Shown: positions 1-64,000 of the stretch, piece by piece | Layout of the letters: every line of letters begins with the position of its first letter | Numbering within the stretch: the stretch's first letter is position 1 | IMG/VR virus record: IMGVR_UViG_3300026097_000001 | Length of the DNA: 64,000 nucleotides | Direction: 5' to 3' (one strand) | DNA from: a virus | Taxonomy: Duplodnaviria > Heunggongvirae > Uroviricota > Caudoviricetes | Translations under genes and position numbers: made by a program | The notes under the pieces: generated by a model | Databases searched by the model: none | What the model saw: the letters and a program-made list of their open reading frames with translations, nothing else | What the model was told of the DNA's origin: nothing

Positions 1-41
1 CCCAGTGTTAGTGCTGTTAGTACTGTTAATAGTCTCATCGT

Positions 42-233
42 TTACCCTCCAATATAGATTTCGTTCTTTGGCCTGTACCAGTTTTTCTGGTGAAAGATCC
101 TAGCTTTCAGATCCTCGATTTCTTGAACCTCAAACCCTACAGCACCCATTCTATGATGCTGTAGTAGTGTAAGGCCTTCTTCTATTAAGTTAATGTCATT
201 AACATTAAGCTCAAACTGCGTATTTGGTTTCAT
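42..233 (-). CDS. hypothetical small protein
   Basis: 63-aa ORF in the gene-dense minus-strand array; no recognisable motif. Confidence 0.3.
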   Translation of the reverse strand: MKPNTQFELNVNDINLIEEGLTLLQHHRMGAVGFEVQEIEDLKARIFHQKNWYRPKNEIYIGG

Positions 234-339
234 AGTCTCATGCCCGTGTTGTCTGAGTCTTTAGGTTCTTTCACCCAAGCATACGCGATCATACCTGCCA
301 TAAAGCCATACACCATTACAAAGTATAAGGCAGTGGCGA

Positions 340-750
340 TCATGTCCTATTGCCTCGTAGAGCAAAGTACATGCCGCCTACCCAGAGTAAGACGTGAAAG
401 TTATCATACAGCAATACGTATGTAAAACTCTCAGGCTCGCCTACCCAGATAACACCAGTCATGATACCAGTAATAACGATTCCAGAGAAACGTGTAATGA
501 GATCACCCAACTCTTTAAATCGTTTAGTATAGTCCAAGAGACCACCGACAACAAGGCCAACTGCTCCACCGATTTCTCCTAGTACAACAAATGTCCATAC
601 TAAAAGAGTAAGCCCAAACGCTTCTGCCATACCAGCATCGATCGGCCATTTGTCAAAGCCCTGTTGCAAGAATACGACAATCAAAGGAATGCGAATAAGC
701 CAATGACTCATGCAAAACTCTGGTATCTTGTTTACAAATTTCTTAATCAT
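340..750 (-). CDS. integral membrane protein (DoxX-like)
   Basis: 136 aa with four hydrophobic helices; glycine-rich TM segments resemble the DoxX family. Confidence 0.4.
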   Translation of the reverse strand: MIKKFVNKIPEFCMSHWLIRIPLIVVFLQQGFDKWPIDAGMAEAFGLTLLVWTFVVLGEIGGAVGLVVGGLLDYTKRFKELGDLITRFSGIVITGIMTGVIWVGEPESFTYVLLYDNFHVLLWVGGMYFALRGNRT

Positions 751-1011
751 TGCCTAAAACTCCTACTTGCACTCCGGCCTGCCTCGTCTATCGCATTATG
801 CCACAGTGCAGTTTCTAAATTGTTGATTCTGCTGTTAACGCTGCTGGTAGTAGTTGAACAAGAAGCACCGACAAGCAAAAAAGATGCAACGCAGATATAT
901 GTAAGATATTTATTCATTAGTCATGTTCTCCATTTTGTAATACTTTATTATCTACCAGTTACTTCTGGCAAATCTTTAGCCCAGGGGAAAGGTTTGAATT
1001 CCATTAATTTT

Positions 1012-1419
1012 TTACTCATGTTCTCCTCCAGGATCTTTAGAACTCAATTCAATTAGCTCTCCGTTGATCCACATAGTTTGGCGAGTGCGACTTACCGAGT
1101 GATATCCTGGGCGCAAGTTAAAATTTGGTTTTGCCTTCTCGGCTTGGCGAAACGTTACCGCCGTAATCACGACGCCACTGATAAACATCGCGTGTAGAAA
1201 TGCACTTACTCCAAATGCAATATAGCTTCCGAGCATTGCGGCAAAAATTCCACTCCAGATAAAGGCAAGAACTTGAAATATCATATGAGCTACCATAGGA
1301 TCAAAGTTCTTAAGAGGGGAATTTTCGATCGTCATGACAGTATTCCACATTTCCCTCGGCATTGCGCTAAGTTCTGAAATGGTATTCATCAGTCCAATAG
1401 ACTTATATTTATATTCCAT
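1012..1419 (-). CDS. membrane protein
   Basis: 135 aa with 2-3 predicted TM helices; start overlaps the stop of the upstream gene. Confidence 0.4.
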   Translation of the reverse strand: MEYKYKSIGLMNTISELSAMPREMWNTVMTIENSPLKNFDPMVAHMIFQVLAFIWSGIFAAMLGSYIAFGVSAFLHAMFISGVVITAVTFRQAEKAKPNFNLRPGYHSVSRTRQTMWINGELIELSSKDPGGEHE

Positions 1420-1727
1420 TATGCTTCCTTATTTTCAATTTGATTTGAGACAGGAACCATTACAGCTTCTGCAAATCCCATAAATTCTTCGTTGCGAGCA
1501 GCTTCTTCCATTAAATTCGAAGCATGAAAGATGCGCGCCAGTTTGTTAAAATCTTTCTTTGGTACGTTTACCTTTTCGAGAATAGTTTCAGCAATTTCTT
1601 TTTGTAGATCCTTTTCTGCAGAGATACGAGTCATTGAGTCAGACATTTCTCGTAGAGCGTCCTGGATGATTTTTCGATCGTGGTCTGTAACCGTTGAAGG
1701 GAGTGACTGCGGTGTTTGGGTATTCAT
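1419..1727 (-). CDS. hypothetical protein
   Basis: 102-aa charged/helical ORF coupled to its neighbours. Confidence 0.35.
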   Translation of the reverse strand: MNTQTPQSLPSTVTDHDRKIIQDALREMSDSMTRISAEKDLQKEIAETILEKVNVPKKDFNKLARIFHASNLMEEAARNEEFMGFAEAVMVPVSNQIENKEA

Positions 1728-2167
1728 AATGTTCCTTCTTCTCTCATTCGTTTTCTTATTTTAGTTGCGCTTATACTATGTATTGTATCACCAAGATCGT
1801 GTTCTGTCAAGGTATATCCTACACCGCGGCCGTAACTAATATCTACAATATTAGGTACAAACATTATAATATATTCTTCACGGAGCGTAAAGCCCGCGCT
1901 TGCTAATCCTTTTTCAATATTCATAGATACAGTATGGCAATCAAATGGATTATCGTCTTGCGGTGTTGTGCGTCCGGCACCTGCGTCTTCGCCAACGATA
2001 CCGCCTACATCACGAACCATAATACAAACTTGACCTGTTTCTGCAAGTGCTTTTTTAAATAGTTCTGTATGACCGTCGTGCCAAGGTTGCCATCTACCAA
2101 GCATTTGAACTGTTGGTTTTTGATAATCAAACATCGTTATGTATCCTAATATGACGCTCAACAGCAT
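1724..2167 (-). CDS. NadM-type nicotinamide-nucleotide adenylyltransferase-like nucleotidyltransferase
   Basis: GRWQPWHDGH (HxGH nucleotidyltransferase motif) and C-terminal ISATKIRKRM (ISxTxIR motif) align with archaeal/phage NMNAT; true start is probably the internal MFDYQ. Confidence 0.6.
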   Translation of the reverse strand: MLLSVILGYITMFDYQKPTVQMLGRWQPWHDGHTELFKKALAETGQVCIMVRDVGGIVGEDAGAGRTTPQDDNPFDCHTVSMNIEKGLASAGFTLREEYIIMFVPNIVDISYGRGVGYTLTEHDLGDTIHSISATKIRKRMREEGTL

Positions 2168-2555
2168 TTGCTAAAGTTTCGTCTGTGTTATCAAACCACT
2201 TAGTTACATGATAATCTACTTTATTTGGTTTTTGAAACATGCTATTCGTATCACTAAAACGACCTTTTTCGATAGTATCCATCCAAACGGTGTAGTCAGC
2301 GTTGAAGATATCACGTGTTTCTTCAAGTGGGCATACGAAGTCGCATATGACAGTGCGTTTCATTTCTAATTCAAAATCTGCTAATGATTTCATACGATAC
2401 GCTTGGCGAAGTCTAGCAGCTTCACTAAACTCCCAATCGTTGGCCATGTGTCTAACTGTGTCTGCGTTAAACCAGGCACAATTAAGACGAGCCTGGAGTC
2501 GTTCAGCTAACCAAGTTTTACCGGAACCGGGGAGTCCCATAATTAGAATCTTCAT
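2127..2555 (-). CDS. P-loop nucleotide/nucleoside kinase, possibly ribosylnicotinamide kinase
   Basis: Walker A motif MGLPGSGKTW at the N-terminus; 142 aa; overlaps the NMNAT gene by 41 nt (NadR-like split arrangement). Confidence 0.5.
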   Translation of the reverse strand: MKILIMGLPGSGKTWLAERLQARLNCAWFNADTVRHMANDWEFSEAARLRQAYRMKSLADFELEMKRTVICDFVCPLEETRDIFNADYTVWMDTIEKGRFSDTNSMFQKPNKVDYHVTKWFDNTDETLANAVERHIRIHNDV

Positions 2556-2569
2556 TATATAACCTCAGA

Positions 2570-2926
2570 TTAATCTTTTACTAGTTTTATAATTCCAAAA
2601 ACATTTGTCAATAAAAAAATCGCGGAGTGTGCAAACATAAATCCAGAAAAAACCGTATATCCTAACGTATACACGTGGTAAGATGATGCTAAGTATAGAA
2701 TGGCAATGAGCACTGAAAGCGAATAGTTGCCAGTTTCTTCATCCGGTTCAGAACCAACTAGGCCAGAAAATAAACTCGATGCCGCGATTGATTGCATAAA
2801 CGCGATGTAGCCAATCATTCCCATCACAGGATACATTGCCCAATCTATTCCGTAGGAAGAAGCATATAAAGCAGCGCATTGTATTAGCGCATTTATGACG
2901 GCAGACGGCGCAGTGTTTGAAAACAT
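2570..2926 (-). CDS. membrane protein
   Basis: 118 aa, 3-4 hydrophobic helices. Confidence 0.4.
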   Translation of the reverse strand: MFSNTAPSAVINALIQCAALYASSYGIDWAMYPVMGMIGYIAFMQSIAASSLFSGLVGSEPDEETGNYSLSVLIAILYLASSYHVYTLGYTVFSGFMFAHSAIFLLTNVFGIIKLVKD

Positions 2927-2938
2927 TATATATTACCT

Positions 2939-4138
2939 TTATTTGGTTAAAACTTCTTTTAGTGCAGTTACCAGTTCCATCATCATTACATCTGTATGAT
3001 ACGGTGTAGGTGCTATCCGAAGTCTTTCTGTTCCAACTTCTACAGTTGGGCTATTGATTGCTTGTATGTATATTCCATACTCATTGAGTAGTCTATCGCT
3101 TGCTTCCTTTGCCTTAAATGCGTCGTTAACCATGACTGGGACAATATGAGTACATGCGTTTGGGTGTACTGGTATATCGTACTCTTGCAACATTTGTTTG
3201 AGTTTCTTGGCTTTCGATTGATGTTCGTCTCTTAAAGATGAATGATCCTTGAGGTAATTTATAGAGGCGAGAGCCCCTGCGCATAATACCGGTGACATAC
3301 TAGTGGTAAAGATAAATCCACTTGCAACAGATCGAATAGCATCAACAATTTCTTTATTTGCCGCAATGTAACCTCCTTGAACTCCAAATGCTTTTCCTAG
3401 AGTTCCGTTAATTATGTCTATATCATCGGCCCATAGGTTGAGTTCTTCACACATTCCTCCACCATGTTTACCGTATAATCCAACCGCATGAACTTCGTCA
3501 ATGTAAGTTAGAGCATCATACTTCTTTGCCAACGCAACGATATCTTTAATTGGACTTACATCCCCATCCATACTATAGACGGACTCAAAAACGATAACAG
3601 GATTTAGTTTTTCTTTTACGGCATTCTTTAACTGAGTCTCCAGATCTTCCATATCGTTATGTTGAAATACTTTCTTCTCTGCTCGAGAATGTTTCATTCC
3701 CATAATTAAAGAAGCATGGTTTTTATTATCTGAAATGAAACAAATGTCTGGTATGATGCGTGATAGTGCAACTAGCGACCATTCGTTTGCAACATACGCG
3801 CTTGTGAATAGCAACGCTCCGCTTCTACTGTGTAGTGAGGCCAACTCACGCTCAAGAGTTACATGATAGTGAGAAGTACCACCTATGTTTCTCGTTCCAC
3901 CGGATCCTGCGCCGGTTTGGTCAAGAGCTGTATGCATAGAGTCGATCACGAACCGGTTCTGTCCCATTCCTAGGTAATCGTTTGAGCACCAGTTAATTAT
4001 GTTCTTTGGCGCATACTTACCATACCATATAGATCGAGGAAAGTTACCACGTTCTCTCAGTATATCGTTGAAGACTCGGTAACGCCCGTCGTCTTTAAAG
4101 TCCTTTATGGTCTGATTGAAGTATTCTGAGTATTTCAT
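2939..4138 (-). CDS. hemA: 5-aminolevulinate synthase (class II PLP aminotransferase, Shemin pathway)
   Basis: 399 aa with [28 protein letters not shown] and the PLP-lysine region TLGKAFG, all characteristic of ALAS/KBL/BioF-family enzymes and best matching ALAS. Confidence 0.8.
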
Positions 4139-4144
4139 AGCTGT

Positions 4145-4200
4145 GCCTTCGCAAACAAATGTTAAATAGCTTGTATAAACATATATTTATTTGCGAAGGC
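4145..4200 (-). promoter_or_regulatory. RBS-sequestering hairpin with AATAAATA box at the 5' arm/loop junction, in the ALAS leader
   Basis: 11-bp perfect IR gccttcgcaaa/tttgcgaaggc with a 34-nt loop; the 3' arm carries SD AAGG 7 nt before the hemA ATG; the minus-strand loop begins TAAATATATG. Confidence 0.55.
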
Positions 4201-4202
4201 TT

Positions 4203-4304
4203 TCTTTAGATATGAACGATACCCAATGGATCGACAAAGATAAGGATGGACGCTATAGCCAATCCAATGACTATAGCAAAAGTTGTGTCCGTAATATTAG
4301 GCAT
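4203..4304 (-). CDS. possible 33-aa hydrophobic peptide (not in the ORF track)
   Basis: ATG at 4304..4302 then MPNITDTTFAIVIGLAIASILIFVDPLGIVHI; single TM; lies between the DUF932 gene and the ALAS leader. Confidence 0.2.
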
Positions 4305-5247
4305 CGGCCATCTCCAGTGCAAGATCCAAGGCGTCAACCTTGCGCTTTGCGTTTCCACCGAACCAGGCAGAAGCCATACGAGTATCGGCAGAACGACCCA
4401 GTTTATGGTCAGTCATATATGTAACCGCGTTGTATGCGTTCCACCATGTTCCTGGAGCAAAGTGATCGCCTGGTTGGTCCTCAACGATTGACATTGCTTC
4501 TTTTGCGTTACGAGCAAGTTCTTCTTTTTCTTTTGAAGATTTGCCGAATACAACGCCAAAGAACTGAGTCAGTTGCTCATCGGTGTAACGCTTTGATCCA
4601 AGGAACTCTGCGGCTTCTTTGAACTTCTCGACCTTGTTGTGACCGAGGCCAAGGATTTCCTTGACGCGACCCGCATCGAATACCGAGCGGTGGTTGACGC
4701 GAACAGAAGGTTGACCTGCTTCGTTAAGAGCAACTGCGAGTGTGTTGTTACAGACTACGCGTTCCATGACGAACTTGATGTCAATAGACTTACCATAGAT
4801 ATGTGGGTTGGAGAACAGGAGGTAACCTTTTACTTCATCACCATTGAACAGAGAAAATCCATCCTTAACATCTGCAAGAGCCCAGACTAACCGGCCATCC
4901 TTAAGAGAACCTGCAGTATCCATGATCATGTCGCCACCGGATACAAATTCATTAAAGAACTCAAAAGCTTCTTCATTTTGAACTGGGTTCCAACCTGGTC
5001 CTACTTGCGTAAGGATCTTTCCGTCAGTAGAACGAACCAACGCTTGTTGTCCGGTCGCAACGTTATCGCCTTTGTAGCGAATAAAGGTATCTACCTTTTC
5101 CACTCCCCAATCGAGGCCTGCTGCCTCCATCATTTGTTGAGGAGTCATGTCGTCTCCAACTGGAGTACCAAGACCATGCCAAGGAAGTCCTTTGCTTTCA
5201 CGGTATGCCATCTGTGCTTCACCGTTAACGATCTCAAGTTCGTGCAT
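4297..5247 (-). CDS. DUF932 phage/plasmid-like protein
   Basis: 316 aa opening MHELEIVNGEAQMAYRESKGLPWHGLGT, typical of the DUF932/TIGR03299 family found in phages and ICEs. Confidence 0.6.
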   Translation of the reverse strand: MHELEIVNGEAQMAYRESKGLPWHGLGTPVGDDMTPQQMMEAAGLDWGVEKVDTFIRYKGDNVATGQQALVRSTDGKILTQVGPGWNPVQNEEAFEFFNEFVSGGDMIMDTAGSLKDGRLVWALADVKDGFSLFNGDEVKGYLLFSNPHIYGKSIDIKFVMERVVCNNTLAVALNEAGQPSVRVNHRSVFDAGRVKEILGLGHNKVEKFKEAAEFLGSKRYTDEQLTQFFGVVFGKSSKEKEELARNAKEAMSIVEDQPGDHFAPGTWWNAYNAVTYMTDHKLGRSADTRMASAWFGGNAKRKVDALDLALEMADA

Positions 5248-5285
5248 TTTATATTTCCTTCAGTTTGTTTTCATCTGATATAAAC

Positions 5286-5314
5286 AATATAACTGATTCT
5301 AAACGAAATGTCAA
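5286..5314 (-). promoter_or_regulatory. early promoter cassette (sigma70-like TTGACA-17-TATATT)
   Basis: Minus strand gTTGACAtttcgtttagaatcagtTATATTg; member of the reiterated ~45-bp family; upstream of the DUF932 gene. Confidence 0.6.
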
Positions 5315-5332
5315 CAACTTTTTTCGTTTAGA

Positions 5333-5530
5333 TTAAGAATTTTCAACTCGATCACGTTGCATCTGAACGATCATTTGTAGTTCGGCATTCTCTGCTTTTT
5401 CTTGCAGTTCATCTGCGAGGTCCATGATTTTGAACGCAGGTATCTTTGAGTTAGGCCCATCAGTGCTACGAATTAGTTCACGTAGTTTTTTCACCATTTC
5501 ATAGTATTCAATCATAATGTATCCTTTCAT
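5333..5530 (-). CDS. hypothetical protein
   Basis: 65-aa ORF directly behind an early-promoter cassette. Confidence 0.35.
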   Translation of the reverse strand: MKGYIMIEYYEMVKKLRELIRSTDGPNSKIPAFKIMDLADELQEKAENAELQMIVQMQRDRVENS

Positions 5531-5541
5531 TTGATATAATT

Positions 5542-5570
5542 ATACTACACTGATTCTAAACGAATGTAAA
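5542..5570 (-). promoter_or_regulatory. early promoter cassette, variant (TTTACA-17-TAGTAT)
   Basis: Diverged copy of the conserved cassette with the same leader tcatttgatataat; upstream of 5333..5530. Confidence 0.45.
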
Positions 5571-5578
5571 GGAAAAAG

Positions 5579-5878
5579 TTAGTGGATCTCAGTAGAAATC
5601 ATTTGAATGGAATCTATCATGGCATGAGTATACTTTGCGTATCCGTTCTTCAATAGCTCAGTAACGTCTATATACTTGTCGTTTGTAGCTATCTCTATAA
5701 CAAAGAAGTTCTTTTCGTCGCCATTCATATATTCGTCTATGAACTCTTGTGCGTCTCTCTTCGTCTCAAAACTAAACGCCTTTGACAGACCAAAGACGTC
5801 ATTCTTTGCGAATACTCCATGATTCTTAAACGCGCCCAGGAAGAAACCAAGATCTTCTTCAGCTATCGTATACCGCAT
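5579..5878 (-). CDS. hypothetical protein
   Basis: 99-aa ORF in the early operon. Confidence 0.35.
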   Translation of the reverse strand: MRYTIAEEDLGFFLGAFKNHGVFAKNDVFGLSKAFSFETKRDAQEFIDEYMNGDEKNFFVIEIATNDKYIDVTELLKNGYAKYTHAMIDSIQMISTEIH

Positions 5879-5903
5879 CCAATTTACCTTTCAGTAGTTA
5901 ATC

Positions 5904-6461
5904 TTAAGCAGCAACTTCAAACCATTCCGGTACTTCTCTTTTTGTCCAAGCCATTTTAAAACGATGTTGCTTTGTTTGATAAAATTTTCTGTAGGACTCG
6001 ACTATATTATTTGGATCCATGCATTCTGGGTTTGACGTCATGGCAAGAGGTTGAGGAGTCATAGGACCGACTGGAATATTCTCAGGCAAAGCTTTGAGAA
6101 CATCGCGCAGTTGCGTATCGGTTGCATGGACCCTTTCATATCGGTATTTATATTCGTCGCAAAGTGCAGCAAAGTGGATCCAATGCCAGTTGTAGTTGTT
6201 GTTTGATTTCATAGTCCATACACTACATGGATGGTACATATGAACAGCCTTGTATAAAGTGTTCTCGCGCCAGTCTGGCATCCGCCAGTATTTAACGATG
6301 GTCTTACCGGACTTTGACGGCCTTCGCTCTAGATCTCCGTCTAGCATACGGTGAGCCGTTGATAACATCTGTGCTGATTCTACGATCATTTTCACGATAT
6401 GAGTATTGCACTGCAGTTGCGCAGATATCACCGGGTCCTTATCTAATATGAATATGTTCAT
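5904..6461 (-). CDS. conserved phage protein, function unknown
   Basis: 185 aa; N-terminal MNIFILDKDPVISAQLQCNTHIVKMIVESAQMLSTAH looks like a recurrent phage family I cannot name with confidence. Confidence 0.4.
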   Translation of the reverse strand: MNIFILDKDPVISAQLQCNTHIVKMIVESAQMLSTAHRMLDGDLERRPSKSGKTIVKYWRMPDWRENTLYKAVHMYHPCSVWTMKSNNNYNWHWIHFAALCDEYKYRYERVHATDTQLRDVLKALPENIPVGPMTPQPLAMTSNPECMDPNNIVESYRKFYQTKQHRFKMAWTKREVPEWFEVAA

Positions 6462-6646
6462 TACTTTACACCAAGAATTCCTAGCTCAACCGATTTGATA
6501 TGATTACATTTATATATCATTCTCTTCATACAGGTACACGAAAAACCGTCGTCACTCATCGTTACCTCGCAGTTACGAAAGGGCCATGATACTCCATTAA
6601 AAATATGATTTACGGTGTTAATGTATTTAGATTCAAAATACTTCAT
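6461..6646 (-). CDS. hypothetical Cys-rich small protein
   Basis: 61 aa; start/stop overlaps with both neighbours. Confidence 0.3.
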   Translation of the reverse strand: MKYFESKYINTVNHIFNGVSWPFRNCEVTMSDDGFSCTCMKRMIYKCNHIKSVELGILGVK

Positions 6647-6647
6647 C

Positions 6648-6953
6648 TTATGCCATTACCTTTTCGTACCAATCCGGGTTCTTATCTTTGAGGATAGCTA
6701 CTGGAGCCATTCCGAACATGTAAGCATTTGCATAATCTTCGACCGTATGGTTTGCAATCAGCTCTTTGAGAAACTTAGCCTTTGTGATAGGACCTTTATG
6801 CTTAAAGCGCGCAATGAAAAGATCGATGCCGGTACCAACACGACTTGGGTGAACACCTGGTTTGTCTTCATAAACAGGGCGACCTTCGTAGTCACCAGTA
6901 TATGTGAGGTATCCACCGTGGTACGAGAATTTTGTTTTGTCAAACTTTGTCAT
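6648..6953 (-). CDS. hypothetical protein
   Basis: 101 aa; first gene behind the early promoter at 6981-7009. Confidence 0.4.
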   Translation of the reverse strand: MTKFDKTKFSYHGGYLTYTGDYEGRPVYEDKPGVHPSRVGTGIDLFIARFKHKGPITKAKFLKELIANHTVEDYANAYMFGMAPVAILKDKNPDWYEKVMA

Positions 6954-6980
6954 GTTAGTTTCCTTTCATTTGATATAATC

Positions 6981-7009
6981 AATATAACTGATTCTAAATG
7001 AAATGTCAA
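6981..7009 (-). promoter_or_regulatory. early promoter cassette (TTGACA-17-TATATT)
   Basis: Full consensus copy; the TGA stop of the 7006..7677 gene lies inside the -35 hexamer; followed by the leader GATTATATCAAATGAAAGGA and the ATG of 6648..6953. Confidence 0.65.
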
Positions 7010-7677
7010 CCGTATTCATACATCTCTTTGTATTTTTTTCTTACTGAAAGGAAATGCTGCAGGTAATCATATGTGTTTACTTTAAATATCTGTGGTTCAG
7101 AACCGTCTACGGTAATTAGAATAACACCCTGTTTGATCGCTACACCGGTTCTTTCGTAGAAGGCTGCAGCATAGAAGGCCGCTTGGATGAAGTAGTTCGT
7201 AATCCATTCCTTCTTCTTTGGTTTACGAGAAGTCTTAAAGTCAATGATAGACAGTTCACCCTCGAACTCTGCGATACAGTCTACCTGACCAGCGCATTTA
7301 AGACGGTCACTATACAGAAAGGTCTCCTGCATCCATATGTTATCTACCTTTTCGTCAAGAACGTCTTTTAACTGGCCGAACGAAAATAGGTTGGCCGGCA
7401 TATGACCTTTTTGCCAATCGCTCTCGTTGTTTAAATAATCTTCGGCGAGTTTGTGAACAGCAGTACCACGTGTTGCGGCCTGAGTAGAGATCCTATTTGC
7501 CTCTTCCTCGCCTACGCGTTTACGCCATGCCTGAATTGAATCTTTGCCAAGGATAGACAGTACCGTTGTGATAGAAGGGTACGCGTTTCCTTCAGGAGTG
7601 TAATACTTTCTCCCAGTTTCTGTAGTCTTTCGAGTAATCTCTGGAAGAGTTATTCCGTGGTCTTTGTGAGTAAACAT
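7006..7677 (-). CDS. PD-(D/E)XK nuclease (Cas4/YqaJ-like exonuclease)
   Basis: 223 aa with D...EFEGELSIIDFKTS (D-ExK motif) and C-terminal QAAFYAAAF. Confidence 0.6.
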   Translation of the reverse strand: MFTHKDHGITLPEITRKTTETGRKYYTPEGNAYPSITTVLSILGKDSIQAWRKRVGEEEANRISTQAATRGTAVHKLAEDYLNNESDWQKGHMPANLFSFGQLKDVLDEKVDNIWMQETFLYSDRLKCAGQVDCIAEFEGELSIIDFKTSRKPKKKEWITNYFIQAAFYAAAFYERTGVAIKQGVILITVDGSEPQIFKVNTYDYLQHFLSVRKKYKEMYEYG

Positions 7678-7705
7678 ATCTATATTCCTTTAGTAATCTT
7701 TTCTA

Positions 7706-7734
7706 TAGTATACTAATATGAAAGAAATGTCAAC
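7706..7734 (-). promoter_or_regulatory. early promoter cassette (TTGACA-17-TACTAT)
   Basis: -35 at 7729-7734; upstream of the PD-(D/E)XK nuclease gene. Confidence 0.5.
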
Positions 7735-7739
7735 CGTTA

Positions 7740-9527
7740 TTACCCTCTTCGTCGTATACGAGGCCTTGGATAAACTCTCCTGCCGACTGTAGCAGGCGGT
7801 GGATCATCTCCTGCAAGGAGGGCATTCGCGCTCCAATTCGAAGGTATGGGATCTCCGTTGAGGGTTCGCGGCCTAAAATTTCTTGGAGGAAACATAGTAC
7901 GCCCAATAGGTCTTTGATTGATCCATTTCGCGAATCTGTTAGGAGCACCTTGTAAGCTTTGCTCATCCATTGCATCGTCTGTTCCAGTATCACTTAGCGC
8001 ATCTTTAGTCGAAAAATCGATAATCCATTGGTGCGCTTGAGCTTGGGTCATGTTAGGCCATGTTTCAGCGAGGCATGCTAGCATTCCAGCTACTTGAGGA
8101 GTAGCCATGCTCGTTCCTTGCGTTTTCGCAAGGTAGTGTGCCCCACCAGAACGAGGGTCTTGTATAGTCCCAAAATATCCACCTGCATGTACACTACTTT
8201 GCACTGTAGAGCCAACGGCAAACACGTCAACGCCGTTTCCGCAATTACTGAAATCACTCTTGTATTCTTCTTTCCATGTCCCAACGGATCCTACTACTAG
8301 AACCGGTGCATATGCTTGGCCCGAGCGGCCTCCGCCACCTCTTTGATAATAGTTTTTATAGGTTTGACCAGTTGGAAGATAGGTTACCTCGAACTCGTTG
8401 TTATAATCCACGTGGCCCTCTTGGACTTGCTTCCATCCCTCGTTACCAGCAGCGGTACAAACGATTATCCCATCGGCCATTGCATCTTGCAAATCTGCCT
8501 GCTGCGAGATCGAGTAATTTTGAAAACCAAAGCTCTGGCTGCTAGTTTTAAACCCTCTTGCCTGAAGTTCAGCAACAGTAAGAGCGCGCCCAGGTGCATA
8601 CCTGACCCCACGATAGGTGGCGGCATAGATTTGGCTAAAATTACCTTGCCCAACTGAAAGAAACGCACCGTAGCTATGATTTGATACAGTAGGATTTTTT
8701 CTACCAGTCACTGGATTAATTGGCTTTGAATTATGCCAAGCTCTTACGTAATCCCACATCGTGGTATCGTCATACCCGCACACTCCCCAGTTTGCAGTAC
8801 TCGGAAAGGCGCCTAAGCTATATACATTTGCATCTCTGGCCCAACCTTGGTTATTGCCTGCCGCGATCCCTCCAACGTGTGTCCCGTGATTACTTTGGTT
8901 AGCCAAACCATATTGGTACGTACCAGTCCCAAATCCTACATCATTCTGAAACCAATTGTACGCAACACATCTAGTCCCACCGCTTCCGTCACGATTTGCT
9001 GCAAACTCTGGGTGCGTCTGGTCCAAATGCTCGTCTACAATTAAAACGTCAACGTTTCTTCCGGATGCTGTTACGATTACATTATTATCTGCCGCCAACA
9101 GTTCAGATTCGGCTGCATTTGCATTATTTGGGTCTTGTGGTAAAAAGTTATCAAATCCCCAATTTGCCGGCGGAGTATTTCTGTTTTGGCGTAAAAGACC
9201 CCAGTTCACGTCAACCTGAGAAAGCGCTGGCCCGGACGTGAATACGTTTTTAGAAAAAACACCCTCATCTATTTTATATCCTAACGGCCGTAACGAATTT
9301 ACTACTATGTCATAAAGTTCTACGCCCCAAACTCTTTCATCGTTTTTTACTAACATTGCTTCTTCGTAAGTAAGCATGTAATGAGTATTTCTACTCGTAG
9401 GCCTTTGCGCCGAAACATCAACGGCTCTATCCGGTATATACAAAGCTCCACCAGGGGTTTGCATATCATCATAGAAATCATCTAGTTGGTTGCGATCATA
9501 GAGAGTAACTATCCATTCTCTTAACAT
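7740..9527 (-). CDS. subtilisin-like serine protease (peptidase S8)
   Basis: 595 aa with catalytic Asp (VLIVDEHLD), His (HGTHVGGIAAGN), oxyanion Asn (SNHSYG) and Ser (GTSMATPQVAGMLA); start is 3 nt after the collagen-like gene. Confidence 0.75.
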   Translation of the reverse strand: MLREWIVTLYDRNQLDDFYDDMQTPGGALYIPDRAVDVSAQRPTSRNTHYMLTYEEAMLVKNDERVWGVELYDIVVNSLRPLGYKIDEGVFSKNVFTSGPALSQVDVNWGLLRQNRNTPPANWGFDNFLPQDPNNANAAESELLAADNNVIVTASGRNVDVLIVDEHLDQTHPEFAANRDGSGGTRCVAYNWFQNDVGFGTGTYQYGLANQSNHGTHVGGIAAGNNQGWARDANVYSLGAFPSTANWGVCGYDDTTMWDYVRAWHNSKPINPVTGRKNPTVSNHSYGAFLSVGQGNFSQIYAATYRGVRYAPGRALTVAELQARGFKTSSQSFGFQNYSISQQADLQDAMADGIIVCTAAGNEGWKQVQEGHVDYNNEFEVTYLPTGQTYKNYYQRGGGGRSGQAYAPVLVVGSVGTWKEEYKSDFSNCGNGVDVFAVGSTVQSSVHAGGYFGTIQDPRSGGAHYLAKTQGTSMATPQVAGMLACLAETWPNMTQAQAHQWIIDFSTKDALSDTGTDDAMDEQSLQGAPNRFAKWINQRPIGRTMFPPRNFRPRTLNGDPIPSNWSANALLAGDDPPPATVGRRVYPRPRIRRRG

Positions 9528-9530
9528 TTA

Positions 9531-12500
9531 TTATACCTCTAATTGAAGAGCAGTAACAGTTACTTGAATGGCAGTGGTCGAACCTGACTTGTTCGTAATG
9601 GTCATTGGTATATTTGTAGTTGGCGGAACTTCGCCATTAAAACCAAAGACAGCAGGTGAAATAACAACGGTTTCAGCGCCGTTCGTTATAACTTCCAGGA
9701 TCACTCCTGCGTCTGGGTCCGGGTCCGTAAATTCGTTTCTACTCGCATCGGCAGTTCTTGCCGCAGCATTAATATATAATCTAACCCAAGCGGCTTCATC
9801 AGTTGTGATTGCGTAGACCGCGTAACCTTTAAATCCGGTTAGATTTACATCTTCGCTTGCGTCATCTGCCAAAGAAGATGTAGCTACGATCAGGTTGGTT
9901 CTTGAAGAAAGACCACCACCATCGCCACCGCCTGTGTTACCACATACATGGTTCCCTTCGTGGTAAACAGTGTATCCGTTGATCTTTACACCGTTATCAT
10001 CTGGGACTTTTAGATGTATCTCATCATTTATATCGTTGGTCATTTCAAGAGTAAGCTGAGTTGCCTCTCCTCCGCCAGTTCCTAGGTAGATCCTTGCAGT
10101 GTCACCGCTACCGCCGTATGCATCATCAGGGAAACGTATTCCACTTGTTGTTGCATATATCGTATTTGTTGTTCGAACTGAACCGTCCTCATCGACCCTA
10201 AAGATGGTATTATCTCTATTTACTGTGTCCGAATATGGATCTAGATTGTTATAGAACCCAAAGTAGTTTGAATCTTCTCCTGCGCTGTTATTATCGTCAA
10301 TAAATAGATACATTGACTGCTTCGAGTGTATTGCTACACTGTTATTCGTATCTGTTGGCTCGTCATAGTCGCAGTCTACGCAATCGATTGAGCTACCGCC
10401 ACCATCCGTTCCTTGAATACCTTGAATACCTTGAATACCTTGTGATCCACTACCACCACCGTTTTCGCGGCCTATTATATAGTTGTTTTCATCAAAGGAT
10501 GATCTCCAAGTAGTAAAGTGAGATGTCGGGTTGTTATAGAAACGACCCGGTTCTGCAATGTCATTAAATGTTGCAGCTCCTACGATCTCTTGGTAATATG
10601 GAAGATTTTCAGATGGGCCGTATACCTTACCCGACACAACATCATACACAACATTCGCCCCAAGTGAGATGCCGCTAAAAACTCCACTAAATCTTGCATC
10701 ACCTTGGCTATAAGCCATATACCCGTAAGATTTAAAGCCTCTAAACTTTTCTAAGACTGGATCACCGCTATCGTCAACGAACGTTTGATCCGTTAAATCA
10801 ATGGTGAGAGTTGAAGCTTCGCTCAATGCTGCGCTGCCAAACGGAGAAGTCTTTACAATTATTGTATCGCCTTGTCTATCCACGTCGACGATAGTAGATC
10901 CAAGCGCGGCCCATCCGCCGGTCTCAGGTACTGCCGCACTGCCATCAGCAATAATTTGCCCATCCGCCTGTTGGATGTTATATGAAACACCCCATGTGCG
11001 GCCGCCCATAGTACCGCCAGCAGTTCTAAATGCTGTTAGCGTGTATTCTCTGTAATCCGGTTGCCCAAGAGTCCCTTCCGCCGTGAATGCAAGAACAACC
11101 CCAACGGTATCGTTATCAAACTGCCCACTTCTTAAAGTAGCTGTATGGGTATAGAATGAGTACTTAAGATCTGAAACAAATCCAACTGCAGTGCCAGTGT
11201 TATTTAACCCAACGATTTCGTCGGCAACAGAATCATACTGCCATTGCGATTCGCTAACATCGGCCTCGCGTGCTGGGTAATTAGTTGTCGTGTTGTGTGA
11301 GAACCTATACCAGTCTTCAAAAATCTCCTGCGTAGTTGGAGCAGGTGGTCCGGGCTCGGTAAAGTAATCTGGCACCTCACCTTCGGAAGAAACGATAATT
11401 GGTTCTATGTTAACTAGATCGTCAAACTGAGCATTGTTTGTATCATCTTGAGTGTTATATAATACTTCACCTTCTTGGCCTATCGGCAACGGATCCCCAC
11501 CGCCCTCGCCGTCGGCGCCTTTGGAACCCTGAATACCCTGAACCGAACCCGCTTGGCCTTGAAGACCTTGGGGCCCTGCTTGTGCAATACCTTGAATACC
11601 CTGGAAACCTTGGTTTCCTTGGATGCCTTGAATACCCTGAATACCTTGCTCGCCGGTCGTACCTTGGGTTCCTTGGAATCCACGAATACCTTGGAAACCT
11701 TGACGCCCTTGTACACCTTGTGCGCCCTTTGTACCCTGGCGACCTTGGAAACCTACGCTTCCTTGTAGACCCTGATATCCCTGTGGTCCTCTTTGACCTT
11801 GAGTACCTTGGCGACCTTGTCTACCTTGACGACCCTGTTGGCCCTGAGTACCCTGAATACCCTGAACACCTTGCGATCCTTGGATACCTTGACGACCCTG
11901 ACGTCCTTGAATACCCTGTCGGCCTTGGATACCCTGGATACCTTGTCGGCCTTGAATACCCTGAATACCCTGTAGACCCTGAATACCTTGTATACCCTGA
12001 ATACCTTGAATACCCTGGATACCCTGGATACCTTGGCGTCCCTGAGTACCCTGTAAACCTTGAACGCCTTGGACGCCTTGGCTACCCTGCAGACCTTGTT
12101 GCCCGCGTATACCTTGCATACCCTGTAGACCTTGACGACCTTGGATACCTTGGCGCCCTTGTACGCCGCGAGTACCCTGAATACCCTGTATACCTTGGTT
12201 ACCTTGAGTACCTTGAACACCTTGCCCCGGTCCTCTTAATCCTTGGTTACCCTGAATACCTTGAAGACCCTGAGATCCGGTGTTTCCAGTACCTTGCACG
12301 CCTTGGCGACCGTATGTACCCTGTTGCCCAGTAGCACCTTGAGTACCTTGTTCACCTTGTATGCCCTGGTTACCTTGCGTACCCTGTAGACCCTGAACAC
12401 CCTGAATACCCTGAGGTCCAACGATATTACCGACGTTTATCCATTCACCGCCCGCGTCTGGTGTATATGTCCATAAATTATTCGTTGCCTCATCGATTAC

Positions 12501-14747
12501 AGCATCACCAGGAGAAGGATCTGGAAACGATGTTTCAAGAATAACCTGTGGGTCGAATGTCGGAGCTTGGTTAACGTCTTGTACAGATCCAAGAATCCTA
12601 AATGGATTACCTACTTTACCCTGTATACCTTGAACACCCTGCTCTCCAGTAATACCCTGTGTACCCTGAATTGCGGTACCTTGAACACCTTGGATGCCTT
12701 GGAAACCTTGGAATCCTCGATTGCCGATGATACCCTGAACACCTTGGATACCCTGTATGCCTTGTATTGCAGCACCTTGAATACCTTGAACACCCTGCTC
12801 TCCAGTGATACCTTGAATACCTTGAATACCCTGTGTACCTTGGACTCCTTGCATTCCTTGAATACCTTGGATACCCTGCGGTCCGACGATATCTCCAACG
12901 TTTATCCATTCGTTACCGTTCCATAGCCAAAGTTCATTCAGCTCTTCGTCGATTACGCCGTCGGATATGTCTGGGCTAGCAATACTAGGTCTTTCAGTTG
13001 GTGGCTGCCCATCGAGTGTTGGACCAAATGCTTCTCTTATTATTTCTTCAGGGGTACGCGCTGGAAAGTTGACGTTTACATCTTCAATAGATCCTATTAT
13101 TCGGAACGGATCTCCAGTTTTACCTTGAACGCCTTGCAGACCTTGAAGACCTTGGCTACCCTGCAGGCCTTGAACACCCTGTCCACCTTGAATACCTTGG
13201 ACGCCTTGCGATCCTTGTATACCCTGTACGCCTTGTACACCCTGCTCGCCTTGGATACCTTGTACACCTTGGTTCCCTTGAATACCTTGAATACCATCAA
13301 AACCTTGGATCCCTTGACGACCCTGCATACCCTGGATAGGAGATCCTTGCAGACCTTGAACCCCTTGCTCGCCTTGGATACCCTGAGTACCCTGAATACC
13401 TTGGATCCCTTGGACGCCTTGAATACCCTGACGACCCTGTAGACCCTGAACGCCCTGCTCGCCTTGGATACCTTGCTGGCCAGAAATTCCTTGGATACCC
13501 TGGAAGCCACGAATGCCTTGAATACCCTGGAAACCTTGGATACCCTGGACGCCTCTTAACTCTCCAACGTTTACCCAGGTACCGCCGCCGGTATAAGCCC
13601 AAAGCTCGTTTGTTGCTTCGTCAATAACAGTCTCACCAACGTTAACCGATGGGAACTGACCGTTTAATAACGTTTGTGGATTGTTAGGTGGATCTGTATT
13701 AACATCGGCTACCGCCCCAATGATTTTTAGAGCTGGGCCAAAGTTACCTTGGAGGCCTTGAGAACCTTGAAGTCCTTGCTCTCCCATAATACCTTGAACG
13801 CCCTGAACACCTTGGTTCCCTTGAATACCTTGAGTACCCTGAACGCCTTGAATGCCTTGCTCTCCGGTAAGACCTTGGAAACCTGCGCCGGTGATACCCT
13901 GAAATCCTTGGTTACCCTGAATGCCTTGCTCGCCTTGGATGCCTTGGACACCCTGTAGACCCTGTAGACCTTGAGTACCTTGCACTCCTTGTATACCCTG
14001 AAAACCTTGGATACCGAATGTTCCTTGAATACCTTGTAGACCTTGGTTACCAAATCCGGCAGTACCTTGTACACCTTGTTCTCCGGTAATACCTTGTGTA
14101 CCCTGTTCTCCTAAACCGCCGGTACCTTGAATACCCTGGTCCCCTTGAAGTCCTTGAACACCCTGAACACCTTGGATACCTTGCATACCCTGAACGCCTT
14201 GGTTTCCCTGTATTCCTTGCACACCTTGCATGCCTTGAGTACCCTGAACACCTTGTACCCCTTGAATACCTTGGAATCCCTGAACACCTTGGATACCACG
14301 TCGACCCTGTAGACCCTGTAGACCAAATTCACCGATAGTACCTTGAGTACCCTGAACGCCTTGCCAGCCTTGAATACCTTGCACGCCTTGAGTACCCTGA
14401 AGACCTTGCTCACCAGTTATACCTTGAAGACCTTGGAAACCAGTTTCGCCACGTCCTTCAATACCTTGGATACCTTGCGTACCTTGATTGCCCTTTGTAC
14501 CTTGAGTACCTTGAGTACCCTGAAGACCCTGTTCACCTTGAAGACCTTGGTTTCCTTGGAAGCCCTGAATACCCTGAATACCTTGTACGCCCTGCGCCGG
14601 ACCTTGAATACCTTGAATACCTTGAAGGCCCTGTCCACCATCGCCTGCGGACGACCTTACCCAAACGTTAGTCGTTGCGTCATACGTGAACACGACGGAT
14701 CCAATGACATATATGTCACCGTCTGCTGGATTTGTTGGAAATGCCAT
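9531..14747 (-). CDS. giant collagen-like tail-fibre protein with a globular C-terminal receptor-binding region
   Basis: 1738 aa; ~1000 aa of Gly-X-Y triplets (GIQGIQG...) interrupted by conserved ~55-aa non-collagen modules; ~650-aa non-repetitive Gly/Asp/Thr-rich C-terminus. Confidence 0.75.
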   Translation of the reverse strand: MAFPTNPADGDIYVIGSVVFTYDATTNVWVRSSAGDGGQGLQGIQGIQGPAQGVQGIQGIQGFQGNQGLQGEQGLQGTQGTQGTKGNQGTQGIQGIEGRGETGFQGLQGITGEQGLQGTQGVQGIQGWQGVQGTQGTIGEFGLQGLQGRRGIQGVQGFQGIQGVQGVQGTQGMQGVQGIQGNQGVQGMQGIQGVQGVQGLQGDQGIQGTGGLGEQGTQGITGEQGVQGTAGFGNQGLQGIQGTFGIQGFQGIQGVQGTQGLQGLQGVQGIQGEQGIQGNQGFQGITGAGFQGLTGEQGIQGVQGTQGIQGNQGVQGVQGIMGEQGLQGSQGLQGNFGPALKIIGAVADVNTDPPNNPQTLLNGQFPSVNVGETVIDEATNELWAYTGGGTWVNVGELRGVQGIQGFQGIQGIRGFQGIQGISGQQGIQGEQGVQGLQGRQGIQGVQGIQGIQGTQGIQGEQGVQGLQGSPIQGMQGRQGIQGFDGIQGIQGNQGVQGIQGEQGVQGVQGIQGSQGVQGIQGGQGVQGLQGSQGLQGLQGVQGKTGDPFRIIGSIEDVNVNFPARTPEEIIREAFGPTLDGQPPTERPSIASPDISDGVIDEELNELWLWNGNEWINVGDIVGPQGIQGIQGMQGVQGTQGIQGIQGITGEQGVQGIQGAAIQGIQGIQGVQGIIGNRGFQGFQGIQGVQGTAIQGTQGITGEQGVQGIQGKVGNPFRILGSVQDVNQAPTFDPQVILETSFPDPSPGDAVIDEATNNLWTYTPDAGGEWINVGNIVGPQGIQGVQGLQGTQGNQGIQGEQGTQGATGQQGTYGRQGVQGTGNTGSQGLQGIQGNQGLRGPGQGVQGTQGNQGIQGIQGTRGVQGRQGIQGRQGLQGMQGIRGQQGLQGSQGVQGVQGLQGTQGRQGIQGIQGIQGIQGIQGIQGLQGIQGIQGRQGIQGIQGRQGIQGRQGRQGIQGSQGVQGIQGTQGQQGRQGRQGRQGTQGQRGPQGYQGLQGSVGFQGRQGTKGAQGVQGRQGFQGIRGFQGTQGTTGEQGIQGIQGIQGNQGFQGIQGIAQAGPQGLQGQAGSVQGIQGSKGADGEGGGDPLPIGQEGEVLYNTQDDTNNAQFDDLVNIEPIIVSSEGEVPDYFTEPGPPAPTTQEIFEDWYRFSHNTTTNYPAREADVSESQWQYDSVADEIVGLNNTGTAVGFVSDLKYSFYTHTATLRSGQFDNDTVGVVLAFTAEGTLGQPDYREYTLTAFRTAGGTMGGRTWGVSYNIQQADGQIIADGSAAVPETGGWAALGSTIVDVDRQGDTIIVKTSPFGSAALSEASTLTIDLTDQTFVDDSGDPVLEKFRGFKSYGYMAYSQGDARFSGVFSGISLGANVVYDVVSGKVYGPSENLPYYQEIVGAATFNDIAEPGRFYNNPTSHFTTWRSSFDENNYIIGRENGGGSGSQGIQGIQGIQGTDGGGSSIDCVDCDYDEPTDTNNSVAIHSKQSMYLFIDDNNSAGEDSNYFGFYNNLDPYSDTVNRDNTIFRVDEDGSVRTTNTIYATTSGIRFPDDAYGGSGDTARIYLGTGGGEATQLTLEMTNDINDEIHLKVPDDNGVKINGYTVYHEGNHVCGNTGGGDGGGLSSRTNLIVATSSLADDASEDVNLTGFKGYAVYAITTDEAAWVRLYINAAARTADASRNEFTDPDPDAGVILEVITNGAETVVISPAVFGFNGEVPPTTNIPMTITNKSGSTTAIQVTVTALQLEV
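11460..14650 (-). repeat. 9-bp periodic coding repeat (Gly-X-Y codons, plus-strand ccttgRata units)
   Basis: Visible tandem ccttgaatacc/ccttggatacc periodicity; generates long shadow ORFs in all other frames. Confidence 0.8.
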
Positions 14748-14783
14748 TAAGGAGTTCCTCTTAAATTAATTCTTAAATTCATA

Positions 14784-15941
14784 TCAATTTTCCAATTTCG
14801 TAACAACAAATCTAGCCTTTGCGCGAACAGTATTATTTCCACTGCCAGTTAAAGCGGCCTGCAGTTTAATTGGGGTAGATCCTTGCCCAGCTGCACTCAA
14901 TTTTAAATCAGAAAATGACATCGTGGACCCATCAATTCCCTGAAATACTCCGCCGTTGACCACAGTATCGCCAACAAGAAACCTCCAGGTACCAGCATAA
15001 CTTTGTCCTTCGCCAGCGTTTCCAAACGAAAATTCGCCAGCGGCGTTTAATACTAGTCTCTCGTTATTTGTGTTAAGAGTTACAGACGCAATGTCTCGCC
15101 ATTCAGTGGCTGCGTTTGCTAGTGTAACAAAATCAGTAGTTTCGTTCGCGTCCACATTAATTGCACCGGCAGCCGACCCACCACCGTCAAAGATAGCAAA
15201 CATACCTTCAGTAAGCGAGTTATTTCCACCGCCACCGCCACTGGACTGCGTGACTTGAATCCTTAGGGTAATAGGAGTGCCTTGTACTAAGTCCATCGCA
15301 TAAGTGTAAGATATTGGAAGAACGCCAGGACTGTTTCCATCTTGCTTGCTCGAAACTACCGTCTGTAATGGAGCGCCGTCTTTCTCTATTCTAAATGTAG
15401 CCGACGAATTGTCTGAAGAGGAGTCATGTAGAACTGCACCTTTGAGTATGACAAGGACCTCTTGAGTTGCAGTGGGCGTAAACGTGTAAGACATCAGGGT
15501 CCCAGTACCAGTGATCGAATTACTATCCTCTGTTCGTAACGTAGGAGCGCCGCCTGACCCGTCTCCTATCACGGTAGTTGTTCCTCCACCTCCGGCTCCA
15601 ATTACTTCGACCCACGCGTTTCCATTCCATATTAATAGAGAACCTGATGCGCCGGGCGAAGTATCAAACCAACCATCCCCTATAAGCCTTACTTCGGGTT
15701 GTGTTGTAGATACAGTCGTTTTGTTACTAGGAGAGACGTCAACCCACGCATCCTCTTCTTCATACCAAGCAAACGTTCTTTGAGTGATGCCGGTGTCCAA
15801 CCACATTTGGCCGTTCACTGGTTCAAGAGGGGCAGTGTTAGCAATCGTCAGTCCTGCAAAGCCGGAGAGATGAAGGAAGTTATCATCCATCTCATCAAAG
15901 GTGAGAGCAAAACCCTTATTTCTTCTTAGTGTTAAAGCCAT
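14784..15941 (-). CDS. tail fibre / structural protein
   Basis: 385 aa; N-terminus carries the same Trp-containing beta module as the collagen-like protein (GQMWLDTGITQRTFAWYEEEDAWVDV); Gly/Thr-rich. Confidence 0.5.
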   Translation of the reverse strand: MALTLRRNKGFALTFDEMDDNFLHLSGFAGLTIANTAPLEPVNGQMWLDTGITQRTFAWYEEEDAWVDVSPSNKTTVSTTQPEVRLIGDGWFDTSPGASGSLLIWNGNAWVEVIGAGGGGTTTVIGDGSGGAPTLRTEDSNSITGTGTLMSYTFTPTATQEVLVILKGAVLHDSSSDNSSATFRIEKDGAPLQTVVSSKQDGNSPGVLPISYTYAMDLVQGTPITLRIQVTQSSGGGGGNNSLTEGMFAIFDGGGSAAGAINVDANETTDFVTLANAATEWRDIASVTLNTNNERLVLNAAGEFSFGNAGEGQSYAGTWRFLVGDTVVNGGVFQGIDGSTMSFSDLKLSAAGQGSTPIKLQAALTGSGNNTVRAKARFVVTKLEN

Positions 15942-16201
15942 TACGTAGTTTCCCCTTCGTCACTATAATATAGACCAACGTAGGCTGCATAGAGTCCTAA
16001 TGTTTCTGGACCATACGGCTGATAACCTGGGTTAGGTACAACATAATCATCTTCCAAGTACGAGAATAATATCTTTTCATCGCCGGTGATATCGTCAAAT
16101 ACGAATTGAAAGCAGAGTTCAATTAGACGCTGTTTCTCAACAGGATCCTGTTCAGCTGCAATTTGTACGAGCAGATCTTCATAATTTGGTTTCGTACTCA
16201 A
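15941..16201 (-). CDS. hypothetical protein, possibly a fibre-assembly factor
   Basis: 86 aa; overlaps the fibre gene start. Confidence 0.35.
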   Translation of the reverse strand: MSTKPNYEDLLVQIAAEQDPVEKQRLIELCFQFVFDDITGDEKILFSYLEDDYVVPNPGYQPYGPETLGLYAAYVGLYYSDEGETT

Positions 16202-16203
16202 CT

Positions 16204-16512
16204 CTATCCTCCAGCGAATACTTTACCAGAGCCAGCCTGAGCAGCGTTTCCGGGCCAAGACCCATGACCACCTGTAGTGTCGAGTCTTCTATGCACGCCA
16301 AATCCTTGCGCAAAAACTTTCGTTGATGCGCCTACGGCAGGATCTCCGCAAGCGGTCTTATCACCCTTGACAATAGCCTTGCGAGTCTCAACAAAAACCT
16401 TTTCTTGTTTTGATGAGTTATATGGAGTTTGGTGAAATGGGTTTGGCGTAGGAGACGCGTGACCATAATGGCGGTCTACTCTATCTCTTACAATTCCTTT
16501 GCCTTCGCTCAT
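16204..16512 (-). CDS. PAAR-repeat-like tail-spike tip protein
   Basis: 102 aa; GDKTACGDPAVGASTKVFAQGFGVHRRLDTTGGHG resembles the PAAR/gp5.4 motif. Confidence 0.45.
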   Translation of the reverse strand: MSEGKGIVRDRVDRHYGHASPTPNPFHQTPYNSSKQEKVFVETRKAIVKGDKTACGDPAVGASTKVFAQGFGVHRRLDTTGGHGSWPGNAAQAGSGKVFAGG

Positions 16513-16518
16513 AATAAT

Positions 16519-16553
16519 GGTGCCTCTTTTACTTATATTTATAAAGAGGCACC
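16519..16553 (-). promoter_or_regulatory. RBS-sequestering hairpin with TATAAATA late-promoter box at the 5' arm/loop junction (T4 gene e-type switch)
   Basis: 11-bp perfect stem ggtgcctcttt/aaagaggcacc with a 13-nt loop; the 3' arm carries SD AAAGAGG 9 nt before the ATG of the PAAR-like gene; minus-strand loop reads ATAAATATAAGTA. Confidence 0.6.
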
Positions 16554-16562
16554 ACCCTACAT

Positions 16563-17411
16563 TCAGGCAACTTCTAACAATTTCTCTTTTGCAATTATGT
16601 ATTCTTTTACGAGCCCAGAGCGAACGATATCGTCTACTCCAAACCGAACAACGTCAAATGACGGTATCGCATTCAATACCTTTAAAAAGTCGTATAGGCC
16701 GGAAACGTCGGCTCTATTCTTAGTAGTCGCAAGGTCGTCTTGCTTTGTGTCACCACAGAAAATAATCTTTGAAGATTCACCAACACGTGTAATGATCGTA
16801 TCGAGTTCGTGATAGTTCATTGATTGGCATTCATCTACAATAATAACAGAGTTATCAAATGTAAGACCCCTGATATTTGAAGATGTTGTGAACTTAATCA
16901 TTCCTTTTTGTTTTAAGACTTGATAAGCATCTCCGCGACCAAATAGATCGTTGACAATATCAACGTATGGTGCTTCAAACATTGCTTCTTTTTGTTCTAG
17001 TGTTCCTGGGACGAACCCCTGCTCGCGCGTCTGAACTGCAGATCTAATAATGACGACCTTCTCATACTCTCCTTTCTCTAGTACATCTTTGAGTGCTAGA
17101 TATGTAGCACACATTGTCTTACCTGTACCTGCTGTTCCGATGGCCGCTAGATTGTATCCTTCTTGATAAGATTGAAATAGATCGCCTTGGGTTGGCGTTA
17201 ATGGTTTTATTTTTCGCATTCCAAACTTTGTGTTTAGAATACTAGCCATATACTCCATATCTCTTTCTTGTCTACGTTTTTCTCTTTTGGATAGTCTACG
17301 CTGTTTTGCTGCCATGAAACCTCCTTGCGATTGTTTAGGAGAATATATGTTGCTCCTAAAAATCGTTGATTGTGTTATGTTTATGAACTTTTGCTTTTTG
17401 CAATACCTCAC
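16563..17411 (-). CDS. phoH: PhoH-like ATPase
   Basis: 282 aa; Walker A GTAGTGKTMCATYLAL and PhoH-family conservation throughout. Confidence 0.85.
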   Translation of the reverse strand: MRYCKKQKFINITQSTIFRSNIYSPKQSQGGFMAAKQRRLSKREKRRQERDMEYMASILNTKFGMRKIKPLTPTQGDLFQSYQEGYNLAAIGTAGTGKTMCATYLALKDVLEKGEYEKVVIIRSAVQTREQGFVPGTLEQKEAMFEAPYVDIVNDLFGRGDAYQVLKQKGMIKFTTSSNIRGLTFDNSVIIVDECQSMNYHELDTIITRVGESSKIIFCGDTKQDDLATTKNRADVSGLYDFLKVLNAIPSFDVVRFGVDDIVRSGLVKEYIIAKEKLLEVA

Positions 17412-17589
17412 GAAACCCTTGGTCTGGTTTTCTTACACCAAGGCGAACTGAGTCACCCAATGAAGGGGCCCTTTTGATAGTTTGTTTTACATGAGGGTTT
17501 TCTTCGAGATATGTCTCACGCTCAGACATACTTAAAATCCGTTCAAATTCTTCATTGGTTTCGATGTTCTTGAAACTATAAGTAGGCAA
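17356..17589 (-). CDS. hypothetical protein with probable TTG start
   Basis: 77 aa; the codon at 17589..17587 is TTG, preceded by GGAG; overlaps the end of phoH. Confidence 0.3.
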   Translation of the reverse strand: MPTYSFKNIETNEEFERILSMSERETYLEENPHVKQTIKRAPSLGDSVRLGVRKPDQGFREVLQKAKVHKHNTINDF

Positions 17590-17612
17590 TTAAGTCTCCT
17601 GTTTAATAATAA

Positions 17613-17632
17613 AGGCGACCCTATAGGCCGCC
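17613..17632 (-). terminator. rho-independent terminator
   Basis: Minus strand GGCGGCC-TATAG-GGTCGCC (one G.U pair) followed by TTTATTATT; sits after the HAD hydrolase gene. Confidence 0.5.
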
Positions 17633-17668
17633 ATCTCATAATATAATATGACCTATTCTCAAGTCTAT

Positions 17669-18247
17669 TTATACAATCATTTCGTAGATTTCCTTCCAGT
17701 TCGCAACTTTTTGTGCTGGACCTACATAATTTTTATTGTGTGAATGTTCGATAAGCATTGAGTTTAGACCAAGTTTAATTCCTAGGTCAGCATTACTTTC
17801 CTTATCTTCTACCCAGACGCAGCCGGTATCACGATAAGGCTCAAGGGCTTCATCCTTGTCCCCACCACATTCAAGGCAGATAACTTCTTCAAAGACCTTC
17901 TTGCCGAAGATGGCTTCAAGGTTCTTTTTACGCAGTTTACCTGCATACTTATCAGTAGACAGAGACGTAATGCAATGAAATACATATCCATGATCTTCGT
18001 GTAACTTACGAACGTACTTAACGGCGTCTCGGAATGGAGTTAACCAACCAATTGCAGCAGAGCAGTTGAAGTATTCACACATCTGCTTTGCTTCAAAGGA
18101 TGTTATGTCAAAGGTCTTACCCATATCATATTCATTTTCAAGGATTGGGTGATAACCACGAGCGGCCATCCATTTATAGAAGGAGTACTGCCAATCGAGC
18201 AATACACCATCGCAATCTACAAGGATTAGTTTTTCGTTTAGTTTCAT
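17669..18247 (-). CDS. HAD-superfamily phosphatase / 5'(3')-deoxyribonucleotidase-like
   Basis: 192 aa; motif I LILVDCDGVLLDW (DxDG) at the N-terminus. Confidence 0.55.
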   Translation of the reverse strand: MKLNEKLILVDCDGVLLDWQYSFYKWMAARGYHPILENEYDMGKTFDITSFEAKQMCEYFNCSAAIGWLTPFRDAVKYVRKLHEDHGYVFHCITSLSTDKYAGKLRKKNLEAIFGKKVFEEVICLECGGDKDEALEPYRDTGCVWVEDKESNADLGIKLGLNSMLIEHSHNKNYVGPAQKVANWKEIYEMIV

Positions 18248-18248
18248 A

Positions 18249-18587
18249 TTAAGATACTTTCTTTAAGAGTGATGGAGATACGGACCATGTAGTGTGAAGT
18301 CCATTTGTTTGCTTTACCTTGATGGTCTTTTGATTTACTTTCGTAATCAAACCCTCGACGATCCCACGGCGTTTTGCGTTAAAGGTAACCTTATCGCCGA
18401 TCGTAAAGTTCGTAGCAATTTCTTTTTGCATAGAACGTTGACGAGCTTTGATCTCTGCGATGATAGTATTGAGAGTTTCTTGGTCAGCGGTACGGATTGT
18501 CTTCAGAGTTGTTTGGTTCAGCTTTTTCATCACGTAGTCCTTTTCATTTGATATATACAATCTATCTGATTCTAAAGAGAATGTCAA
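18249..18587 (-). CDS. hypothetical protein
   Basis: 112 aa; behind the early promoter at 18560-18588. Confidence 0.35.
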   Translation of the reverse strand: MTFSLESDRLYISNEKDYVMKKLNQTTLKTIRTADQETLNTIIAEIKARQRSMQKEIATNFTIGDKVTFNAKRRGIVEGLITKVNQKTIKVKQTNGLHTTWSVSPSLLKKVS

Positions 18588-18588
18588 T
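18560..18588 (-). promoter_or_regulatory. early promoter cassette, weaker -10
   Basis: -35 TTGACA at 18583-18588 with the conserved leader tcatttgatatat; upstream of 18249..18587. Confidence 0.45.
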
Positions 18589-18590
18589 AG

Positions 18591-18980
18591 TTAATTTGCA
18601 CTTTCAAGATTCATTTCAACTTCTTCAAAACGTCGCATCCGTGGTTTCGTAGAAGTATCTGTGAAGAACCATGCTTCGCCGTCAAAGAGGTACAGATAAT
18701 CAGCACCTGCGTGATTGTCACCACAGCGCAGGAATACTTCCGGTGATGCATATTCTACGGCAGGTTCGTTATGCACTGCTTCGACTACACTTTCATATAG
18801 GTCGGACTTGAGACCTGAAAGATAACCAGCGTTGGCAACAGCTTTTGCTTTTTGTGGAGTGTTGTAGCTTTCAACTAAAAGACGGCCGTTGTACGCAACA
18901 TAACCATCGTAGTGGCAGTATGTTGCAGTAACCGAGCCGTCTTCTTTGTTGTAGTAGCCGATCATTGATGCTGTACCCAT
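18591..18980 (-). CDS. hypothetical protein
   Basis: 129 aa; behind the early promoter at 19015-19043. Confidence 0.4.
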   Translation of the reverse strand: MGTASMIGYYNKEDGSVTATYCHYDGYVAYNGRLLVESYNTPQKAKAVANAGYLSGLKSDLYESVVEAVHNEPAVEYASPEVFLRCGDNHAGADYLYLFDGEAWFFTDTSTKPRMRRFEEVEMNLESAN

Positions 18981-19014
18981 TGTATTGATTCCTTTTGTTT
19001 TACCTTATAGAATC

Positions 19015-19043
19015 AATATAACGCGTTTTACACCAAATGTCAA
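19015..19043 (-). promoter_or_regulatory. early promoter cassette (TTGACA-17-TATATT)
   Basis: Consensus -35/-10 upstream of 18591..18980. Confidence 0.55.
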
Positions 19044-19404
19044 TACCTAATTTGATTTAATTTCATTTTCCTTGAGAGTATTGTATAAGCTCTCAGGAAT
19101 GACTTGAAGTTGGAGTCCGGTCGGTTGAAGCCGACTCTTAACATATTCTTCATATGTCGAATACTCGATTGCACGCTTTGGTGGAGTGCGCGGAGCGCGT
19201 GGAGCTTTCATGTTATTTTACCTTGTAAGTACCGTTAGCTAAATTTAGCTGGCAGGTTTTTCATTTTCATCAAAGATAGAAAGTTTTTCTTGAGCCTTTT
19301 TACGACGCTGCTGTTGAATACTCATCTTCTTTTTATTGCGGCGGCGATCTTCGTTTTCATCACCCCATTCATCGTCGTATTCTTCTCTAAATTTTTTAAA
19401 TGAC

Positions 19405-19845
19405 TTAGCCATTCTCTTTCTCTTTTGCTGTTGTCTGAATTAAGTCCGGAAACGCTTCTTGTACTACAGATCTTGGTAGTCCCTTGAGTGGTTTTTGAGC
19501 AATCATTTTACACAAAAGGTCCGCGTCATTATCATCAACATCTTGAAGCAAGCTAATAAAAAGGTTCTCTCTTTTTACTTGATCCAAACCATCGTATCCG
19601 CCACCTTTTATGAAAATGCGTAGACGGCGGGTTTCTTTGTATAGCATGCCCTCTACACCGATGTACTGATTCTTTTTCCAAGGTGGTGGTGTACTAGGAA
19701 TTAGAAACTCAACGCTCTTATCATAGGTATTCTTAAGAATGGTTCGAAGCGGCACTCCATCGTTCTGCTGCAGCCATTCGACCTTTTCTTCTTTTGTTTT
19801 TAATTCGCATGCTTTGTCAATAATTTCAGATAGGGATAGTAACAT
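19405..19845 (-). CDS. hypothetical protein
   Basis: 146 aa; overlaps the rnh start. Confidence 0.4.
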   Translation of the reverse strand: MLLSLSEIIDKACELKTKEEKVEWLQQNDGVPLRTILKNTYDKSVEFLIPSTPPPWKKNQYIGVEGMLYKETRRLRIFIKGGGYDGLDQVKRENLFISLLQDVDDNDADLLCKMIAQKPLKGLPRSVVQEAFPDLIQTTAKEKENG

Positions 19846-20705
19846 TAGAAGTCCTGTATGTCAGTGATGAGGTTTTTCAACTTTTTCTCTACGAAGTAGT
19901 TGAACAGCTTGGAACGCCCGATGTCCTTTTCCGTTTCGTATTCAGAGAGTATCTGCTCTTGATAGTTCTGAGGAACTTGAGAAAGGTCGATCATAAGAGT
20001 ATTACGATCAAAACGAGCTTTCGTCTGAGAGTCCATAGAGTCTGGGTTCTCAGTAAAGTTTGCAATTCTTTTTGCCGTCATTGGCTTCTGCCGTTCTCCG
20101 ATTACAATACAGTTATCAGCAGAAAGAATATTTGGTACGCCGTCTCCAACATCTCCCTTTAATACATGTTCTTGCAGGTATTTATCGGGATTTGAATTTT
20201 GGATCCATTTCTTACGAACCGGATCGTACTGTTTTACGTTAGCGTACTTGTGCAATTGGATGTAGTCCTTGTCTCCTGAGAGAACGAGGAATTGTTCGGC
20301 GCCAATATTGAGTTCTGTTCCGTACTTATGGATCACCGTACCGATTACGTCATCGGCTTCACAGTGGTCGATATGAATTACTTTGTATGGAAAGTAATCC
20401 TTGAGTTCGGAACGAATGTTATTGATGATACCAAACAAGTGGTTCCAATCCAATTCAGACTCTTCACGAGTTTTACGACGAGCTGCCTTATAGTATGGAA
20501 AGCTTTCTCGACGCCACGATTTTTGCCCGTCTGCGCAGATTACGATCTCGCCAAACTCTTCGTTAAACTTTTTTCGATTTGAGCGAATTGAGTTAAGGAA
20601 CATGTGACGTAAAAGATTTTCGTCAACGTCAATGTTGTGGTGGTTACCAATGCCGGCGAATAGCGACGCTAGCATTACTTGGTTAAAGTCAATTAGTATA
20701 GCCAT
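19845..20705 (-). CDS. rnh: T4-type RNase H / 5'-3' flap exonuclease
   Basis: 286 aa; LIDFNQVMLAS, EADD, LSGDKDYIQLHKYANVKQYDP and ILKGDVGDGVPNI align with T4 Rnh. Confidence 0.8.
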   Translation of the reverse strand: MAILIDFNQVMLASLFAGIGNHHNIDVDENLLRHMFLNSIRSNRKKFNEEFGEIVICADGQKSWRRESFPYYKAARRKTREESELDWNHLFGIINNIRSELKDYFPYKVIHIDHCEADDVIGTVIHKYGTELNIGAEQFLVLSGDKDYIQLHKYANVKQYDPVRKKWIQNSNPDKYLQEHVLKGDVGDGVPNILSADNCIVIGERQKPMTAKRIANFTENPDSMDSQTKARFDRNTLMIDLSQVPQNYQEQILSEYETEKDIGRSKLFNYFVEKKLKNLITDIQDF

Positions 20706-20742
20706 GTTATATTGTTTCTCTTATATCTGTTATGTACAGATT

Positions 20743-20771
20743 TATATTAATCTAAAATCTCATTAATGTCA
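20743..20771 (-). promoter_or_regulatory. early promoter (TTGACA-17-TAATAT)
   Basis: Upstream of rnh, inside the 3' end of the preceding ORF. Confidence 0.5.
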
Positions 20772-21088
20772 ACCGATTCTTCATCTAAATCTTCTTCAAC
20801 AACGAAATCTTTTGCAAAGTCCTGAAGAGGATGATGAATTTCGTTTGCGTGTAGATGTAGGGATCGGATAGCTTCAAGTAAAAGTATGATGGAAGGAAAG
20901 TATTCTTCAGTATTTTCTTCGAACCGACACCCGGACCTTACCATCTCGAGTAGGACTAGATTCCACAGTTGTTCCGCAACGTCGTTTGAAAAGCTCGTTC
21001 TGTAATCTGCCAGCTTCTCTGCGAGTTCTTCTGCGGACTGTGGAGGAGTATCCAGCTTCATCTGTGGAAACGTAATCAGTTCACCCAT
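20747..21088 (-). CDS. acidic hypothetical protein
   Basis: 113 aa, strongly acidic. Confidence 0.35.
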   Translation of the reverse strand: MGELITFPQMKLDTPPQSAEELAEKLADYRTSFSNDVAEQLWNLVLLEMVRSGCRFEENTEEYFPSIILLLEAIRSLHLHANEIHHPLQDFAKDFVVEEDLDEESVDINEILD

Positions 21089-22034
21089 TTTGTAATACCT
21101 TTAATAAATTATTCCATGAATTCGTGAAATTATTTATACCGTTTCTTAGCAGACCAAAGCGCTCTGAAGATGTCATATTATTGAAGAGCTCTGGTTGTAA
21201 CTTCTGAGCCTTTAGCAGGTTCTTGACGACTGAAAATGCCATGTTTGCATGATCGTTTACAACCTCGGTGTACTCATACATAATCGTTGCATCCATCGCA
21301 GTTTCCTGTAGAGCACCGTAGCTTGGATGAACCACGAGGACTCCAGAACGAATGGCCTCAATCATAGCGATACACGACGTTTCCTGCCAGATCGATGGAA
21401 AGAGGAATATGTGAGACTCACGTAGAGCATCGAGTACCTTCTCATTACTTACGGCGCCATGATATGTCATATGACTGTGGTCTTTAATTTTATTAAACAG
21501 ATCCTCGAATGGCTTATCGCGTTGATCCCATCCATACACTGAGAACGAAGAGTATACGTCTAGATGTATGTTATCAAATTCCTTTGAGAGTGCATCTACA
21601 ATTGGATACACGAGCTCTAGACCACGGTGTGGTGTAGTGTGATAAATGAGGCGAATCGTATCCGTTTGTTTTTGAATTGGAGTATATTCTAGTTCAATTG
21701 AGTTTTGAATAACAGTGCATTTTGAATACGGAATACCGTAGAGTAGGATGTATTGGTCGCGTTGCCAGTATGAAACGAATACGAAGTGGTCAAACTTTTT
21801 CCAACCTTCATCTTTGAGGATCTTATTCTCAGGATCCATCGCAAGGTCATGACAGTAAAAGATATTCTTTACGTCATCGTAGATCTCACGTGGACGAGAT
21901 AAATGAATTGCGTATTCCTTAAGCAGATCTGGATCTGCGTTGCGTACAAGGCGGTCACGCATCATTTCAGTACCGCCTTTTGAATTCTTTGACAGATCGG
22001 TGTCTATCACCTTTCCTTTATATACGCAACTCAT
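21081..22034 (-). CDS. GT-B fold glycosyltransferase (GT4-like)
   Basis: 317 aa; C-terminal FLFPSIWQETSCIAMIEAIRSGVLVV fits the GT1/GT4 E-x7-E region. Confidence 0.45.
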   Translation of the reverse strand: MSCVYKGKVIDTDLSKNSKGGTEMMRDRLVRNADPDLLKEYAIHLSRPREIYDDVKNIFYCHDLAMDPENKILKDEGWKKFDHFVFVSYWQRDQYILLYGIPYSKCTVIQNSIELEYTPIQKQTDTIRLIYHTTPHRGLELVYPIVDALSKEFDNIHLDVYSSFSVYGWDQRDKPFEDLFNKIKDHSHMTYHGAVSNEKVLDALRESHIFLFPSIWQETSCIAMIEAIRSGVLVVHPSYGALQETAMDATIMYEYTEVVNDHANMAFSVVKNLLKAQKLQPELFNNMTSSERFGLLRNGINNFTNSWNNLLKVLQNG

Positions 22035-22291
22035 AGATGAATTTCCGTTTCAAATTCTTTTAGAGAATCCCAACGAAAGGATCGCCATGCGCCTTTATCG
22101 GTATCCCAAACCGCAAGAGAGTCTTTGCTCTTTTCGCGTGGAGCTTTTTCTTCGATCTCTTTTACTATCTCTGGTAAAATTTCTTCGTTGAGCGTACAGC
22201 TCATGGTGCGCTCTTCACCGTTTACCTTTGTAAAAACAACTTTGCAGATGCTATTCTTTAAGGTCTCAACGATTTCACTCTTATTATACAT
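22031..22291 (-). CDS. hypothetical protein
   Basis: 86-aa ORF. Confidence 0.35.
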   Translation of the reverse strand: MYNKSEIVETLKNSICKVVFTKVNGEERTMSCTLNEEILPEIVKEIEEKAPREKSKDSLAVWDTDKGAWRSFRWDSLKEFETEIHL

Positions 22292-22310
22292 AATATAGTA
22301 CTTCCTTTGT

Positions 22311-22559
22311 TTACATATCTTCGTTTATTAAGTCTAGGTCTTTAAGTATCTTGTAGCTTATCTCAGTGATATCGACCTGTGGATCCAACCGTAGATAGGC
22401 TATGAATTTATCTATAAAGAGCAACTCTTTATTCTTATCGGCAGAAACTGATAACGATTCAAAAAGAGTTTCTAGGTCATAGGGGTTTTCACAAAATACT
22501 TTAGATTTAGCGGAGTTCTTTTTCTGCTCCTGATGCTCGCTCATGGCATTCCTTTTCAT
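22311..22559 (-). CDS. hypothetical protein
   Basis: 82-aa ORF. Confidence 0.3.
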   Translation of the reverse strand: MKRNAMSEHQEQKKNSAKSKVFCENPYDLETLFESLSVSADKNKELLFIDKFIAYLRLDPQVDITEISYKILKDLDLINEDM

Positions 22560-23154
22560 AAATATCTTTTAATACGCTGTGAAAGGTTCCAAGCTCGCCG
22601 TTGTTATGAATTCTATAAGTTTTCACATCAAACTTATGTGGCAAAACATATTTCTTTTGAATTGGTGTTGCGTGTGAATTTATGTATTCGTGGTGGAGAT
22701 TGCCGTCGAAGTACCTTCTTGAATCTGAAGAGTAATCGCAGCCGTCTCGAGTAAGTTGCACCAAAACAAAATTATCGGAACCAACTCTATTTATAACTGG
22801 AATGAGTTCATCAACAAACCCGCCGTCCGAGATACAGTAGTCCTTTGATAGGTCCATCTCGTTTGCGATCTGTTTTCCAAAGTAATCCAAACCACGCTTT
22901 GGTTTAATGACTTCTTCAGACACGTATATCATTGCCTCGCGCCGAGACATATGGCCGAGTAGAGCGGAAGGTGCTTCTTTTTCTTTTCGGTTGTTATAAC
23001 CTTCCATGAACCACTTTTCGTCGACCTTGAAGTATCGAATGGTTTCTTTAAACAGTTGGTACTTGAAGGAAAGGTGTTTAAAGCCGTAACCTTTAAAGAA
23101 GGCTGCAGCTTCATCCTTTCCAGATCCAGGAGGGCCGTTAAATAATACGATCAA
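22507..23154 (-). CDS. deoxynucleoside monophosphate kinase (T4 gene 1-like)
   Basis: 215 aa; N-terminal MIVLFNGPPGSGKDEAAAFF P-loop resembles T4 dNMP kinase. Confidence 0.55.
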   Translation of the reverse strand: MIVLFNGPPGSGKDEAAAFFKGYGFKHLSFKYQLFKETIRYFKVDEKWFMEGYNNRKEKEAPSALLGHMSRREAMIYVSEEVIKPKRGLDYFGKQIANEMDLSKDYCISDGGFVDELIPVINRVGSDNFVLVQLTRDGCDYSSDSRRYFDGNLHHEYINSHATPIQKKYVLPHKFDVKTYRIHNNGELGTFHSVLKDIYEKECHERASGAEKELR

Positions 23155-23396
23155 AATGCAGCCTCATCATCAATTTCGTCAGCAATGATATCTTCTAACT
23201 GCTCAGAGAAAGCAGAGTCCCACTCATCAGGAGTGATACCAGAAAGGATGAACTCGCGATCGTTGTCGTTGAGGTAAGGCATAATGTTTTGAATGCTACC
23301 ATGACCTGCTTGCCACGCAGCATAGTCATCAGGGTTAACCGGAATATCCATAGTACGAGTAAGGCCGCTAAGAACGCTTTTACGCTTGATGATCAT
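23151..23396 (-). CDS. hypothetical protein
   Basis: 81 aa acidic ORF behind an early promoter. Confidence 0.35.
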   Translation of the reverse strand: MIIKRKSVLSGLTRTMDIPVNPDDYAAWQAGHGSIQNIMPYLNDNDREFILSGITPDEWDSAFSEQLEDIIADEIDDEAAF

Positions 23397-23429
23397 ATCT
23401 CTTCTCCATCGTGTTTTGATTCTATAATT

Positions 23430-23458
23430 AATATAACATAGTCGAGTGTAAATGTCAA
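23430..23458 (-). promoter_or_regulatory. early promoter cassette (TTGACA-17-TATATT)
   Basis: The TGA of the 23455..23871 gene lies inside the -35; upstream of 23151..23396. Confidence 0.55.
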
Positions 23459-23871
23459 CCTTTCTTTAAGCTTTTTACGTGATTCCTATGTATACGGCAA
23501 GAGATAATGCCATTGTAGTAAGTATCATCGAGTAATACGTTTCGATCAAACTGGACCTTCGCTTCCAAGTATCCCATTTCACCCTTTGTGTTACAGAGAT
23601 GTAGTATCTCGCGAATAAAATTATCTCTTCCGTGTTCCTCTACCAACATCTTTACCTCGTCAGACGAACCAAAGTAATCCTGCCAATCGGTCTCGACAAC
23701 TTTAATTCTTCTACGAGTTTTCCCCTTTAACGGAGGAAGTCTTCTTTTTGATTTGAAAAGTTTTTTTCCAACGTACTTCTTTCCGTTGGACTTATCGGTG
23801 ATTACATATACAAACCCCATGTAATCACCAATCATTTCACTTGTAAATTCTTTATCTTCGTAGAGCCACAT
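23455..23871 (-). CDS. GIY-YIG-like nuclease domain protein
   Basis: 138 aa; GFVYVITDKSNGKKYVGKK matches the GIY-x10-YIG core. Confidence 0.4.
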   Translation of the reverse strand: MWLYEDKEFTSEMIGDYMGFVYVITDKSNGKKYVGKKLFKSKRRLPPLKGKTRRRIKVVETDWQDYFGSSDEVKMLVEEHGRDNFIREILHLCNTKGEMGYLEAKVQFDRNVLLDDTYYNGIISCRIHRNHVKSLKKG

Positions 23872-23874
23872 AAT

Positions 23875-23902
23875 ATATCCTTTTGTTGTAAGGATATTTA
23901 TT
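23875..23902 (-). promoter_or_regulatory. weak RBS-sequestering hairpin plus AATAAATA box
   Basis: 8-bp AT-rich IR atatcctt/aaggatat with a 7-nt loop; the 3' arm carries SD AAGGA 8 nt before the ATG at 23871; the AATAAATA box abuts the 5' arm. Confidence 0.35.
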
Positions 23903-23907
23903 CGTGG

Positions 23908-24246
23908 TTACCGTCTCATACTAGCGATGTCTTTCGCATCTTCTTTCTTATCGGCAAAGATCGGTACCATGTTTGACTTATGCATGGTAGCAATACCAAG
24001 AAGCTGACGCTCTCCACTATAGACGTTTGGTTCACGGGCAGTACCGTTTCCTGCGACCTTATCAGAAGTTACACGTGGACCTGTCTTATAGTTAGGGATC
24101 TCGTTGACGTGTTTCTGCTTGGTCTTACCAACTCCCATAGACTTAAGCCACTTTTCATGCTCAACCGCAGCCTTACGATCCTTAGGAGTAAGTTTCTTTT
24201 TTGATCTACCGTGGACTTGAACTCCACGAATCATATGCATAGACAT
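23908..24246 (-). CDS. hypothetical basic protein
   Basis: 112-aa ORF. Confidence 0.35.
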   Translation of the reverse strand: MSMHMIRGVQVHGRSKKKLTPKDRKAAVEHEKWLKSMGVGKTKQKHVNEIPNYKTGPRVTSDKVAGNGTAREPNVYSGERQLLGIATMHKSNMVPIFADKKEDAKDIASMRR

Positions 24247-24248
24247 AA

Positions 24249-24482
24249 TTAAGCCTCCACGATCATTGTCTTGAGTGTTTCGGTGTCAAAGGTTTCACCA
24301 TAGATATCGGTGGTTAATTCCATAACACTTTTGATGTTATTAGATGCGAATTCGTATACAGGGTTTCCGCCGCCTGGACCATTCTCGGTCACAAGAGTTG
24401 CGTTACAGTTGTGTTCAAGTGCAAATTCAACGATTTCTTGATGAGTTGATTCGTATGAGACGTCGAGTTCGATGGAAAACAT
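24249..24482 (-). CDS. hypothetical protein
   Basis: 77-aa ORF behind an early promoter. Confidence 0.35.
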   Translation of the reverse strand: MFSIELDVSYESTHQEIVEFALEHNCNATLVTENGPGGGNPVYEFASNNIKSVMELTTDIYGETFDTETLKTMIVEA

Positions 24483-24509
24483 AGTATAGTCCTTTCATTT
24501 GATAGTATC

Positions 24510-24538
24510 AATATAACTGATTCTAAACCAAATGTCAA
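24510..24538 (-). promoter_or_regulatory. early promoter cassette (TTGACA-17-TATATT)
   Basis: Full consensus with the leader cctttcatttgatagtatc; the TGA of 24535..24864 lies inside the -35. Confidence 0.6.
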
Positions 24539-24864
24539 CTACTTTTTTTAAACTTTACATTCCATTCTTCTTTGTCAGACCAAGTTCCTCTTTGCGCAAA
24601 GAATTCTCCAACAACTCCGGGTAAGGTTTTATTTAGTCTTTCCTTTGGCATAAGCATATTGTATTCAACTAGTTCCTTTGCATACACTGGAGTTGTAGGT
24701 CCGATATCAATGACTTCGCCGGTGCGCGTGTTTTCCATCGTTACATTTTTTGTTGCTATAGCATATTGACCTTTATCGAGAGTCTTGTACACCGCGCGCC
24801 CGCGCAGGCCAGGTTTGTGCGTTAATGTGCTTCCAACATCGCTTGCTTTCATTATTGTTTTCAT
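24535..24864 (-). CDS. hypothetical protein
   Basis: 109-aa ORF. Confidence 0.35.
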   Translation of the reverse strand: MKTIMKASDVGSTLTHKPGLRGRAVYKTLDKGQYAIATKNVTMENTRTGEVIDIGPTTPVYAKELVEYNMLMPKERLNKTLPGVVGEFFAQRGTWSDKEEWNVKFKKSS

Positions 24865-25094
24865 TATCTAGTTTCCTTTAATCTTACGTCTGGTACTTGC
24901 TCTGTATATACAAGCATATAGTATTCAACCTTGTCTAGGTTCTCTAACATTTCTTCAAGGTAGTCGCATATGCTTAGTACCGAAGTCACGTCAATACAGT
25001 TTGCCTCAAGATCAAATTCTAAGGCCTGAAGAAGTGTAAGGTTTTTGCTGCGCATAATCTCAACGATATGCTTTTCGTAATATGACGCATCCAT
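24864..25094 (-). CDS. hypothetical protein
   Basis: 76-aa ORF. Confidence 0.3.
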   Translation of the reverse strand: MDASYYEKHIVEIMRSKNLTLLQALEFDLEANCIDVTSVLSICDYLEEMLENLDKVEYYMLVYTEQVPDVRLKETR

Positions 25095-25112
25095 TTCGTT
25101 TCCTTGCGTTTG

Positions 25113-25379
25113 TTAAAAGAGATCCTGGCCGAAGTTTCCTCCTAGAGTATTCTCTACCTCGGATGCAAAATCTTTATACCCTCCGATGTATTTTCCATGC
25201 CAAAAGATCTGAGGAACGGTCTTTGCATCAGGTGCACGTTCGAACATTTCATTTCTATTCTCGGTCGTACCGATGTTCTTATATTCAAACTTAATCGAAT
25301 AGCGCTGGGCGGTTGAGACCGCTTCTTTACACCAGTAACAGTTGTCTTTTCCATATATAATTAAACTTTCTTTAGACAT
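25113..25379 (-). CDS. nrdC: glutaredoxin (NrdC-like)
   Basis: 88 aa; IIYGKDNCYWCKEA CxxC active site and glutaredoxin length. Confidence 0.65.
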   Translation of the reverse strand: MSKESLIIYGKDNCYWCKEAVSTAQRYSIKFEYKNIGTTENRNEMFERAPDAKTVPQIFWHGKYIGGYKDFASEVENTLGGNFGQDLF

Positions 25380-25767
25380 TTCGCGCCTTCCAATTTTTTA
25401 TATGTTCCATTTTTTGAATGTGAGACCATCCCTTTAAGTATTCATTTTCGCGGTCAAACATGTTAAGCAGTTCACCTTCTGTTTTCATATCCGCGTCAAC
25501 GATATACTCTCCTAGCCACTCCTGAGAGAACTCCTCAACCTCGTTCATAGTGACGCTATCCTTTGCCCAATCCATTGCAAGATCGTCGGTTAGTACAACG
25601 TCTGTATTCATCTTTTGCAATTCGTCCTTAGGAATAACGAACTTTGATCGATGAGTAGAGATCGTAGTTACAACAACATATTCTTTTTTCAATTCAGCCA
25701 CCATCCTAGTTTTGCTCCATTGTGTATAATAATCATAAAGCAGGTGATAATATGTACCACCCACCAA
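25372..25767 (-). CDS. hypothetical protein
   Basis: 131-aa ORF. Confidence 0.35.
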   Translation of the reverse strand: MVGGTYYHLLYDYYTQWSKTRMVAELKKEYVVVTTISTHRSKFVIPKDELQKMNTDVVLTDDLAMDWAKDSVTMNEVEEFSQEWLGEYIVDADMKTEGELLNMFDRENEYLKGWSHIQKMEHIKNWKARNV

Positions 25768-25883
25768 AAGGTTCTTACTAAGGCAACTATGTCAGCCTGC
25801 GCGTCGGTTTCTCCAACCTTTTCGCCGAGGCTCTTTGCCCAGATTCTCCAACATTTTCTAAACATATCAGCCATCTCTAATAT

Positions 25884-26072
25884 TTATTTCAAAAAAAGTT
25901 TTAAAGTTTTATCATCGTCTTGTAACACTAGGTCACAACTACTTACATCATAGTTTGTATATGTACGACCATCTTTGTCGATTACTTCAACTCGAGTAAC
26001 CTTAGGAAACGACATATCATATAGTTTACCAAGATCTTTAGTAGGTACTTTATTATCCATAATTAATCCCAC
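25884..26072 (-). CDS. hypothetical protein
   Basis: 62-aa ORF. Confidence 0.3.
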   Translation of the reverse strand: MGLIMDNKVPTKDLGKLYDMSFPKVTRVEVIDKDGRTYTNYDVSSCDLVLQDDDKTLKLFLK

Positions 26073-26686
26073 AAGTTTTCATAGTATTTTCCAAACAAAC
26101 GAAAACCGTTGCTCATGCGTTCTTGGTGCGCTTTACGACCTTCATCGTCTGTCCATTCAAAATGTCCGCCAAAGAGCGATTCGCCTTCGCTTTTAATGTA
26201 AGGACCATAGTAGTCTTCTTCCCAATGGTCTCGACATTTTTGTTCGAATGCCCAGATCATTTCTCCCATGATCCAGTCCCAACGATCGTGATGATACTTG
26301 TCTGTGTCATACTCGTTTTCTTTAGGTGGAGCACTGGTGCTGCGCAGTTCCTCAGGCACATCTTCATCATCAGTACAAGGTGAGCCATGTTTTGTTTCTT
26401 TAAGTTGTTTTAGCATAGGAAGAATGATAGGAGCAAGAGTATGATCCATGCTCCAAGTGTCGTACTTGTCAATACGAACTTTAATCTTTTGACCACTACG
26501 CTTGTCAAGATACAAGTTGATAGTGTAGTTATAAAGCCACTGCAAACCATCTTCTACTTTTTCAAGAAAGGATTCAAAACGAGTTGAATTTTCTTCCCAT
26601 CCCCAACGACCATACTTCTTATCCATATAGCGGTCGTGGACGTAGCTTACCCAGCGATAGCGAAAAGGTCCCATATAAATTTTCAT
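26063..26686 (-). CDS. hypothetical protein
   Basis: 207 aa, Trp/Tyr-rich. Confidence 0.4.
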   Translation of the reverse strand: MKIYMGPFRYRWVSYVHDRYMDKKYGRWGWEENSTRFESFLEKVEDGLQWLYNYTINLYLDKRSGQKIKVRIDKYDTWSMDHTLAPIILPMLKQLKETKHGSPCTDDEDVPEELRSTSAPPKENEYDTDKYHHDRWDWIMGEMIWAFEQKCRDHWEEDYYGPYIKSEGESLFGGHFEWTDDEGRKAHQERMSNGFRLFGKYYENLWD

Positions 26687-26687
26687 T

Positions 26688-27818
26688 TCACATTCCCAAC
26701 CATTCTGCTGTTTTATCCCACTTTGTGTTGTTGCTTACGCTGTCACGAACAATCTTAATCATAAATTCACGCAAGTCAATACCATCAAGCATCTTAAAGA
26801 TAATAGGTGCATCCATTTTGTTTTCCAGCGTAGGAATAAACTCCAATGCAATGCGCTTACGGTCTTCACCATAGTTCGTCTTAGCTTCAAGGAACCGAAG
26901 CATTAGGTTCTCTTCTGTGCGTTTAAACGCTTCCCAGAAACGAATTTCAAAGTCACGAACTTTAGCAATCTCCTTCTCTGGCAACAGTGGAACAATATCA
27001 TCAACTTCTTCATTGATAATCAAGTCAACAATGTTGCGGTCAAAGCGAATGCGATCCATGCATTTATGAATACGAACATACCAATCGTTTTTGATTTTAA
27101 CCATGTGGCCATCAGTAAAGCGAATGATATCACCTTCACGTGACTCTTGCTTACGAGCAATATCCATGTAGTCATTTAAACCAAGTTCAAGAGAACCATA
27201 CTGAGGCACTGTTGGAAATGGACATGATTTGTCCATTACATATGCGCCCGTAACATTGTCACGAGTACCAAGATACACCAATTCAGGTTCGTTGTAGTCC
27301 AACACGATTTGGTTGTCTGGGCTAATCCACTCAAATAATGGAGTAACGCCATCTTTAACGCACTTCATGAGCCATTCTTTTTTCTCGTAAGACTGAGTTA
27401 CCAAAAACTCCTCAGCCTGCATCGCAACAGTAGTTACCCCCATCTTAGTACCAAGGCGCAAGTATCCATCAACAAGCAATGGGCGGATCATTGAACCATC
27501 CATTTTTTCCATGATAGTGTGTCCAACACTCAAGTCAATAGCATGACTCTGGGTCTCTTCGCGTTCACCGACATTAAAGAACTTGTGGAATGGGCGAGAC
27601 ATTAGATTACCATCAAGGTCAAAGATAAGACCGCGACACTCACGACGAATTGCTCCACCAAGATCATCTGGACCTTCCATGTCAAAAGTGTCTTGCATAG
27701 CAACCACATAGTTAATCACTGTGCCGTAGTCGCGTTCTGCAACTACAAACTCTTTGCGACCTTCAATATGAGGCAGGACATCGTCAATGTGACGGATAGT
27801 TGGAAATACATAGTTCAT
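26688..27818 (-). CDS. rnlA: RNA ligase 1 (T4 RnlA-like)
   Basis: 376 aa; nucleotidyltransferase motif I EKMDGSMIRP (KxDG) and HMVKIKNDWYVRIH matching T4 Rnl1. Confidence 0.7.
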   Translation of the reverse strand: MNYVFPTIRHIDDVLPHIEGRKEFVVAERDYGTVINYVVAMQDTFDMEGPDDLGGAIRRECRGLIFDLDGNLMSRPFHKFFNVGEREETQSHAIDLSVGHTIMEKMDGSMIRPLLVDGYLRLGTKMGVTTVAMQAEEFLVTQSYEKKEWLMKCVKDGVTPLFEWISPDNQIVLDYNEPELVYLGTRDNVTGAYVMDKSCPFPTVPQYGSLELGLNDYMDIARKQESREGDIIRFTDGHMVKIKNDWYVRIHKCMDRIRFDRNIVDLIINEEVDDIVPLLPEKEIAKVRDFEIRFWEAFKRTEENLMLRFLEAKTNYGEDRKRIALEFIPTLENKMDAPIIFKMLDGIDLREFMIKIVRDSVSNNTKWDKTAEWLGM

Positions 27819-28036
27819 TATTCTTCCTCTACTTCAAAACCTTGGGCGAACATCAACAATTCAGTTGCTACTGCCAATGCTTCTTCACGAGTAAACTGCA
27901 TCATATCAAACATATTTGAGGGATCACTTGACCGACCTTTGCGTGTCAATTGAACGCATGGACCACGGTCTTTACCGCCAAAGAAACGAGTTTGTGTTAC
28001 GTTTGTGTTTGGAACATTTCTCAATTGCGTTGACAT
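27818..28036 (-). CDS. hypothetical protein
   Basis: 72-aa ORF behind an early promoter. Confidence 0.35.
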   Translation of the reverse strand: MSTQLRNVPNTNVTQTRFFGGKDRGPCVQLTRKGRSSDPSNMFDMMQFTREEALAVATELLMFAQGFEVEEE

Positions 28037-28060
28037 AGTGTATCTCCTTTTGATATAATT

Positions 28061-28089
28061 AATATACTATAAGGAGATACGAATGTCAA
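28061..28089 (-). promoter_or_regulatory. early promoter cassette (TTGACA-17-TATATT)
   Basis: Upstream of 27818..28036, with the conserved leader ttttgatataat. Confidence 0.55.
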
Positions 28090-28108
28090 CAGTTAATTTC
28101 AATTAATT

Positions 28109-28366
28109 TCATTTTTTATGGTCCTTGTAATCAACAGCATCAGCCATCTTTGCTACACGCACTAGGTTGTTTGCCCAACTGCCGCTAACAGTAATATAAT
28201 ACAATTCGTGTATGTGCTCAATGCGTTTTTCATACTCAAAGTTAAAATCTACTTCATCTGCCATCAATAGATCAATAAATTTTTTAATTTGATCTTTGTG
28301 ATGATAGTAGAATTCAAGTTCCCAAGTGCAGATGCTTGCTCTACCGTTTACTACTGGCTTGTTCAT
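28109..28366 (-). CDS. hypothetical protein
   Basis: 85-aa ORF. Confidence 0.35.
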   Translation of the reverse strand: MNKPVVNGRASICTWELEFYYHHKDQIKKFIDLLMADEVDFNFEYEKRIEHIHELYYITVSGSWANNLVRVAKMADAVDYKDHKK

Positions 28367-28386
28367 TTGAACTTTCCTATCTTATT

Positions 28387-28626
28387 TTATTTTCTTACCT
28401 TTGTCCACGGGGTTGACCAAGTCATGCACACCCACCACAAACACAGTGCTACATGAGGTCCATCATAATACATATATTCGTATCCAAGAAATCTATTTTC
28501 TCGCTTTTCAATGCGGTCGAACCAATAGAAGTAATAGAAGTATGTGTTACTGCCGAGCGTTTTTTCAGATTGCCACCATTCGATGCCATTCCATCGCAGT
28601 TTAAACTTAAAGGGATACTGTTTCAT
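28387..28626 (-). CDS. hypothetical Trp-rich protein (start trimmed to the internal Met)
   Basis: The track ORF 28387..28677 overlaps 28607..28873; the internal start MKQYPF at ~28626 removes most of the overlap. Confidence 0.3.
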   Translation of the reverse strand: MKQYPFKFKLRWNGIEWWQSEKTLGSNTYFYYFYWFDRIEKRENRFLGYEYMYYDGPHVALCLWWVCMTWSTPWTKVRK

Positions 28627-28873
28627 CTGGTGCCTTTCCACACTTACATTCGTAGATAGTTTCAATAACAGGTTCACAGAACCTTATATTATTTTCGAGC
28701 CTCCAGTATTTTCCGAATGGAATACCAAACAACCGCCGCTGTACTTGACGGTAATGAAGCGGCGGGTTGTATTCATCTGGTCCGCCTGTCACTTTTTTAC
28801 AAAGACCGGTTAGTTCAACAGGTGCCCAATAAGTGCCATAATCTCCGTATTTTTGTTCGTAAGCTTGTTTCAT
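28607..28873 (-). CDS. hypothetical Cys-containing protein
   Basis: 88-aa ORF. Confidence 0.3.
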   Translation of the reverse strand: MKQAYEQKYGDYGTYWAPVELTGLCKKVTGGPDEYNPPLHYRQVQRRLFGIPFGKYWRLENNIRFCEPVIETIYECKCGKAPDETVSL

Positions 28874-29403
28874 TCTGACTCTCCGTTGTCAACCCCAATC
28901 AAAGCACCATGCATATTGTAGAAGCTAATCATATCAAAGCCTTCGTCAATTGTGGGAATAGCATAGCTTTCAATCATATTTGCCATAATGTGGTTAGGAA
29001 TATTCTTACCAGGACGATTCTCAAGACGATACTTCCAATCTTTTTGATCTGAAATATGTGCAGGTTCAGGTGGAACAATGCACTCACACCGAACTTGATA
29101 GCCGGCTTGCTTCATCCGATTGATAATCTTTTTACGCTTCTTAACACCTAGATTGGTTTGATCCCAGATAATATCTTTCTTAAGCCGCATCATCGTGATA
29201 ACTTTTTCTTCATTAAACTCAGTAGCAGCTTTGATGTTACTTTCAAACGCTTCGTTGTAGGTGATGCCATTATCTTCAGCCATGGACTCAATATACATGT
29301 CTGTGCTGTAGATCCAAGTGTCTGGTTTATACATGCCTTTGATAAGGGTAGATTTACCAGTAGCAGGCAATCCTACCATTACATAACAAATTGGTTCAGA
29401 CAT
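28870..29403 (-). CDS. pnk: polynucleotide 5'-kinase domain protein (T4 Pnk N-terminal half)
   Basis: 177 aa; Walker A MVGLPATGKSTLIK and overall similarity to the T4 Pnk kinase domain. Confidence 0.65.
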   Translation of the reverse strand: MSEPICYVMVGLPATGKSTLIKGMYKPDTWIYSTDMYIESMAEDNGITYNEAFESNIKAATEFNEEKVITMMRLKKDIIWDQTNLGVKKRKKIINRMKQAGYQVRCECIVPPEPAHISDQKDWKYRLENRPGKNIPNHIMANMIESYAIPTIDEGFDMISFYNMHGALIGVDNGESE

Positions 29404-29806
29404 GATATTTCACTTTCACGATTTCTGTTGCTTTTCTTTGAGCCTCTGCTTCTGCGTCTTTAAGTTTTTGCTGCAATACAAAACTTTTAGCTTCTTTGAG
29501 TGTTGACCTTTTAACATGTTTGGGGTAACGATAACCGCTTAGCAATTCTGTAACAGGCTCCCACCGATCTAAAAGGAAACGTTTGTATTCAACATAGAAC
29601 GTTCGGTTTCCATTGCGCAATGTTTCTTCACGAATTCTGTATTTTATAGCCATAATATTAACCTCTTGAAGCACTAGCGGCGATGCCAAGAGCAACCCAA
29701 CCAACAATATCGGTAACATCTTTACCCATAAAATAAGCAATTGTATATACCACGCATACCGCAAAGGCAACGTAAATAAAGTCTCTAATAAGATTTTCCA
29801 TATCAA
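29396..29806 (-). CDS. membrane protein
   Basis: 136 aa; two N-terminal TM helices then a basic domain; sits between the two Pnk halves. Confidence 0.4.
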   Translation of the reverse strand: MIWKILLETLFTLPLRYAWYIQLLILWVKMLPILLVGLLLASPLVLQEVNIMAIKYRIREETLRNGNRTFYVEYKRFLLDRWEPVTELLSGYRYPKHVKRSTLKEAKSFVLQQKLKDAEAEAQRKATEIVKVKYHV

Positions 29807-30000
29807 TCACACCGAATAAAGTTAAGGGTTTCAGAGTCAATACGAGGAGCCATGTATCCGACAGACCCCCACCTACGTATCAAATACTCAACACCATCAA
29901 TACAGTCTACCTTATAATCTCTGCCACCGTTGCTTTCGGTATCGCCTTTGCAACCAGTTAGCAACACAATCAAAGGTACTGCAATAATAAATTTCCACAT
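29803..30000 (-). CDS. small lipoprotein
   Basis: 65 aa; signal peptide with lipobox LLTGC. Confidence 0.4.
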   Translation of the reverse strand: MWKFIIAVPLIVLLTGCKGDTESNGGRDYKVDCIDGVEYLIRRWGSVGYMAPRIDSETLNFIRCD

Positions 30001-30155
30001 TAGATTAACTTTCTCAGTTCATTTGGATCACGGTTGATGATTGCTGCTAAACTATCAACAGCATCTGCAATATAAATTCCGCCCCACATCATGTTAGGGT
30101 CGTGTTTCTCCGCCCAAAGGAGGAAAAACACAAGATTTGCGAGATGTTCGGTCAT
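30000..30155 (-). CDS. possible 51-aa protein (not in the ORF track)
   Basis: ATG overlaps the TGA of the phosphatase gene (ATGA) and its TAA overlaps the lipoprotein ATG (TAATG). Confidence 0.25.
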   Translation of the reverse strand: MTEHLANLVFFLLWAEKHDPNMMWGGIYIADAVDSLAAIINRDPNELRKLI

Positions 30156-30619
30156 CAGAAGTCCTCCTTGCCTTGGTATACATCAAACACAAAGATGCCA
30201 GCGTCACGCCACATATTCACAACACGTGGTCGGTCATCAAATACCATGTCAGGCTTTTTACCGTAGTCAGCGATGATCTCATCTAGGATTTCCTGCTTCA
30301 CGATGTCATCGCCACGGAAGTCATCTGCCTTACGCATGTAGAGTTTCTGATAGCCTCGAATATGATTATCCCACAACCAATCCTCAGTTGCTTTGCGACT
30401 ACGCTCATTGCGACCGCTTGCAAGAACAATATCATTCCGAAACATCATACTCGTGAACACTTCTTTAACTTGTTCGTTCACTTTATCGTTTGGAATACCA
30501 GCGTCAAACGCTTTCCAATTCTTTGGCTTACTGCGAACATAATCAAGACGATGTTCGATATTGGCAAGTGTGCCATCAATATCAAAAACTACTAGCATTT
30601 TCTTCTTCCCATACTTCAT
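30155..30619 (-). CDS. pnk: polynucleotide 3'-phosphatase domain protein (T4 Pnk C-terminal HAD half)
   Basis: 154 aa; LVVFDIDGTLA (DxDGT motif I) and overall similarity to the T4 Pnk phosphatase domain. Confidence 0.65.
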   Translation of the reverse strand: MKYGKKKMLVVFDIDGTLANIEHRLDYVRSKPKNWKAFDAGIPNDKVNEQVKEVFTSMMFRNDIVLASGRNERSRKATEDWLWDNHIRGYQKLYMRKADDFRGDDIVKQEILDEIIADYGKKPDMVFDDRPRVVNMWRDAGIFVFDVYQGKEDF

Positions 30620-30742
30620 TCAAATATTGCACTTCACAGTCAAACTGAGCTGGAGATAAAAGTCCAGCTTCTAGTTCTTCCTCAAGTTCTTCCATTGCTT
30701 TATCATATTGTGCTTCGGTCATAATGTATCCTTTCTGAATCT

Positions 30743-30771
30743 ATACTATACTAATTCTAAACGAATGTCAA
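30743..30771 (-). promoter_or_regulatory. early promoter cassette (TTGACA-17-TAGTAT)
   Basis: The TGA of the Toprim gene lies inside the -35; upstream of the Pnk operon. Confidence 0.5.
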
Positions 30772-31292
30772 CCATTTTCTTCAATTAGTTTTAAAACATA
30801 TTCATCGGAAGCATCACCAAGATCATTGTAACCTTCTACTGTGACGAAAGAATTACCCAAACGACGCAACCTACGCCCAGCACTATCATCATCGCAAATA
30901 GAAACGACAGGGCGAGACTTTCTAACACTCCACAACCACCTTGCCGTGCTAGGTTGAACATCATTACCAAAGACAGCAATTGCGCTATAACCAAAGGCAG
31001 TAATTCTACAGGCATCAAATATTCCTTCTGTTACAAATAATGTGTTTGATAAGTTCCAACTTTCTAATCCCCAAATCCCAACTCTACCATCCTTAACTCG
31101 AGTGAAATAGCGGCCTTCTAGAGGGTTGTTGTTCTTTTCTTTGGTAGCCGAAGGCCGATATTGTTGATACCCTACCAGCTGTCCAGAAAGGTTCCAAATA
31201 GGGAATACAGCAACACCTTCACTTTCATTAAGCCATACACGATGAAGATCGGTATCAAGCTTTCGAGTGTGAAGGTGTTGTAACAGTGTCAT
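30768..31292 (-). CDS. Toprim-domain protein
   Basis: 174 aa; TEGIFDA (catalytic Glu) and ICDDDSAG (DxD) of the Toprim fold; separate from the primase at 45032. Confidence 0.5.
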   Translation of the reverse strand: MTLLQHLHTRKLDTDLHRVWLNESEGVAVFPIWNLSGQLVGYQQYRPSATKEKNNNPLEGRYFTRVKDGRVGIWGLESWNLSNTLFVTEGIFDACRITAFGYSAIAVFGNDVQPSTARWLWSVRKSRPVVSICDDDSAGRRLRRLGNSFVTVEGYNDLGDASDEYVLKLIEENG

Positions 31293-31483
31293 TTTACATG
31301 CCTCATTATAACTTCATCATTACGCCCGAAAAGAGTAACAACGTTTGATGCTACACGTGGAGCTAAGACTTTCACACGATACCAATTCAATGCTTCGCAA
31401 AAAGTATCAACATTAGTTGAACCCCATTCGCCAGTCTCTGGAAATATGTGATGAACTTTATACATTGTTCCGTTTTCTTTCAT
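31289..31483 (-). CDS. hypothetical protein
   Basis: 64-aa ORF behind an early promoter. Confidence 0.35.
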   Translation of the reverse strand: MKENGTMYKVHHIFPETGEWGSTNVDTFCEALNWYRVKVLAPRVASNVVTLFGRNDEVIMRHVK

Positions 31484-31496
31484 TCTTTATAGAATC

Positions 31497-31525
31497 AGTA
31501 TAAACTATTTTTAAACGAATGTCAA
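31497..31525 (-). promoter_or_regulatory. early promoter cassette (TTGACA-17-TATACT)
   Basis: Immediately downstream of the terminator at 31524-31556; upstream of 31289..31483. Confidence 0.5.
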
Positions 31526-31556
31526 CCAAAAAGGGCACCCAAAGATGCCCCCTTTC
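31524..31556 (-). terminator. rho-independent terminator
   Basis: Minus strand AAGGGGGCA-loop-TGCCCTT followed by TTTTTGG; directly after the SPFH gene. Confidence 0.5.
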
Positions 31557-31573
31557 TTAATATGTGATTTAGT

Positions 31574-32422
31574 TTACTTTACGCTAACGAAAGGTACCGC
31601 TGCACTAGGAACCATTGTTGTTGGAAGTTTACCATCCCAACGTTCTGCACTTACAAGATCAATCAAGCTTGGGTTATCCTTAAGAGCTTTACCTCGAGCA
31701 TTGATTGCTTCCGCCTCGGCATTACCTTTGAGAGTAATAGCTTCTGCTTCAGCCTTTGCTTGTGCGACCCTTGCTTTGGCTGTAGCTTCTGCCTGAATCA
31801 CTTTAATCTCAGCTTGAACCTTTTCACGTTCCGCGTTCTGACGAACCTTTTGAACTTCTACCTCAGCAAGCATGCGTTGTTCAATAGAGTTTTCATATGC
31901 ATCTGAAAAGTCAATGTTTTCAATTTGTACACTCTCGATAATAATAGGTCCGACTACTGCTTCCTGAATTCGCATTTGAACTTCTGCTACCAATCGTGAA
32001 CGATCTTGAATAGCTGTAACAGCATTGAATTGACCAAAGATATTCTTAGTCTCATCCATTACCTTACGATCCAAAAGTCGAGAGGCAAGTCCACCAACAC
32101 TACCATATTCCTCGTAAACTGTAGCAACTGCATCTGCTGGAACTCGGAAGTTTACCGATACTGTAAGACCAGCTGTTTGTTGGTCTCGCGAATATGCAAG
32201 AATATTCTCATACACCTTTGCCTGCGTTCGGACGTCAATGTCTACAACCTTTTCAATGATCGGCATCTTAAATCCAAGTCCGGGTTCAGCCGTGCCCGTA
32301 ATAGCACCGTTACGTAGCATTACGCCGCGTTCACCTTGGTCTACTGTGTACCAAGAACCGAGTAGTGCAGTGATACCAAAGATGGCAATAATAACTGCAA
32401 AAATAGCTACAACAGGTTTCAT
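31574..32422 (-). CDS. SPFH/band-7 (stomatin/HflC-like) membrane protein
   Basis: 282 aa; N-terminal TM then YTVDQGERGVMLRNG and SPFH-domain conservation; Ala/Glu-rich coiled-coil tail. Confidence 0.75.
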   Translation of the reverse strand: MKPVVAIFAVIIAIFGITALLGSWYTVDQGERGVMLRNGAITGTAEPGLGFKMPIIEKVVDIDVRTQAKVYENILAYSRDQQTAGLTVSVNFRVPADAVATVYEEYGSVGGLASRLLDRKVMDETKNIFGQFNAVTAIQDRSRLVAEVQMRIQEAVVGPIIIESVQIENIDFSDAYENSIEQRMLAEVEVQKVRQNAEREKVQAEIKVIQAEATAKARVAQAKAEAEAITLKGNAEAEAINARGKALKDNPSLIDLVSAERWDGKLPTTMVPSAAVPFVSVK

Positions 32423-32589
32423 TATTTAATTTCCTTTTCATTTTCAGTTGTGTTGTTGTTTACTTTGTCACCTTTATAGGTGTATTTTTCTTGCTGTTGT
32501 TTAAATGTAATATTGGTCAATAGCCAATAGATACCAAAGCCAAGAATGCTTCCCATTACAAGAAGGCCAATTAGTGCTAGTCCCATCAT
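32423..32589 (-). CDS. 55-aa single-pass membrane protein (not in the ORF track), candidate SPFH partner
   Basis: MMGLALIGLLVMGSILGFGIYWLL then a charged tail; its TAA overlaps the SPFH ATG (TAATG) and its ATG overlaps the upstream TGA. Confidence 0.35.
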
Positions 32590-32903
32590 TTCATTTTGCT
32601 TTCTGTCTTTTCGCCTTTTTCAAAGCACTGCATACCCATATAAGGTGCTGATGTGCTGCTACCGATAGCTACTGAGCATACAACATTTGGATTTGTCTCT
32701 GATACCCATTCGTATACACGGAAGTCATAACCATATGCTTCTACTTTAAAAGCATTACTTTCTTTCACTGGCCAATCAGATGTTGCCACCATATCGAACA
32801 AACCAGCTGATGCTGTGGTTGTTATAAGTGCGAGTGCTAGAGTGGCCATTGTTAGTTTCTTAATCATTAATAATATCCTTTGCAATCTTGGCCAGCTCTT
32901 CAA
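32586..32903 (-). CDS. secreted protein
   Basis: 105 aa; cleavable signal peptide TLALALITTTASA. Confidence 0.4.
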   Translation of the reverse strand: MKSWPRLQRILLMIKKLTMATLALALITTTASAGLFDMVATSDWPVKESNAFKVEAYGYDFRVYEWVSETNPNVVCSVAIGSSTSAPYMGMQCFEKGEKTESKMK

Positions 32904-33411
32904 TATGAACTGGACGGTAATTAGTTTGTTCTACACATACACAGTGGTATGGTCCTTTTGGTGACTTATTTTGGTGAATATGACCATGCACGTTTAGCAT
33001 TTTCTTATCACCTTTTGCACCACGCATTAACGAACTTTCATGTAGAGGAACATGACTCATAATAATACCAAGCTCAGAAAAGATCCTCCACATTTGTACT
33101 TTTTGAAAAAAGCCACCTGACGATAGAAATTTAATATCATCGTGGTTACCAACAATTAAACGTTTGCTGCCCATTAATCGCGGCCATAAACTCTTAAACT
33201 TTTCTTTATCACCAAAGAATACATCTCCTAAGTGATAGACCTTATCACCAGGCCGAACAACTTCGTTCCATCTTTGGATCATAGTTTCATCCATCTCTTG
33301 AGAGTCACTAAATTCTGGGCGGACAGGTTTGCCTGTTTTACTATCTAGAAAGTTGAGTATATTACTATGGCTGAAGTGAGTATCACTGATTACCCATATG
33401 TTTTTACTCAT
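32860..33411 (-). CDS. calcineurin-like metallophosphoesterase
   Basis: 183 aa with ISDTHFSH, GDKVYHLGD, GNHD and GHIH metal-binding motifs. Confidence 0.7.
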   Translation of the reverse strand: MSKNIWVISDTHFSHSNILNFLDSKTGKPVRPEFSDSQEMDETMIQRWNEVVRPGDKVYHLGDVFFGDKEKFKSLWPRLMGSKRLIVGNHDDIKFLSSGGFFQKVQMWRIFSELGIIMSHVPLHESSLMRGAKGDKKMLNVHGHIHQNKSPKGPYHCVCVEQTNYRPVHIEELAKIAKDIIND

Positions 33412-33595
33412 TCATAATCTCCATGCATTTAATCTTTGCTTTATCTGATTCCATTCTATTACAAACTTCCCAGTCTGTCAACCCAAAAAATATACTCCAG
33501 ACAACATAAATTGCAAGTAGTGTTGCTGACCCTACTGCAATAACAAAAGCCCAGAACAAACCAGTAAGAGCACCCCAGGGATCACCGCTCAACAT
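33404..33595 (-). CDS. small membrane protein
   Basis: 63 aa, two TM helices. Confidence 0.35.
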   Translation of the reverse strand: MLSGDPWGALTGLFWAFVIAVGSATLLAIYVVWSIFFGLTDWEVCNRMESDKAKIKCMEIMNE

Positions 33596-33756
33596 TACTC
33601 ATTCCATATTCTCCAAAACTAAACATTGATTGTATTCAATCACGTATCCACAAGCACGAAGGAAGTTTTGAAACTCTTCAAGAACAGCATCCATTGACGC
33701 ATGATCTGACATTTCTATTTCAATCTTTGTACCATGACTGTGTTGGTGTGTAAACT

Positions 33757-34083
33757 TCATTTTATAATCCAATCCATTTTTGCCCAGTCAGTGTCTTCTG
33801 GCATCATTTCAACTTTATCACCATGTAGCTTTTGTAGTTGATCCCATATACCAGCATTATTCATTCTCAGCATGTAAGATTCTTTACCACAACTATAGCA
33901 AGAGCCAGTTGATCCATAAAACAGATAGTGCTCATCGCCTTCAAAGAAAGAAGTAATACCACTATTCATTCTCCAAGAGTTGCCAGTTGTGTATCCGCCT
34001 GACCAACCAGCCAGTACACGGTAATGCGGATCATCACCTTTGAATTTAATAATGACCCAATTGTCAGGATGATAGTTACTCAT
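33757..34083 (-). CDS. hypothetical protein
   Basis: 108-aa ORF. Confidence 0.35.
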   Translation of the reverse strand: MSNYHPDNWVIIKFKGDDPHYRVLAGWSGGYTTGNSWRMNSGITSFFEGDEHYLFYGSTGSCYSCGKESYMLRMNNAGIWDQLQKLHGDKVEMMPEDTDWAKMDWIIK

Positions 34084-34426
34084 TGTTGTAAGCCTTCAAA
34101 AAGTTTTCCATATAAGCACGAATATTTTCTGCTCCTACTGGATTTGCACTATGCACATTATAACCGAAGTCTTCGGGAATGTCAAGATCATTGTCCATGA
34201 TATAATTACAAAACCATTTAGCGAATCCATAGCCGTGATGATTGCTACCTGGGATCTCTCCAAGGTCGTGGTCAAATGCAATAAATTTTGGCAATCCATA
34301 TTGCTCTACAGCCCACACTGCATCATGATAACTGCGACAGATCACAACATTGCGGTATGGTCCATAGTCATAGCGCACATCCGCCGGAAAGCGGATGTCA
34401 TCTAAAAATAGTGTATAGTTATCCAC
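34076..34426 (-). CDS. hypothetical protein, possibly receiver-like fold
   Basis: 116 aa; LFLDDIRFP...FIAFDHDLGE pattern of acidic pockets. Confidence 0.3.
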   Translation of the reverse strand: MDNYTLFLDDIRFPADVRYDYGPYRNVVICRSYHDAVWAVEQYGLPKFIAFDHDLGEIPGSNHHGYGFAKWFCNYIMDNDLDIPEDFGYNVHSANPVGAENIRAYMENFLKAYNNE

Positions 34427-34617
34427 TACGATCCCTCATATTTTGCTTTAAGCCTAGCTAGTTCGGCTCTTTCTTCACGTTCTCTATCTTCCTTTAACCA
34501 TGCAATAGCCCGATCCAATTCATAACTACAAGACTTGTTCAGACAGGCAAACCCAACTGGGCCACAGTCAGATAGAGGTGTGTCACAACCTTTGCATAAT
34601 AGATCATCACTCATCAC
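34426..34617 (-). CDS. zinc-ribbon small protein
   Basis: 63 aa; CKGCDTPLSDC...CLNKSC. Confidence 0.3.
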   Translation of the reverse strand: MMSDDLLCKGCDTPLSDCGPVGFACLNKSCSYELDRAIAWLKEDREREERAELARLKAKYEGS

Positions 34618-34910
34618 GATCCCTCATAGCTAATAGTGCGACCAGTATCTTCATAAATCATTGACCAACCGCATCCATATGCAGGGACTACCTCTACGAA
34701 TTGTGGCATCTGATTATCATCTTTAGGCCCATGACCACCGGTCAAGAAATATGCACCACTCATTTCTGGTGTTGCGTGTTTAAAACGATTACGTTCACGT
34801 TCATAGATTTCAAGAGCTTTGCGCAGATTTTTCACTTCATTCTCAAGCATCTCGATACGAGCTTGAGGGGCAAGTTCTTTGATTTCTTCTACTGGAGATT
34901 TATCACTCAT
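34614..34910 (-). CDS. hypothetical protein
   Basis: 98-aa ORF. Confidence 0.35.
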   Translation of the reverse strand: MSDKSPVEEIKELAPQARIEMLENEVKNLRKALEIYERERNRFKHATPEMSGAYFLTGGHGPKDDNQMPQFVEVVPAYGCGWSMIYEDTGRTISYEGS

Positions 34911-35136
34911 CGTCTTGTCCTTTCAGTTCTGCCTCAAGTGCCTGAACCCGATTGTGAAGCTCAATGACGACCGCAAAAAGTGACGACATGGCGTCATATT
35001 GCTTATGCTCCACAGCGGGCAGTGTGTAGTTTTTGTCCATAAAGTGACAAGTTACTTCGTCTATTACATCTGGTTCCAAAGTGAACATTGGCTCAAACGT
35101 GTAGGCGTATTTTGATATATCCATTTCGTCACTCAT
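34903..35136 (-). CDS. hypothetical protein
   Basis: 77-aa ORF. Confidence 0.3.
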   Translation of the reverse strand: MSDEMDISKYAYTFEPMFTLEPDVIDEVTCHFMDKNYTLPAVEHKQYDAMSSLFAVVIELHNRVQALEAELKGQDDE

Positions 35137-35154
35137 CTTTTACTCCATATCCAA

Positions 35155-35373
35155 TCATTTGTTTTCCAATGGTTCGTAATATTTGTCTAAGGTTCCTTCG
35201 TGAACCATGTGCGACTTCTTCGAACCAACTTTACGTGTATTCCAGTGGCGATTACCACTCTTGCGATTGATTAGCTCTATCGTAACGGTAGAAGTCTTCG
35301 AGGTCAATACCATGCCTGGCTTGTATTTCACCTTACTGTTCATACCATCACTCACTGATACAGTTTCCCTCAA
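35155..35373 (-). CDS. hypothetical basic protein
   Basis: 72-aa ORF. Confidence 0.3.
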   Translation of the reverse strand: MRETVSVSDGMNSKVKYKPGMVLTSKTSTVTIELINRKSGNRHWNTRKVGSKKSHMVHEGTLDKYYEPLENK

Positions 35374-35542
35374 CTATTTGTTTACCAGCAGCAATACACT
35401 GTTCTTTCAGTCGTGAGCTGTATTCCATATCAATCATAATCAAATAACCAATACCCCACACACAAAAGGCGCAAAGGGCAAGAAAGCCCATTGTTGGTAC
35501 ATCAGATTTATGCATTTTCTTTCTCCACGAATTTGCCATCAA
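35348..35542 (-). CDS. small membrane protein
   Basis: 64 aa, one TM helix. Confidence 0.3.
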   Translation of the reverse strand: MMANSWRKKMHKSDVPTMGFLALCAFCVWGIGYLIMIDMEYSSRLKEQCIAAGKQIVEGNCISE

Positions 35543-35945
35543 CGATAGCCATTACTTTTACTGGCACACTCAAGTCACCAGCGCGGCGAATATAAGCACG
35601 ACCACCATCAATAGCGCATTCGCCTACCATACGATAGTCATGACGATGTTGACTGTATTCCCAGCCATTAGGACCTTCAAGCATACCAAATTCAACATCT
35701 TCAATCTTGTCTGCGTTAGTGATCATAACCATTCCATCCGCAGCAAAGTGTTGATTACGATACAGACCAAAGTAACGATTGCCAAAATCAGGATGAGGAG
35801 TCTCACGATAAAAAATATCCATTGCTTGAGCTTCATCACCAATAGCTGAAGTGCAAACGTATGTCACAGGAACTCCGTCCTTTTTAGAATAAAGTTCACA
35901 TACTCGTTTTGTATCAAGAATTGGTGTATGATTGATGTTCATCAT
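35508..35945 (-). CDS. hypothetical protein
   Basis: 145-aa ORF. Confidence 0.4.
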   Translation of the reverse strand: MMNINHTPILDTKRVCELYSKKDGVPVTYVCTSAIGDEAQAMDIFYRETPHPDFGNRYFGLYRNQHFAADGMVMITNADKIEDVEFGMLEGPNGWEYSQHRHDYRMVGECAIDGGRAYIRRAGDLSVPVKVMAIVDGKFVEKENA

Positions 35946-36142
35946 GACGTATACCCTTCTTTGAGTTTTTCTTTATAATAAATACGAGCAGCTTTGATTG
36001 GAAAATTTGCTCCCATACCACCTTTGACATAATTAACGATTTCTACCTTATCACCTTTAGGAGTGAAATGAATGGCAAAGGCGCTTCCAGTTGCGCCTTT
36101 TGGTTTGCGAGGATGATAAAGTGTGTGAGTAACGTTTGTCAT
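35942..36142 (-). CDS. hypothetical protein
   Basis: 66-aa ORF behind an early promoter. Confidence 0.35.
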   Translation of the reverse strand: MTNVTHTLYHPRKPKGATGSAFAIHFTPKGDKVEIVNYVKGGMGANFPIKAARIYYKEKLKEGYTS

Positions 36143-36171
36143 AGTCTATTGCCTTTTCATTTAATATATAC

Positions 36172-36200
36172 AATATAACTGATTCTAAACGAAATGTCAA
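36172..36200 (-). promoter_or_regulatory. early promoter cassette (TTGACA-17-TATATT)
   Basis: Full consensus with the leader ttttcatttaatatatac; upstream of 35942..36142. Confidence 0.6.
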
Positions 36201-36203
36201 TAG

Positions 36204-37307
36204 TTAGTTCTTTACGAGTGTAATTTTTTCAGACGCGCGTGTAATTGCGGTATACAACCAACGTTGCCAGTCGTCACGGAAACACCATGACTCGTCGTAT
36301 ATTAATACGCTATTCCATTGTGAACCCTGAGATTTATGACACGTAATAGCATAACCAAAGTCAAATTCCTGGCTGCCTTTTAAAAGTTTCCAATTTGGTA
36401 CCGGGATTTCTGCACTAAACTGGCTCTTGTGAACCTTAACTAGCATCGGCAATTCTTCATCTTCTTCTGGGTATAGGCTCATATGCAAAAAGTTACTCTT
36501 GCGATTTGTATCGATAACACGATCAACTGTAAAGATGCCGCCGTTAAAGATGCCGAGATCCTTATCGTTCTTTAAACATATTAGCTTCTCGTTCTGTATT
36601 GGATAGTCGCCATTCATTTTAAGTAGCTTTCGCATCTTGCCATTCATGCTGTCACGCGTTGCGTTTCTTCCAACTAGGATCTGATTCGCGTCAAGCGCGT
36701 CTGTCGAAGCGATCTTAGAAACGATTCTAGACTCACCGTAAGATCCGTGATTTGGGTATCGTCCTTCTCGAATTTCTGACGCTAAATACACAATTGGGTT
36801 ATCTTTTGCTTGCCGGTGGATTTCAGTCAGCATAATATCCGGTTTTGCTTCTGTAAAGTAACCTGCGCCTGAAACCGGTGGTAGCTGAGCAGGATCACCA
36901 AGGACTAGAATTGGAATCCCAAAAGATAAAAGATCTGTAGCCAATTCTTCGTCAACCATCGAGCATTCATCGATAATAAGAAGGGACGCGTCTCGAAGAG
37001 CACTCTCTTTATTTAAACGCCAAGTAACTTCACCGGTATTTTTATTCTGCGCCGCGATATAGATTAAACTGTGGATTGTTCTTGCACCAACACAACCACG
37101 CTTTTTCATTACGAGCGCAGCCTTACCAGTAAACGCGGCAAAGAGAACCAATCCATCGATGTTTTGGGCAAAGTGAGTGGCGAGAGTAGTCTTACCAGTA
37201 CCAGCATATCCGAAGATACGAAATACTTGTTTCTTTTTTGATTCCGTATAGAACCACTTGTCTACAGCCTTAAGAGCCTGTTCTTGCTGTGATGACCACA
37301 TATTCAC
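36204..37307 (-). CDS. dda: Dda-like SF1 DNA helicase
   Basis: 367 aa; Walker A FGYAGTGKTT, Walker B LIIDECSMVD and C-terminal ITCHKSQGSQWNSVLIYD matching T4 Dda/RecD-like helicases. Confidence 0.75.
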   Translation of the reverse strand: MNMWSSQQEQALKAVDKWFYTESKKKQVFRIFGYAGTGKTTLATHFAQNIDGLVLFAAFTGKAALVMKKRGCVGARTIHSLIYIAAQNKNTGEVTWRLNKESALRDASLLIIDECSMVDEELATDLLSFGIPILVLGDPAQLPPVSGAGYFTEAKPDIMLTEIHRQAKDNPIVYLASEIREGRYPNHGSYGESRIVSKIASTDALDANQILVGRNATRDSMNGKMRKLLKMNGDYPIQNEKLICLKNDKDLGIFNGGIFTVDRVIDTNRKSNFLHMSLYPEEDEELPMLVKVHKSQFSAEIPVPNWKLLKGSQEFDFGYAITCHKSQGSQWNSVLIYDESWCFRDDWQRWLYTAITRASEKITLVKN

Positions 37308-37615
37308 CTCTTGTAATAGTCATTATATATCTTTTTTATTCGAGGAAGGTCCGGATGTTTTCGGATCCATTGCCCAGTGTCTGGATTAAAATTATTACGA
37401 AAGAAACGATCCAGCCTCGAGTTTCCAGTGTTTCGTTTTGGGTTTACAAGTAAAGACTCCTTGTCATACTCAGCGTCAGATATAATCGACTCATTTTCAT
37501 ACTCGTATGCGTAGGCCGCGACTGCAAGTCTAATTCTACGGCGGATCTCAACCTCAACTTTGGAGCCCCATACTACAGGTTCCTCGGAATCATCTTTTAT
37601 AAAATTTTCTAACAT
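37304..37615 (-). CDS. hypothetical protein
   Basis: 103-aa ORF. Confidence 0.35.
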   Translation of the reverse strand: MLENFIKDDSEEPVVWGSKVEVEIRRRIRLAVAAYAYEYENESIISDAEYDKESLLVNPKRNTGNSRLDRFFRNNFNPDTGQWIRKHPDLPRIKKIYNDYYKR

Positions 37616-37621
37616 AAGTAT

Positions 37622-37650
37622 ATTATATCACAAGCGTCTGGATTTGTAAA
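37622..37650 (-). promoter_or_regulatory. sigma70-like promoter outside the family (TTTACA-17-TATAAT)
   Basis: Minus strand TTTACAaatccagacgcttgtgaTATAAT upstream of 37304..37615. Confidence 0.45.
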
Positions 37651-37674
37651 CATATAAATATAGGTATTGGGTAA

Positions 37675-37914
37675 TTATATTTTACTCTCAGATGGATTTA
37701 ACCATTCATAACATACGAGATCTTTTAACTTATAATCAGGATACGAATAATTAAACATTTCATAGTTTAACAGTTCTACGATTGCTTCAGTGCAATCACT
37801 CTCACTTTCATATATAATATTGCTTTGCATTATCATACAGCTATCTATGTCTATCGGTTGATTGTTTAAACACAAAAGAATCATGGCACTATACATAAGG
37901 GATACTCCTAACAC
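37675..37914 (-). CDS. hypothetical Cys-containing protein
   Basis: 79-aa ORF. Confidence 0.3.
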   Translation of the reverse strand: MLGVSLMYSAMILLCLNNQPIDIDSCMIMQSNIIYESESDCTEAIVELLNYEMFNYSYPDYKLKDLVCYEWLNPSESKI

Positions 37915-38424
37915 ATGAGAATAGTATTTTTATTTATTTTAACTTTCATGGCAGGATGTGTCCAATATGAAAGGCTTAGTGAACCGAACAAGATCGACTC
38001 CTTAATGAACAGCGCAGACGCGTATGTTGGCATGAATGAAAGAGAAAATAGATCCGAGCTCAGGTCCTTTATAGATCTAGATCCAGTAAATTACGAATGG
38101 TGCGCCGCGTTTGTAAATGCGGTTCTAGAGTCAAGAAACATACCTGGTTCAAATATATTTCACGATAACCCGTTGCTAGCACGCAGCTTTTTAAGTTGGG
38201 GTGAAAAGGTTGAAGATCCAAGAAGAGGAGATATCGTAGTATTCCCTCGAGGAAACCAAGGTTGGCAAGGACACGTAGGTTTCTATGTTACCTCTTACTT
38301 TGACGAAGGAATTGAATATTACATTATCCTAGGTGGAAATCAAGATGATGAAGTAAGTTACGCTAAGTTTAATGCAAAAGCGGCCATCTCAATTCGAAGA
38401 TGGCCGGGATTAAACGAAGATTAA
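37915..38424 (+). CDS. CHAP/NlpC-P60-like peptidoglycan peptidase lipoprotein
   Basis: 169 aa; lipobox FMAGC; Cys (YEWCAAFVNAV) and His (GWQGHVGFYV) spaced as in CHAP-like cell-wall amidases/peptidases; the only convincing plus-strand gene. Confidence 0.5.
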   Translation: MRIVFLFILTFMAGCVQYERLSEPNKIDSLMNSADAYVGMNERENRSELRSFIDLDPVNYEWCAAFVNAVLESRNIPGSNIFHDNPLLARSFLSWGEKVEDPRRGDIVVFPRGNQGWQGHVGFYVTSYFDEGIEYYIILGGNQDDEVSYAKFNAKAAISIRRWPGLNED

Positions 38425-38433
38425 TCCTGAGGA

Positions 38434-38805
38434 TTACGCTGCGAGTGCTGGGCGAAAACCAAACAACGTGAAACCATATGGTGCTACTACGACAGTGTTT
38501 CCTTCTTCATCGACGATCACATCTCCTACAGAAATGGAAGACATACGAGTCAGGCGCTCGATGTTTTGCTCTGGGCCAATGTTGCCGATCTCAAACACTT
38601 CGTTGAAGTCTTTAGCTTCAATGTTTGCGACGTGTGTGTAGTGCCCTTTAGCCATCGCTTCATCCGCCAGACCACCAATTTTGTCGCCTGAGAAATCCAT
38701 GTTCATTTTGTTCTTAGCTTCAAAAGCTGGGATCATCTCACCAGCGTTGATTGCTGCGTATTGAGCTTCTGTAAACTGGATCTGGTAGATTGCAAACTTT
38801 GTCAT
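38434..38805 (-). CDS. hypothetical protein
   Basis: 123-aa ORF behind an early promoter. Confidence 0.4.
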   Translation of the reverse strand: MTKFAIYQIQFTEAQYAAINAGEMIPAFEAKNKMNMDFSGDKIGGLADEAMAKGHYTHVANIEAKDFNEVFEIGNIGPEQNIERLTRMSSISVGDVIVDEEGNTVVVAPYGFTLFGFRPALAA

Positions 38806-38837
38806 TTTCAGGTTCCTTTGTTTTACCTTATATAAAC

Positions 38838-38866
38838 AATATAACTGATTCTAAAGGCAATGTCAA
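38838..38866 (-). promoter_or_regulatory. early promoter cassette (TTGACA-17-TATATT)
   Basis: Consensus copy upstream of 38434..38805. Confidence 0.6.
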
Positions 38867-38883
38867 CTAAAAATGAACTCAAA

Positions 38884-39306
38884 TTACTTCAACCAACCAA
38901 TTTTTTCACCTGTCTCAATTCTTCGCTCGGCTTCTGCCTGAGAACCAGGGTAACGCCATGCCCAAGTTACGATAAAGGCAAAGGTAATCGCAAGGTATAG
39001 CGTTGCCATTGGATTGCCTGTTCCAAAGTACATAAACGCGAGCGAGGTTGACATGACGGCTACCATGAGCCATTTTGCCTTCGTTGGATATACTCGATAC
39101 TTGGACCAACTCTTTACGAAGGGACCGAACCGAGGGTGGTTCATAATCCAATTGTGGAACTTATCGCTTGACTTTGCGAAGCAGAACGTTGCACCGAGGA
39201 TAGGAGTACTCCAAGGTAGACCTGGAAGAAATACTCCGAGATACGCCACTCCTACAAGTATCATACCAAGAACAAACCAAAGAGATTTCTTTATGTTTTT
39301 TGTCAT
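38884..39306 (-). CDS. DUF454 (YbaN-like) inner-membrane protein
   Basis: 140 aa; LPGLPWSTPILGATFCFAKSSDKFHNW pattern and 3-4 TM helices. Confidence 0.45.
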   Translation of the reverse strand: MTKNIKKSLWFVLGMILVGVAYLGVFLPGLPWSTPILGATFCFAKSSDKFHNWIMNHPRFGPFVKSWSKYRVYPTKAKWLMVAVMSTSLAFMYFGTGNPMATLYLAITFAFIVTWAWRYPGSQAEAERRIETGEKIGWLK

Positions 39307-39485
39307 TCCATTTCTTCTTTCACGTTTTCAGGAGTGGATCCGATAAGTTCAGCAATTCTCTTATAAGCTGCATACTTTTCAGAAATCTCATGAGCAATAT
39401 TTAATTTTAGAATTCTATTTTCTTCGGACTGTTGCAAAAACATTTTCCGATACATCTCAGCTTCAGTCGAATCATTCATAGCCAT
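39303..39485 (-). CDS. hypothetical protein
   Basis: 60-aa ORF. Confidence 0.3.
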   Translation of the reverse strand: MAMNDSTEAEMYRKMFLQQSEENRILKLNIAHEISEKYAAYKRIAELIGSTPENVKEEME

Positions 39486-39765
39486 TACTTACCTCACTTT
39501 CATAAAATAAATCTGATACATCTTGCTTTAACCGCAAGGCTCGTGGAGTTAACATAATATCATCTTCAAGCAGATATTCCTTTATTAGAAACTTTAAGTA
39601 TTCCTGTAGCTCAGAAATGTAATCGTCTTCATTAACGACTATGACCTTTTCAACAAAACCTGAAGGATATCTTAGAGTATATATCGATATACCTCCTCGT
39701 TTTTCTTTAAGGAAAAACGGAAAGTATTTCGTTTCATATACTCTATCGTTAACACAAACCTTCAT
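39472..39765 (-). CDS. hypothetical protein
   Basis: 97-aa ORF. Confidence 0.3.
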   Translation of the reverse strand: MKVCVNDRVYETKYFPFFLKEKRGGISIYTLRYPSGFVEKVIVVNEDDYISELQEYLKFLIKEYLLEDDIMLTPRALRLKQDVSDLFYESEVSNGYE

Positions 39766-39774
39766 TGAATAAGT

Positions 39775-39966
39775 CTATTTTTTGTCTTCTTCCAACTTTA
39801 ACCTAAAGTGACAGTAATATTTATCCCAGAGTTCAAACAAGAAAAACAAAGAAAACGATGAGAAGAACGCAATGAACATATTTGGTGCAGTAACGAATAC
39901 GATAAACGTGACAAACATAATATCGGCCATTATGATTGCGGCTACGTAGTCATACCATCTTATCAT
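39775..39966 (-). CDS. small membrane protein
   Basis: 63 aa, two TM helices. Confidence 0.3.
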   Translation of the reverse strand: MIRWYDYVAAIIMADIMFVTFIVFVTAPNMFIAFFSSFSLFFLFELWDKYYCHFRLKLEEDKK

Positions 39967-40454
39967 AATCTGTCTCCCATCTTATAAAAGACATGGTCTC
40001 CATATGTACCAAGCTTGGTATATGATTTTGACCAGTATGGTTTTACGTTCGTTGTGTGGTAGTGAGTAGCATCGACACCAATTAACGAGATAGTTTTATT
40101 CACGAGACCTTCAGCGATCTCTTCAGCGTGTTTCCATGACTTTGCGTCGTATGCTTTATCAGACCGGCCATCACAGAACCAGGAGAACTGACATTGATGG
40201 CGGCGCGGGTTACCCCTTGGATCAAATCTTGCCTGATAAACCACATCACAAATCGTGCTTGGAAAGTGTTTACTCGCAACCCGATTTAAAGTTACTTCAG
40301 CAACGAGTTGCATCGCCTCGGATCCTTCTCCACGCGCTTCGTGATACATGTTCATCGCGAGCGCGTGGATCTGTTCTTCTTTGTTACAGCTATCGGCAAA
40401 ACTTGAAGTTGCTGTTGCCATTACGATAGCCAAACCGGTTAGTACTTTTTTCAT
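39963..40454 (-). CDS. SleB/CwlJ-type cell-wall hydrolase with Sec signal peptide
   Basis: 163 aa; signal peptide MKKVLTGLAIVMATATSSFA; NMYHEARGEGSEAMQLVAEVTLNRV matches the Hydrolase_2 (SleB) core. Confidence 0.6.
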   Translation of the reverse strand: MKKVLTGLAIVMATATSSFADSCNKEEQIHALAMNMYHEARGEGSEAMQLVAEVTLNRVASKHFPSTICDVVYQARFDPRGNPRRHQCQFSWFCDGRSDKAYDAKSWKHAEEIAEGLVNKTISLIGVDATHYHTTNVKPYWSKSYTKLGTYGDHVFYKMGDRL

Positions 40455-40487
40455 TGCTCATGCCTTAGATTTTTTCATTATAGATAT

Positions 40488-40516
40488 TATATAAACTGAT
40501 TCTAAGGAGATGTCAA
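40488..40516 (-). promoter_or_regulatory. early promoter cassette (TTGACA-17-TATATA)
   Basis: Upstream of the SleB-like hydrolase gene. Confidence 0.5.
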
Positions 40517-40520
40517 TAGT

Positions 40521-42215
40521 TTATGCCTCGCAAGCTGCACAATCATCAGACATTACACGTTTACGAGTCAAAGACTGTGCTGCAGACATGGAGTAGCTAT
40601 AGTACAGACTCTTTACGCCAACGCCATGAGCATATAGATACAGCTGATTGATTTCTTTTACCGACATGTCAGGATCCAACATTAGGTTCAAACTCTGACC
40701 TTGGTCGATGTATTCCTGGCGAACGCCTGCTTGGTCTACGATGGTATATGGATTAATCTCAGAGAAGGTCTTAAACACTTCTTTTTCTTCCTGTGTAAGG
40801 AACTCAAGATGTTGAACGGAACCATCGCGGTTCTTGATTGACTCCCACGTATCGAGGTTATCCTTACCCTTTTCTTGAAGCAACTTCGTAAGATAAGGGT
40901 TCTTAATCGTAACCTTAATCTTTGCAAGATCCTTTACATATGCGTTCGAGAACTCTGGTTCGATAGACTGAGATACTTGACCAAGGATAAAGCTACTTGA
41001 CTTTGTAGGTGCGATAGCCATCGTTGTTGTGTTACGCATACCGTAACCTTCTAGTAACGGAGCTTCACCAAGGATCTCGGCTAACTGTCTTGACGCAGCA
41101 TGCGATCTCTCACGAAGGTTTTTCGCAATCTCTAGGTTCTTTTGCGCTGCTTCTTTTGACTCAAAAGGAATCATTTTTGACTGTAGGTATGAATGCCAGC
41201 CAAGGATACCTGCGCCAAGAGCCCTGTGATTGATAGCAAAATCACGAGCGCGTTTCATATAGATCTGACCCTCAGTCTTATTGATAAATTCCTGACATAC
41301 CGTGTCAAGGAACATAGTAAGTACTTCAATCGCGTCGGTCTCTTTGATCTCGTCCCAATGCAAAACGTTAAGAGACGATAGTACACATGTAAAGGTTTCA
41401 TCTACACTCGATGGCAGAGCGATCTCAGCACACATATTTGATGCGTGAATATCCATACCCTTGTCTTTATAGACCTGCGGTTTATTGTTGTTTACGTTAC
41501 CTTTGTATAGGATATAAGGAAAACCAATCTCAGAACGGCGCTGAAGTACCTTTGCCCACAGAGATCTTTTTTCTCCGTCTCCGGATTTCATATCTTCAAT
41601 GAATTGGTCCGAAACAGTAATACCGGTCGTTAGACCCTGGATAGGGTTACCTTCCGTACCGATGTCTAGGAACTCGCTTGCGTCAGGATGTTCAATATCT
41701 TGATACGCAGCAAAGAAGCCACGACGGACGGATCCTTGCGAAACTACAGAAGCAAGCGTATCATACATCTGCATAAAGTGAACAGAGCCAGATGATTCTC
41801 CTTGGTCTTTGATTGGAGCTCCTCTTTCACGAACAGCTCCAAAGTAGCCAGATGTTCCACCACCATTCTTCATGAGCATGCCGTTTTCAGCGTGGCCAAA
41901 TAGAATGGACTGCATACTATCATCAATAAACGATCCAAAACAAGAAACTGGTAGTCCTCGTTCCTTACCATAGTTAGCCCAGATTGGAGACGCTAGAGAA
42001 TAAAATCCTCTTGCCATGTAGTCATAGAACTTGTCTGCAAACCCATCAAACTTGCTTCCTGCTTCAGGAGTCGCAGCCATATCCTTAAGGTACTGCTCTG
42101 CTTTGTCTGCGATCTCACGTATACGACCTTCAGGAGTTTCACCGTTGTCAGTATCAATATATCCTCGTGACAAAAATGTGCGTGAGTCTTCGTTTAGCCA
42201 ATAAAATTTTTCCAT
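40521..42215 (-). CDS. nrdA: ribonucleotide reductase class I large subunit lacking an ATP-cone
   Basis: 564 aa; no N-terminal ATP-cone; conserved RNR alpha core; C-terminal CAACEA redox tail. Confidence 0.8.
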   Translation of the reverse strand: MEKFYWLNEDSRTFLSRGYIDTDNGETPEGRIREIADKAEQYLKDMAATPEAGSKFDGFADKFYDYMARGFYSLASPIWANYGKERGLPVSCFGSFIDDSMQSILFGHAENGMLMKNGGGTSGYFGAVRERGAPIKDQGESSGSVHFMQMYDTLASVVSQGSVRRGFFAAYQDIEHPDASEFLDIGTEGNPIQGLTTGITVSDQFIEDMKSGDGEKRSLWAKVLQRRSEIGFPYILYKGNVNNNKPQVYKDKGMDIHASNMCAEIALPSSVDETFTCVLSSLNVLHWDEIKETDAIEVLTMFLDTVCQEFINKTEGQIYMKRARDFAINHRALGAGILGWHSYLQSKMIPFESKEAAQKNLEIAKNLRERSHAASRQLAEILGEAPLLEGYGMRNTTTMAIAPTKSSSFILGQVSQSIEPEFSNAYVKDLAKIKVTIKNPYLTKLLQEKGKDNLDTWESIKNRDGSVQHLEFLTQEEKEVFKTFSEINPYTIVDQAGVRQEYIDQGQSLNLMLDPDMSVKEINQLYLYAHGVGVKSLYYSYSMSAAQSLTRKRVMSDDCAACEA

Positions 42216-42227
42216 ATTCTTCTCTCT

Positions 42228-43508
42228 CTAAAATAGGTCGTCTTCTGTGAATGCTTTTGTCTTCTTTGAATACGCGGTCGAGCGTTTTACAAAAAAGTCT
42301 ACGTTTTTCGTACTTAGGATCTCTTCTGCAAACCAGTCGGTTGTGCGTACCTTTTCTTCATCTACTTCATAGATTGGTTTAAGGTCGATCGCAGTGAGTG
42401 ATTGGTTAAAACGGTGCTTAAGGAACTCCTTAACAGTATCCTTTGGAAGGAAGTCGAGATCGCTGTTTCCATAGATCCAATCGACAATTGCAGACTCTGC
42501 TTTGTATGCTTCACGACACAGTCTGTTTACCTCGTTGATTGAATCCTTATTGAACCAATCTGGGTTTTCCTCGCGGATAATGTTTACGAGTTCGAAACCA
42601 AAACGCGCGTGAATGTCTTCTTCTTTTGATGTTGCTTCGACAGCGTTTGAGATACCCTTAAGAACGTTCTTATGTTTATTGAATGCCATCATAATAAGGA
42701 ACTGTGAGAATAGAGATACATTCTCTACAAACATCGAGAAAAGAATGATCTTATGGAAGTAGTCCTTGTCATCGACCGGTGTTCCGATAGATTGCTCGAG
42801 GTATGCAATACGCTTTTTCATTGCCGGTACTTCTACTACCTTTTCAAACTCTTCATTGAGTCCCATGATCTCGATTAGGTTTGAATATGCGTCGGCGTGT
42901 CTTACTTCTGATTCGCCAAATGTAATACCGACAGCGGCAACCTCTGGTTTTGGGAACTTATCGCCAATCTTTGCCCAGAATGTTTTTACTGCAACCTCGA
43001 TCTGAGAGATCGCAAGCATAGCTTTCTTTACGATCTCAACTTCTTCAGGAGTCATACGGACCTTCATATCCTGAATATCAGCTGAGTAGTTAAATTCTGT
43101 ATGAACCCAGTATGAGTGACGAATAGCATCTGTGAACTCTACGAGCTGGGGGTACTCATAAGGTTTTAGGTTCGAGCGTTTACGAAAGATGTTCGGCATG
43201 TTATTAAAACGAAAAAGGATATACTCGCGAGCGAGATCGTGAAGACCCATATCCATGATTACGTTTTCGACTGCTTTATGAACGGTGTCAACATCTGCTA
43301 CCACATCATTCACGTCTTGGTTTAAAAGATTAGATACATCAGTTGCAACTTCGCTAGGTAGAGTTCTGCTCTTTATGCCGATGGATTTCATCGCCTTTGA
43401 AACGGCCGTTTGTATTTTACTAACATTAAATTCTTCGGTAGAACCATCACGTTTTAAAACGTAACTGACAGTTTTTGGATATTCTGGAGTCAAAGAACCT
43501 TCGAACAT
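42228..43508 (-). CDS. nrdB: ribonucleotide reductase small subunit with N-terminal ATP-cone fusion
   Basis: 426 aa; residues ~10-95 are an ATP-cone (VSYVLKRDGSTEEFNVSKIQTAVSKAM); the rest is a diiron-tyrosyl R2 with ESEVRHADAY and SKEEDIHARFGFE ligand motifs. Confidence 0.8.
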   Translation of the reverse strand: MFEGSLTPEYPKTVSYVLKRDGSTEEFNVSKIQTAVSKAMKSIGIKSRTLPSEVATDVSNLLNQDVNDVVADVDTVHKAVENVIMDMGLHDLAREYILFRFNNMPNIFRKRSNLKPYEYPQLVEFTDAIRHSYWVHTEFNYSADIQDMKVRMTPEEVEIVKKAMLAISQIEVAVKTFWAKIGDKFPKPEVAAVGITFGESEVRHADAYSNLIEIMGLNEEFEKVVEVPAMKKRIAYLEQSIGTPVDDKDYFHKIILFSMFVENVSLFSQFLIMMAFNKHKNVLKGISNAVEATSKEEDIHARFGFELVNIIREENPDWFNKDSINEVNRLCREAYKAESAIVDWIYGNSDLDFLPKDTVKEFLKHRFNQSLTAIDLKPIYEVDEEKVRTTDWFAEEILSTKNVDFFVKRSTAYSKKTKAFTEDDLF

Positions 43509-43544
43509 ATAAGTACCCTCTTTTTTGTTAAATGAGTAAAGAAA

Positions 43545-43562
43545 CCGTATTCCGCAATACGG
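43545..43562 (-). promoter_or_regulatory. perfect 7-bp hairpin in the nrdB leader (terminator or attenuator)
   Basis: ccgtatt-ccgc-aatacgg with T-rich tracts on both sides; lies between the td stop and the nrdB start. Confidence 0.4.
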
Positions 43563-43671
43563 TCTTTTTATTGTTTTATTATTTTGATTTTTAGACAGAT
43601 GCTGTCAACATGTTGTATTTATTAGCCTTACACACAACATATATAGATTGTTTCACATATTTCTAAATTTT

Positions 43672-44577
43672 TTACACCGCCATATTCATCTTAATTTCTG
43701 GATGGTGCTGGTAGTTATTCAGTTTAAACAAAGATGCGTCTTCTTTCTTAAAACCAACCGAAAGGCGTTCAATAAGGTTAAAGGACTCATCTATTTCGAG
43801 AGTAGGAAGCGGATAAGGTTCTCTATCCAATACTTCCGTTAGGCTATACAGATGGTCGTTATAGATATGAGCATCACCGATAGTATGCACATATGTACCG
43901 ACGTCAAGGTTGCATTCTCTTGCAATGATGTGAGTAAGTAGTGCATACGATGCAATATTAAACGGAACTCCAAGACCTACGTCTGCGGACCTTTGATACA
44001 TTTGACAGTGTAACTTTCCATTACGAACTGCAAACTGAGTCATAACGTGACAAGGAGGTAAAGTCATTGTATTCAATACCATAGGGTTCCAGGCCGACAT
44101 AATAATGCGGCGAGAGTCAGGAGTATGTTTGATCTGTTTGATTACACTTAGTACTTGGTCTACACCTCGCGGATCATCCTGAAAGTAAGAGAACTTTCTC
44201 CATTGGGATCCGTATACTGGACCAAGATCCTTGATGTATTCATCATTGTAGTGCCCGAGTTCTACGCCTTGTTTATCAGCATTTGCTGTCCAAATGGTTT
44301 TCTTTTCAACGAGCTCCTCACGATCTTTACCAAATGTAAGTTCAGCCAATCGCCGTTCATCGGTACCGCCTTCAAGGAACCACATAAGTTCGCCAACGAC
44401 TGCTTTCCATGCAAGTTTCTTTGTAGTCACTGCTGGAAATCCGTCTGCGAGATCAAACTTCATTTGGTAACCGAAGATAGAACGAGTACCTACGCCGGTC
44501 CTGTCACTTACGTCTTCCCCATTTACAACGATATCATTAATTAGTTTTTTATACTGATGCATTATATCTTCTTCCAT
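43672..44577 (-). CDS. thyA: thymidylate synthase
   Basis: 301 aa; RTGVGTRSIFGYQMKFDL, FPAVTTKKLAWKAV and the catalytic Cys region PPCH. Confidence 0.9.
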   Translation of the reverse strand: MEEDIMHQYKKLINDIVVNGEDVSDRTGVGTRSIFGYQMKFDLADGFPAVTTKKLAWKAVVGELMWFLEGGTDERRLAELTFGKDREELVEKKTIWTANADKQGVELGHYNDEYIKDLGPVYGSQWRKFSYFQDDPRGVDQVLSVIKQIKHTPDSRRIIMSAWNPMVLNTMTLPPCHVMTQFAVRNGKLHCQMYQRSADVGLGVPFNIASYALLTHIIARECNLDVGTYVHTIGDAHIYNDHLYSLTEVLDREPYPLPTLEIDESFNLIERLSVGFKKEDASLFKLNNYQHHPEIKMNMAV

Positions 44578-45047
44578 TTATCTACATATACTTCACCTTC
44601 ACGTTCGCTACTATAAAGCTCATACGTTAGCTCAATCAATGTTCTCGGTAAAAACACCTCACAATCATAAGTCCCTTGAATACGGCTCAGCCAGAACTCG
44701 TCTATAAGAGTTAGACTATTTTCAATTAGGTTACTCCCACCGATGATCCAAACGTCATCTTCATAGCTGAGTACATTCATTCTTGATCTATAGATATCCG
44801 AACGAATTACCTCTACATCGTTCTGCTGTTTCATTGTATCAGACACAACAATGTTTCGTCGACCGGGCAACGGTTTGAACGGAAGGCTGTCCCAGGTTCT
44901 TCGACCCATAACGATCGTTCCGTTGAGTGTAGTTTCTTTGAACCATTTTAGATCCGCTGGGTTGTTTGGCCAAGGTAGACCTCCACCCTTACCTATACCC
45001 CAATCGTCGTCACATGCTAAAATCGCTCGTATCATGCTTTTCTCCAT
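44562..45047 (-). CDS. folA: dihydrofolate reductase
   Basis: 161 aa; MIRAILACDDDWGIGKGGGLPW and IVMGRRTW DHFR motifs; overlaps thyA by 16 nt. Confidence 0.85.
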   Translation of the reverse strand: MEKSMIRAILACDDDWGIGKGGGLPWPNNPADLKWFKETTLNGTIVMGRRTWDSLPFKPLPGRRNIVVSDTMKQQNDVEVIRSDIYRSRMNVLSYEDDVWIIGGSNLIENSLTLIDEFWLSRIQGTYDCEVFLPRTLIELTYELYSSEREGEVYVDKWKKI

Positions 45048-46045
45048 GTCATTAATTTTAAGTTAGCTTCTAGGCTAGTGTATGTATTATTACGAATGAT
45101 TTCTTCAACGTTGTTTGCTCCGGCTAATACCATTTCGTTAATATCTTTTGCTGGAACATCAGAAGGCCAGATACAGATCTTATAACCGTTGCGAATTATC
45201 TTTTCCATTCGTTTATGAATTTCTCTGTTTCGTGGTTCAGCATCAAATACAAAGGTTGCATTATTTACGTTTTGAAGGGCGGCTGTACTACCTTCAGCAC
45301 CAGCCATTGCTACGGCGTTAGAAAGAAACATGCTGTCGAGCGCCCCTTCAACAACAAAGTATGGCTTGTTAAAATCAACTTTATCGAGACCAAAGATCTT
45401 TGGACGATCGTCGAACATAATCGTGATGTATCGTATTCCTTTTGGGTCAAACCCTCGAGCCGATACACCAAATACCTTACCTCTTTTATCTATAAAAGGA
45501 ATCACTAGACGTGGCTCATCCTTACCAACGTTTTCAAATTTATTTGGTATGATACTATTGATCCACGTTTTAAACTTCTGAGCATAGAACATGCGATAAT
45601 GGTGTTCTGGTGGAATACCTCTCTTTACGATATACTTTTTAAGAGGATGATCCACACTCAGCTGACTTATCTTTTTGAGTTTTTTAAGTGGGTTGGTGTT
45701 GAAGACCGGCGCTTCAAACTTAGTCTTTTCAAGAGTGGTTTCTTCAGGCTTCTTTTCGCTTACTTTCTTTACGAACTTTTCTGAGATATAGTCGTTATAG
45801 ACAAGGTTATCAACACTCTTGAGAAAGAACGAAAAGGATTGACTTGCTCCACAGTTATGACAGTAGAAGTGAAAGCTGTTATCTTTTTCTAACAACCAGC
45901 CACGTGCCTTCGTACGTGATGTTTGAGAATCACCGCACGCCGGGCACCTGAAGTTTATCTTGTATGGATTCGTTGACCGAACACGAAAGCGCTCAAGCCT
46001 GTTTGATAGCATAGTTGCATAATGAAGATCTACGAAATCTACCAT
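45032..46045 (-). CDS. DNA primase (T4 gp61-like, zinc finger plus Toprim)
   Basis: 337 aa; zinc ribbon CPACGDS...CHNCG; Toprim EGALD and primase-core conservation. Confidence 0.7.
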   Translation of the reverse strand: MVDFVDLHYATMLSNRLERFRVRSTNPYKINFRCPACGDSQTSRTKARGWLLEKDNSFHFYCHNCGASQSFSFFLKSVDNLVYNDYISEKFVKKVSEKKPEETTLEKTKFEAPVFNTNPLKKLKKISQLSVDHPLKKYIVKRGIPPEHHYRMFYAQKFKTWINSIIPNKFENVGKDEPRLVIPFIDKRGKVFGVSARGFDPKGIRYITIMFDDRPKIFGLDKVDFNKPYFVVEGALDSMFLSNAVAMAGAEGSTAALQNVNNATFVFDAEPRNREIHKRMEKIIRNGYKICIWPSDVPAKDINEMVLAGANNVEEIIRNNTYTSLEANLKLMTWRKA

Positions 46046-46076
46046 TTCGCCTCACAATTAGAATTACGATATTATT

Positions 46077-46105
46077 AGTATACTACCAGTATATGAAAAT
46101 GTCAA
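46077..46105 (-). promoter_or_regulatory. early promoter cassette (TTGACA-17-TATACT)
   Basis: The TGA of 46102..46569 lies inside the -35; drives the primase-frd-td operon. Confidence 0.5.
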
Positions 46106-46569
46106 CCAAAAAATGACATTATCGAGTTATATCTTGTTAGAATGAAAACAAGTGCAGCGGACGCGCCGAGGATCCACCATCTCCAGTTTTCTAGTGCGCG
46201 GATACGTTTATCCTGAACTTCCAACTTCGTATTTAAGTTGGAGCTCATTTCCTGGAGGGTTTCCAAGATTTCTTTATGACGGCGCTCACGTTGCTTTTGA
46301 GCGTCTTCTTTCATTTCGTTCAAGGACTTATTCAAATCCTTTCTGAATTCGAGTTCTTCTTCCCCGTGTTTCACAAAATTATCCTCGAGACTTGTAAGTC
46401 TTCTTTCAGTGTTTTCTAGAATAGTTTCCTGAACCGCGGCTATCTTGTGAAGCTCGGACATGTCTTCAATCGCTGTGTCAATTTTATTGAACACGCGATC
46501 AATCTGGTTTATGTCTTTTTTGATTAGTGCTACATCTGTCTTTAAAGTATTTACTTCGTTATCAGTCAT
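46102..46569 (-). CDS. coiled-coil protein with C-terminal TM anchor
   Basis: 155 aa; heptad-rich; terminal hydrophobic WWILGASAALVFIL. Confidence 0.35.
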   Translation of the reverse strand: MTDNEVNTLKTDVALIKKDINQIDRVFNKIDTAIEDMSELHKIAAVQETILENTERRLTSLEDNFVKHGEEELEFRKDLNKSLNEMKEDAQKQRERRHKEILETLQEMSSNLNTKLEVQDKRIRALENWRWWILGASAALVFILTRYNSIMSFFG

Positions 46570-46634
46570 TTGATGTAGCTCCTAGTTAAATGACTCACTT
46601 TGTAATTGTATACATCCGTATTTATAAGAATACT

Positions 46635-47018
46635 TTATTCTGGTGTAGACAAGGACTCTTCGTAATATGCGATGATGGCCTGTTGCTCTTTAATGTACCT
46701 ACGAAGATCACCAATACCTATGGCAAGGTTTTCATAACCCTTTGGAGTGATGGAAAAGAATACAACGTTTCCTGTGCTATCTTCTAGCTCAGCAAGTTTT
46801 TCTTCAAGGTTTTCTTCCGTTACAACAAACCAATCGACCGGAGGAAAGTTAACCTTCTCAGGACGTTCTTGAATTGGAATATTCTGTTCTAAATATTCTG
46901 TTTCAGTTACTACCGTCGGTTCCGGAGTTCTCCCCAGACACCCCGTCAGTAGCATCAGTGGTATCGCTAGGAGGAGTAGTTTCCCTAGCAATGTCATCGA
47001 TGAGTTTATTAACTGCAC
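46635..47018 (-). CDS. outer-membrane spanin (o-spanin lipoprotein)
   Basis: 127 aa; signal peptide with lipobox LLTGC; start embedded out of frame in the 3' end of the i-spanin gene. Confidence 0.5.
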   Translation of the reverse strand: MQLINSSMTLLGKLLLLAIPLMLLTGCLGRTPEPTVVTETEYLEQNIPIQERPEKVNFPPVDWFVVTEENLEEKLAELEDSTGNVVFFSITPKGYENLAIGIGDLRRYIKEQQAIIAYYEESLSTPE

Positions 47019-47346
47019 GGTCGACCCTTTCTTCTAAGTTTACAGGATCCTGTAAAGCTTCCATAGTTAAATCAATACGAGCAAACTTGCTACGTAATAC
47101 GTTTAGATCCTTACGTGATTCTGCAAGTTGCTTCGATAGGTTTTGATTAAGTTCTTCATTACGTTTTGCGTCTGCGGCCAGTTTATCTACTGTATTTTGT
47201 AATGTTTCAGCCGCAGACACAAGTTTTACGTTATTTTCTCGAAGAGTGGCAATGGTTTGTTCAGACCATTCGTAATAGCTCTTAGCAGCAAAGGCCACAC
47301 CGCCTACGATGCCTAAAACGATTATTAAGAGATATAGCCTGGCCAT
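46903..47346 (-). CDS. inner-membrane spanin (i-spanin)
   Basis: 147 aa; N-terminal TM LYLLIIVLGIVGGVAFAA, then coiled coil, then a Thr/Asp-rich tail. Confidence 0.5.
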   Translation of the reverse strand: MARLYLLIIVLGIVGGVAFAAKSYYEWSEQTIATLRENNVKLVSAAETLQNTVDKLAADAKRNEELNQNLSKQLAESRKDLNVLRSKFARIDLTMEALQDPVNLEERVDRAVNKLIDDIARETTPPSDTTDATDGVSGENSGTDGSN

Positions 47347-47367
47347 TAGTACTCCGAGAGTTTAGAA

Positions 47368-47751
47368 TTACTTGCTGCAGTATGAAGCGTATAGCTCGTT
47401 AAACTTTTCTTTTGTGCAGCCGTACTTTTCATTACATTTCTTGTACATTTCATTCTTCGGACATGCTGCAGCGTGAAGTTTTTTCATTTCACGAACGCAT
47501 GCCGCTTCATCCATGTCATCGTCGTCATCATCATCATCATCGTCTTCGTCGTCCATGTCGTCTTCATCAGACATTTCAGACAATGTGTCTTCGTCGTTCT
47601 CTTCATCAAGTTCTTCTTGGTCGAAAGAACCTTCTGTCATTTTTGCTTGGATAGCGAGAGCAATACGCTCACGCATTTCTTCTTCCAATGCCTCTTTCAT
47701 TCCAAGAGGGTTTTTGTTAACAGAATGTTCTATAATATCTCTAATAGACAT
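47368..47751 (-). CDS. highly acidic protein
   Basis: 127 aa with an uninterrupted Asp/Glu run (DDDDDDDDDMDE); sits in the lysis cassette. Confidence 0.4.
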   Translation of the reverse strand: MSIRDIIEHSVNKNPLGMKEALEEEMRERIALAIQAKMTEGSFDQEELDEENDEDTLSEMSDEDDMDDEDDDDDDDDDDMDEAACVREMKKLHAAACPKNEMYKKCNEKYGCTKEKFNELYASYCSK

Positions 47752-47791
47752 TTTTGTCTCCTATTTGTTTATAGTTTCAACTTATTATTTA

Positions 47792-48643
47792 TCATCTAAA
47801 CATTTTTGCTTGAGTCTTTGGCCCAATTATACCGTCTGGAGTTAGGCCATTCGCTCTCTGCCATTTTTTCACGGCTACTAACGTTCCTGGACCGAAGTCG
47901 CCATCCGCGGATACACCAATTGCCTTTTGCATTTTAGCAACGTCATCGCCCTTCATACCTTTACGTAGAGTACGGACCTTTGTTGATGTTTTACGTGGAG
48001 TCGGAATACTTTCTCCACCTAAGATTCTTTTTGCTCTTTCATATCTAGACTTACGGTCGTCAAGACCAATCGTTCCACCGTTGATACGTTTTGACATTCC
48101 TACGATATCATCTTTGTCCGCGTAACGATCGATATTATTCGTAGCCCAGAACCAGCAAGCAGACTCAAGAGCACCCTTCTTCGTCGCAACGTACTCAGCA
48201 GCTTCTTCTGCCGACATACCAACGGATTTACCAAAGGCAGTATAGTTATTACGACCGGTTAGCTGTTTGATGCCACGACCACGAAATCTCCATCCGTCTC
48301 CGTCTTCTGTGTTACCCATCTGACCGCGCTTCGAACGGAATTCATCCTGGTATACGTAGTTAGCGATCTTTTCTGGTTTACGAGCATACTCGGATGCGTC
48401 TCTCTTACCTTTTCCAAAGTATCTACCGAACACACTATTTAAAGCTTTTTCTGAGTAGTTTAAGTTTTCTTCAAGGCGAGTAAAGTCCGCAGACTCATGA
48501 CCGCACTGAGCCATAAAACCAGCGATACGTAATGGTGTTACTATATCATATTTTTTAAACATGTCAACAACATTTTCGTACCATTCTTCTGGTTCTTTGT
48601 TTCTTGGTATCATTGCTTTGAATTGTTCGAGAGTAATCATCAC
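47792..48643 (-). CDS. endolysin: GH19 chitinase-like muramidase plus C-terminal peptidoglycan-binding domain
   Basis: 283 aa; GFMAQCGHESADF, GRGIKQLTGRNNY and ACWFWATNNI (GH19 core); C-terminal TLRKGMKGDDVAKMQKAIG...DGIIGPKT (PG_binding_1). Confidence 0.75.
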   Translation of the reverse strand: MMITLEQFKAMIPRNKEPEEWYENVVDMFKKYDIVTPLRIAGFMAQCGHESADFTRLEENLNYSEKALNSVFGRYFGKGKRDASEYARKPEKIANYVYQDEFRSKRGQMGNTEDGDGWRFRGRGIKQLTGRNNYTAFGKSVGMSAEEAAEYVATKKGALESACWFWATNNIDRYADKDDIVGMSKRINGGTIGLDDRKSRYERAKRILGGESIPTPRKTSTKVRTLRKGMKGDDVAKMQKAIGVSADGDFGPGTLVAVKKWQRANGLTPDGIIGPKTQAKMFR

Positions 48644-49464
48644 TTTGCTCCTATAATATCTCTTAGTCTCTTTGGACCCTGATTCTTCTTTTTATACTTT
48701 TTCATTTGAGCAGGAGTCAATCCTGGCTCTCCTTGAGGACCAACGCCTATACCAGCAACCGCTCCGGATCCAGCACTATTCGTTGGTTCTTCCTTCATCT
48801 CTGGTTTTGTATCTACGTTCTTTGACATAGAACCGGATTTTACAACACCAGACTTTTTAATCTTGTTAATAAGTTTCATAGTCCGCATGTTCGTTGCTGC
48901 CTCATTTTGTTCTTCTTCTGCATCCAGTTTCGCTGCGATTGCCATCTGTCTTCTCTTGGCCTTTGACTTACCTTTGAACTGAGGAGCATCAGATTTATAG
49001 AAATCGTCTATCCAATCTCCCATATCATCAGACGCCTTTAGTTTTTCTAAAATAATTGCGTCAGACTCATTTAAATGGTTGACATCTTTCGAGAGTGTGT
49101 TATAATGATTATATCTACTAAGAAACAAGTCCAGTGACCGGTCAATACTCTCTTCAGAGACAGACTCATTAAGTAGGCTTTCATCAGTAAAATGATTCCA
49201 TTCTTTAATCAACCAGAGAGCAGCTGCATAGGATCCGAGTCTTGAAGAACCTCCAGGTACCTTCGCAAGAAGTTTCTTGAGTTTGAGTAGCATAAGATCG
49301 AACTTACCAAATGATTCCTTTTCGGATCTGGTATTTCTTTCTCTTTTTCCTTTGAGGATGTTTCCATCTTTATCAATTACGCCAGCTTCATATGCCGGCC
49401 ATTTTTCAAAAGGCATAGCCAATCTGCGTATGAATTGATAAACTAGGAATAAGTCGACTACCAT
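48640..49464 (-). CDS. hypothetical protein with basic tail
   Basis: 274-aa ORF. Confidence 0.4.
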   Translation of the reverse strand: MVVDLFLVYQFIRRLAMPFEKWPAYEAGVIDKDGNILKGKRERNTRSEKESFGKFDLMLLKLKKLLAKVPGGSSRLGSYAAALWLIKEWNHFTDESLLNESVSEESIDRSLDLFLSRYNHYNTLSKDVNHLNESDAIILEKLKASDDMGDWIDDFYKSDAPQFKGKSKAKRRQMAIAAKLDAEEEQNEAATNMRTMKLINKIKKSGVVKSGSMSKNVDTKPEMKEEPTNSAGSGAVAGIGVGPQGEPGLTPAQMKKYKKKNQGPKRLRDIIGAK

Positions 49465-49838
49465 TATATCTTCCTTAAGATCTCTTCTATATGTTCGTCT
49501 GATTTAAAGTGGCGATTATGAATTCTTTCATCCTCGTACTCGATGAACTCTGGCATAAAGTTTAGGTATACAACAAACGGCTTTAAGTATTCGTGGTATT
49601 CTTCGAGTTTCATAAACAACATATTTGTTGTCTCAACTCCAAAACAGTTGTATAAGATAATCAGATGATTTAGAATCAACCTTTCTTTTAACTCTCCGGT
49701 CTGTTTATATCGACCGAAGAGTTTTCTTAAGTACTGCAATCTCTTCAAGTCTTCTTCAAACTCAGACGTATCTGAGCAATGCGGGTTTTCATAATATTTT
49801 GCAGCGTAAAGAAGAAAGGTTGATTCTGTTAATTTCAT
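49464..49838 (-). CDS. hypothetical protein
   Basis: 124-aa ORF. Confidence 0.35.
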   Translation of the reverse strand: MKLTESTFLLYAAKYYENPHCSDTSEFEEDLKRLQYLRKLFGRYKQTGELKERLILNHLIILYNCFGVETTNMLFMKLEEYHEYLKPFVVYLNFMPEFIEYEDERIHNRHFKSDEHIEEILRKI

Positions 49839-49853
49839 AATATATTGCTAATC

Positions 49854-50156
49854 TTAACTATCAGCAACAATAGTATCTTCAATAGCAGTATTACCAGTGA
49901 TACCCAAGTCACCTGCATCGCCAGCAGTTACTTTCATAGCAACTAGGCATTCAGTTCTATGACGGCTACCTGCATTGCTGTATAGGTTCCAACCTGGAGT
50001 CTTAAGACCTTTTGCGCGGTTGGCTGCGATACCAGCTTCTGTAGTATCAACGAATACGCAGTTATCGCGATCATTCGAAGTATTAGTGTTGTTTGCGTCA
50101 TCTTCCAACCATTTTGGAACATCAGCCAATGTATCTGTTTTTCCCCAAAGTGCCAT
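49854..50156 (-). CDS. hypothetical protein
   Basis: 100-aa ORF. Confidence 0.35.
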   Translation of the reverse strand: MALWGKTDTLADVPKWLEDDANNTNTSNDRDNCVFVDTTEAGIAANRAKGLKTPGWNLYSNAGSRHRTECLVAMKVTAGDAGDLGITGNTAIEDTIVADS

Positions 50157-50229
50157 TTCAGCTCTCCTTGTTATTGAGTTTTGTTTTTGTTTTCATCATA
50201 TTGTTTATTTAACTCAATGTTTTTTTGTG

Positions 50230-51036
50230 TTATTTTGTAAGACGATCGACCGCTTTTCTAATACCTGCCGATCTTTTTAAGCCTTTGAAATTCATTTTAC
50301 CTGTCTTACCAACATTTAAAGCATTTTGAGCACGATCGTCAGAAGCCTTCTTCACATAAGATCCAAGTGTCTTTTTGCTGATTTCATCAAGCGCTTCAAA
50401 TGATTCTACAAGACCAACCTTTTTAAGTTCAATAAACATACGTTCACGTACATCTGTATCCATTCCATCAATTAAACGATTTAATCTAGTAAGAAGTTGT
50501 CCTGCCTGTAGAATATTAACACGACCAATTTGATCAAGAAGCTTAGAAACTTCCATAAATTCTTTCTTATCAACTCCACCATATTTTTGAGCATAAGCTT
50601 TCATTGCTTTAGCGCCGGCAGAAAACTTCTTCTGATCCATTGCTTCATCAAGTTTAGATTCTTCAAGAATTTTATCTTTATGTTTTGCCCTGTATGCAGC
50701 AACTGCACGATCAGCCGCGCGGTTGTTTGCTCTACCGGGACCACCAAAGTATGCATCATGATAAGCCTGCGCTTCACCTTTTGCATATTCAGGTTTCTTA
50801 TATCCTGCAGATCCCATATAAGAAGTTCTACCTTCAGGATTTTTTAGATGAGCTCTATAACCACCAAACTTTGATTTTTCAGATGAAGCTTTATAACCTT
50901 CGTCGATTGTGTGTTGTCCACCGCAATGAGGACAGTCTGGACCGCAGCCACACTTACCTTTTTCATCAATCATATTACCACAACAGGAACATTTAGATCC
51001 TGCCATTTGTTCTACAAAAGTTTTAAACCGTTTCAT
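50230..51036 (-). CDS. zinc-binding Ala/Lys-rich protein
   Basis: 268 aa; N-terminal CSCCGN...CGCGPDCPHCGG cluster. Confidence 0.35.
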   Translation of the reverse strand: MKRFKTFVEQMAGSKCSCCGNMIDEKGKCGCGPDCPHCGGQHTIDEGYKASSEKSKFGGYRAHLKNPEGRTSYMGSAGYKKPEYAKGEAQAYHDAYFGGPGRANNRAADRAVAAYRAKHKDKILEESKLDEAMDQKKFSAGAKAMKAYAQKYGGVDKKEFMEVSKLLDQIGRVNILQAGQLLTRLNRLIDGMDTDVRERMFIELKKVGLVESFEALDEISKKTLGSYVKKASDDRAQNALNVGKTGKMNFKGLKRSAGIRKAVDRLTK

Positions 51037-51076
51037 TGATATTTCCCTGTTTTTTTTGATTATCTTAAACTATTTA

Positions 51077-51427
51077 TCAATTATCTACATTAGCACCTGC
51101 ACGCCATTGGTGGCAACTCCAGTATCTTGCTTTCCATTTTGGGCCAGGATTATCACAGTTATGTCTTGCTCTAAAGTTCTTGCGTCTCTTAGGATCATCT
51201 CTTTTGATTTCCATCTTTGGATCACCGAAACGAACGACTACGACGTTACCCTTATCGTTCTTTACGTATACTTTAAACTTTTTGTTTGGGTTTTCAGAAG
51301 TACGAATAGGATCGTTGAGTTTAACCTTACGCCCTTCATACTCAGCCTCTTCAACAACTAGGTCTTCGTAAAGGTTGCATTCTTCGCAAGTTTCGTCGAT
51401 CTGATTATATCTGCTAAAGCTTTTCAT
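51077..51427 (-). CDS. hypothetical basic protein
   Basis: 116-aa ORF. Confidence 0.3.
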   Translation of the reverse strand: MKSFSRYNQIDETCEECNLYEDLVVEEAEYEGRKVKLNDPIRTSENPNKKFKVYVKNDKGNVVVVRFGDPKMEIKRDDPKRRKNFRARHNCDNPGPKWKARYWSCHQWRAGANVDN

Positions 51428-51735
51428 TTCATTAACTTCTTTATTGTTGATAACGCTTTTTTGCCATCGGGGTGGTTTGGATTAATACTTACAGTTTCAC
51501 CATTTACAAAGTCTGATATATTTGCCGCTTTACCAAGATCTTTGATTGCTTTGTGTAGCGGATCCTTTGGATCAAAAGTAGTCTCAAAGTTTGGCTTACC
51601 ACGTAACTCGACCCAACTCTTTTCTTTGGTATCCCACATCTTAAGTACACCCATATTCTTATCACGAATATACTTGAGCTTTACACCCTCTGAAATATAT
51701 TGTTTAAATCTAACCACCGAACTCGTGTCCTGCAA
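51424..51735 (-). CDS. hypothetical protein
   Basis: 103-aa ORF. Confidence 0.3.
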   Translation of the reverse strand: MQDTSSVVRFKQYISEGVKLKYIRDKNMGVLKMWDTKEKSWVELRGKPNFETTFDPKDPLHKAIKDLGKAANISDFVNGETVSINPNHPDGKKALSTIKKLMK

Positions 51736-52036
51736 CGCGTTTCATCTGTTTGGTAAACTCTTTAAAGGAAGGCTTTTTCTTATATAGTTTAATAGTAAGG
51801 TGTGCTTTATCTTTACCCTTAATGCGCCAGTTCATACCTTTTTCTTTATGTTCAGGTTTTGTGGTTTTAACGACTCTACGTTTGTAACCATCTTCCCATG
51901 TTTCCGAACCTTCGGCCAGCGCAATCGCAGTTTTACATTTTCCGCAACATTGCGAAGTTCCGCAGTTTGGGTGCCCTTCTTCTAATCTTGGTATTTTTGA
52001 CATACTTTGTAAATGTTCTTTAAATGATTTCATCAT
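51710..52036 (-). CDS. hypothetical Cys-cluster basic protein
   Basis: 108 aa; CGTSQCCGKCK. Confidence 0.3.
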   Translation of the reverse strand: MMKSFKEHLQSMSKIPRLEEGHPNCGTSQCCGKCKTAIALAEGSETWEDGYKRRVVKTTKPEHKEKGMNWRIKGKDKAHLTIKLYKKKPSFKEFTKQMKRVAGHEFGG

Positions 52037-54290
52037 GCTTTACGATATACAATTTACCGTCCTCTGTTCTTATTCTTGCTCTCCCAGTTTCATCATCAGT
52101 ACCAACAAAGGTACCTTCTAATGTTTCGGAATTTCCAGTCACATAGTTATGAATAAATTTTACTTTATCGCCACGATGTATATTTGCATCTAATGCAGCT
52201 TCTTCAAGGTCTTGCCCGGGTGTATCTTTTTTATACTTTTTAGTTAAACTATCAGTTCCCCATTCTCTTTCTGATGGAGAGTCCTCTTTTTGTTCAGCTT
52301 TGTAACCGTACTTCTTTAAAAGCTGTTTTCGCTGTAAAGGATTACGTGTCATAGTTGCAGGTTCACCGTACTTTTTCTTGTATTCGGTCTCAAGTTTGCG
52401 AGCCGGTATACCAATGTTCGAAAGAGTAACGATTTGATTTATTATATCCCCAAGGCTTTCACCTTTTGAAACATGATTGTGTATTTTTTCAAGAACTTTA
52501 TTTAACATAGTTTGTTCATCTAAGCTTGAGAATTCTTCCTTCTCTTTATCTGTCAAACTAAATTGTTCCTTTCTAACTTTTGCTGCAAGGTCTTTATCTG
52601 CTTTACCCCAGGTTCCTTTTCCTTTGGTAGCAAATGAATTGACTCTTGCTAATCCCCATTGTGTTGGGGTTGTTCCTGGCCTGTGGCCAGTTCTCCAAGC
52701 AGCGACTCCACGATCAAAGACCTTCTTTAGAATACCATACGATATTCCAGTCTTTTCCGCCTTTTTCTTTAGAGCTTTTTTCGATTCTGTTAGATCGTCA
52801 AAATCTTCTGACATTAAGAAGTCTTCAAAATCTTTTGAGAAATTTAAGATATCATTTATATCATTGTTTAAATCTTCGCCCACCTGTTCTTTAGATTTAA
52901 ATATCTTAAATCGTTTATCAAACTTAACAGCGCCGGTTTTTTCTAAAGCCATGTGAGGTCTTTTTCGAACCGTCATATCTGCCTTTGCGGCTTCGCCAAA
53001 CATATCTTTAAACTTTTTCGTATGAACAGAAGGTTTTGTCTTTGCATCTTTATCGCCAGGGGCTGGTTTATATGCAGCAGGATTATCATCGTCCATCTTA
53101 CCATACTTTTTAAAGTGGCGAGCGCGATCGTCTTTCTTATCCTTATCTACACCTTTATAGTATCCCTTTGGCTGAGATCCTGGCATATCCTTTACATCAG
53201 GATCCTGAGGCTTTTTGGATCTTGATTCCATAAATACTTCAAACATTGCATCTGTACTATATTTTTCTTCATTCTTTTTTGGATTTAAAACACCAGCAAG
53301 ACGTTCTTTTTCTGCTTTTCTAACCTTTGGAAGAAGGCGAGTTGCAATTCTGTCTATTACTCTGCCAGGAATCTTTTGTAATCTTTTGTCTAGCGTAATC
53401 TTTTCGGCTGTAGACATTTCGGAATATTTTTTATTCTTTGATAGTCTATTTCTCATAAAGTTTAATGCTTGTTTACGCGATCTCTTTAACAACTTATCCT
53501 TAGGAGCCATCTTTCTCTTTGATCTCTCACGTGACATCTTAATCTTGGTCTTATACTTACGCATAGTCAAGGCTCTTTTTCTTCTCTGCTGAATTGAGAG
53601 AGGAGCTCTTTCCTCAAGATCTTCTTCTTGTAAATCAAGTTCTTCAGTTATGTTCATTCCTTTACGGACCATATTCATAACCGCTGTTGCAGTACCTTTT
53701 AGTTTTTTAGGCAGGCCTTGCTTAAATAGTCCGATGTCGCCAGCTTTTGCCGCTGCTCTCATTTTTGATGCAGACATGCCGGTTACGCCTTCAGAGTCAG
53801 GATCTCTTTCTCCAGCTGAAACTATTTCAATGTTTTCGAACGTATAGTCGAGTTCGTTATACTTTTTCAATAGAGTTTCAAACTCTTTGACTCTATCGGA
53901 TCCTACGACCAATACAAACTTGTCATATCTCTTTGACAGTTCTTTAGCAACTTCAATGATCGTTCGAGCCGAAGATCTCTTTACAATTTTGCCGAATGCC
54001 TTTTGGCCGAGTTTAACCTTTTGTTCGTATGATAGTGGATTCTTCTTTGCATCCTGAGAATGAGACATATATACCGCGGCATCAGCCTTGCGCTTTACAG
54101 CTTCCGTGATAACTCTGTTCACTAACTTTTCATGACCAACCGTGATTGGATTGAAACGACCAAAACTTATAACGACGGTCTTATTCGTAGCCTCATTCAT
54201 GACTGGTTCTACTTCTATATACTGAGAAGGATCGTGTTCCTTGACCTTCTTGGAATTCTTTTTCTTTTTATCATTTTCTTTTTCGACCAT
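52020..54290 (-). CDS. chimeric protein: N-terminal HxGH nucleotidyltransferase domain (PPAT/TagD-like) fused to a ~580-aa Lys/Arg-rich region
   Basis: 756 aa; residues ~40-200 have FGRFNPITVGHEKL (HxGH) and GVTGMSASKMR (ISxTxIR); the rest is highly basic low-complexity; a TATAAATA box sits 33 nt upstream. Confidence 0.55.
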   Translation of the reverse strand: MVEKENDKKKKNSKKVKEHDPSQYIEVEPVMNEATNKTVVISFGRFNPITVGHEKLVNRVITEAVKRKADAAVYMSHSQDAKKNPLSYEQKVKLGQKAFGKIVKRSSARTIIEVAKELSKRYDKFVLVVGSDRVKEFETLLKKYNELDYTFENIEIVSAGERDPDSEGVTGMSASKMRAAAKAGDIGLFKQGLPKKLKGTATAVMNMVRKGMNITEELDLQEEDLEERAPLSIQQRRKRALTMRKYKTKIKMSRERSKRKMAPKDKLLKRSRKQALNFMRNRLSKNKKYSEMSTAEKITLDKRLQKIPGRVIDRIATRLLPKVRKAEKERLAGVLNPKKNEEKYSTDAMFEVFMESRSKKPQDPDVKDMPGSQPKGYYKGVDKDKKDDRARHFKKYGKMDDDNPAAYKPAPGDKDAKTKPSVHTKKFKDMFGEAAKADMTVRKRPHMALEKTGAVKFDKRFKIFKSKEQVGEDLNNDINDILNFSKDFEDFLMSEDFDDLTESKKALKKKAEKTGISYGILKKVFDRGVAAWRTGHRPGTTPTQWGLARVNSFATKGKGTWGKADKDLAAKVRKEQFSLTDKEKEEFSSLDEQTMLNKVLEKIHNHVSKGESLGDIINQIVTLSNIGIPARKLETEYKKKYGEPATMTRNPLQRKQLLKKYGYKAEQKEDSPSEREWGTDSLTKKYKKDTPGQDLEEAALDANIHRGDKVKFIHNYVTGNSETLEGTFVGTDDETGRARIRTEDGKLYIVKHDEII

Positions 54291-54322
54291 GAAGTGTCTC
54301 CGGATTTCATGTTATTTTATTG

Positions 54323-54330
54323 TATTTATA
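54323..54330 (-). promoter_or_regulatory. T4-late-type promoter box TATAAATA
   Basis: Exact TATAAATA on the minus strand 33 nt upstream of the 756-aa gene start. Confidence 0.4.
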
Positions 54331-54333
54331 ATA

Positions 54334-54894
54334 TTAGCTTCTTAGTTCAAAATTATCCTTTGAGAAAAAGTTATCCATACAATACTGCTTTTCAACTGGA
54401 TAATCATGAGGGCAGGCCCTTTCTCTTTTACCCTGTGGATCTGTAAATGTCGCAGATTCTTTCCAATCGAAACCATATACCGTAACCATCTTTGGATCGC
54501 ACGTAGAGATGTAATCTAAAGTAATCAAACCCGTTGTAGGATTGGCATGTTTTCCTGCTTTTAACTTTAGTGGTTTGTATAGAGAATCTGGGTACACAAA
54601 ATCTACTTTACTTAGATTATTATGAGATCTACCCTGATGGCCAGCGTGAACCTTTTTTATGTTATTTGCAATCTTTGGGAACTGCATTTTGTATTCTGAA
54701 GTATTCCAAAAGAACCATACGTCTGTTCTTTTTCCATGGCTCTTTATTGCGTCCTTACGTGTGTATAACACGGCGGCTTTATTTAACCGCACTACAATAT
54801 CATGAGAGTCTATCTCTTCACCATATTCTCTATCAAATAATGATATTGCATTGCCAATCACAGCAACCGTTTTATTTTCAAACCATTCTTTCAT
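54334..54894 (-). CDS. GT29-like (sialyltransferase-motif) glycosyltransferase, paralogue 1
   Basis: 186 aa; L-motif KTVAVIGNAISL...GEEIDSHDIVVRLNKA and S-motif PTTGLITLDYISTCDPKMVTVYGFDW. Confidence 0.55.
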   Translation of the reverse strand: MKEWFENKTVAVIGNAISLFDREYGEEIDSHDIVVRLNKAAVLYTRKDAIKSHGKRTDVWFFWNTSEYKMQFPKIANNIKKVHAGHQGRSHNNLSKVDFVYPDSLYKPLKLKAGKHANPTTGLITLDYISTCDPKMVTVYGFDWKESATFTDPQGKRERACPHDYPVEKQYCMDNFFSKDNFELRS

Positions 54895-55400
54895 TTTCTT
54901 AGTTCAAATACCTTATCTTTATTTTGAAAGAATCTTTCTCTGCAATAGTTTCTTTCGAGAGGAAAATTGTGGCGATCCTCCTTTAATTGTTTATTATGAA
55001 ACGATGGAGTTTGTTTCCAATCATAACCATATACATAAACCTTCTTAGGATCGTATAATGATATAAGATGTAATATTCTTAAACCAGTCGAAGGACGATG
55101 ATGGCCGAGATCTTCTTTTAACCATTCTATGTCAATCTCTTTGTGATGAAGTATTTCTACGATATGATCGCACGATTTATTAGTAACTCTACTCGGCTTC
55201 ATAGTTTTAAACCAGTTTAAAAACCACACATCAGTCCTTTCGCCGTGAGACTTTACATCCTTAGGCTGCAACATAAAGAACCCACGTTTTATTCTACATA
55301 CCACATCAGCAGAATCTATTTCACTCCCATAATCTTTTTCAAAAAGACTCTTTGCATTACCTACTACCGCAACGGTCTTACCTTCAAAAACTTCCTTCAT
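54891..55400 (-). CDS. GT29-like (sialyltransferase-motif) glycosyltransferase, paralogue 2
   Basis: 169 aa; KTVAVVGNAKSL...GSEIDSADVVCRIKRG and PSTGLRILHLISLYDPKKVYVYGYDW. Confidence 0.55.
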   Translation of the reverse strand: MKEVFEGKTVAVVGNAKSLFEKDYGSEIDSADVVCRIKRGFFMLQPKDVKSHGERTDVWFLNWFKTMKPSRVTNKSCDHIVEILHHKEIDIEWLKEDLGHHRPSTGLRILHLISLYDPKKVYVYGYDWKQTPSFHNKQLKEDRHNFPLERNYCRERFFQNKDKVFELRK

Positions 55401-55406
55401 ATTATC

Positions 55407-56084
55407 CTAGAGACCGTGTTGTTGACTATAATCCATATAGATGCGTTCTCTATGCCATTCGTCTGCCATAGGAGTCGTTGCGAAATCGTGGAAACATGGA
55501 GTACCTAGAGTATAGTGTAGCAACTTTGCATCCGGGTTTGCACCAAACTCGTCAGGCAACCAGTTCCATTCAATCGGAAGTTCACCGATCTCATTATCAG
55601 GCAACCAACTAAATCTATGTACCTTTGCGCCGGTTGCGTTCTGAACAAAATCTGGAGTAACAACGCTATTTCCAGGATGTGCACAGTTCCAGAGTATTAC
55701 GCTCGACCAGTTTTTACGAGGATAGTCTTCGTTCTTTGCACCAAGGTACTTCTCCTTCATGCGAGTCTTATAATCGTGCTTTACTACCATCACGGCCTTC
55801 GAGTCATCACGCATTTCCCAAAGTTTTGCGATATCGTCTCGAAATATCATATCACCATCTACGAACAGTGCCCAGCCCTTGTATCCCATTAGATGAGGAA
55901 TAAGAAACCTACTGTATATGAAATGGTTGCTTCCATCCGTATGCTTCTCTTCATAACCCTTTAAAAGGTTGAGTGATAGCGGATTGATGCTTACCGGTTC
56001 AGATGAATTTCTTATGATAGAATTGGAACATACGTGATATGCTGTTGCCTCTCTCACATCGTATCCCATAAACACTGGTATCAT
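55407..56084 (-). CDS. glycosyltransferase family 8 (LPS alpha-1,2/1,3 hexosyltransferase-like)
   Basis: 225 aa; FIYSRFLIPHLMGYKGWALFVDGDMIFRDDIAKLWEM (GT8 DxD region). Confidence 0.6.
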   Translation of the reverse strand: MIPVFMGYDVREATAYHVCSNSIIRNSSEPVSINPLSLNLLKGYEEKHTDGSNHFIYSRFLIPHLMGYKGWALFVDGDMIFRDDIAKLWEMRDDSKAVMVVKHDYKTRMKEKYLGAKNEDYPRKNWSSVILWNCAHPGNSVVTPDFVQNATGAKVHRFSWLPDNEIGELPIEWNWLPDEFGANPDAKLLHYTLGTPCFHDFATTPMADEWHRERIYMDYSQQHGL

Positions 56085-56623
56085 TGTTTCTTTTTCCTTC
56101 TGCTATTCATTATATCTATCGTTAAGTTTTTTATTAGTATATCTTTAGGTTGATCCATTAACCACTTGATTGTGTTTGCGATATAATCAGTTTCTATTCG
56201 AGGGTATTCTCTTCTATGATCCGTCATTGGAGTATTCATTCTTCCGAGTTTTAAATGAATGATCTTGCAACTCGTATCAATAAGTTGCAGCTGCAGGCAG
56301 GTTTTTTCTAACGCAGCCTTATGAATAGCATATTCATTAACCGCATCCCTGTTGCCATCAGCGCTCACGCTCCCAACATTAATTACCGTGCAATCTCTAT
56401 ATTTATTTTTTTCAAACAACTTATATAAAAGAGTAGTCTGCGAATAATCATGGTATGCATTGTTTATGTATACGTCAAAATCATCAACTAAGAATGTATC
56501 TAGGTCTTTGCTTAAATCATATCCGTTTTGTCTACTTAAACCGACTACTTCATGATCTTTTGATAAAATATTATATAAAGTTTTACCAAGACCGCTTGTA
56601 TGTCCTGTAATCACTATCTTCAT
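56081..56623 (-). CDS. short-chain dehydrogenase/reductase-like Rossmann protein
   Basis: 180 aa; N-terminal MKIVITGHTSGLGKTL glycine-rich NAD(P) motif. Confidence 0.5.
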   Translation of the reverse strand: MKIVITGHTSGLGKTLYNILSKDHEVVGLSRQNGYDLSKDLDTFLVDDFDVYINNAYHDYSQTTLLYKLFEKNKYRDCTVINVGSVSADGNRDAVNEYAIHKAALEKTCLQLQLIDTSCKIIHLKLGRMNTPMTDHRREYPRIETDYIANTIKWLMDQPKDILIKNLTIDIMNSRRKKKQ

Positions 56624-56624
56624 T

Positions 56625-57599
56625 TTATTTTTTATACCTATTCATATCTGCTTCGACCATTTCAGTAATCATACGTTCAAAAGTATATTCCGGCGTCCAA
56701 TCTAGAGTCTTCTTTGCTTTATCAGAGTCGGCATGGAGACTGTGTAGCTCGTTAGGTCTTTCAAACTCCTCGTCACTTACAACATAACTTTCCCAATCGT
56801 TTATACCGACAGTATTAAATGCTACACTACATAGATCACGTACGCTGTGTTTAATTCCCGTCGCAATAATAAAGTCTTCTGGCTTTTCTTGTTGCATCAT
56901 TAACCACTGTGCACGAACGTAGTCTTCAGCGTGACCCCAATCGCGTTCGGCATCAAGGTTTCCAAGAACCACCTTATCCTGTAAACCGTTCTTAATTCTT
57001 GCTACTCCATCCGTTATCTTTCTTGAAACAAATTCAATTCCGCGTATCGGCGACTCGTGATTAAATAGCAATCCAGTACAGGCATACGCATCGTAACTCT
57101 CACGATAGTTTTTAGTAATATGATATCCGTATAGTTTAGCGATACCGTATGGACTTACCGGCTCAAAGGGAGTCTTTTCATTCTGTCTTCCATCTATATT
57201 ACTGTTTCCAAACATTTCGCTGGTGCCCGCTTGGTAAAACTTTGTATCCGGTTTAATACGACGAATTGCTTCTAGACAGTTTAACGGGCCGAGCGCATCA
57301 ACGTGAGTGGTTACATACGCAAGTCTCCAAGAACCTCCAACAAAGCTCTGGGCTGCTAGGTTATAGAGTTCGTCTGGTTGCACTATCTCCATTACATCCA
57401 TCATACTGCAAGGATCCGTAACATCCCCAACGATTGTTTTTAAACCTTTATTGAAAAGATCTAGGTACTCGATGTTATTCCAGTTTGGACTACTATATCT
57501 TTTAACGAGACCATAAACATCATACCCTTTTTCTAATAATAGTTTACCAAGATAGCAGGCATCTTGTCCAGGAAATCCTGTAATTAAAGCGGTCTTCAT
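56625..57599 (-). CDS. gmd: GDP-mannose 4,6-dehydratase
   Basis: 324 aa; ALITGFPGQDACYLGKLLLEKGYDVYG, YNLAAQSFV, TSEMFG and the YGIAKL active-site region match Gmd along the full length. Confidence 0.85.
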   Translation of the reverse strand: MKTALITGFPGQDACYLGKLLLEKGYDVYGLVKRYSSPNWNNIEYLDLFNKGLKTIVGDVTDPCSMMDVMEIVQPDELYNLAAQSFVGGSWRLAYVTTHVDALGPLNCLEAIRRIKPDTKFYQAGTSEMFGNSNIDGRQNEKTPFEPVSPYGIAKLYGYHITKNYRESYDAYACTGLLFNHESPIRGIEFVSRKITDGVARIKNGLQDKVVLGNLDAERDWGHAEDYVRAQWLMMQQEKPEDFIIATGIKHSVRDLCSVAFNTVGINDWESYVVSDEEFERPNELHSLHADSDKAKKTLDWTPEYTFERMITEMVEADMNRYKK

Positions 57600-58774
57600 T
57601 TTATATTCCTTATTACATCTGCTACCATATCGATCTTTTCAGAGAGATCGACACAATCGTTTCCTATAAAGAAACCGTCGTAATGAAGCTTATCGGTTCC
57701 TTCAAAGGTTCCACTACTGTCCCAGTTTAATCTATCTATCACTGGGTTCTTCATAAAGTTACCTGCAACGATTGGTCGTGTTTCTACACCATTCGCCGTG
57801 AGTTCCTCGATTACTTTCTTTCTTTTGCCGGCAAGATCGTCCTCGAGGATCAATCCAAAACCAAACCAGCTACTCTTTTCGTGCTCTACTTGAAGTCTTA
57901 TGTTAGGAACATCAGCAAAGACCTTCTTGGCGACCTCGGCGTTCTTTCTTCGATCTATCATCATCTGAGGCCACTTTTTGAGCTGTTCTTGGCCGATCGC
58001 ACCACTCATCTCAAGAGGGCGTACGCAATAGCCTGGAAGTATAAACTTAAAGCTGTCTTCAAACGGATCACCGGACTTTTTAAACAATGGATCGTCAGAT
58101 GTACTATCCCTTAACCAACCGTGAGCTCTTAGGCTCTTTAGGTACTCGTAGGTCGTATCATCGTTCGTAAGAACCATGCCACCTTCCATAGTCTGCATGT
58201 GGTGGCTAAAGAAGAAACTAAACGTTCCCATCTCGCCGATAGATCCACAGTGCCTGTCGTATTCAAGCGCACCTAGACTCTCACAGTTATCTTCAAGCAA
58301 TGTGATATCCTTTGCATCACATATCTGTTTTAATCTCTTGAGCTCGGCGGGGTTACCTAGAAGGTTAACAACAAAGACGGCCGCGGTATCTTCATCGATC
58401 GCTTCTTCTACAGCTTTAGGATCTATGTTAAATGTATATGGATCCACGTCAACGAACCGCAGAGTATATCCCCACTGATGAACAGGGAAGTATGTTGTAC
58501 TCCAACTCACGGCAGGTACGATTATGTTTCCCTTATTCTTATACTTTGGATTCAATGCAAGCGCCGCTATTGTAATCAGATTGGCGCTGCTACCGCTATT
58601 CGTCATAACGGCATACTTACTTCCAAAGAACTCAGCAAACTGTTCTTCGTATCTTTTTACTTCTTCACCCATCGTATACTTACCACTTGCGATTACACGA
58701 TGAATAGCACTAACTTCTTCATCACCCCAAGTATCACTTGCTAATCTATATTTCACGGGAACTTTCCTTTCCAT
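57596..58774 (-). CDS. DegT/DnrJ/EryC1-family sugar aminotransferase (perosamine-synthase-like)
   Basis: DegT-family conservation (DTWGDEEVSAIHRVIASGKYTMGEEV..., TNSGSSANLI); start trimmed to the internal Met MERKVPV because the 52-aa extension in the track ORF looks spurious. Confidence 0.7.
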   Translation of the reverse strand: MERKVPVKYRLASDTWGDEEVSAIHRVIASGKYTMGEEVKRYEEQFAEFFGSKYAVMTNSGSSANLITIAALALNPKYKNKGNIIVPAVSWSTTYFPVHQWGYTLRFVDVDPYTFNIDPKAVEEAIDEDTAAVFVVNLLGNPAELKRLKQICDAKDITLLEDNCESLGALEYDRHCGSIGEMGTFSFFFSHHMQTMEGGMVLTNDDTTYEYLKSLRAHGWLRDSTSDDPLFKKSGDPFEDSFKFILPGYCVRPLEMSGAIGQEQLKKWPQMMIDRRKNAEVAKKVFADVPNIRLQVEHEKSSWFGFGLILEDDLAGKRKKVIEELTANGVETRPIVAGNFMKNPVIDRLNWDSSGTFEGTDKLHYDGFFIGNDCVDLSEKIDMVADVIRNIK

Positions 58775-59640
58775 TGTATAACACTGTTTAAATATTCGAA
58801 TGTTTTTAAATCCTGTGCCTCGCCGATTGTATATTGGCCGTGCGCAAGACTTTGAAAGAGTGGCATTCTTTCTTTCTCTGTAAGATTTTCTATTTGGCTT
58901 ATCGAATGTGAAAGTGGAAACGCTGGGCAAAACTTGTCACATATAACCGGTACTCCCATTCTTAAGGCGTCTAACGCAGCAGAACTGTTATATGCGACAA
59001 CACAGTATGCGTCTTCAAAAGCTTCTTCGAGGCTCTCTTCGTATTTTGGTTTACCTTTTACTTTTTTTGGATTAATTAACAGATTGTCAATAGTATCACC
59101 GGGTTTTCTTCTTACGATAATAGGTCTATTCGTATACTTTCTTATTTCGTTAATTATATTTTGTTCCCAAGCTAGCTTATCAAAAACTTTGGCAACTACA
59201 TTGCTTGGAGGGAGAATAACGATATTTTGCTTATCCTTAAAATTATAATCTCTAAACTCTAGATCAAAGTTGGTTTCAAATCTCTCTTTACTTACATTCG
59301 GGATAATTGCATTTTGAGCAAACCCGTTCTTTGTAATTCTCATCCAGCACGGGCCGTTATAACCTTTACTAAAGTATGCGTGATCTATGTAATAAAAATC
59401 TACATGGCGCTTCCTTGCCATCTCAAAAAGATGGGCATTTCCACGAAGAATACCCGAAAAAATAATCGCCTTAGCCCGAGGAGGAATGCCCTTCTTTATA
59501 ACTTTTTCTGGCAATGTTCCGTTTGGTTTCTGCACTGATATGAGATGCCGCGTATGTACTATCTTTGCTCCACACGCAGACCCAAACGCTTTTACATAGC
59601 GATCCTGCTCTCTTTTACCTGATAAAAAAGCATATATCAT
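58753..59640 (-). CDS. TagF/KpsS-like GT-B transferase (CDP-alcohol or CMP-sugar dependent)
   Basis: 295 aa; C-terminal YCVVAYNSSAALDALRMGVPVICD resembles the TagF-family motif; paralogous to 60997..62016. Confidence 0.4.
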   Translation of the reverse strand: MIYAFLSGKREQDRYVKAFGSACGAKIVHTRHLISVQKPNGTLPEKVIKKGIPPRAKAIIFSGILRGNAHLFEMARKRHVDFYYIDHAYFSKGYNGPCWMRITKNGFAQNAIIPNVSKERFETNFDLEFRDYNFKDKQNIVILPPSNVVAKVFDKLAWEQNIINEIRKYTNRPIIVRRKPGDTIDNLLINPKKVKGKPKYEESLEEAFEDAYCVVAYNSSAALDALRMGVPVICDKFCPAFPLSHSISQIENLTEKERMPLFQSLAHGQYTIGEAQDLKTFEYLNSVIQWKGKFP

Positions 59641-59644
59641 TATA

Positions 59645-60433
59645 TTACCTTACATTATTCCAATATTGATTTTTTCTTTTTACAATCAGGTCGCCTTTAT
59701 GGCTGGTACCCTTCTTTTTTCGAGGGCCTTTCATATGATCCATAAATTCTCCAAGAGGTCCATTGATAAAGGGGTGGTTATTTTTAATAGAAGGACTCAG
59801 GTTGTGCCAGTGTTTTGGATCAAACCTTTTCATGGCATCGTCATACGTATGACAGTCGGTCCAATTTTCTAGACCAAAGATACTATCGTCTAGGTAGTAT
59901 TTCTTCCATGCATTTAAAAAGTCCTTGGCAATCTCGTGGTTCATATTAAAGATATGAAAGCCGGTTTCGGTATACATCCATGGGCGCGCAAGGTATCCTG
60001 CAAACTTTTCATTTGGGCACCAGTTGCCAATGTCACTTCTCTGAACCGGAGAGTGCGTTCTACTATCGCCATCTAACCACACGAGGATGTCGGTTTCATT
60101 TTCTTCTAGGAATTGAAATAAGGCGAAAACTTTATGACTAAACCTTACAGCATCGAAGCGATAATTTTTTTTACCATTTGTTGCGTGTCTACCTAACCCG
60201 TTTGCCTCAGGATTGTTTTTATGTCTCTCTTTAAATGATAAAAGATCCTTATGATCTAGGATTTTATATTGTACTCTCGGATCTCTTATCAGATCCTTCT
60301 TTGGTATCGGGTCATCAACATAGACGGTTAAATAAGTATCCTTTGGCCAGTTTTCTATGAACCCTCTTACTAATAAGCCACCGGTCTCTTTCCATCCTTG
60401 GAGGCTATAACACGTTACTGCATTTATCCGCAT
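59645..60433 (-). CDS. hypothetical glycan-island protein
   Basis: 262 aa, Trp/His-rich; operon context only. Confidence 0.3.
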   Translation of the reverse strand: MRINAVTCYSLQGWKETGGLLVRGFIENWPKDTYLTVYVDDPIPKKDLIRDPRVQYKILDHKDLLSFKERHKNNPEANGLGRHATNGKKNYRFDAVRFSHKVFALFQFLEENETDILVWLDGDSRTHSPVQRSDIGNWCPNEKFAGYLARPWMYTETGFHIFNMNHEIAKDFLNAWKKYYLDDSIFGLENWTDCHTYDDAMKRFDPKHWHNLSPSIKNNHPFINGPLGEFMDHMKGPRKKKGTSHKGDLIVKRKNQYWNNVR

Positions 60434-60996
60434 GGCAAATCCTTTCTATCAAACACCAGGCCGCGTATTTTTACAAATTGTTGTCTGTCTTTTCTTATTT
60501 CGTTGTTCATTAAAGTAACCGACGCACCTCTCACAGCCATAGTTTCTTTTAGATTAATATCAAACCCATACTCTTTAAATACCTTTACCCAATAGATCTC
60601 AGTCTGCTCGTTGACGTGATTCTTTCCACCCCAAAATGGAGGTGCGGCCGTAAGAATTACTCTCTTACACTTTTGAAAATCTTTCATAAAGATTGGAATA
60701 CACTTTTCTTCAACGTGTTCAACGAACTCTACGCTCCAACCGAGATCAAAATCAATATCAAAGTCTGATGAACCTATTCTATAATCAACCTGCTGAAAGT
60801 TATTTGATTTTGGTGTTTCGTTTGTACCGTCTACGCCATACGCATTGATACCAAGCTTTAACGCTTCCAATACTTGACCGCCTGTACCGCATCCAATATC
60901 AATCATAGTCTTTACGTTCCATTTTTCTTTCGCATATCTCAGCGCTTCAATGTCAACGTTTGTACCACCGCCGTGTTGTTTTTCTTTAAAATCCAC
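60424..60996 (-). CDS. class I SAM-dependent methyltransferase
   Basis: 190 aa; motif I MIDIGCGTGGQVLEAL. Confidence 0.6.
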   Translation of the reverse strand: MDFKEKQHGGGTNVDIEALRYAKEKWNVKTMIDIGCGTGGQVLEALKLGINAYGVDGTNETPKSNNFQQVDYRIGSSDFDIDFDLGWSVEFVEHVEEKCIPIFMKDFQKCKRVILTAAPPFWGGKNHVNEQTEIYWVKVFKEYGFDINLKETMAVRGASVTLMNNEIRKDRQQFVKIRGLVFDRKDLPCG

Positions 60997-62016
60997 TTAT
61001 GAATACTTTCTTATTAATTTTTCCACGTAATAGGATGCTTGCCCAGTTTCAAAATAGGTCGTTGGGATCTCGGTGCAAGACATATTTTTTACCCACCTAA
61101 GGACTTCTTTTTTTGATGCAAGATATGGATTATTTATAGTATTTAAATTTGTATTATTTAAGTCTCTTCCAAAGTTTTCATCTGCACAGTACGTTGGTAT
61201 GCCTGCGTCTATTAACTCAAATATACTAGTTGAATTGTTAATTACTGCACAGTACATATCTTCATACATTTCTCTAATATTTTGCTTTGAACTTAAAAAC
61301 TTTATATTCTTATACTTTTTTGTTAAGTATTGATATTCTTTTTGCATTTTACTTGCAGGATGAATTTTAATTTTTATTCTTCTTTCGGTATGCTTTCTTA
61401 TAGTTTTTATGGAGCTTTCTAAAAATTCGTTTATTGGCATAGTACTCGTTGGATCTATCTCAAGACCGGTGAATATGTATATAGAACCACATTTATTTAC
61501 ATTCCAAGAATGATCATACAAACGTTCAGCATTTATTGTTCTAAGTATATTAAAATCTTCTGGAGTTAACCACTTTCCATGTTCATATACCCAACTGTCT
61601 AAAGAAATTCTTATGTTTGCTTTGTGGTCTGTTTTACGGTAATTATCTTCGGCTCTTGATATCGTTCTACTCTCAAAGACGACGATCTTTTTGTCATGTT
61701 TTCTTGCCAGATCTACCCAGTGCGAATTTAAAACGTCCAAGACAGCGCTTCTTAACTTATATTTCTGTTGTAATTCGCCGCTTGATACTCTATCGTATGA
61801 AAAATCTGGAGGGATATGAAGTTGCTTTCTTAAATCACTGCCCCACGTACCATTTAACACAATTGCATCAGCATCGTAAAAATAGTTCATATACTCCTGT
61901 GGAATAAAATCTTTATCTTTAATCTTAAATTCGTTAAAGTAACTTATGGATGGGCTGTCTGTCATCCTTGCGAATTTTTCGGTAGATCTAGATGTCACTG
62001 AAACGAAATATTTCAA
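60997..62016 (-). CDS. TagF/KpsS-like GT-B transferase, second paralogue
   Basis: 339 aa; C-terminal YCAVINNSTSIFELIDAGIPTYCAD homologous to the same region of 58753..59640. Confidence 0.4.
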   Translation of the reverse strand: MKYFVSVTSRSTEKFARMTDSPSISYFNEFKIKDKDFIPQEYMNYFYDADAIVLNGTWGSDLRKQLHIPPDFSYDRVSSGELQQKYKLRSAVLDVLNSHWVDLARKHDKKIVVFESRTISRAEDNYRKTDHKANIRISLDSWVYEHGKWLTPEDFNILRTINAERLYDHSWNVNKCGSIYIFTGLEIDPTSTMPINEFLESSIKTIRKHTERRIKIKIHPASKMQKEYQYLTKKYKNIKFLSSKQNIREMYEDMYCAVINNSTSIFELIDAGIPTYCADENFGRDLNNTNLNTINNPYLASKKEVLRWVKNMSCTEIPTTYFETGQASYYVEKLIRKYS

Positions 62017-62570
62017 AGTTTATTCTCCTTAGATCCACGAAGGATAAAATTATCTCTATTGAAAAAGTTCTGATAACAATATTCTTTTTCTTCGCTAAAA
62101 ACGTGGGCAACGCACTTTCTTTTTTCGTGCCAAGAATATGTTTCTTTCCAGTCAAAACCGTAGACGTGTACGCTCTTTGGATCCTGCTTAGAAATGTAAT
62201 AGAGGACTCTGAGCCCGGTCGAAGATTTCTTTGTTAGGTTGCTGTCAAGATCTATTCTATCCTCTTCAGAAAAGACTGTATCAGCCATTTCTATAAACTC
62301 AGGAGATACGCTTGTGGTATCCATCTGCATCTTAAGAACACCTTTGTTGTGAGCGGTATTAAAATGCGCTTTGTTCTGTCGAATGTTTTGCATACACCAT
62401 ACGTCGATACGCGATCCCATCTGCTTCCTATATTGAGGAAACCGATACCCACCGCGATTGATCCTTACGACTACGTCCGCAGTGTCTATCTCATTGCCAT
62501 ATCTCTGTTGTATGAGAGACGCCGCGTTGCCAACTACCGCAACCGTCTTTCCTTCAAACCATTCTTTCAT
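62013..62570 (-). CDS. GT29-like (sialyltransferase-motif) glycosyltransferase, paralogue 3
   Basis: 185 aa; KTVAVVGNAASL...GNEIDTADVVVRINRG and SSTGLRVLYYISKQDPKSVHVYGFDW. Confidence 0.55.
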   Translation of the reverse strand: MKEWFEGKTVAVVGNAASLIQQRYGNEIDTADVVVRINRGGYRFPQYRKQMGSRIDVWCMQNIRQNKAHFNTAHNKGVLKMQMDTTSVSPEFIEMADTVFSEEDRIDLDSNLTKKSSTGLRVLYYISKQDPKSVHVYGFDWKETYSWHEKRKCVAHVFSEEKEYCYQNFFNRDNFILRGSKENKL

Positions 62571-62590
62571 TTACTTAACCGCTAATAATA

Positions 62591-62620
62591 AAGATAATAA
62601 AAAAGGAGGCCTGAGCCTCC
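62591..62620 (-). terminator. rho-independent terminator
   Basis: Minus strand GGAGGC-TCAG-GCCTCC followed by TTTTTTATTATCTTTATT; only ~35 nt before the first glycan-island gene. Confidence 0.6.
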
Positions 62621-62649
62621 CTATATTTATCAAATGTTGTAGAGTAGAT

Positions 62650-62847
62650 CTACTGTAGTTTTTTCATTTCAAGGATGCAGTTCTTAGCTGCTTTATGATA
62701 GCCCAAGCGGGTTAATTCAGAGGCAGATCTTGCATATCCTGCTATCATAAATGCATTGTTTATCTTGGCCAAGAATTTTTTAAACAAAGAAGGTCTTGAC
62801 GCCGGTATATGAATTGTTTCTGTATAAAAAGCCATAATTACACCCAA
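62650..62847 (-). CDS. hypothetical protein
   Basis: 65-aa ORF. Confidence 0.3.
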   Translation of the reverse strand: MGVIMAFYTETIHIPASRPSLFKKFLAKINNAFMIAGYARSASELTRLGYHKAAKNCILEMKKLQ

Positions 62848-63092
62848 CCTTTTAGGTTACGGTTTACTTTTGTGCTTGGATATTCTCTATGAAATTTTTC
62901 ATTTGCAATAGCATAGATATCCCCACGTGAGATACCCATATCATTGAGTTCGCGGTTTGATAGAGATGATAGTTCGCTGATTGTTTTATTAACTTGCTTT
63001 CTGTGTTGATAGTAACTTACCAAACCTGAGAAGATATTGGATACGAAAGAAAAGTCAAAGAGTGCTTTTGTATTTTGTAATGTGTGGCTCAT
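62838..63092 (-). CDS. hypothetical protein
   Basis: 84-aa ORF; its translation start is embedded in the 63095-63147 hairpin. Confidence 0.3.
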   Translation of the reverse strand: MSHTLQNTKALFDFSFVSNIFSGLVSYYQHRKQVNKTISELSSLSNRELNDMGISRGDIYAIANEKFHREYPSTKVNRNLKGWV

Positions 63093-63094
63093 GT

Positions 63095-63147
63095 GTGTTC
63101 TCCTTAAAGGGTTTCTGTATTACAGAACTATTTATTAAGGAGAACAC
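63095..63147 (-). promoter_or_regulatory. RBS-sequestering hairpin with AATAAATA box at the 5' arm/loop junction
   Basis: 13-bp perfect IR gtgttctccttaa/ttaaggagaacac with a 27-nt loop that itself holds a 7-bp palindrome ttctgta/tacagaa; the 3' arm carries SD AAGGAG 7 nt before the ATG of 62838..63092. Confidence 0.55.
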
Positions 63148-63217
63148 GAAAAATTGGTAAATAACCATTACCAGTTTGGAATAGCCGTTATTCGTCTAGG
63201 GAAACTGTGACATTGTG

Positions 63218-64000
63218 TCAGCGAGTAATCTCTTCCCAATCCATAGAAGCAAAAATATCTTCGTCATTAGTTCCAGCAGCGACCAAAAATGTAAGCGGCT
63301 CTGAAACTCCGGTAAACGAATCTCTTTCTAGCTGAAACTTAAATACCGCTTCTTTTAAGATATCCAACGTAGGCGAACCTTGATTTGATGAATTCAAATA
63401 CCCCTGTGCAAGAACTCTACCACCACCATCGTGCGCGGTTCCAGCTAGGGTATATTCGACTGAGGAATCAGAACCGGCACTCGTCCAAGAAGCTGTTGTT
63501 ACTGCGCCTCCTGCAACAATTCTCCATGAAAAGTTTACACCGTTACCAACACCCAACAAAGATACCGCAGTTAAGATAGCTATTGCATCCTGTCTTGCGG
63601 ACTTCAGTCTAATTGAGACGACGGGGTAATATGTTCCTGCATCGTCCAAAGCGTATGAACTTGTGATTGGAGTTCCAACGGCGTGCTGCCTGCCTCTCAA
63701 TTCATAACCGCCTTCGCTAATAACGGTGCTACAAATTTGTTTTGCTTGACTTGCACTAGAAGTGGCACCCGTGTTTGTTATTTCTTGTCTTATTGGTAAA
63801 GATGCGGTTGTCATGTACGTTGATTCAATTAAATTTGCATGATGAAACGCGTGACAAGGAATAAACTGGCCGTTGATTGCAAAACCAAAACGCACGCTAC
63901 CGACACCCAACCATTCAAAATCTACCCACATGAGTTGAACCTTAGTCAGATCTAAAGTTACGCCACTTGGGCCTGTGCCATCTAACGAGTCAACATTCCA
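63218..64000 (-). CDS. Gly/Thr/Ser-rich structural protein, 5' end beyond the window
   Basis: The reading frame stays open to the window edge upstream of the listed Met; beta-rich composition typical of virion proteins. Confidence 0.35.
   Translation of the reverse strand, partial: WNVDSLDGTGPSGVTLDLTKVQLMWVDFEWLGVGSVRFGFAINGQFIPCHAFHHANLIESTYMTTASLPIRQEITNTGATSSASQAKQICSTVISEGGYELRGRQHAVGTPITSSYALDDAGTYYPVVSIRLKSARQDAIAILTAVSLLGVGNGVNFSWRIVAGGAVTTASWTSAGSDSSVEYTLAGTAHDGGGRVLAQGYLNSSNQGSPTLDILKEAVFKFQLERDSFTGVSEPLTFLVAAGTNDEDIFASMDWEEITR

Follow-up and report, generated by a model that had tools for sequence, protein, structure and literature searches.

The 64,000-nt stretch of viral DNA analysed here (the window) encodes an aerobic ribonucleotide reductase (RNR) in which the ATP-cone is carried by the radical-generating subunit, NrdB, and is missing from the catalytic subunit, NrdA. 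It is best explained as a class Id (NrdAi/NrdBi) enzyme of a T4-superfamily phage, with the cone of NrdB serving as a dATP feedback switch, and we regard this overall reading as probable. Since the enzyme type and its regulation through a cone on NrdB were described in 2018, with viruses already among the listed carriers, no new category is opened. The one new point is the conserved position of a stem-loop ahead of nrdB.

Architecture and integrity of the nrdBA module

Both reading frames named in the original prediction, 42228-43508 and 40521-42215, were found on the minus strand, where the gene order is primase-frd-td-nrdB-nrdA. The features of the locus are as follows.

46077-46105, minus strand: early promoter ahead of the primase gene
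45032-46045, minus strand: primase, T4 gp61-like
44562-45047, minus strand: DHFR (frd)
43672-44577, minus strand: thymidylate synthase (td)
43672..46105, minus strand: the upstream block as a whole (early promoter, primase, DHFR, thymidylate synthase)
43516..43522, minus strand: Shine-Dalgarno sequence AAGAGGG, 7 nt before the nrdB ATG, read directly from the sequence
42228..43508, minus strand: nrdB, 426 aa, radical-generating subunit, NrdBi/class Id by ORF, Pfam and 5OLK match
43209..43463, minus strand: ATP-cone domain, NrdB aa 16-100 (Pfam PF03477, 55.9 bits)
42357..43178, minus strand: R2 metal-binding core, NrdB aa 111-384 (Pfam Ribonuc_red_sm)
40521..42215, minus strand: nrdA, 564 aa, catalytic subunit, NrdAi, without ATP-cone by TIGR02510 and 6DQX match
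41424..41438, minus strand: catalytic N260-x-C262-x-E264 motif of NrdA, with the thiyl-radical cysteine
40530..40541, minus strand: C-terminal redox-shuttle cysteine pair C559-A-A-C562 of NrdA, aligned with the CSSC of 6DQX
40488..40516, minus strand: strong early-type promoter cassette TTGACAT...TAGAATCAG...TATATA

NrdB is specified by one continuous ORF of 426 aa that comprises an N-terminal ATP-cone, the R2 core and a C-terminal NrdA-binding tail, and its ATG at 43508 is the first start past an in-frame stop. A recognisable cone had been said to open the protein; the string quoted for it, VSYVLKRDGSTEEFNVSKIQTAVSKAM, corresponds to aa 14-40, and the Pfam match to the cone spans aa 16-100 (E 6.5e-15, 55.9 bits against a gathering cut-off of 25.8). 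The two R2 ligand motifs that had been picked out, ESEVRHADAY and EEDIHARFGFE, were located at aa 199-208 and 296-306, within the Ribonuc_red_sm match (aa 111-384, E 5e-58). The suggested comparison with NrdB of Leeuwenhoekiella blandensis (PDB 5OLK) gave an end-to-end alignment covering aa 14-426 (E 1e-138).

A fusion of this kind could arise artificially, either because the first ~100 aa are a separate gene joined on by sequencing or assembly error, or because the cone is a decaying remnant. Nothing was found in favour of this, and the evidence against it is extensive. The fusion is a single uninterrupted frame in 80 independent IMG/VR loci, so that the N-terminal 95 aa do not form a gene of their own, and all 80 of these related loci also share the beta-to-alpha order and a cone-less NrdA. 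Both Pfam domains are present in every one of 120 database proteins (the best metagenomic homologues), and the fusion occurs in cellular relatives as well. The cone is also under strong purifying selection, with pN ~0.23 against a saturated pS of ~0.8 (pN and pS are compared directly because saturation of synonymous sites makes dN/dS incomputable for most pairs) and zero stop codons across the 80 loci. An artefact is thus refuted as an explanation, its probability being vanishingly small, and on the evidence of these sequences the cone-R2 fusion is judged to be real.

The 564-aa NrdA was correctly described as cone-less. It scores 765.7 bits against TIGR02510 (cut-off 602), its only Pfam domains are Ribonuc_red_lgC and lgN, with no PF03477, and its PDB matches are the class Id NrdAs 6DQX (E 7e-204) and 6DQW (E 4e-179). 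All catalytic residues are present, as is the CAACEA thiol tail at the C-terminus, and the length equals the median of 564 aa for NrdAi proteins (PMC9669993). Only 12 nt separate the nrdB stop from the nrdA ATG, which leaves no space for a cone upstream of the called NrdA start. The beta-to-alpha order, seen here and in 80/80 loci, agrees with the published rule that cones on beta accompany beta-to-alpha operons (PMC9669993). In four relatives the N260-x-C262-x-E264 site is an intein insertion point.

The early-type promoter cassette at 40488..40516 begins 5 nt past the nrdA stop and delimits the nrdBA unit at its 3' end. The nucleotide-metabolism block, from primase to nrdA, would most likely be transcribed from the early promoter that precedes the primase. 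The 64-kb window contains no CxxC ORF resembling a thioredoxin or glutaredoxin, and redoxin Pfam domains are absent from all small ORFs neighbouring nrdBA.

Metal site, ATP-cone and the question of dATP control

By sequence the NrdAB pair is a class Id RNR, and the earlier assignment to the NrdAi/NrdBi type, with the cone on the radical-generating subunit, is matched by the best solved relatives (5OLK, 6DQX and 6DQW). The top eight PDB matches of NrdB (E 1e-138 to 1e-81, with 5OLK, 6SF4, 8DQ3 and 6CWO at 1e-138 to 1e-87) are all NrdBi/class Id proteins, and the best score for other R2 types is only 1.5e-24. The published class Id signature combines six ligands (Glu, Glu/His, Glu, Glu/His) with a Trp conserved in the subclass and a Lys that protrudes from a helix-B loop; this signature and the roles of the R2 residues are taken from the same studies (PMC5794259, PMC6754362). 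In NrdB the metal ligands are E171, E201, H204, E262, E297 and H300, the class Id markers are K175 and W178, and Y208 occupies the radical-site position; all of them are 100% conserved in the 120 homologues.

Characterised class Id enzymes use a Mn2(IV,III) cofactor and are inactive with iron (PMC6754362). With every class Id signature residue in place, the description of NrdB as a diiron R2 is probably wrong, and by analogy its cofactor should be Mn2(IV,III). A conventional diiron-tyrosyl (class Ia-like) subunit would likewise fit the six carboxylate/histidine ligands and the Tyr (Y208) in the radical position, and metal identity is not fixable from sequence alone, but NrdB falls inside NrdBi, its core is 59% identical to that of L. 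blandensis NrdB, and it has K175 and W178, which are specific to class Id; a diiron-tyrosyl enzyme is, on balance, very unlikely. As a class Id subunit, NrdB would assemble its Mn2(IV,III) oxidant with superoxide or H2O2 and would hold no stable tyrosyl radical. If this is true, an RNR that depends on manganese and needs no iron would be relevant where phages replicate in iron-poor waters.

The nucleotide contacts expected of an ATP-cone are all present, namely the KR of the VxKRDG strand, the Lys of helix 1, and the aromatic and basic residues of helix 4 (general roles in PMC11226230). Across the 120 homologues K19, R20 and K31 are invariant, as are H90, R94, Y96 and I97 of helix 4, and R100 is kept in 119. 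The positions equivalent to the tetramer interface of L. blandensis (roles from PMC5794259) are M85, I97, L98, E81 and R94, and these are invariant in the 120 except for L98 (110/120). By analogy with NrdB of L. blandensis and Facklamia ignava, ATP would keep NrdB as a beta2 dimer and lead to an active alpha2beta2 complex, while dATP bound to the cone would cause cone-cone contacts via helices 3 and 4, yielding an inactive beta4 tetramer with non-productive binding to alpha2. NrdA is the minimal catalytic subunit; it has no overall-activity site and is predicted to carry substrate-specificity regulation. With dATP-driven beta4 formation, the phage would have its dNTP supply under feedback control.

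The cone is nevertheless divergent, being 32% identical to that of L. blandensis NrdB against 59% for the core, and it evolves 3-4 times faster than the R2 core (pN 0.23 vs 0.08; conservation in the 120 homologues 67% vs 91%). In L. blandensis Asp73 forms a conserved intra-cone salt bridge to Arg95; the corresponding position is Lys or Arg in 106/120 members of the phage clade, and Lys in this NrdB. The segment past helix 4 is 4 residues shorter than in L. blandensis and lacks the NKR basic cluster. As regards the features that go with two dATP per cone, the aromatic Y96 and the basic R94 and R100 are kept, and the basic segment past helix 4 is shorter. Nucleotide stoichiometry varies even between the cones of L. 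blandensis and F. ignava (PMC6187632). Given a divergent cone, the replacement at Asp73 and the shortened segment, both the stoichiometry and the tetramer geometry could differ here.

The RNR of phage T4 keeps an ATP-cone, yet dATP is not known to shut the enzyme off, so that the presence of a cone is no guarantee of an off-switch in a lytic phage. The cone studied here might be functional but not a dATP off-switch; it would bind ATP or a single nucleotide and only activate or tune the enzyme, leaving dNTP synthesis unrestrained in lytic growth, as reported for T4 RNR. The Lys/Arg at the Asp73 position, the shortened basic segment, the rapid evolution of the cone relative to the core, and the variable stoichiometry among NrdBi cones that F. 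ignava exemplifies (PMC6187632) all point in this direction. Set against them are the invariance of the canonical nucleotide-contact residues, the retention of the interface residues (L98 included, in the 110 homologues noted above), and the fact that both NrdBi cones so far characterised are dATP off-switches (PMC5794259, PMC6187632), and we consider a cone lacking the off-switch to be unlikely. The preferred reading is still that of a dATP feedback switch; like the identity of the metal, it is predicted by homology. That an allosteric domain is under purifying selection in lytic phages raises the question of whether dATP feedback inhibition is something that phages want.

Distribution among phages and closest known systems

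The cone-on-NrdB arrangement had been called rare, and known from a few Flavobacteriia and viruses, but this understates its distribution. It occurs in 68 phage isolate genomes, many of which are Staphylococcus Twort-like phages, in all 120 of the best metagenomic homologues, in the 80 IMG/VR loci, and in hundreds of environmental viral contigs. The cone-on-beta class Id layout is common in uncultured phages. A large clade of T4-like phages that is abundant in the environment has this module as its standard RNR, with carrier contigs that reach ~220 kb and one of 318 kb, and so do many cultured Staphylococcus phages. In records of cultured phages the cone-on-beta RNR is mostly annotated as 'class Ia'.

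The source genome is that of a large T4-superfamily phage. Its primase is 42-47% identical to T4/cyanomyovirus-type primases by protein comparison. When the region was compared with 50,697 phage genomes by megablast, no relatives emerged at the DNA level, relatives being found at the protein level only. The sole hint at a host is a contig of 85% identity that was binned with a Rhodobacteraceae MAG. The RNR modules of T4 and the cyanomyoviruses (e.g., Cyanophage S-RIM50) belong to the same superfamily and have the same neighbourhood downstream of a gp61-type primase, with frd and td, but they are the inverse of the present module, with the cone on a 768-aa NrdA, a cone-less NrdB, and an alpha-to-beta order. 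Within the T4 superfamily a single primase-adjacent locus thus holds either the canonical cone-on-alpha or the inverse cone-on-beta module, a clean module replacement.

The class Id RNR of L. blandensis (5OLK, 6SF4; PMC5794259, PMC6754362, PMC8350387) has the same order of ATP-cone, short linker, R2 core and disordered tail, with identical metal ligands and K174, W177 and Y207 as the equivalents of the class Id markers and radical-site Tyr. It likewise has a cone-less NrdA, a beta-to-alpha operon and conserved hydrophobic tetramer-interface residues. The phage NrdB differs in having a variable N-terminal extension of 13 aa, and its gene lies beside frd and td on a lytic-type T4-like phage and not in a flavobacterium. 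[quoted passage not shown] F. ignava Grx::ATP-cone::NrdBi also carries the cone on NrdBi, forms dATP-driven tetramers and has a Mn(III)/Mn(IV) cofactor (PMC6187632); in contrast, the phage NrdB has no fused glutaredoxin, and there is no redoxin gene in the window. Among cultured phages, the Staphylococcus Twort-like phages (Romulus, Stau2, vB_SscM-1), Sporosarcina phage Lietuvens and Salicola phage SCTP-2 have a fused NrdB that is matched from query residue 12-19 on, and their NrdA is also of the NrdAi type, but identity is only 45-48% for NrdB and ~55% for NrdA, and the phage backbone is different.

The stem-loop and other elements ahead of nrdB

The spacer between td and nrdB contains the following elements.

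43616..43625, minus strand: CTAATAAATA box, reading AATAAATA, one mismatch from the T4-type late-promoter motif TATAAATA
43581..43608, minus strand: weak sigma-70-like promoter candidate TTGACA-16-CAAAAT, upstream of the hairpin, 10/12 matches, a consensus match only
43542..43565, minus strand: leader stem-loop, 8 Watson-Crick pairs at 43544-43563 plus 2 outer pairs

A perfect 7-bp hairpin had been placed at 43545-43562. Its existence and location were upheld but it is longer, with 8 Watson-Crick pairs (ACCGTATT/AATACGGT) closing a 4-nt GCGG loop, or 10 pairs once the G-U and A-U outer pairs are counted. The distance from its end to the nrdB ATG is 33 nt. The 101-nt nrdB leader of the window does not by itself fold significantly better than its shuffles (z -1.67), and support for the hairpin comes from the relatives. 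In their leaders the mean MFE is -9.5 kcal/mol at -70..-25, compared with about -4 at every other position (p 1.6e-10 vs shuffles), and 53 of the 62 distinct leaders contain a hairpin of at least 6 pairs. Across relatives the position of the hairpin is conserved but its sequence is not. No compensatory changes were seen in the closest relatives (L001 and L002), where the stem instead decays, and the hairpins of distant relatives are not alignable, so the conservation that can be demonstrated is positional and energetic.

Located ~30 nt ahead of the nrdB start, the element is most likely a structural part of the nrdBA 5' UTR or of an intercistronic RNA, with a possible role in protecting or processing the end of the mRNA; the copy in this window is also shaped like an intrinsic terminator or attenuator. 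Alternatively, it could just be the rho-independent terminator of frd-td upstream, with no specific link to nrdB. Its shape in the window is the standard one, with an A-tract on the 5' side, 3 G-C pairs in the 8-bp stem and UUUCUUU on the 3' side, and similarly shaped, clear terminators occur elsewhere in the window, e.g., in front of the ORFs that begin at 31483 and 62570. On the other hand, the hairpin lies ~100 nt past the td stop and much closer to the nrdB ATG, its distance across relatives is set by the ATG (sd 11) and not by the upstream stop (sd 90), it persists where the upstream gene is a different one, and a tail of at least 5 T follows only 6 of 28 strong hairpins of relatives. A plain terminator therefore seems the less likely alternative, though one to be taken seriously.

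Beyond a structural element of the leader, it can be speculated that the positionally kept stem-loop, ~30-35 nt before nrdB, is a dedicated cis-regulatory RNA that sets nrdBA expression post-transcriptionally (e.g., as an attenuator, or as a processing or stability switch separating RNR output from frd-td) and that, in parallel, the divergent cone of the clade (Asp73 to Lys/Arg, shortened helix-4 tail) has a nucleotide response unlike that of L. blandensis. This combined proposal is an outside chance. A search of 40000-45200 against Rfam at permissive thresholds gave no match to a known RNA family or riboswitch in the leader.

Two other candidates were rejected. NrdR operators are paired 16-bp boxes with the consensus acaCwAtATaTwGtgt, and no match to this within 3 mismatches occurs near nrdB; the td-nrdB spacer has two palindromes 32 bp apart, which do not fit the NrdR consensus and are conserved in the closest relatives only. 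In the PeSL cassettes of T4-type phages the stem-loop comes first, directly ahead of a sigma-70-like promoter, and the SD and start codon come after the promoter (PMC4122927). The nrdB hairpin is not a PeSL because the order of elements is reversed, the promoter-like site preceding the hairpin and the SD following it, with the 33 nt from hairpin to ATG. The window does contain a true PeSL-like arrangement at another place, preceding the ORF that starts at 31483.

The promoter candidate at 43581..43608 is partly conserved in relatives L002 and L080. The CTAATAAATA box is kept as (T/A)ATAAATA in L001, L002, L014, L036 and L080; in L004 it is conserved in the form GATAAATA. The late-promoter motif TATAAATA is itself enriched, with 9 of its 10 copies on the coding strand.

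The NrdB-NrdA pair and its subclass

The class I ribonucleotide reductase (RNR) of this phage is specified by adjacent nrdB and nrdA genes, which lie in the following neighbourhood.

45032-46045, minus strand: T4 gp61-type primase
44562-45047, minus strand: dihydrofolate reductase (frd)
43672-44577, minus strand: thymidylate synthase (td)
42228-43508, minus strand: nrdB (426 aa)
40521-42215, minus strand: nrdA (564 aa)
39963-40454: cell-wall hydrolase, downstream neighbour

Both ORFs were recovered at exactly the positions of the original prediction, as was every string quoted there, and its interpretation of the RNR is right in essentials, with corrections needed to metal identity, rarity and hairpin size. 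The nrdB start is the ATG at 43508, the first past an in-frame stop, with a Shine-Dalgarno sequence (AAGAGGG) 7 nt ahead. Pfam detects an ATP-cone at aa 16-100 of NrdB (E 6.5e-15; 55.9 bits, gathering cut-off 25.8) and Ribonuc_red_sm at aa 111-384 (E 5e-58), and in NrdA the all-alpha and barrel domains only; since 12 nt separate the nrdB stop from the nrdA start, there is no space for a cone on NrdA. PF03477 and PF00268 are both present in all 120 of the best database homologues (81-100% identity), the same single, stop-free ORF occurs in 80 IMG/VR loci (70-90% identity), in each of which nrdA is directly 3' of nrdB and the NrdA match begins at residue 1-4, and cellular relatives (Flavobacteriia, CPR/Patescibacteria; at most 55% identity) are likewise fused. 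This removes the possibilities that the cone belongs to a separate upstream gene or that NrdA has a cone of its own, and the proposed arrangement, a cone on NrdB with a cone-less NrdA, is borne out.

The best structural match to NrdB is Leeuwenhoekiella blandensis NrdB (PDB 5OLK; residues 14-426, E 1e-138), the next are also NrdBi/class Id proteins (6SF4, 8DQ3, 6CWO and others), and R2 proteins outside this group match at 1e-24 or weaker. The structures nearest to NrdA are the class Id catalytic subunits 6DQX (E 7e-204) and 6DQW (E 4e-179), and NrdA passes the cut-off of NCBIfam TIGR02510 (765.7 bits; cut-off 602). Its length equals the published NrdAi median of 564 aa (PMC9669993), and its catalytic residues are C92, N260-x-C262-x-E264, C277, the Y538/Y539 pair and a C-terminal C559-A-A-C562. 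Transfer of L. blandensis residues onto NrdB (roles from PMC5794259, PMC6754362) places the metal ligands at E171, E201, H204, E262, E297 and H300, the helix-B lysine at K175, the subclass-conserved tryptophan at W178 and the radical-position tyrosine at Y208, all invariant across the 120 homologues. Characterised class Id enzymes have a Mn2(IV,III) cofactor, no stable tyrosyl radical and no activity with iron (PMC6754362), and the same properties are expected of the window NrdB from its sequence. The earlier label of a diiron R2 needs correction, as class Id homology points to Mn2(IV,III). The enzyme type is already known, and nothing in it would be unexpected to an RNR specialist.

Conservation and predicted regulation of the ATP-cone

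Mean conservation across the 120 homologues is 67% in the cone and 91% in the core, and identity to L. blandensis NrdB is 32% and 59%, respectively. Within the cone, K19, R20, K31, H90, R94 and Y96 are invariant and R100 is found in 119 of the 120; at positions corresponding to the beta4 interface of L. blandensis NrdB, M85, I97, E81 and R94 do not vary and L98 occurs in 110. Non-synonymous divergence of the cone is about 0.23, with synonymous sites saturated at about 0.8, a comparison that indicates purifying selection. The phage cones also differ from that of L. blandensis, Asp73 being replaced by Lys or Arg in most members of the window's phage clade, and the segment past helix 4 being four residues shorter in the window cone.

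By analogy with two characterised NrdBi cones (PMC5794259, PMC6187632, PMC8350387), ATP would shift the enzyme towards beta2 and active alpha2beta2, and dATP would cause cone-cone tetramerisation to beta4, giving non-productive alpha2beta4 or alpha4beta4. For the window enzyme, this mechanism is one that we infer from those cones. That the phage cone has stopped working as an off-switch is a genuine, though improbable, alternative; the RNR of T4 keeps its ATP-cone and is reported not to be inhibited by dATP.

The phage, its RNR locus and the spread of the module

The window is a portion of a large phage genome with almost all genes on the minus strand, and its other genes include a Dda-like helicase and a T4 gp63-like RNA ligase. 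Megablast against phage genomes found no cultured close relative. The primase shares 47% identity with the Sinorhizobium phage phiM12 group and 42-43% with cyanomyovirus primases, and the phage is therefore a member of the T4 superfamily. The order primase-dfrA-td is common to phiM12 and the window. In cyanophage S-RIM50, the same primase-adjacent locus holds the canonical module, with the cone on a 768-aa NrdA, a cone-less NrdB and alpha-to-beta order, so the T4 superfamily has alternative RNR modules, canonical and inverse, at one locus.

In the genome collection, the sole NrdB match above 55% identity is locus L081 (FZLS01000020.1; NrdB identity 85%), a 43-kb contig of 'Rhodobacteraceae bacterium Water_Bin34' that is probably a phage contig binned into a Rhodobacteraceae MAG. 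It points weakly to an alphaproteobacterial host, in agreement with Sinorhizobium phages being the nearest primase relatives. Two other regions of the window are of note.

9531-14747, minus strand: 1738-aa collagen-like repeat tail-fibre protein (local G+C 0.47-0.50, about 0.40 across the window)
52020-54290, 56625-57599 and 57596-58930, minus strand: sugar-nucleotide enzyme cluster, with a 756-aa cytidylyltransferase-like protein, a nucleotide-sugar epimerase and an aminotransferase

The cluster may function in nonulosonic/amino-sugar synthesis, or in DNA or surface modification.

The layout had been regarded as rare. A 2018 paper (PMC5794259) had already counted 93 cone-bearing NrdBi proteins in RefSeq, 'encoded by viruses and bacteria'. 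NrdB matches occur in 817 phage isolate records, with query coverage of 80% or more in 68 of them; among the top matches listed for phage isolates, the match starts at query residue 12-19, so the cone is included. Carriers include Sporosarcina phage Lietuvens, Salicola phage SCTP-2 and many Staphylococcus Twort-like phages (e.g., PP995776.1, KX171212.1, OQ025229.1), which pair an ATP-cone::NrdBi with a cone-less NrdAi. Close relatives are also numerous on environmental viral contigs (up to 223 kb, plus one of 318 kb), and these, together with the 68 isolate records, contradict the claim of rarity. Annotated isolate records with a cone-bearing NrdB mostly call it 'ribonucleotide reductase of class Ia'. 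Three points may repay a brief follow-up: how prevalent the module is in abundant T4-like phages, the exchange of modules at a conserved locus, and the leader stem-loop with its conserved position.

In four related IMG/VR loci (L049, L053 and L064, ~5290-8290; L078, ~5281-7471; own coordinates), nrdA is broken precisely at the thiyl-radical cysteine (...HASNM|CLRGDS... and ...VHN|CIEIALP). This break is a split intein, similar in arrangement to the split inteins of 'fractured gene' type described in marine metagenomes; the window nrdA, unlike these, is intact. A free-standing ORF of 280-282 aa lies between the halves in L049 and L064 (match coordinates in L053 are identical), and L078 has the halves without it. 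Pfam matched nothing in this ORF, which is presumably a homing endonuclease, judging by where it lies. HNH endonuclease insertions split nrdA in several of the Staphylococcus Twort-like phages.

Candidate transcription signals and the nrdB leader hairpin

Candidate regulatory elements of the window (all minus strand unless stated)
5286-5314, 6981-7009, 18559-18587, 19015-19043, 23430-23458, 24510-24538, 28061-28089, 31497-31525, 34157-34185, 36172-36200, 38838-38866, 40488-40516, 46077-46105: strong promoters, TTGACAT-N16-TATAWT
1406-1413, 16536-16543, 17666-17673, 21131-21138, 46619-46626, 54323-54330 (either strand): among the sites of the T4-type late-promoter motif TATAAATA
31433-31483: intrinsic terminator AAAGGGGGCATCtttgGGTGCCCTTTTT, 5' of the ORF starting at 31483
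62570-62620: intrinsic terminator GGGAGGCCtcaGGCCTCCTTTTTT, 5' of the ORF starting at 62570
43616-43625: conserved (A/T)ATAAATA box, T4-type late-promoter-like, 5' of the hairpin
43608-43581: weak promoter-like site TTGACA-16-CAAAAT, a consensus match 5' of the hairpin
43601-43651: two palindromes, ACAATctatatatGTTGT and ACAACatGTTGA
43544-43563: leader hairpin

The 13 strong promoters, near-consensus sigma-70-type, are all on the coding strand (0.5 expected). Seven share a conserved TAGAATCAG spacer, nearly identical among them (TTTAGAATCAG), and the set resembles a recurring early-promoter cassette, a type of element that has been linked to modular shuffling in T4-type phages. Both terminators have an A-tract, a G+C-rich stem and a T-tract; TTGACAT immediately follows the one at 31433-31483, making this a true PeSL-like (promoter-early stem-loop) terminator-promoter arrangement. 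The strong promoter at 40488-40516 begins 5 nt past the nrdA stop, and the closest 5' of nrdB, at 46077-46105, precedes the primase gene, so that these consensus matches suggest an early unit that is probably primase-frd-td-[hairpin]-nrdB-nrdA. The excess of TATAAATA (10 copies, 4.6 ± 2.0 expected) and its strand bias (9 of 10 on the coding strand) fit T4-like late transcription.

The predicted leader hairpin exists, but its stem has 8 Watson-Crick pairs rather than 7, or 10 counting the outer G-U and A-U. It has a GCGG loop, a 5' A-tract and a 3' UUUCUUU, and lies about 100 nt past the td stop and 33 nt ahead of the nrdB ATG. Alone, the window leader is unremarkable (fold z-score -1.67 against shuffles). 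Across 62 distinct leaders from related loci, mean MFE is -9.5 kcal/mol in a 45-nt segment at -70..-25 and about -4 elsewhere between -200 and +5, the segment folds better than shuffles (p 1.6e-10), and hairpins of 6 or more pairs occur in 53 leaders, their sequences differing between sub-clades. T-tails are mildly enriched (mean 3.4 T in 8 nt, 2.4 expected), with at least 5 T in 6 of 28 strong hairpins. A plain td terminator, which the window hairpin resembles in shape, is a rather unlikely explanation, as distance is much tighter to the nrdB ATG (median 35, sd 11) than to the upstream stop (median 87, sd 90), although the former is constrained by the search window by construction and the sliding MFE profile is cleaner evidence. 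The position data thus link the element to the start of nrdB, not to the point where the preceding gene ends. In our reading it is a structural feature of the nrdBA 5' UTR or intercistronic RNA, serving end protection, processing or attenuation.

Neither palindrome of the td-nrdB spacer matches the NrdR-box consensus; they have ACAAY/GTTGW half-sites and centres 32 bp apart, and are kept in the closest relatives only.

Follow-up and report, generated by a model that had tools for sequence, protein, structure and literature searches.

A nucleotidyltransferase with a multi-module tail in a marine T4-like phage, a candidate head-packaged and injected protein

Introduction

The locus considered here raises the question of why a phage should join a nucleotidyltransferase to a long basic tail, and whether the product travels in the virion or serves the metabolism of the infected cell. 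The original prediction, made on the window (the whole 64,000-nt stretch analysed), offered two readings: a packaged virion protein delivering a small-molecule-activating enzyme with a nucleic-acid-binding tail, or a TagD-like CDP-glycerol synthase supplying two TagF-like transferases nearby. In T4, the internal proteins IPI, IPII and IPIII and the Alt protein are packaged in the head, injected, carry a 10-residue capsid-targeting sequence (CTS), and are trimmed by the gp21 prohead protease. We favor, with moderate confidence, a similar fate for the protein studied here, that is, late expression, packing in the phage head, and injection with the DNA.

Results and Discussion

Gene and Expression Signals

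The predicted ORF is real: it occupies positions 52020–54290 on the minus strand, encodes a nucleotidyltransferase with a multi-module tail (756 aa, ATG start), and is preceded at 7 nt by the ribosome-binding site GGAG (54298–54301, minus strand, read from the sequence). An identical protein (P0001) is encoded on a 201-kb contig. The late-type box claimed about 33 nt upstream is also present, as TATAAATA, a T4-type late-promoter-like box (54323–54330, minus strand) ending 32 nt before the ATG (at –40). In the window, TATAAATA is observed ten times against 4.6 expected, nine of the ten copies being on the coding strand, and NATAAATA is found at similar positions upstream of orthologs (–39 in L004, –47 in L006, and –32 in S-SM2). 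At the level of sequence, the presence of the box and its retention at orthologous loci suggest late transcription of the gene. A sigma-55-type late promoter at TATAAATA would drive the gene, probably together with the three following genes, which have no box of their own, while the fourth downstream CTS-like gene would use its own box. No megablast match was found for the 45–64 kb part of the window in the phage collection; the phage is not a sequenced isolate.

Family, Orthologs, and Synteny

The protein belongs to a very abundant, already annotated family of marine T4-like phages (HTVC008M gp130, PHROG 3041), with more than 7,700 homologs in the databases. It includes the cyanophage T4-GC190 “cytitidyltransferase” or NMNAT-like proteins (Syn9 gp184, S-PM2p139, S-SZBM1_140), together with HTVC008M gp130 (PHROG 3041 / 395), whose nucleotidyltransferase domains are orthologous to the one studied here (42–53% identity) and occupy the same genome position. 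In particular, S-SZBM1_140 aligns with aa 29–192 at 41.8% identity (E = 7e-32), and the gene order DNA pol – uvsX – gp41 ... NTase ... gp61 – nrdAB is common to both genomes.

Members of the family differ greatly in module content and length (360 to more than 1200 aa). The cyanophage forms (360–410 aa) start with a canonical targeting sequence and contain neither the basic module nor DUF5824. Some homologs have additional enzymes inserted in the tail, such as HD (P0034), Zeta_toxin/AAA_33 (P0089, P0111), and, in Stenotrophomonas phage DLP_6, a ParB-like DGHHR domain; variable enzyme inserts of this kind are typical of injected effectors. The jumbo phages GAP32 and PA5oct encode a bare enzyme of 185–190 aa with no signal.

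Nucleotidyltransferase Domain and Its Substrate

The strings quoted for the N-terminal domain in the original prediction are found in the protein, and aa 36–215 (53646–54185, minus strand) form a (T/H)xGH nucleotidyltransferase domain of the Rossmann-like HIGH superfamily, with aa 43–178 matching Pfam PF01467 (CTP_transf_like) at 30.6 bits (cutoff 21). The motif following the first strand reads F-G-R-F-N-P-I-T50-V-G52-H53, so that the domain stood, but not the HxGH form claimed for it: the first histidine is threonine, as in the PITxGH string of PPAT, whereas H53 is retained. The C-terminal ISxTxxR-type motif is present as G-M-S173-A-S-K-M-R178. G52, H53, S173 and R178 do not vary among 50 homologs, of which at least 90% also keep T50; some orthologs have histidine at the first motif position, for instance that of S-SZBM1 (PPHAGH). 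The family is set apart from other PF01467 enzymes, with which it shares the (T/H)xGH and C-terminal SxxxxR motifs, by the invariant loops SHSQDxKKNPL, VVGSDRVxEF, and SAGERDPD.

Structure prediction, proposed earlier for this region, yielded a Rossmann-like alpha/beta fold (AF2 model, pLDDT 83–91), the same as in bacterial NadD and archaeal NMNAT, PPAT, FAD synthetase, and TagD. Foldseek matches include NadD, PPAT, FADS and GCT (TM 0.56–0.68 on the target), with E from 1e-4 to 1e-2 for NadD, PPAT and FAD synthetase; the best one is NaMN adenylyltransferase 8aih (E = 1e-4), and GCT structure 1coz is at E = 0.03. Among profiles, the best is NadD (TIGR00482), aligned over its full length at 29 bits with a cutoff of 112.45, followed by PPAT (CoaD, TIGR01510; 16.4 bits, cutoff 103.3) and archaeal NMNAT (TIGR01527; 13.4 bits, cutoff 181.2). 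A sequence search of PDB gave only marginal PPAT matches (E about 0.06) and spurious matches to Pin1. As the four enzyme types are about equally distant in structure and all equivalog scores are far below the cutoffs, the assignment of substrate is weak; by profile and model, the enzyme appears closest to NAD-type adenylyltransferases. Once injected, it would act on a host small-molecule phosphate and an NTP, and we infer, as the least certain step of the proposed scheme, that the likeliest activity is that of an NMN/NaMN-type adenylyltransferase, by which NAD+ would be increased or replenished at the very outset of infection.

The same data bear on the synthase reading, under which a TagD-like enzyme would make CDP-glycerol, or another CDP/ADP-alcohol or sugar, for the adjacent glycosylation island (54334–62570). 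The gene does adjoin a sugar-modification island (three GT29-like genes, GT8, GDP-mannose 4,6-dehydratase, DegT aminotransferase, and methyltransferase), the PF01467 superfamily takes in GCT and heptose-1-phosphate adenylyltransferase, and 1coz is among the structure matches. However, no TagD model is found among NCBIfam matches at E ≤ 1, and of the hallmarks of GCT (TagD), both HxGH histidines and the RTxGISTT motif, the protein has threonine for the first histidine and GVTGMSASKMR in place of RTxGISTT. Moreover, the donors of GT29-type enzymes are CMP-sugars, the products of enzymes with a different fold. The supposed TagF-like transferases (ORFs 58753–59640 and 60997–62016) have no match to Glyphos_transf (PF04464) even at E ≤ 10 in Pfam and NCBIfam, only weak ones to the glycosyltransferase-related DUF6716 and PseG, and no TagF/Glyphos_transf protein is found nearby. 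Nor are the neighbors conserved: in relatives the gene adjoins islands of quite different content (GT25, sulfotransferase, and 2OG oxygenase in L006), and the cyanophage and HTVC008M orthologs have no such sugar-modification genes around them. We thus regard this part of the original prediction as highly improbable.

Tail Modules

The tail had been described as basic and of low complexity. Basic it is (K+R 23%, net charge +34), but 30-residue windows have complexity of 3.1–3.9 bits, dozens of positions are invariant in 50 homologs, and AlphaFold predicts folded helical modules (pLDDT about 70–94) and a C-terminal beta-barrel. A nucleic-acid-binding tail is likewise too simple a description for what is a chain of conserved modules, encoded by separate genes in other phages.

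The enzyme is preceded by a Lys-rich leader (aa 1–33; 54192–54290, minus strand; pLDDT <50) and followed by the basic helical module M2 (aa 229–345; 53256–53606, minus strand; pLDDT 84–94), with K+R of 32% over aa 216–345. M2 is a separate protein in HTVC008M (gp142), C48C1 (CDS0088), and Ochrobactrum phage OC (p410). The last of these is annotated as rIII lysis inhibition accessory protein, but its BLASTP match to T4 RIII has E = 0.95 and it does not match the rIII PHROG, so that the name is a mis-annotation. Next comes a conserved motif block (aa 360–465; 52896–53213, minus strand) with about 25 invariant positions, reading PGSQPKGYYKG...DDRARHF...YKPAPGD..KTKPSxHTKKF...RKRPHMALEKxG.VKFDKRFK, which is covered by no Pfam family and is common to the protein studied here, HTVC008M, C48C1, and Melnitz.

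The DUF5824 helical domain (aa 495–576; 52563–52808, minus strand) matches PF19141 at aa 506–567 (E = 4e-16) and has a near-invariant W-x-x-G-H-R-P-G-T loop; it is present in 2024 cluster representatives at E ≤ 1e-3, and as a separate protein in HTVC202P (gp56) and C48C1 (CDS0090). HTVC008M gp130 contains both the motif block and DUF5824. A second helical module (aa 581–661; 52308–52550, minus strand; pLDDT about 55–84) is limited to a part of the family, being found in P0034 and P0089, and is unmatched in the phage collection. The short motif EWGTDSLTKKYKKDTPGQ (aa 676–693; 52212–52265, minus strand), with D689, T690 and P691 kept in at least 90% of homologs, recurs in the Syn9, P-SSM7, S-SM2 and S-SZBM1 orthologs, in HTVC008M gp128, and in unrelated DUF5824 proteins. 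The chain ends with a Tudor/SH3-like beta-barrel (aa 705–756; 52023–52178, minus strand), which, with the GTDxLxxxYxxxTPG motif, is common to the cyanophage forms and HTVC008M gp130; tblastn with the C-terminal 180 aa gave no match in isolated phages. Both M2 and this barrel are probable nucleic-acid binders. Relative to the cyanophage and HTVC008M proteins, the one studied here has all these parts in a single chain, with the second helical module as an extra.

Very basic, helical tails could also belong to a protein whose role is mainly in structure or assembly (prohead core, scaffold, or DNA condensation), the enzyme fold being vestigial or secondary. Indeed, Sinorhizobium phage phiM12 gp159 has the same architecture with degenerate nucleotidyltransferase motifs (TVEH, no SHSQD), and the abundance of S-SZBM1_140 in virions is near that of prohead core proteins. 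Yet no catalytic residue varies in 50 sequences of the marine family, down to 47% identity, which argues for a selected enzymatic activity, and the variation in length and modules is unlike that of a measuring or scaffolding protein; we consider such a role very unlikely.

Capsid-Targeting Sequences

Cyanophage orthologs share the N-terminal form of T4 internal proteins, M-K-x-(F/Y)-x-x-(F/Y)-(I/L/V)-x-E|A. To be compared with MKTYQEFIAE|A of T4 ipII and ipIII are MKKFSAFLSE|A of Syn9 gp184, MKKFSAFLTE|A of P-SSM7_191, MKSFFQFLSE|A of S-SM2_161, and MRFRQFIIE|A of S-SZBM1_140. Residues 4 and 7 of the targeting sequence are the most important ones for head targeting in T4 (PMC9026906). A CTS regular expression, applied in six frames to every ATG/GTG ORF of 40 aa or more in about 240 kb, gave 21 matches, none of them off the coding strand and nearly all belonging to clusters around NTase orthologs; judged by these sequences, the pattern appears highly specific.

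One such cluster lies directly downstream of the gene, where two of the four following genes match the regular expression: a Cys-rich one (51710–52033, minus strand), with N-terminus MKSFKEHLQS and orthologs starting with MKSFKKFLEE (L004) and MKSFKQHLEA (L006), and the fourth one (50230–51036, minus strand), with N-terminus MKRFKTFVEQ and its own GATAAATA box at –42. Between them, the gene at 51424–51717 (minus strand), with a probable GTG start, fits the pattern by eye (MVRFKQYISE|G), its ortholog at L006:546–839 starting with MIKFRKYISE, and the gene at 51077–51427 (minus strand; N-terminus MKSFSRYNQIDE; a weak DUF5754 match below the cutoff) has a degenerate CTS-like start (MKSFSRY...), only the beginning of which follows the pattern. 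The ortholog of the latter in C48C1 (CDS0096) starts with MKKFKQYIDE, and a comparable gene in HTVC008M, gp131, adjoins gp130. In the close relative L004, five consecutive genes match the regular expression. Free-standing modules of the tail also bear such sequences, as in M2 (C48C1 CDS0088, MLSFKQFVSE) and DUF5824 (C48C1 CDS0090, MITFKKYLEE), and about 9–10 of 22 short metagenomic DUF5824 proteins have one at the start or just before the domain. In this tail, modules are joined that related phages encode as separate internal-protein genes, each targeted on its own.

The protein itself has no canonical CTS, and no (L/I)xE site of the T4 type is found within its first 10 residues. Instead, its Lys-rich leader contains a degenerate internal motif (KKVKEHDP) and ends, directly before the enzyme fold, with M-N-E|A, which makes it a candidate propeptide with a prohead-protease site; [LIM]xE at aa 31–33 is present in 41 of 50 homologs, and in many of them the leader follows the consensus KSFKEFDPxKYIxxEPT[LIM]xE[AS]. 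Targeting to the prohead core would be due to the leader, through its degenerate FKEF-type motif, to other modules, or to both, and we infer that a T4-type prohead protease, the gene for which is absent from the window, would remove the leader at aa 33.

Virion Proteomes

In virions purified with CsCl, mass spectrometry has detected one ortholog, S-SZBM1_140, at an emPAI of 0.26, close to the values for prohead core and baseplate proteins, along with its neighbors S-SZBM1_139 and S-SZBM1_136 (PMC9146016). A homolog of the latter, a cyanophage virion structural protein (S-SZBM1_136 / Syn9 gp188), is encoded at 49854–50156 (minus strand) in the window, as identified by tblastn. Proteins named NMNAT-like or cytidylyltransferase in the respective papers are also reported from virions of four other phages, S-SCSM1, S-CBWM1, S-CREM2, and a further estuarine one; among the virion-detected proteins, S-SZBM1_140 is the one that we compared with the sequence studied here. 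All these published data concern orthologs, none of them of the long form (PMC9146016, PMC9602691, PMC10665884).

A different explanation is that the protein is an unpackaged, cytoplasmic auxiliary NMNAT-like enzyme, sustaining NAD+ or countering an NAD+-depleting defense, with the tail serving for regulation, oligomerization or localization on nucleic acid, and that the detections of orthologs in virions reflect carry-over. The authors of the cyanophage proteomes themselves caution that abundant soluble proteins may co-purify with virions. The enzyme is bare and signal-less in GAP32 and PA5oct, and detection by mass spectrometry is flagged for the neighbors of the PA5oct copy but not for the copy itself; hence the enzyme can work unpackaged. 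The lack of a canonical N-terminal targeting sequence, too, counts against packaging, and NadD is the nearest profile. Against this explanation, orthologs have a T4-type targeting sequence of a highly specific pattern, such a protein is reported in five independent virion proteomes, a late promoter precedes the gene, a cluster of signal-bearing genes follows it, and no NadV/Nampt partner is seen in the window. We hold the cytoplasmic role to be rather unlikely. Of the two readings in the original prediction, the packaged virion protein is the better supported and is preferred because of the CTS of orthologs, virion mass spectrometry, the late-type box, and the cluster of similar N-termini.

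Comparison With Known Injected Proteins

Packaging would place the protein beside the T4 internal proteins, which are likewise basic and encoded by clustered late genes whose content varies strongly between related phages; T4 ipII and ipIII adjoin the endolysin gene, and the cluster described here is about 3.4 kb from endolysin. Delivery of a large enzyme at injection would parallel Alt. Still, there is no sequence homology to either T4 internal proteins or Alt; Alt is an ADP-ribosyltransferase, whereas the present enzyme is a HIGH-type nucleotidyltransferase; the Lys-rich leader precedes a degenerate motif, while the targeting sequence of T4 internal proteins is terminal; and instead of a single small protein we observe at least six modules in a row.

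Polyvalent proteins (Iyer et al., 2017; PMC5512222), which combine several effector domains in one polypeptide, are also large and predicted to be virion-borne and injected, and the present family, like them, shuffles enzymatic modules (HD, Zeta/AAA_33 kinase, and ParB-like). Unlike them, the protein has no MuF or other known anchor domain; it contains one recognizable enzyme domain and, besides, modules of no assigned function. Cytidylyltransferase, cyanophage, Pelagibacter, NMNAT and Zeta toxin are not mentioned in that paper.

T4-like myoviruses that infect SAR11, methylotrophs and cyanobacteria rank among the sea's most abundant viruses, and the family is close to universal in them. If the protein is injected with DNA, infection would start with a ready-made nucleotide-activating, possibly NAD+-making, enzyme, which bears on the takeover of slow-growing, nutrient-limited hosts and on a possible blunting of NAD+-depleting defenses. 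The recurring MK(S/T)F..F(L/I/V).E N-terminus is a simple rule that could predict head cargo among small genes of marine T4-like phages, and might serve as a tag with which to load foreign proteins into these phages.

Candidate Cleavage Sites in the Linkers

Besides aa 33, [LIM]xE is conserved at aa 216 (44 of 50 homologs), 227, 472, and 697, these candidate cleavage sites being within or beside low-pLDDT linkers; conserved LxE sites in acidic linkers may be taken as modest evidence for cleavage. An extension of the packaging scheme, which we consider unlikely, is that the protein is a polyprotein of fused internal-protein genes, cut by the prohead protease at (L/I/M)xE linkers after about aa 33, 216/227, 472/502, 592, and 697, the freed modules being injected from the head. 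The cargo would then comprise the free NMNAT-like enzyme, a basic, histone-like module that binds DNA, a DUF5824 protein, and the Tudor-like module. T4 capsid targeting and processing would in that case be a general, evolvable cargo-loading platform in the most abundant myoviruses of the ocean, with NAD-related, kinase, HD, and ParB-like enzymes among its cargo.

We also considered “fossil” CTS in the linkers and rejected them, as the strict pattern is not enriched in 50 homologs (two found, 1.1 expected from shuffles). A single good CTS-like example in a linker of the protein is KDFEDFLMS at aa 486–494.

Architecture of the nucleotidyltransferase protein

The reading frame at 52020–54290 (minus strand), described in the original prediction as a nucleotidyltransferase (NTase) fused to a basic tail, is a real gene. 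It encodes 756 aa from an ATG start with GGAG 7 nt upstream, and the motif strings quoted for the protein are present. The cytidylyltransferase-like domain is recognized by Pfam (aa 43–178, 30.6 bits vs. a cutoff of 21), while the catalytic motif, given as HxGH, reads P-I-T-V-G-H, that is, (T/H)xGH as in PPAT. Residues G52, H53, S173, and R178 are invariant in 50 homologs with identity down to 47%. The tail had been called basic and low-complexity; it is basic (K+R 23%, net charge +34), but has ordinary local sequence entropy and dozens of invariant positions.

We divided the protein into eight parts: a Lys-rich leader (aa 1–33), the enzyme (aa 36–215), a very basic helical module M2 (aa 229–345), a conserved motif block (aa 360–465), DUF5824 (aa 495–576; Pfam match at aa 506–567, E = 4e-16), a second helical module (aa 581–661), the motif EWGTDSLTKKYKKDTPGQ (aa 676–693), and a Tudor/SH3-like barrel (aa 705–756). 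The AlphaFold model based on the family alignment shows the tail as helical modules in series (pLDDT about 70–94) with low-confidence linkers between them and the beta-barrel last. Copies of the short motif of aa 676–693 (52212–52265), in the general form E(W/V)GTDxLxxxYKKDTPG(Q/E), lie in the C-terminus of Syn9 gp184, in HTVC008M gp128, at the N-terminus of the database protein P0246, and at the C-terminus of P0180. Across these phages it thus turns up at varying places in proteins that are otherwise unrelated, perhaps as a peptide for docking or recognition.

The upstream TATAAATA box is located at 54323–54330, 32 nt from the ATG. Ten copies of it are observed in the window (4.6 expected), nine of them on the coding strand. 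The orthologs in phage S-SM2 and three comparison loci (L004, a close relative, L005, and L006) all retain a NATAAATA box in their 5′ flank, between –32 and –47. At 46–64 kb of the window such boxes are found upstream of five genes only, including the target and 50230–51036. As no further box occurs between the target and its three following genes, the box distribution suggests that these four genes may form one late transcription unit.

A common family with shuffled tail modules

The target belongs to an already annotated, very common family of unknown function, and is not a unique chimera. It matches PHROG 3041 “cytidyltransferase” (E = 3e-98) and has more than 7,700 homologs in a large protein database, usually with the PF01467 + DUF5824 architecture; HTVC008M gp130 (596 aa) is an annotated member. 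T4-like cyanophages carry the enzyme domain alone (cluster T4-GC190, with the old label “cytitidyltransferase”), and a bare enzyme of 185–190 aa is found in several jumbo phages. The gene order DNA pol – uvsX – gp41 – ... – NTase – ... – DUF7207 – ... – gp61 – nrdAB is one that the target shares with cyanophages, HTVC008M, and Sinorhizobium phage phiM12, and hence the NTase genes are positional orthologs.

The tail modules act as independent units. M2 is a gene of its own in HTVC008M (gp142), C48C1 (CDS0088), and Ochrobactrum phage vB_OspM_OC, and DUF5824, in C48C1 (CDS0090) and podovirus HTVC202P (gp56). Cluster representatives with DUF5824 number 2024; the proteins range from 92 to 1392 aa, and some hold the domain twice. 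In C48C1 (L002, 6968–9014), three neighboring ORFs share out the family's modules in another order (M2, enzyme with the motif block, DUF5824); the annotated enzyme ORF begins within the conserved FGRMNP strand, probably because of a wrongly called start or a disruption of the gene. Some homologs have additional enzymes in the tail: an HD domain in P0034, a Zeta-toxin/AAA_33 P-loop kinase in P0089 and P0111 (free-standing as gp129 in HTVC008M), and a ParB-like DGHHR domain in the homolog from Stenotrophomonas phage DLP_6. In phiM12 gp159 (L019, 2317–4125; 602 aa) the nucleotidyltransferase motifs are degenerate (TVEH), while the protein retains its leader and basic module along with a DUF5824-like region and a C-terminal FTKHFxERMSDxRN module; hence the tail has its own role. 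L004 encodes this C-terminal module as a separate gene (10296–10709) whose start is targeting-like.

The vB_OspM_OC homolog of M2 (L007, 2998–3579) is labeled “putative rIII lysis inhibition accessory protein”; it has no similarity to T4 RIII (BLASTP E = 0.95), and we do not retain this label.

Capsid-targeting sequences and virion detection

Internal proteins IPII and IPIII of T4 start with MKTYQEFIAE↓A. These 10 residues are enough to direct a protein to the head, with positions 4 and 7 the most important, and the T4 prohead protease cleaves after the Glu (PMC9026906). Similar N-termini are observed in the cyanophage NTase orthologs Syn9 gp184 (MKKFSAFLSE↓A), P-SSM7_191 (MKKFSAFLTE↓A), S-SM2_161 (MKSFFQFLSE↓A), and S-SZBM1_140 (MRFRQFIIE↓A). 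A regular expression for the capsid-targeting sequence (CTS), applied to all ATG/GTG ORFs of at least 40 aa in six frames of about 240 kb (the window and the comparison loci), matched 21 ORFs, all 21 on the coding strand and nearly all within gene clusters around NTase orthologs, the cyanophage enzymes themselves included. Two of the four genes directly downstream of the target match (MKSFKEHLQS, MKRFKTFVEQ); a probable GTG start gives the third an N-terminus (MVRFKQYISE) that agrees with the pattern on visual inspection, and the fourth starts with MKSFSRY and diverges after it, its C48C1 ortholog having the clean form. In L004, five genes in a row downstream of the NTase ortholog match. CTS-like starts are also present in the free-standing C48C1 genes for M2 (MLSFKQFVSE) and DUF5824 (MITFKKYLEE). 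Among 22 short metagenomic DUF5824 proteins, a CTS-like sequence stands at the N-terminus or immediately ahead of the domain in about 9–10; two or three of these (P0228, P0254, possibly P0192) have it internally, preceded by other sequence.

LC-MS of CsCl-purified virions detected one ortholog, S-SZBM1_140 (41.8% identity to the target enzyme, E = 7e-32), along with its neighbors _139 and _136 (PMC9146016), and S-SZBM1_136 is the ortholog of the window gene at 49854–50156. Papers on S-SCSM1, S-CBWM1, S-CREM2, and a further estuarine phage list NMNAT-like or cytidylyltransferase proteins among the virion proteins, and the authors, who do not exclude carry-over, remark on this recurrence. In the literature searched, “capsid targeting sequence” and “cyanophage” occur together only in a T4 review, the latter solely in its reference list. 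The most useful result of this analysis, in our view, is that the cyanophage “cytidylyltransferase” can be connected both with repeated detection in virions and with a T4-type targeting sequence, together with the downstream cluster bearing similar signals. This link is directly testable.

The most likely biology of the target, which we favor with slightly better than even confidence, is that of a head-packaged, injected, multi-module protein, related to the T4 internal proteins and Alt in logic but not in sequence.

The target itself lacks a canonical targeting sequence at its N-terminus. In the family consensus, a Lys-rich stretch precedes (K)SFKEFDPxKYIxxEPT(L/I/M)xE↓(A/S), which ends right before enzyme strand 1; its KSFKEF core resembles the targeting signal and has decayed to KKVKEH in the target. 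The [LIM]xE motif is present at aa 31–33 in 41 of 50 sequences, and beyond the enzyme fold it is also conserved at 216, 227, 472, 495, 502, 592, and 697. Those at 33, 216/227, 472, and 697 are in or beside linkers with pLDDT below 50, which constitute 16% of the chain. These sites are consistent with a T4-type prohead protease that trims the protein and possibly also processes it internally, but the evidence is modest, given the short motif, the acidic linkers, and the lack of enrichment of strict internal targeting-like motifs. We regard processing of the target as a polyprotein as improbable.

Small genes that start with MK(S/R)F..(F/Y/H)(L/I/V).(E/Q/S), like T4 internal proteins, form runs in the window (50230–52036, minus strand), L004 (10296–13459), and L006 (10041–11574); two of their products are Cys-rich, with CxxC clusters. 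These runs look like the hypervariable internal-protein clusters of T-even phages.

DUF6267 (T4-GC71), which has a ligase-like KxDG motif (VKWDGAPA), adjoins the NTase gene in cyanophages and pelagiphages (L006, 836–2065; C48C1, L002, 5712–6935; Syn9 gp183, L009, 2800–3762; HTVC008M gp127, L001, 6547–7779), and no homolog is found in the window. Its N-termini in C48C1 (MLDFKNFITE) and L006 (MKRFKQYIAE) are targeting-like, and it may be a packaged ligase-like enzyme.

Enzyme chemistry and the adjacent sugar-modification island

The target domain genuinely belongs to the PF01467 superfamily, but to none of its characterized subfamilies. It scores far below the profile cutoffs for NadD (TIGR00482, 29 bits vs. 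112), PPAT (16 vs. 103), and archaeal NMNAT (13 vs. 181), and does not match the TagD profile in the same search, contrary to the proposed TagD-like synthase. The top Foldseek match is the NaMN adenylyltransferase 8aih (E = 1e-4), followed by PPATs, FAD synthetases, and GCT. Given the lack of a subfamily match and this top hit, we weakly predict an NMN/NaMN-type adenylyltransferase; we are much less confident of NAD-type chemistry than of packaging. No NadV partner is seen in the window.

The TagD-like reading also relied on two TagF-like transferases, and none of the proteins of the adjacent island (54334–62570, minus strand) is TagF-like. The island encodes three GT29-like (sialyltransferase-like) paralogs, GT8, a short-chain dehydrogenase (SDR), GDP-mannose 4,6-dehydratase and a DegT aminotransferase (a GDP-perosamine-like route), a methyltransferase, and two further, probably glycosyltransferase-like (GT-B-like), proteins. 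In relatives the NTase gene is kept beside islands of different content at the same place, and the cyanophage orthologs have no island at all; hence the adjacency is best explained as that of a conserved gene flanking a hypervariable island. The DegT ORF (57596–58930, minus strand), listed as 444 aa, has a TTG start and a 178-nt overlap with the upstream gene; as the DegT match begins only at aa 69 (the L004 ortholog has 392 aa), the true start is probably further downstream.

Genome setting

The nearest isolated phages are Pelagibacter phage HTVC008M, Methylophilales phage Melnitz, and phage C48C1, the records of HTVC008M and C48C1 being filed under Kyanoviridae. No near-identical isolate was found, and a protein identical to the target is encoded on a 201-kb metagenomic contig. 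The window also encodes a gp63-like RNA ligase, a Dda-like helicase, NrdA and NrdB, gp61 primase, and collagen-like tail fibers. The lysis cassette (46635–48643, minus strand) comprises a GH19 endolysin with C-terminal PG_binding_1 (47792–48643), a probable i-spanin (46903–47346, minus strand), and an overlapping o-spanin lipoprotein with an LLTGC lipobox (46635–47018, minus strand). A 127-aa protein at 47368–47751 (minus strand) has an extreme acidic run (DDMDDEDDDDDDDDDDMDE) and a GATAAATA box at –42; its relatives conserve the first 38 residues only. The collagen-repeat tail-fiber protein of 1738 aa (9531–14747, minus strand) lies in a GC-rich stretch (0.45–0.50 vs. about 0.40 elsewhere).

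Follow-up and report, generated by a model that had tools for sequence, protein, structure and literature searches.

The window analysed here (the whole stretch of DNA, 64 kb of a genome of roughly 180–200 kb) derives from an uncultured marine T4-like myovirus, in which a cassette with three GT29 genes is located in a variable island. The GT29 reading frames lie exactly where an earlier note on this DNA had placed them (Table 1), in an interval (54334–62570) that contains 11 genes, all on the minus strand, rather than the 14-gene operon described in that note. The genes are as tightly coupled as reported, with overlaps of 4–22 nt or gaps of 0–6 nt throughout. In a minus-strand scan of 51500–63300, the top-scoring terminator-like site is a hairpin outside the cassette and no such site was found inside it; the hairpin is likely to mark the start of a new transcription unit. 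A hydropathy check detected TM segments in none of the cassette proteins, and the cassette genes include no initiating transferase, flippase or exporter. The cassette lies in the structural region of the genome and directly adjoins a virion structural gene (63218–63931), and a giant collagen-like fibre is encoded within the window. The downstream neighbour, which matches phrog_3041/395 ('cytidyltransferase'), adjoins the cassette in all relatives and marks its insertion site; any functional tie between the two is putative.

Table 1. Features of the GT29 cassette and its borders
Feature	Position	Strand	Remarks
Conserved downstream neighbour, 756-aa HxGH nucleotidyltransferase + DUF5824 protein	52020..54290	-	PF01467 + PF19141
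GT29A, short GT29 glycosyltransferase, 186 aa	54334..54894	-	PF00777 48.2 bits; most widely conserved copy; always beside CTP_transf_like gene
GT29B, short GT29 glycosyltransferase, 169 aa	54891..55400	-	PF00777 39.7 bits; own orthologue clade, 69–78% identity
GT8-family retaining glycosyltransferase, 225 aa	55407..56084	-	PF01501 32.7 bits (cut-off 24.3); phrog_28018 E 8e-40
Short SDR, 180 aa	56081..56623	-	Weak adh_short / Epimerase matches
Gmd, GDP-mannose 4,6-dehydratase	56625..57599	-	TIGR01472 367 bits, E 8e-110
ColD, GDP-4-keto-6-deoxy-D-mannose 3-dehydratase, 392 aa	57596..58774	-	phmmer vs 2GMS
p295, beta-Kdo-transferase-like fold (KpsC/WbbB type)	58753..59640	-	Fold
p262, GT-A (GT2-like) glycosyltransferase candidate	59645..60433	-	Invariant D121-x-D123
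SAM-dependent methyltransferase, 190 aa	60424..60996	-	Methyltransf_11 21.7 bits (cut-off 21.2), Methyltransf_23
p339, p295 paralogue, beta-Kdo-transferase-like (KpsC/KpsS-type) GT-B protein	60997..62016	-	C-terminal half homologous to p295 family
GT29C, short prokaryotic-type GT29 glycosyltransferase, 185 aa, first cassette gene	62013..62570	-	PF00777 46.0 bits; H-x4-E kept
Terminator-like hairpin	62603..62622	-	8-bp stem then T-run; just upstream of cassette

All three GT29 proteins score above the gathering cut-off of Pfam Glyco_transf_29 (PF00777; 23 bits), with E values of 1e-12 to 5e-10. They are diverged paralogues in one co-directional phage glycan cassette, as the note had described, with pairwise identities of 41–45% and 55 invariant alignment columns. 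Invariant residues include G14, N15, R36, T121-G122, Y140-G141, H163 and E168, the last two of which are also invariant across 50 diverse homologues. The resemblance of the L- and S-sialylmotifs to ST3Gal proved to be real: phmmer aligned the phage segment TVAVIGNAISLFDREYGEEIDSHDIVVRLNKA with a segment of ST3Gal-I (2WNB), and the 50-sequence family profile is colinear with 2WNB across the L, S and VS motifs (E = 9e-11). In the profile alignment H163 lies opposite His274 of the 2WNB chain (His319 in full-length numbering), which aligns the VS-motif His of the phage proteins with the ST3Gal-I catalytic base. Motif III (HYWE) shows no clear conservation, and GT29A has no His there. The proteins are genuine GT29 members with the GT-A-variant sialyltransferase fold and CMP-binding L and S motifs. 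Their nearest structures are mammalian sialyltransferases; GT42 CstI/CstII and the Maf (DUF115) CMP-nonulosonate transferases are clearly weaker structural matches and give no sequence-profile match. Compared with the mammalian enzymes (ST3Gal-I 2WNB/2WNF, ST6GalNAc2, ST6Gal1 and ST8SiaIII), the phage proteins are ∼100 residues shorter, share ∼20% identity and lack the stem, TM region (maximum 19-residue hydropathy ≤0.61) and conserved disulfide; they are cytoplasmic, whereas the mammalian enzymes are Golgi-lumenal. All three are apparently intact enzymes. Each has an orthologue group of its own, maintained over many contigs at about 60–90% identity (63–91% in the GT29C clade), which argues for function.

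The view of GT29 as essentially eukaryotic, taken in the earlier note, is outdated. Bacterial GT29 proteins without a TM domain or an L–S disulfide have been reported, mostly from marine alpha-proteobacteria (Petit et al., 2018, Sci Rep 8:2946; PMC5811610), and we recovered 58 bacterial loci with the same short type; a 'minimal core' is thus what prokaryotic GT29 proteins normally look like and is not peculiar to phages. Bacterial relatives at 25–35% identity occur in Paracoccus, Rhizobium, Loktanella, Dongia and others, the short length is common to the whole prokaryotic family, and the form is abundant in metagenomes and occurs in at least 230 IMG/VR stretches. In a rough NJ tree the phage proteins form their own clades nested within the bacterial diversity. 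Like the phage proteins, prokaryotic GT29-like proteins (e.g. that of Loktanella) are short and soluble, carry sialylmotifs L, S and VS and have a polysaccharide-locus context; the phage set differs in being phage-encoded and in comprising three diverged copies in one operon. Phage occurrence is absent from Petit et al. (2018), and our literature search turned up no description of GT29 in a bacteriophage.

Two partner genes encode GT-B proteins that had been read as TagF/KpsS-like. p295 has the fold of the retaining beta-Kdo transferases (KpsC/WbbB), as does p339 by homology to p295; TagF is a poor structural match and was rejected for both. Identities to KpsC/KpsS (GT107) and WbbB (GT99) are 12–16%, and neither Pfam Capsule_synth nor HMM-level searches gave a match to p295 or p339. 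The p295 family is large, phage-specific and, like p339, without any Pfam model. An hhalign comparison with bacterial Capsule_synth domains gave E = 2e-4 at a probability of only 46% and an alignment in which the Q, HP and NS motifs line up; p295 has RKP where its paralogues, p339 among them, have HP. Kdo-transferase-type proteins are recurrent partners of GT29-like genes. In bacteria, Capsule_synth accounts for five of the 124 ORFs that neighbour GT29-like genes; the two are directly adjacent at loci L013 and L035 and form a single fusion protein at locus L020.

The TIGR01472 match of Gmd is by far its best, yet it falls below the equivalog cut-off of 415; orthologues carry PF16363. The supposed DegT aminotransferase is a ColD 3-dehydratase, matching E. 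coli ColD (2GMS) over its full length (phmmer E = 1.4e-117), with the His of an 'SHH' motif replacing the PLP Lys; its best NCBIfam match is RfbH. Its orthologues are called at 386–392 aa, and its start is probably the internal ATG, the 444-aa TTG ORF being over-extended. With this identification, Gmd and ColD would make a GDP-3,6-dideoxyhexose, and the short SDR, whose gene always follows Gmd–ColD in relatives, is a candidate 4-ketoreductase for finishing it. Gmd and ColD, with the active-site His, are shared with the GDP-colitose pathway (Gmd, ColD and ColC) of E. coli O55/O111 and similar O-antigens; the cassette has a classical-type SDR in place of ColC (Fcl-like, ∼300 aa), so the final sugar may not be colitose. 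The GT8 gene co-occurs with GT29 in divergent phages, and some relatives have a 301-aa p295-like gene in place of the methyltransferase. p262, previously listed as an unknown gene, is a GT2-like DxD protein: the 'WLDGDS' motif is invariant in its family, eight of whose 18 members have weak Glycos_transf_2 matches (best E = 3e-4), and comparison with PDB sequences gave no match.

The explanation that we favour, at a little better than an even chance, is that the 11 genes are a co-transcribed, wholly cytoplasmic assembly cassette for an acidic Kdo-containing glycan, and that the resulting glycan remodels the surface of the infected cell. GT29A, GT29B and GT29C would be active inverting transferases using a CMP-activated 2-keto-3-deoxy (ulosonic) acid, each specific for an acceptor or linkage of its own. 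With the KpsC/S-like enzymes as partners, they would assemble an acidic oligosaccharide that contains Kdo and bears further decorations: a GDP-derived 3,6-dideoxyhexose (through Gmd, ColD and then the SDR), a hexose added by the GT8 and O-methylation. The acceptor would be a lipid or polysaccharide of the host envelope, and assembly would take place on the cytoplasmic side of the membrane. We infer both donor and target. By guilt by association, the donor is most likely to be CMP-beta-Kdo taken from the pool that KdsB of the Gram-negative host maintains. Such a supply would account for a cassette without CMP-sugar synthesis genes; the search for a CMP-sugar synthetase or NeuB-like gene proposed in the earlier note found no KdsB/NeuA/NeuB-type gene in the window, nor is there one among the 25 commonest neighbour families listed for 15 bacterial and 16 viral loci. 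The availability of CMP-Kdo in the host is an assumption; the phage RNR and helicase are not cyanophage-like. With no initiating transferase, flippase or exporter in the cassette, the acceptor and biological role are guesses. A precedent for the Kdo donor is the plant GT29 member RCKT1/MGP2, for which genetic evidence points to a role as an inverting CMP-beta-Kdo transferase (PMC11288761). RCKT1/MGP2 is a Golgi type-II membrane protein, unlike the phage proteins, and its Kdo role is supported genetically and chemotypically, not enzymatically.

There is a modest chance that the three proteins are instead true sialyl- or nonulosonate transferases, in which case the glycan would receive a nonulosonic acid cap. 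The donor (CMP-Neu5Ac, CMP-Kdn, CMP-legionaminic acid or CMP-pseudaminic acid) would come from the host or from phage genes elsewhere. Every biochemically characterized GT29 uses CMP-sialic acids, the structural resemblance and the conserved CMP-binding motifs and catalytic His point the same way, and the window covers about one third of the genome. However, NeuA/NeuB/NeuC, Pse or Leg genes were found neither in the window nor among the commonest neighbour families of the 15 bacterial and 16 viral loci, the recurrent partners are of the Kdo-transferase type, and the plant protein shows that the family is not limited to sialic acids. An ulosonate-capped glycan, as suggested earlier, fits these data, whereas the nonulosonate (sialic acid) donor also suggested lacks support in the gene content; where the mammalian enzymes take sialic acid, the phage proteins probably use another donor. 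It is unlikely, if conceivable, that the same enzymes serve the virion, with capsid, tail or fibre proteins being glycosylated in the cytoplasm while still unassembled. The adjoining structural gene, the collagen-like fibre, the soluble cytoplasmic enzymes and the lack of lipid-linked initiation, flippase and export genes in the cassette all suit a virion target, but KpsC/KpsS-type enzymes, which function in group 2 capsule synthesis, act on lipid acceptors, bacterial GT29-like genes sit in polysaccharide loci and no protein-glycosylating enzyme type (e.g. Maf-like) was identified.

Two further readings concern the chemistry of the GT29 proteins. They might be phosphotransferases that reuse the CMP-leaving-group site for non-glycosyl transfer. 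Their substrate would be a CDP-activated alcohol from the adjacent PF01467 nucleotidyltransferase, and the outcome a decoration resembling teichoic acid. CMP is also released in CDP-alcohol phosphotransfer, the gene immediately downstream of GT29A is always the CTP_transf_like gene, and PF01467 recurs with six members from the 16 divergent viral loci. This is nevertheless very improbable: the nucleotidyltransferase occurs in 566 phage records without GT29, so that the two may be neighbours simply because they share an insertion hotspot; the N-domain of the nucleotidyltransferase is only weakly PPAT-like and not TagD-like; the partner proteins match TagF poorly; and neither GT29 nor GT42 offers a precedent. 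We find it equally hard to credit that one or more copies are catalytically dead paralogues acting as a scaffold or carbohydrate-binding subunit. The degenerate motif III, especially in GT29A, and the missing ∼100 residues would be in keeping with this, but N15, R36, T121-G122, H163 and E168 are kept in all three copies, each copy is conserved as its own orthologue group and the short length is that of the prokaryotic family.

The earlier observation is confirmed and its interpretation partly supported. Bacterial GT29 relatives have been known since 2018; what is new is that phages carry GT29 and that its gene partners point to Kdo, not sialic acid, as the sugar.

Three minus-strand open reading frames of 186, 169 and 185 residues encode the short proteins GT29A, GT29B and GT29C (A, B and C below), which were assigned to GT29, the family that holds all animal sialyltransferases. 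All three exceed the gathering score of 23 bits for Pfam PF00777 (Glyco_transf_29), with 48.2, 39.7 and 46.0 bits, respectively, and the outcome favors GT29 over placement in an unrelated family; the matches lie chiefly in the L-motif half. The proteins share 41-45% pairwise identity, with 55 positions invariant in all three. The L motif, a CMP-binding Rossmann segment of the form xxVVGN...IDxxDxVxRxN, pairs residue by residue with that of pig ST3Gal-I in a single-sequence search of the PDB; among 50 homologues G14, N15 and R36 never vary and N38 hardly does. The S motif, P(S/T)TG...VYG(F/Y), is colinear with PSTG...LYGF of ST3Gal-I (PDB entry 2WNB); its G122 and G141 are invariant in the 50 homologues, as is K145 after the YGF sequence, and W144 is near-invariant. 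A family profile of 50 sequences aligns colinearly with 2WNB in the motif order L, S, VS (E 9e-11) and sets the phage VS sequence aHdfekE opposite VHDGDFE. This motif, H163-x4-E168, is invariant in A, B, C and the 50 homologues. His274 of the 2WNB chain we take to be His319, the catalytic base, by a construct offset of 45 that reportedly comes from Rao et al. in 2009; the same offset turns chain His257 into His302 and is internally consistent. Motif III, of the form (H/Y)-Y-(Y/F/W)-(E/D), shows no clear conservation: tftdpe faces WHHYWE in the profile alignment, and at this position B (SFHN) and C (SWHE) have an aromatic residue followed by His and A has TFTD. The L, S and VS alignments, together with the invariance of H163 and E168, indicate that the sialylmotif similarity claimed in the earlier note is real and far beyond chance, and we regard A, B and C as GT29 members with high confidence. 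No PHROGs or NCBIfam model matched any of the three.

The AlphaFold2 model of A, computed from the family alignment (pLDDT 91.9, pTM 0.90), has a predicted GT-A variant 2 fold for which the nearest solved structures are those of GT29. The top 26 Foldseek matches in the PDB are all mammalian GT29 (ST8SiaIII, ST6GalNAc2, ST3Gal-I and ST6Gal1), and bacterial GT42 Cst-I (10.6) and Maf (9.8) rank behind them in the structure comparison. A, B and C contain no hydrophobic segment, and neither a type II transmembrane anchor nor a stem is present. The disulfide between the L and S motifs is not kept, the L-motif Cys being replaced by Val or Thr and the S-motif Cys not being conserved. Published bacterial GT29 (PMC5811610) likewise lack anchor, stem and disulfide, which are therefore marks of the eukaryotic branch and not of the whole family.

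The view that GT29 is essentially eukaryotic, on which the earlier note relied, does not stand. Petit et al. (2018; PMC5811610) described 23 GT29 sequences of bacterial origin, 19 of them from alpha-proteobacteria, many marine, and all without a transmembrane domain or the disulfide cysteines; phages and viruses are nowhere mentioned in that paper. We recovered 58 GT29-like loci at 25-35% identity from bacterial genomes, including Paracoccus, Rhizobium, Loktanella, Dongia and Mesorhizobium. A search of 1.84 billion representatives gave 2,618 clusters (50% identity) of the short family at E<=1e-3 and 549 at E<=1e-10, with members mostly of 170-230 residues. Together with the bacterial reports, these searches make the 'minimal core', at first taken for a phage peculiarity, the ordinary prokaryotic form. 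At least 230 stretches of IMG/VR viral contigs match GT29. By tblastn, 50,697 deposited phage genomes yielded a single weak match, in an uncultured megaphage, so that the short family is essentially absent from cultured phages; a megablast search with 24 kb found no related phage, and our literature search for GT29 and phages found no paper linking the two. To our knowledge, no function has been established for any prokaryotic GT29, although such sequences have been known since 2018. What is new is the presence, abundance and triplication of prokaryotic-type GT29 in phages.

The three copies fall into separate orthologue clades across contigs (A, 60-90%; B, 69-78%; C, 63-91% identity). B and C are sister clades in a neighbor-joining tree, and viral GT29 is nested within bacterial diversity in a rough tree of this type, rooted on ST3Gal-I as sole outgroup and without bootstrap support, so that the placement is indicative only. 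The constant element among relatives is the A copy adjoining a PF01467 gene; some relatives have only one or two GT29 genes and a methyltransferase, and others lack the Gmd-ColD-SDR block. The site behaves as a variable island, with a structural gene and a YjiS-like gene on one side and a nucleotidyltransferase gene on the other. The YjiS-like gene and its companion small ORF also border the island in loci L062-L066.

The cassette, the co-directional run of glycan genes between an upstream hairpin and the nucleotidyltransferase gene, contains 11 genes, fewer than the 14 first counted; the tight packing described earlier was borne out, with neighbors overlapping by 4-22 nt or standing 0-6 nt apart. 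Transmembrane segments are absent from all 11 proteins. The 262-residue protein p262 has an invariant DxD; eight of 18 members of its family match GT2 weakly, and a sequence search of the PDB with p262 gave no match.

Features of the glycan cassette, its surroundings and the loci compared with it (window coordinates unless a locus is named)
Feature	Coordinates	Strand	Description
YjiS-like (DUF1127) 84-aa gene and ~65-aa small ORF	62640-63092	-	precede hairpin upstream of cassette
Terminator-like hairpin, strong	62622-62603	-	upstream border of cassette
GT29C	62013-62570	-	short GT29
p339	60997-62016	-	KpsC/S-like, via homology to p295
Methyltransferase	60424-60996	-	SAM-dependent
p262	59645-60433	-	GT2-like DxD protein
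p295	58753-59640	-	predicted beta-Kdo-transferase-like fold
ColD	57596-58774	-	3-dehydratase
Gmd	56625-57599	-	GDP-mannose 4,6-dehydratase
SDR	56081-56623	-	short reductase
GT8	55407-56084	-	retaining glycosyltransferase
GT29B	54891-55400	-	short GT29
GT29A	54334-54894	-	short GT29
Nucleotidyltransferase, HxGH (N-terminal PF01467) + DUF5824, 756 aa	52020-54290	-	right-hand neighbor of GT29A
Further GT4-type glycosyltransferase	21081-22034	-	outside cassette
Class I/II aminotransferase (PF00155)	2939-4138	-	outside cassette
Collagen-like tail fiber, 1,738 aa	9531-14747	-	GC-rich stretch
RNR and Dda-type helicase	36204-37307 and 40521-42215		mosaic affinity
Virion protein	63218-63931		mosaic affinity
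PF04230 genes of bacterial loci	L004:6305-7333, L007:8802-9923, L013:8346-9455, L014:8928-9908, L045:8346-9455		pyruvyl transferases

The cassette proteins p295 and p339 (295 and 339 residues) had been read as TagF/KpsS-like, but neither fold nor profile similarity to TagF was detected, and for p295 the TagF reading was rejected on structural comparison. The predicted fold of p295 is instead beta-Kdo-transferase-like, with the modified GT-B architecture of KpsC/WbbB (GT107/GT99), which is extended to p339 through its homology to p295. Both belong, with a 301-residue gene product of relatives, to one large, glycosyltransferase-like phage family that no Pfam model covers. Neither protein matches Pfam Capsule_synth (PF05159) at E<=1, sequence searches of the PDB with both gave no match, and the family HMM matched none of the Capsule_synth neighbor proteins of the bacterial loci. 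An hhalign comparison with bacterial Capsule_synth domains gives E 2e-4 and a probability of 46%, with Q, HP and NS motifs in register; the family Q faces DQ of Capsule_synth, and the HP motif reads KIHP in p339 and RxHP in the family consensus, p295 having RRKP. We treat p295 and p339 as KpsC/KpsS-like in action and claim no family membership. In divergent phages the family occurs as five to six tandem paralogues (L119:8988-14376 and L126:4985-12105), and it is also found fused to GT8 in proteins of ~550 residues (P0463, P0472, P0474 and P0485).

The gene first described as a DegT aminotransferase encodes ColD instead. It matches E. coli ColD (PDB entry 2GMS) over its full length (E 1.4e-117, residues 7-388 paired with 4-389), and in the aligned active sites (fshhmqtmegg against yshhiatmegg) His replaces the PLP-binding Lys. 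The alternative of an aminotransferase that makes an amino sugar, for instance perosamine, was discarded, perosamine synthases matching at only ~1e-28; the best NCBIfam match is RfbH. The longest ColD reading frame (57596-58930, minus strand) opens with TTG and has 444 codons, but orthologues are called at 386-392 residues, so that the internal ATG at 58774 is the probable start; the first 22 nt of the gene then coincide with the end of p295. Gmd matches TIGR01472 over its full length with 367 bits (E 8e-110), far above other models and below the curated cut-off of 415, and its orthologues carry PF16363. By homology, Gmd and ColD would give GDP-4-keto-3,6-dideoxymannose, which the 180-residue SDR probably reduces. 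This SDR is of the classical type, whereas ColC of the colitose pathway is Fcl-like with ~300 residues, so that the 3,6-dideoxyhexose finally made may not be colitose.

The nucleotidyltransferase adjoining GT29A, as it does in all relatives, is extremely basic (net charge ~+48) and Cys-free. Its long form is nearest to those of the Pelagibacter phage HTVC008M and of Methylophilales phages such as Melnitz. As a 'cytidyltransferase' it was considered as a maker of CMP-sugars and dropped, being of the PF01467 HxGH type, only weakly PPAT-like and also occurring in 566 phage records that lack GT29. The window is phage DNA, with RNR, Dda-type helicase, RnlA-like ligase, PhoH, RNase H and thymidylate synthase; GC is 0.47-0.50 in the tail-fiber stretch and ~0.40 elsewhere. 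Contigs of relatives (180-275 kb) carry gp32, gp59, UvsX, gp41 and PebS-type bilin reductase, the last being present in the close relative L062. With its counterpart in cyanophage S-RIM12 the virion protein shares 65% identity; the nearest relatives of RNR come from Staphylococcus and Agrobacterium phages, those of the helicase from phages of Bordetella and Pseudomonas. A firm cyanophage call, based on the virion protein and the PebS-type gene, was withdrawn owing to the non-cyanophage affinities of RNR and helicase; with gp32/UvsX-type relatives and mixed affinities, we call this a marine T4-like myovirus and name no host.

The donor of the GT29 enzymes was approached through gene context. 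In the neighborhoods of 15 diverse GT29-like genes from bacteria, the families met most often are GT4 (seven), Capsule_synth (five) and polysaccharide pyruvyl transferase (five). An uncultured gammaproteobacterial contig (CAVVHS010000006; L020:8135-10684, plus strand) encodes an 849-residue fusion of a KpsC/KpsS-type Capsule_synth domain (residues 404-532) with Glyco_transf_29 (from about residue 599), a natural link between the two enzyme types. In locus L035 a GT2-Capsule_synth protein stands immediately 5' of GT29, and in L013 and L045 Capsule_synth, pyruvyl transferase and GT29 are consecutive. In five alpha-proteobacterial loci the GT29-like gene is directly preceded by a PF04230 pyruvyl transferase, a family that also turns up four times in the vicinity of divergent GT29 genes of phages; the pattern hints at a conserved acidic-glycan module. 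Recurrent partners in 16 divergent viral loci are PF01467, methyltransferases, GT8, GT25, pyruvyl transferases, sulfotransferases and Gmd, and in the phage set GT29, GT8, p295-like and p262-like genes co-occur even at 30-45% identity. No KdsA-, KdsB-, NeuA- or NeuB-type gene was found among window ORFs of at least 150 residues, nor any of KdsB, NeuA or NeuB type among the commonest neighbor families of the 15 bacterial and 16 viral loci. Genetic evidence implicates RCKT1, a GT29 of plants, as an inverting CMP-beta-Kdo transferase (PMC11288761). As the cassette encodes a route to an unusual GDP-sugar and no CMP-sugar step, the simplest reading is that CMP-Kdo comes from the host: five transferases (three GT29 and two KpsC/S-like) would use CMP-Kdo already made by a Gram-negative cell. 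We infer CMP-Kdo as the donor at about even chances; a nonulosonate donor for the GT29 enzymes we consider unlikely. Taken further, the short phage and bacterial GT29 might be cytoplasmic inverting alpha-Kdo/ulosonate transferases working in tandem with KpsC/KpsS-like retaining beta-Kdo transferases, producing a phage-directed, Kdo-rich glycolipid or capsule-like polymer decorated with 3,6-dideoxyhexose during infection, a scheme that we put forward only tentatively.

The cassette encodes neither a phosphoglycosyl transferase for initiation nor a flippase, polymerase or exporter. Since KpsS and KpsC use a lipid acceptor and the bacterial homologues occur in polysaccharide loci, we favor as target an envelope lipid or polysaccharide of the host, modified on the inner side of the membrane. 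Glycosylation of the virion is a serious rival, consistent with the structural genes adjoining the cassette and with the solubility of every cassette enzyme.

The cassette GT29 are thus phage-borne, triplicated members of a known prokaryotic GT29-like family and not a new kind of system; their association with Kdo-transferase-type partners is new and testable. Repeated KpsC/KpsS-type partnering in phages and bacteria, with one natural fusion, makes the CMP-Kdo donor a concrete hypothesis. Short soluble GT29 are common in marine phages, and here three specialized copies are kept in one operon. Expression of these small, cysteine-poor, cytoplasmic proteins in E. coli should be straightforward, which sets them apart from their plant and animal counterparts. 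A complex acidic-glycan pathway, with Kdo-type sugars and a colitose-type 3,6-dideoxyhexose, would be added to the auxiliary functions of marine T4-like phages. If the tandem Kdo scheme is true, Kdo and not sialyl transfer would be the ancestral activity of the family behind the eukaryotic sialyltransferases, and these soluble proteins of 170-186 residues would be the first easily expressed GT29 enzymes with which to test the Kdo-first idea. A known family is extended to a new type of host, and the question of its function is sharpened.
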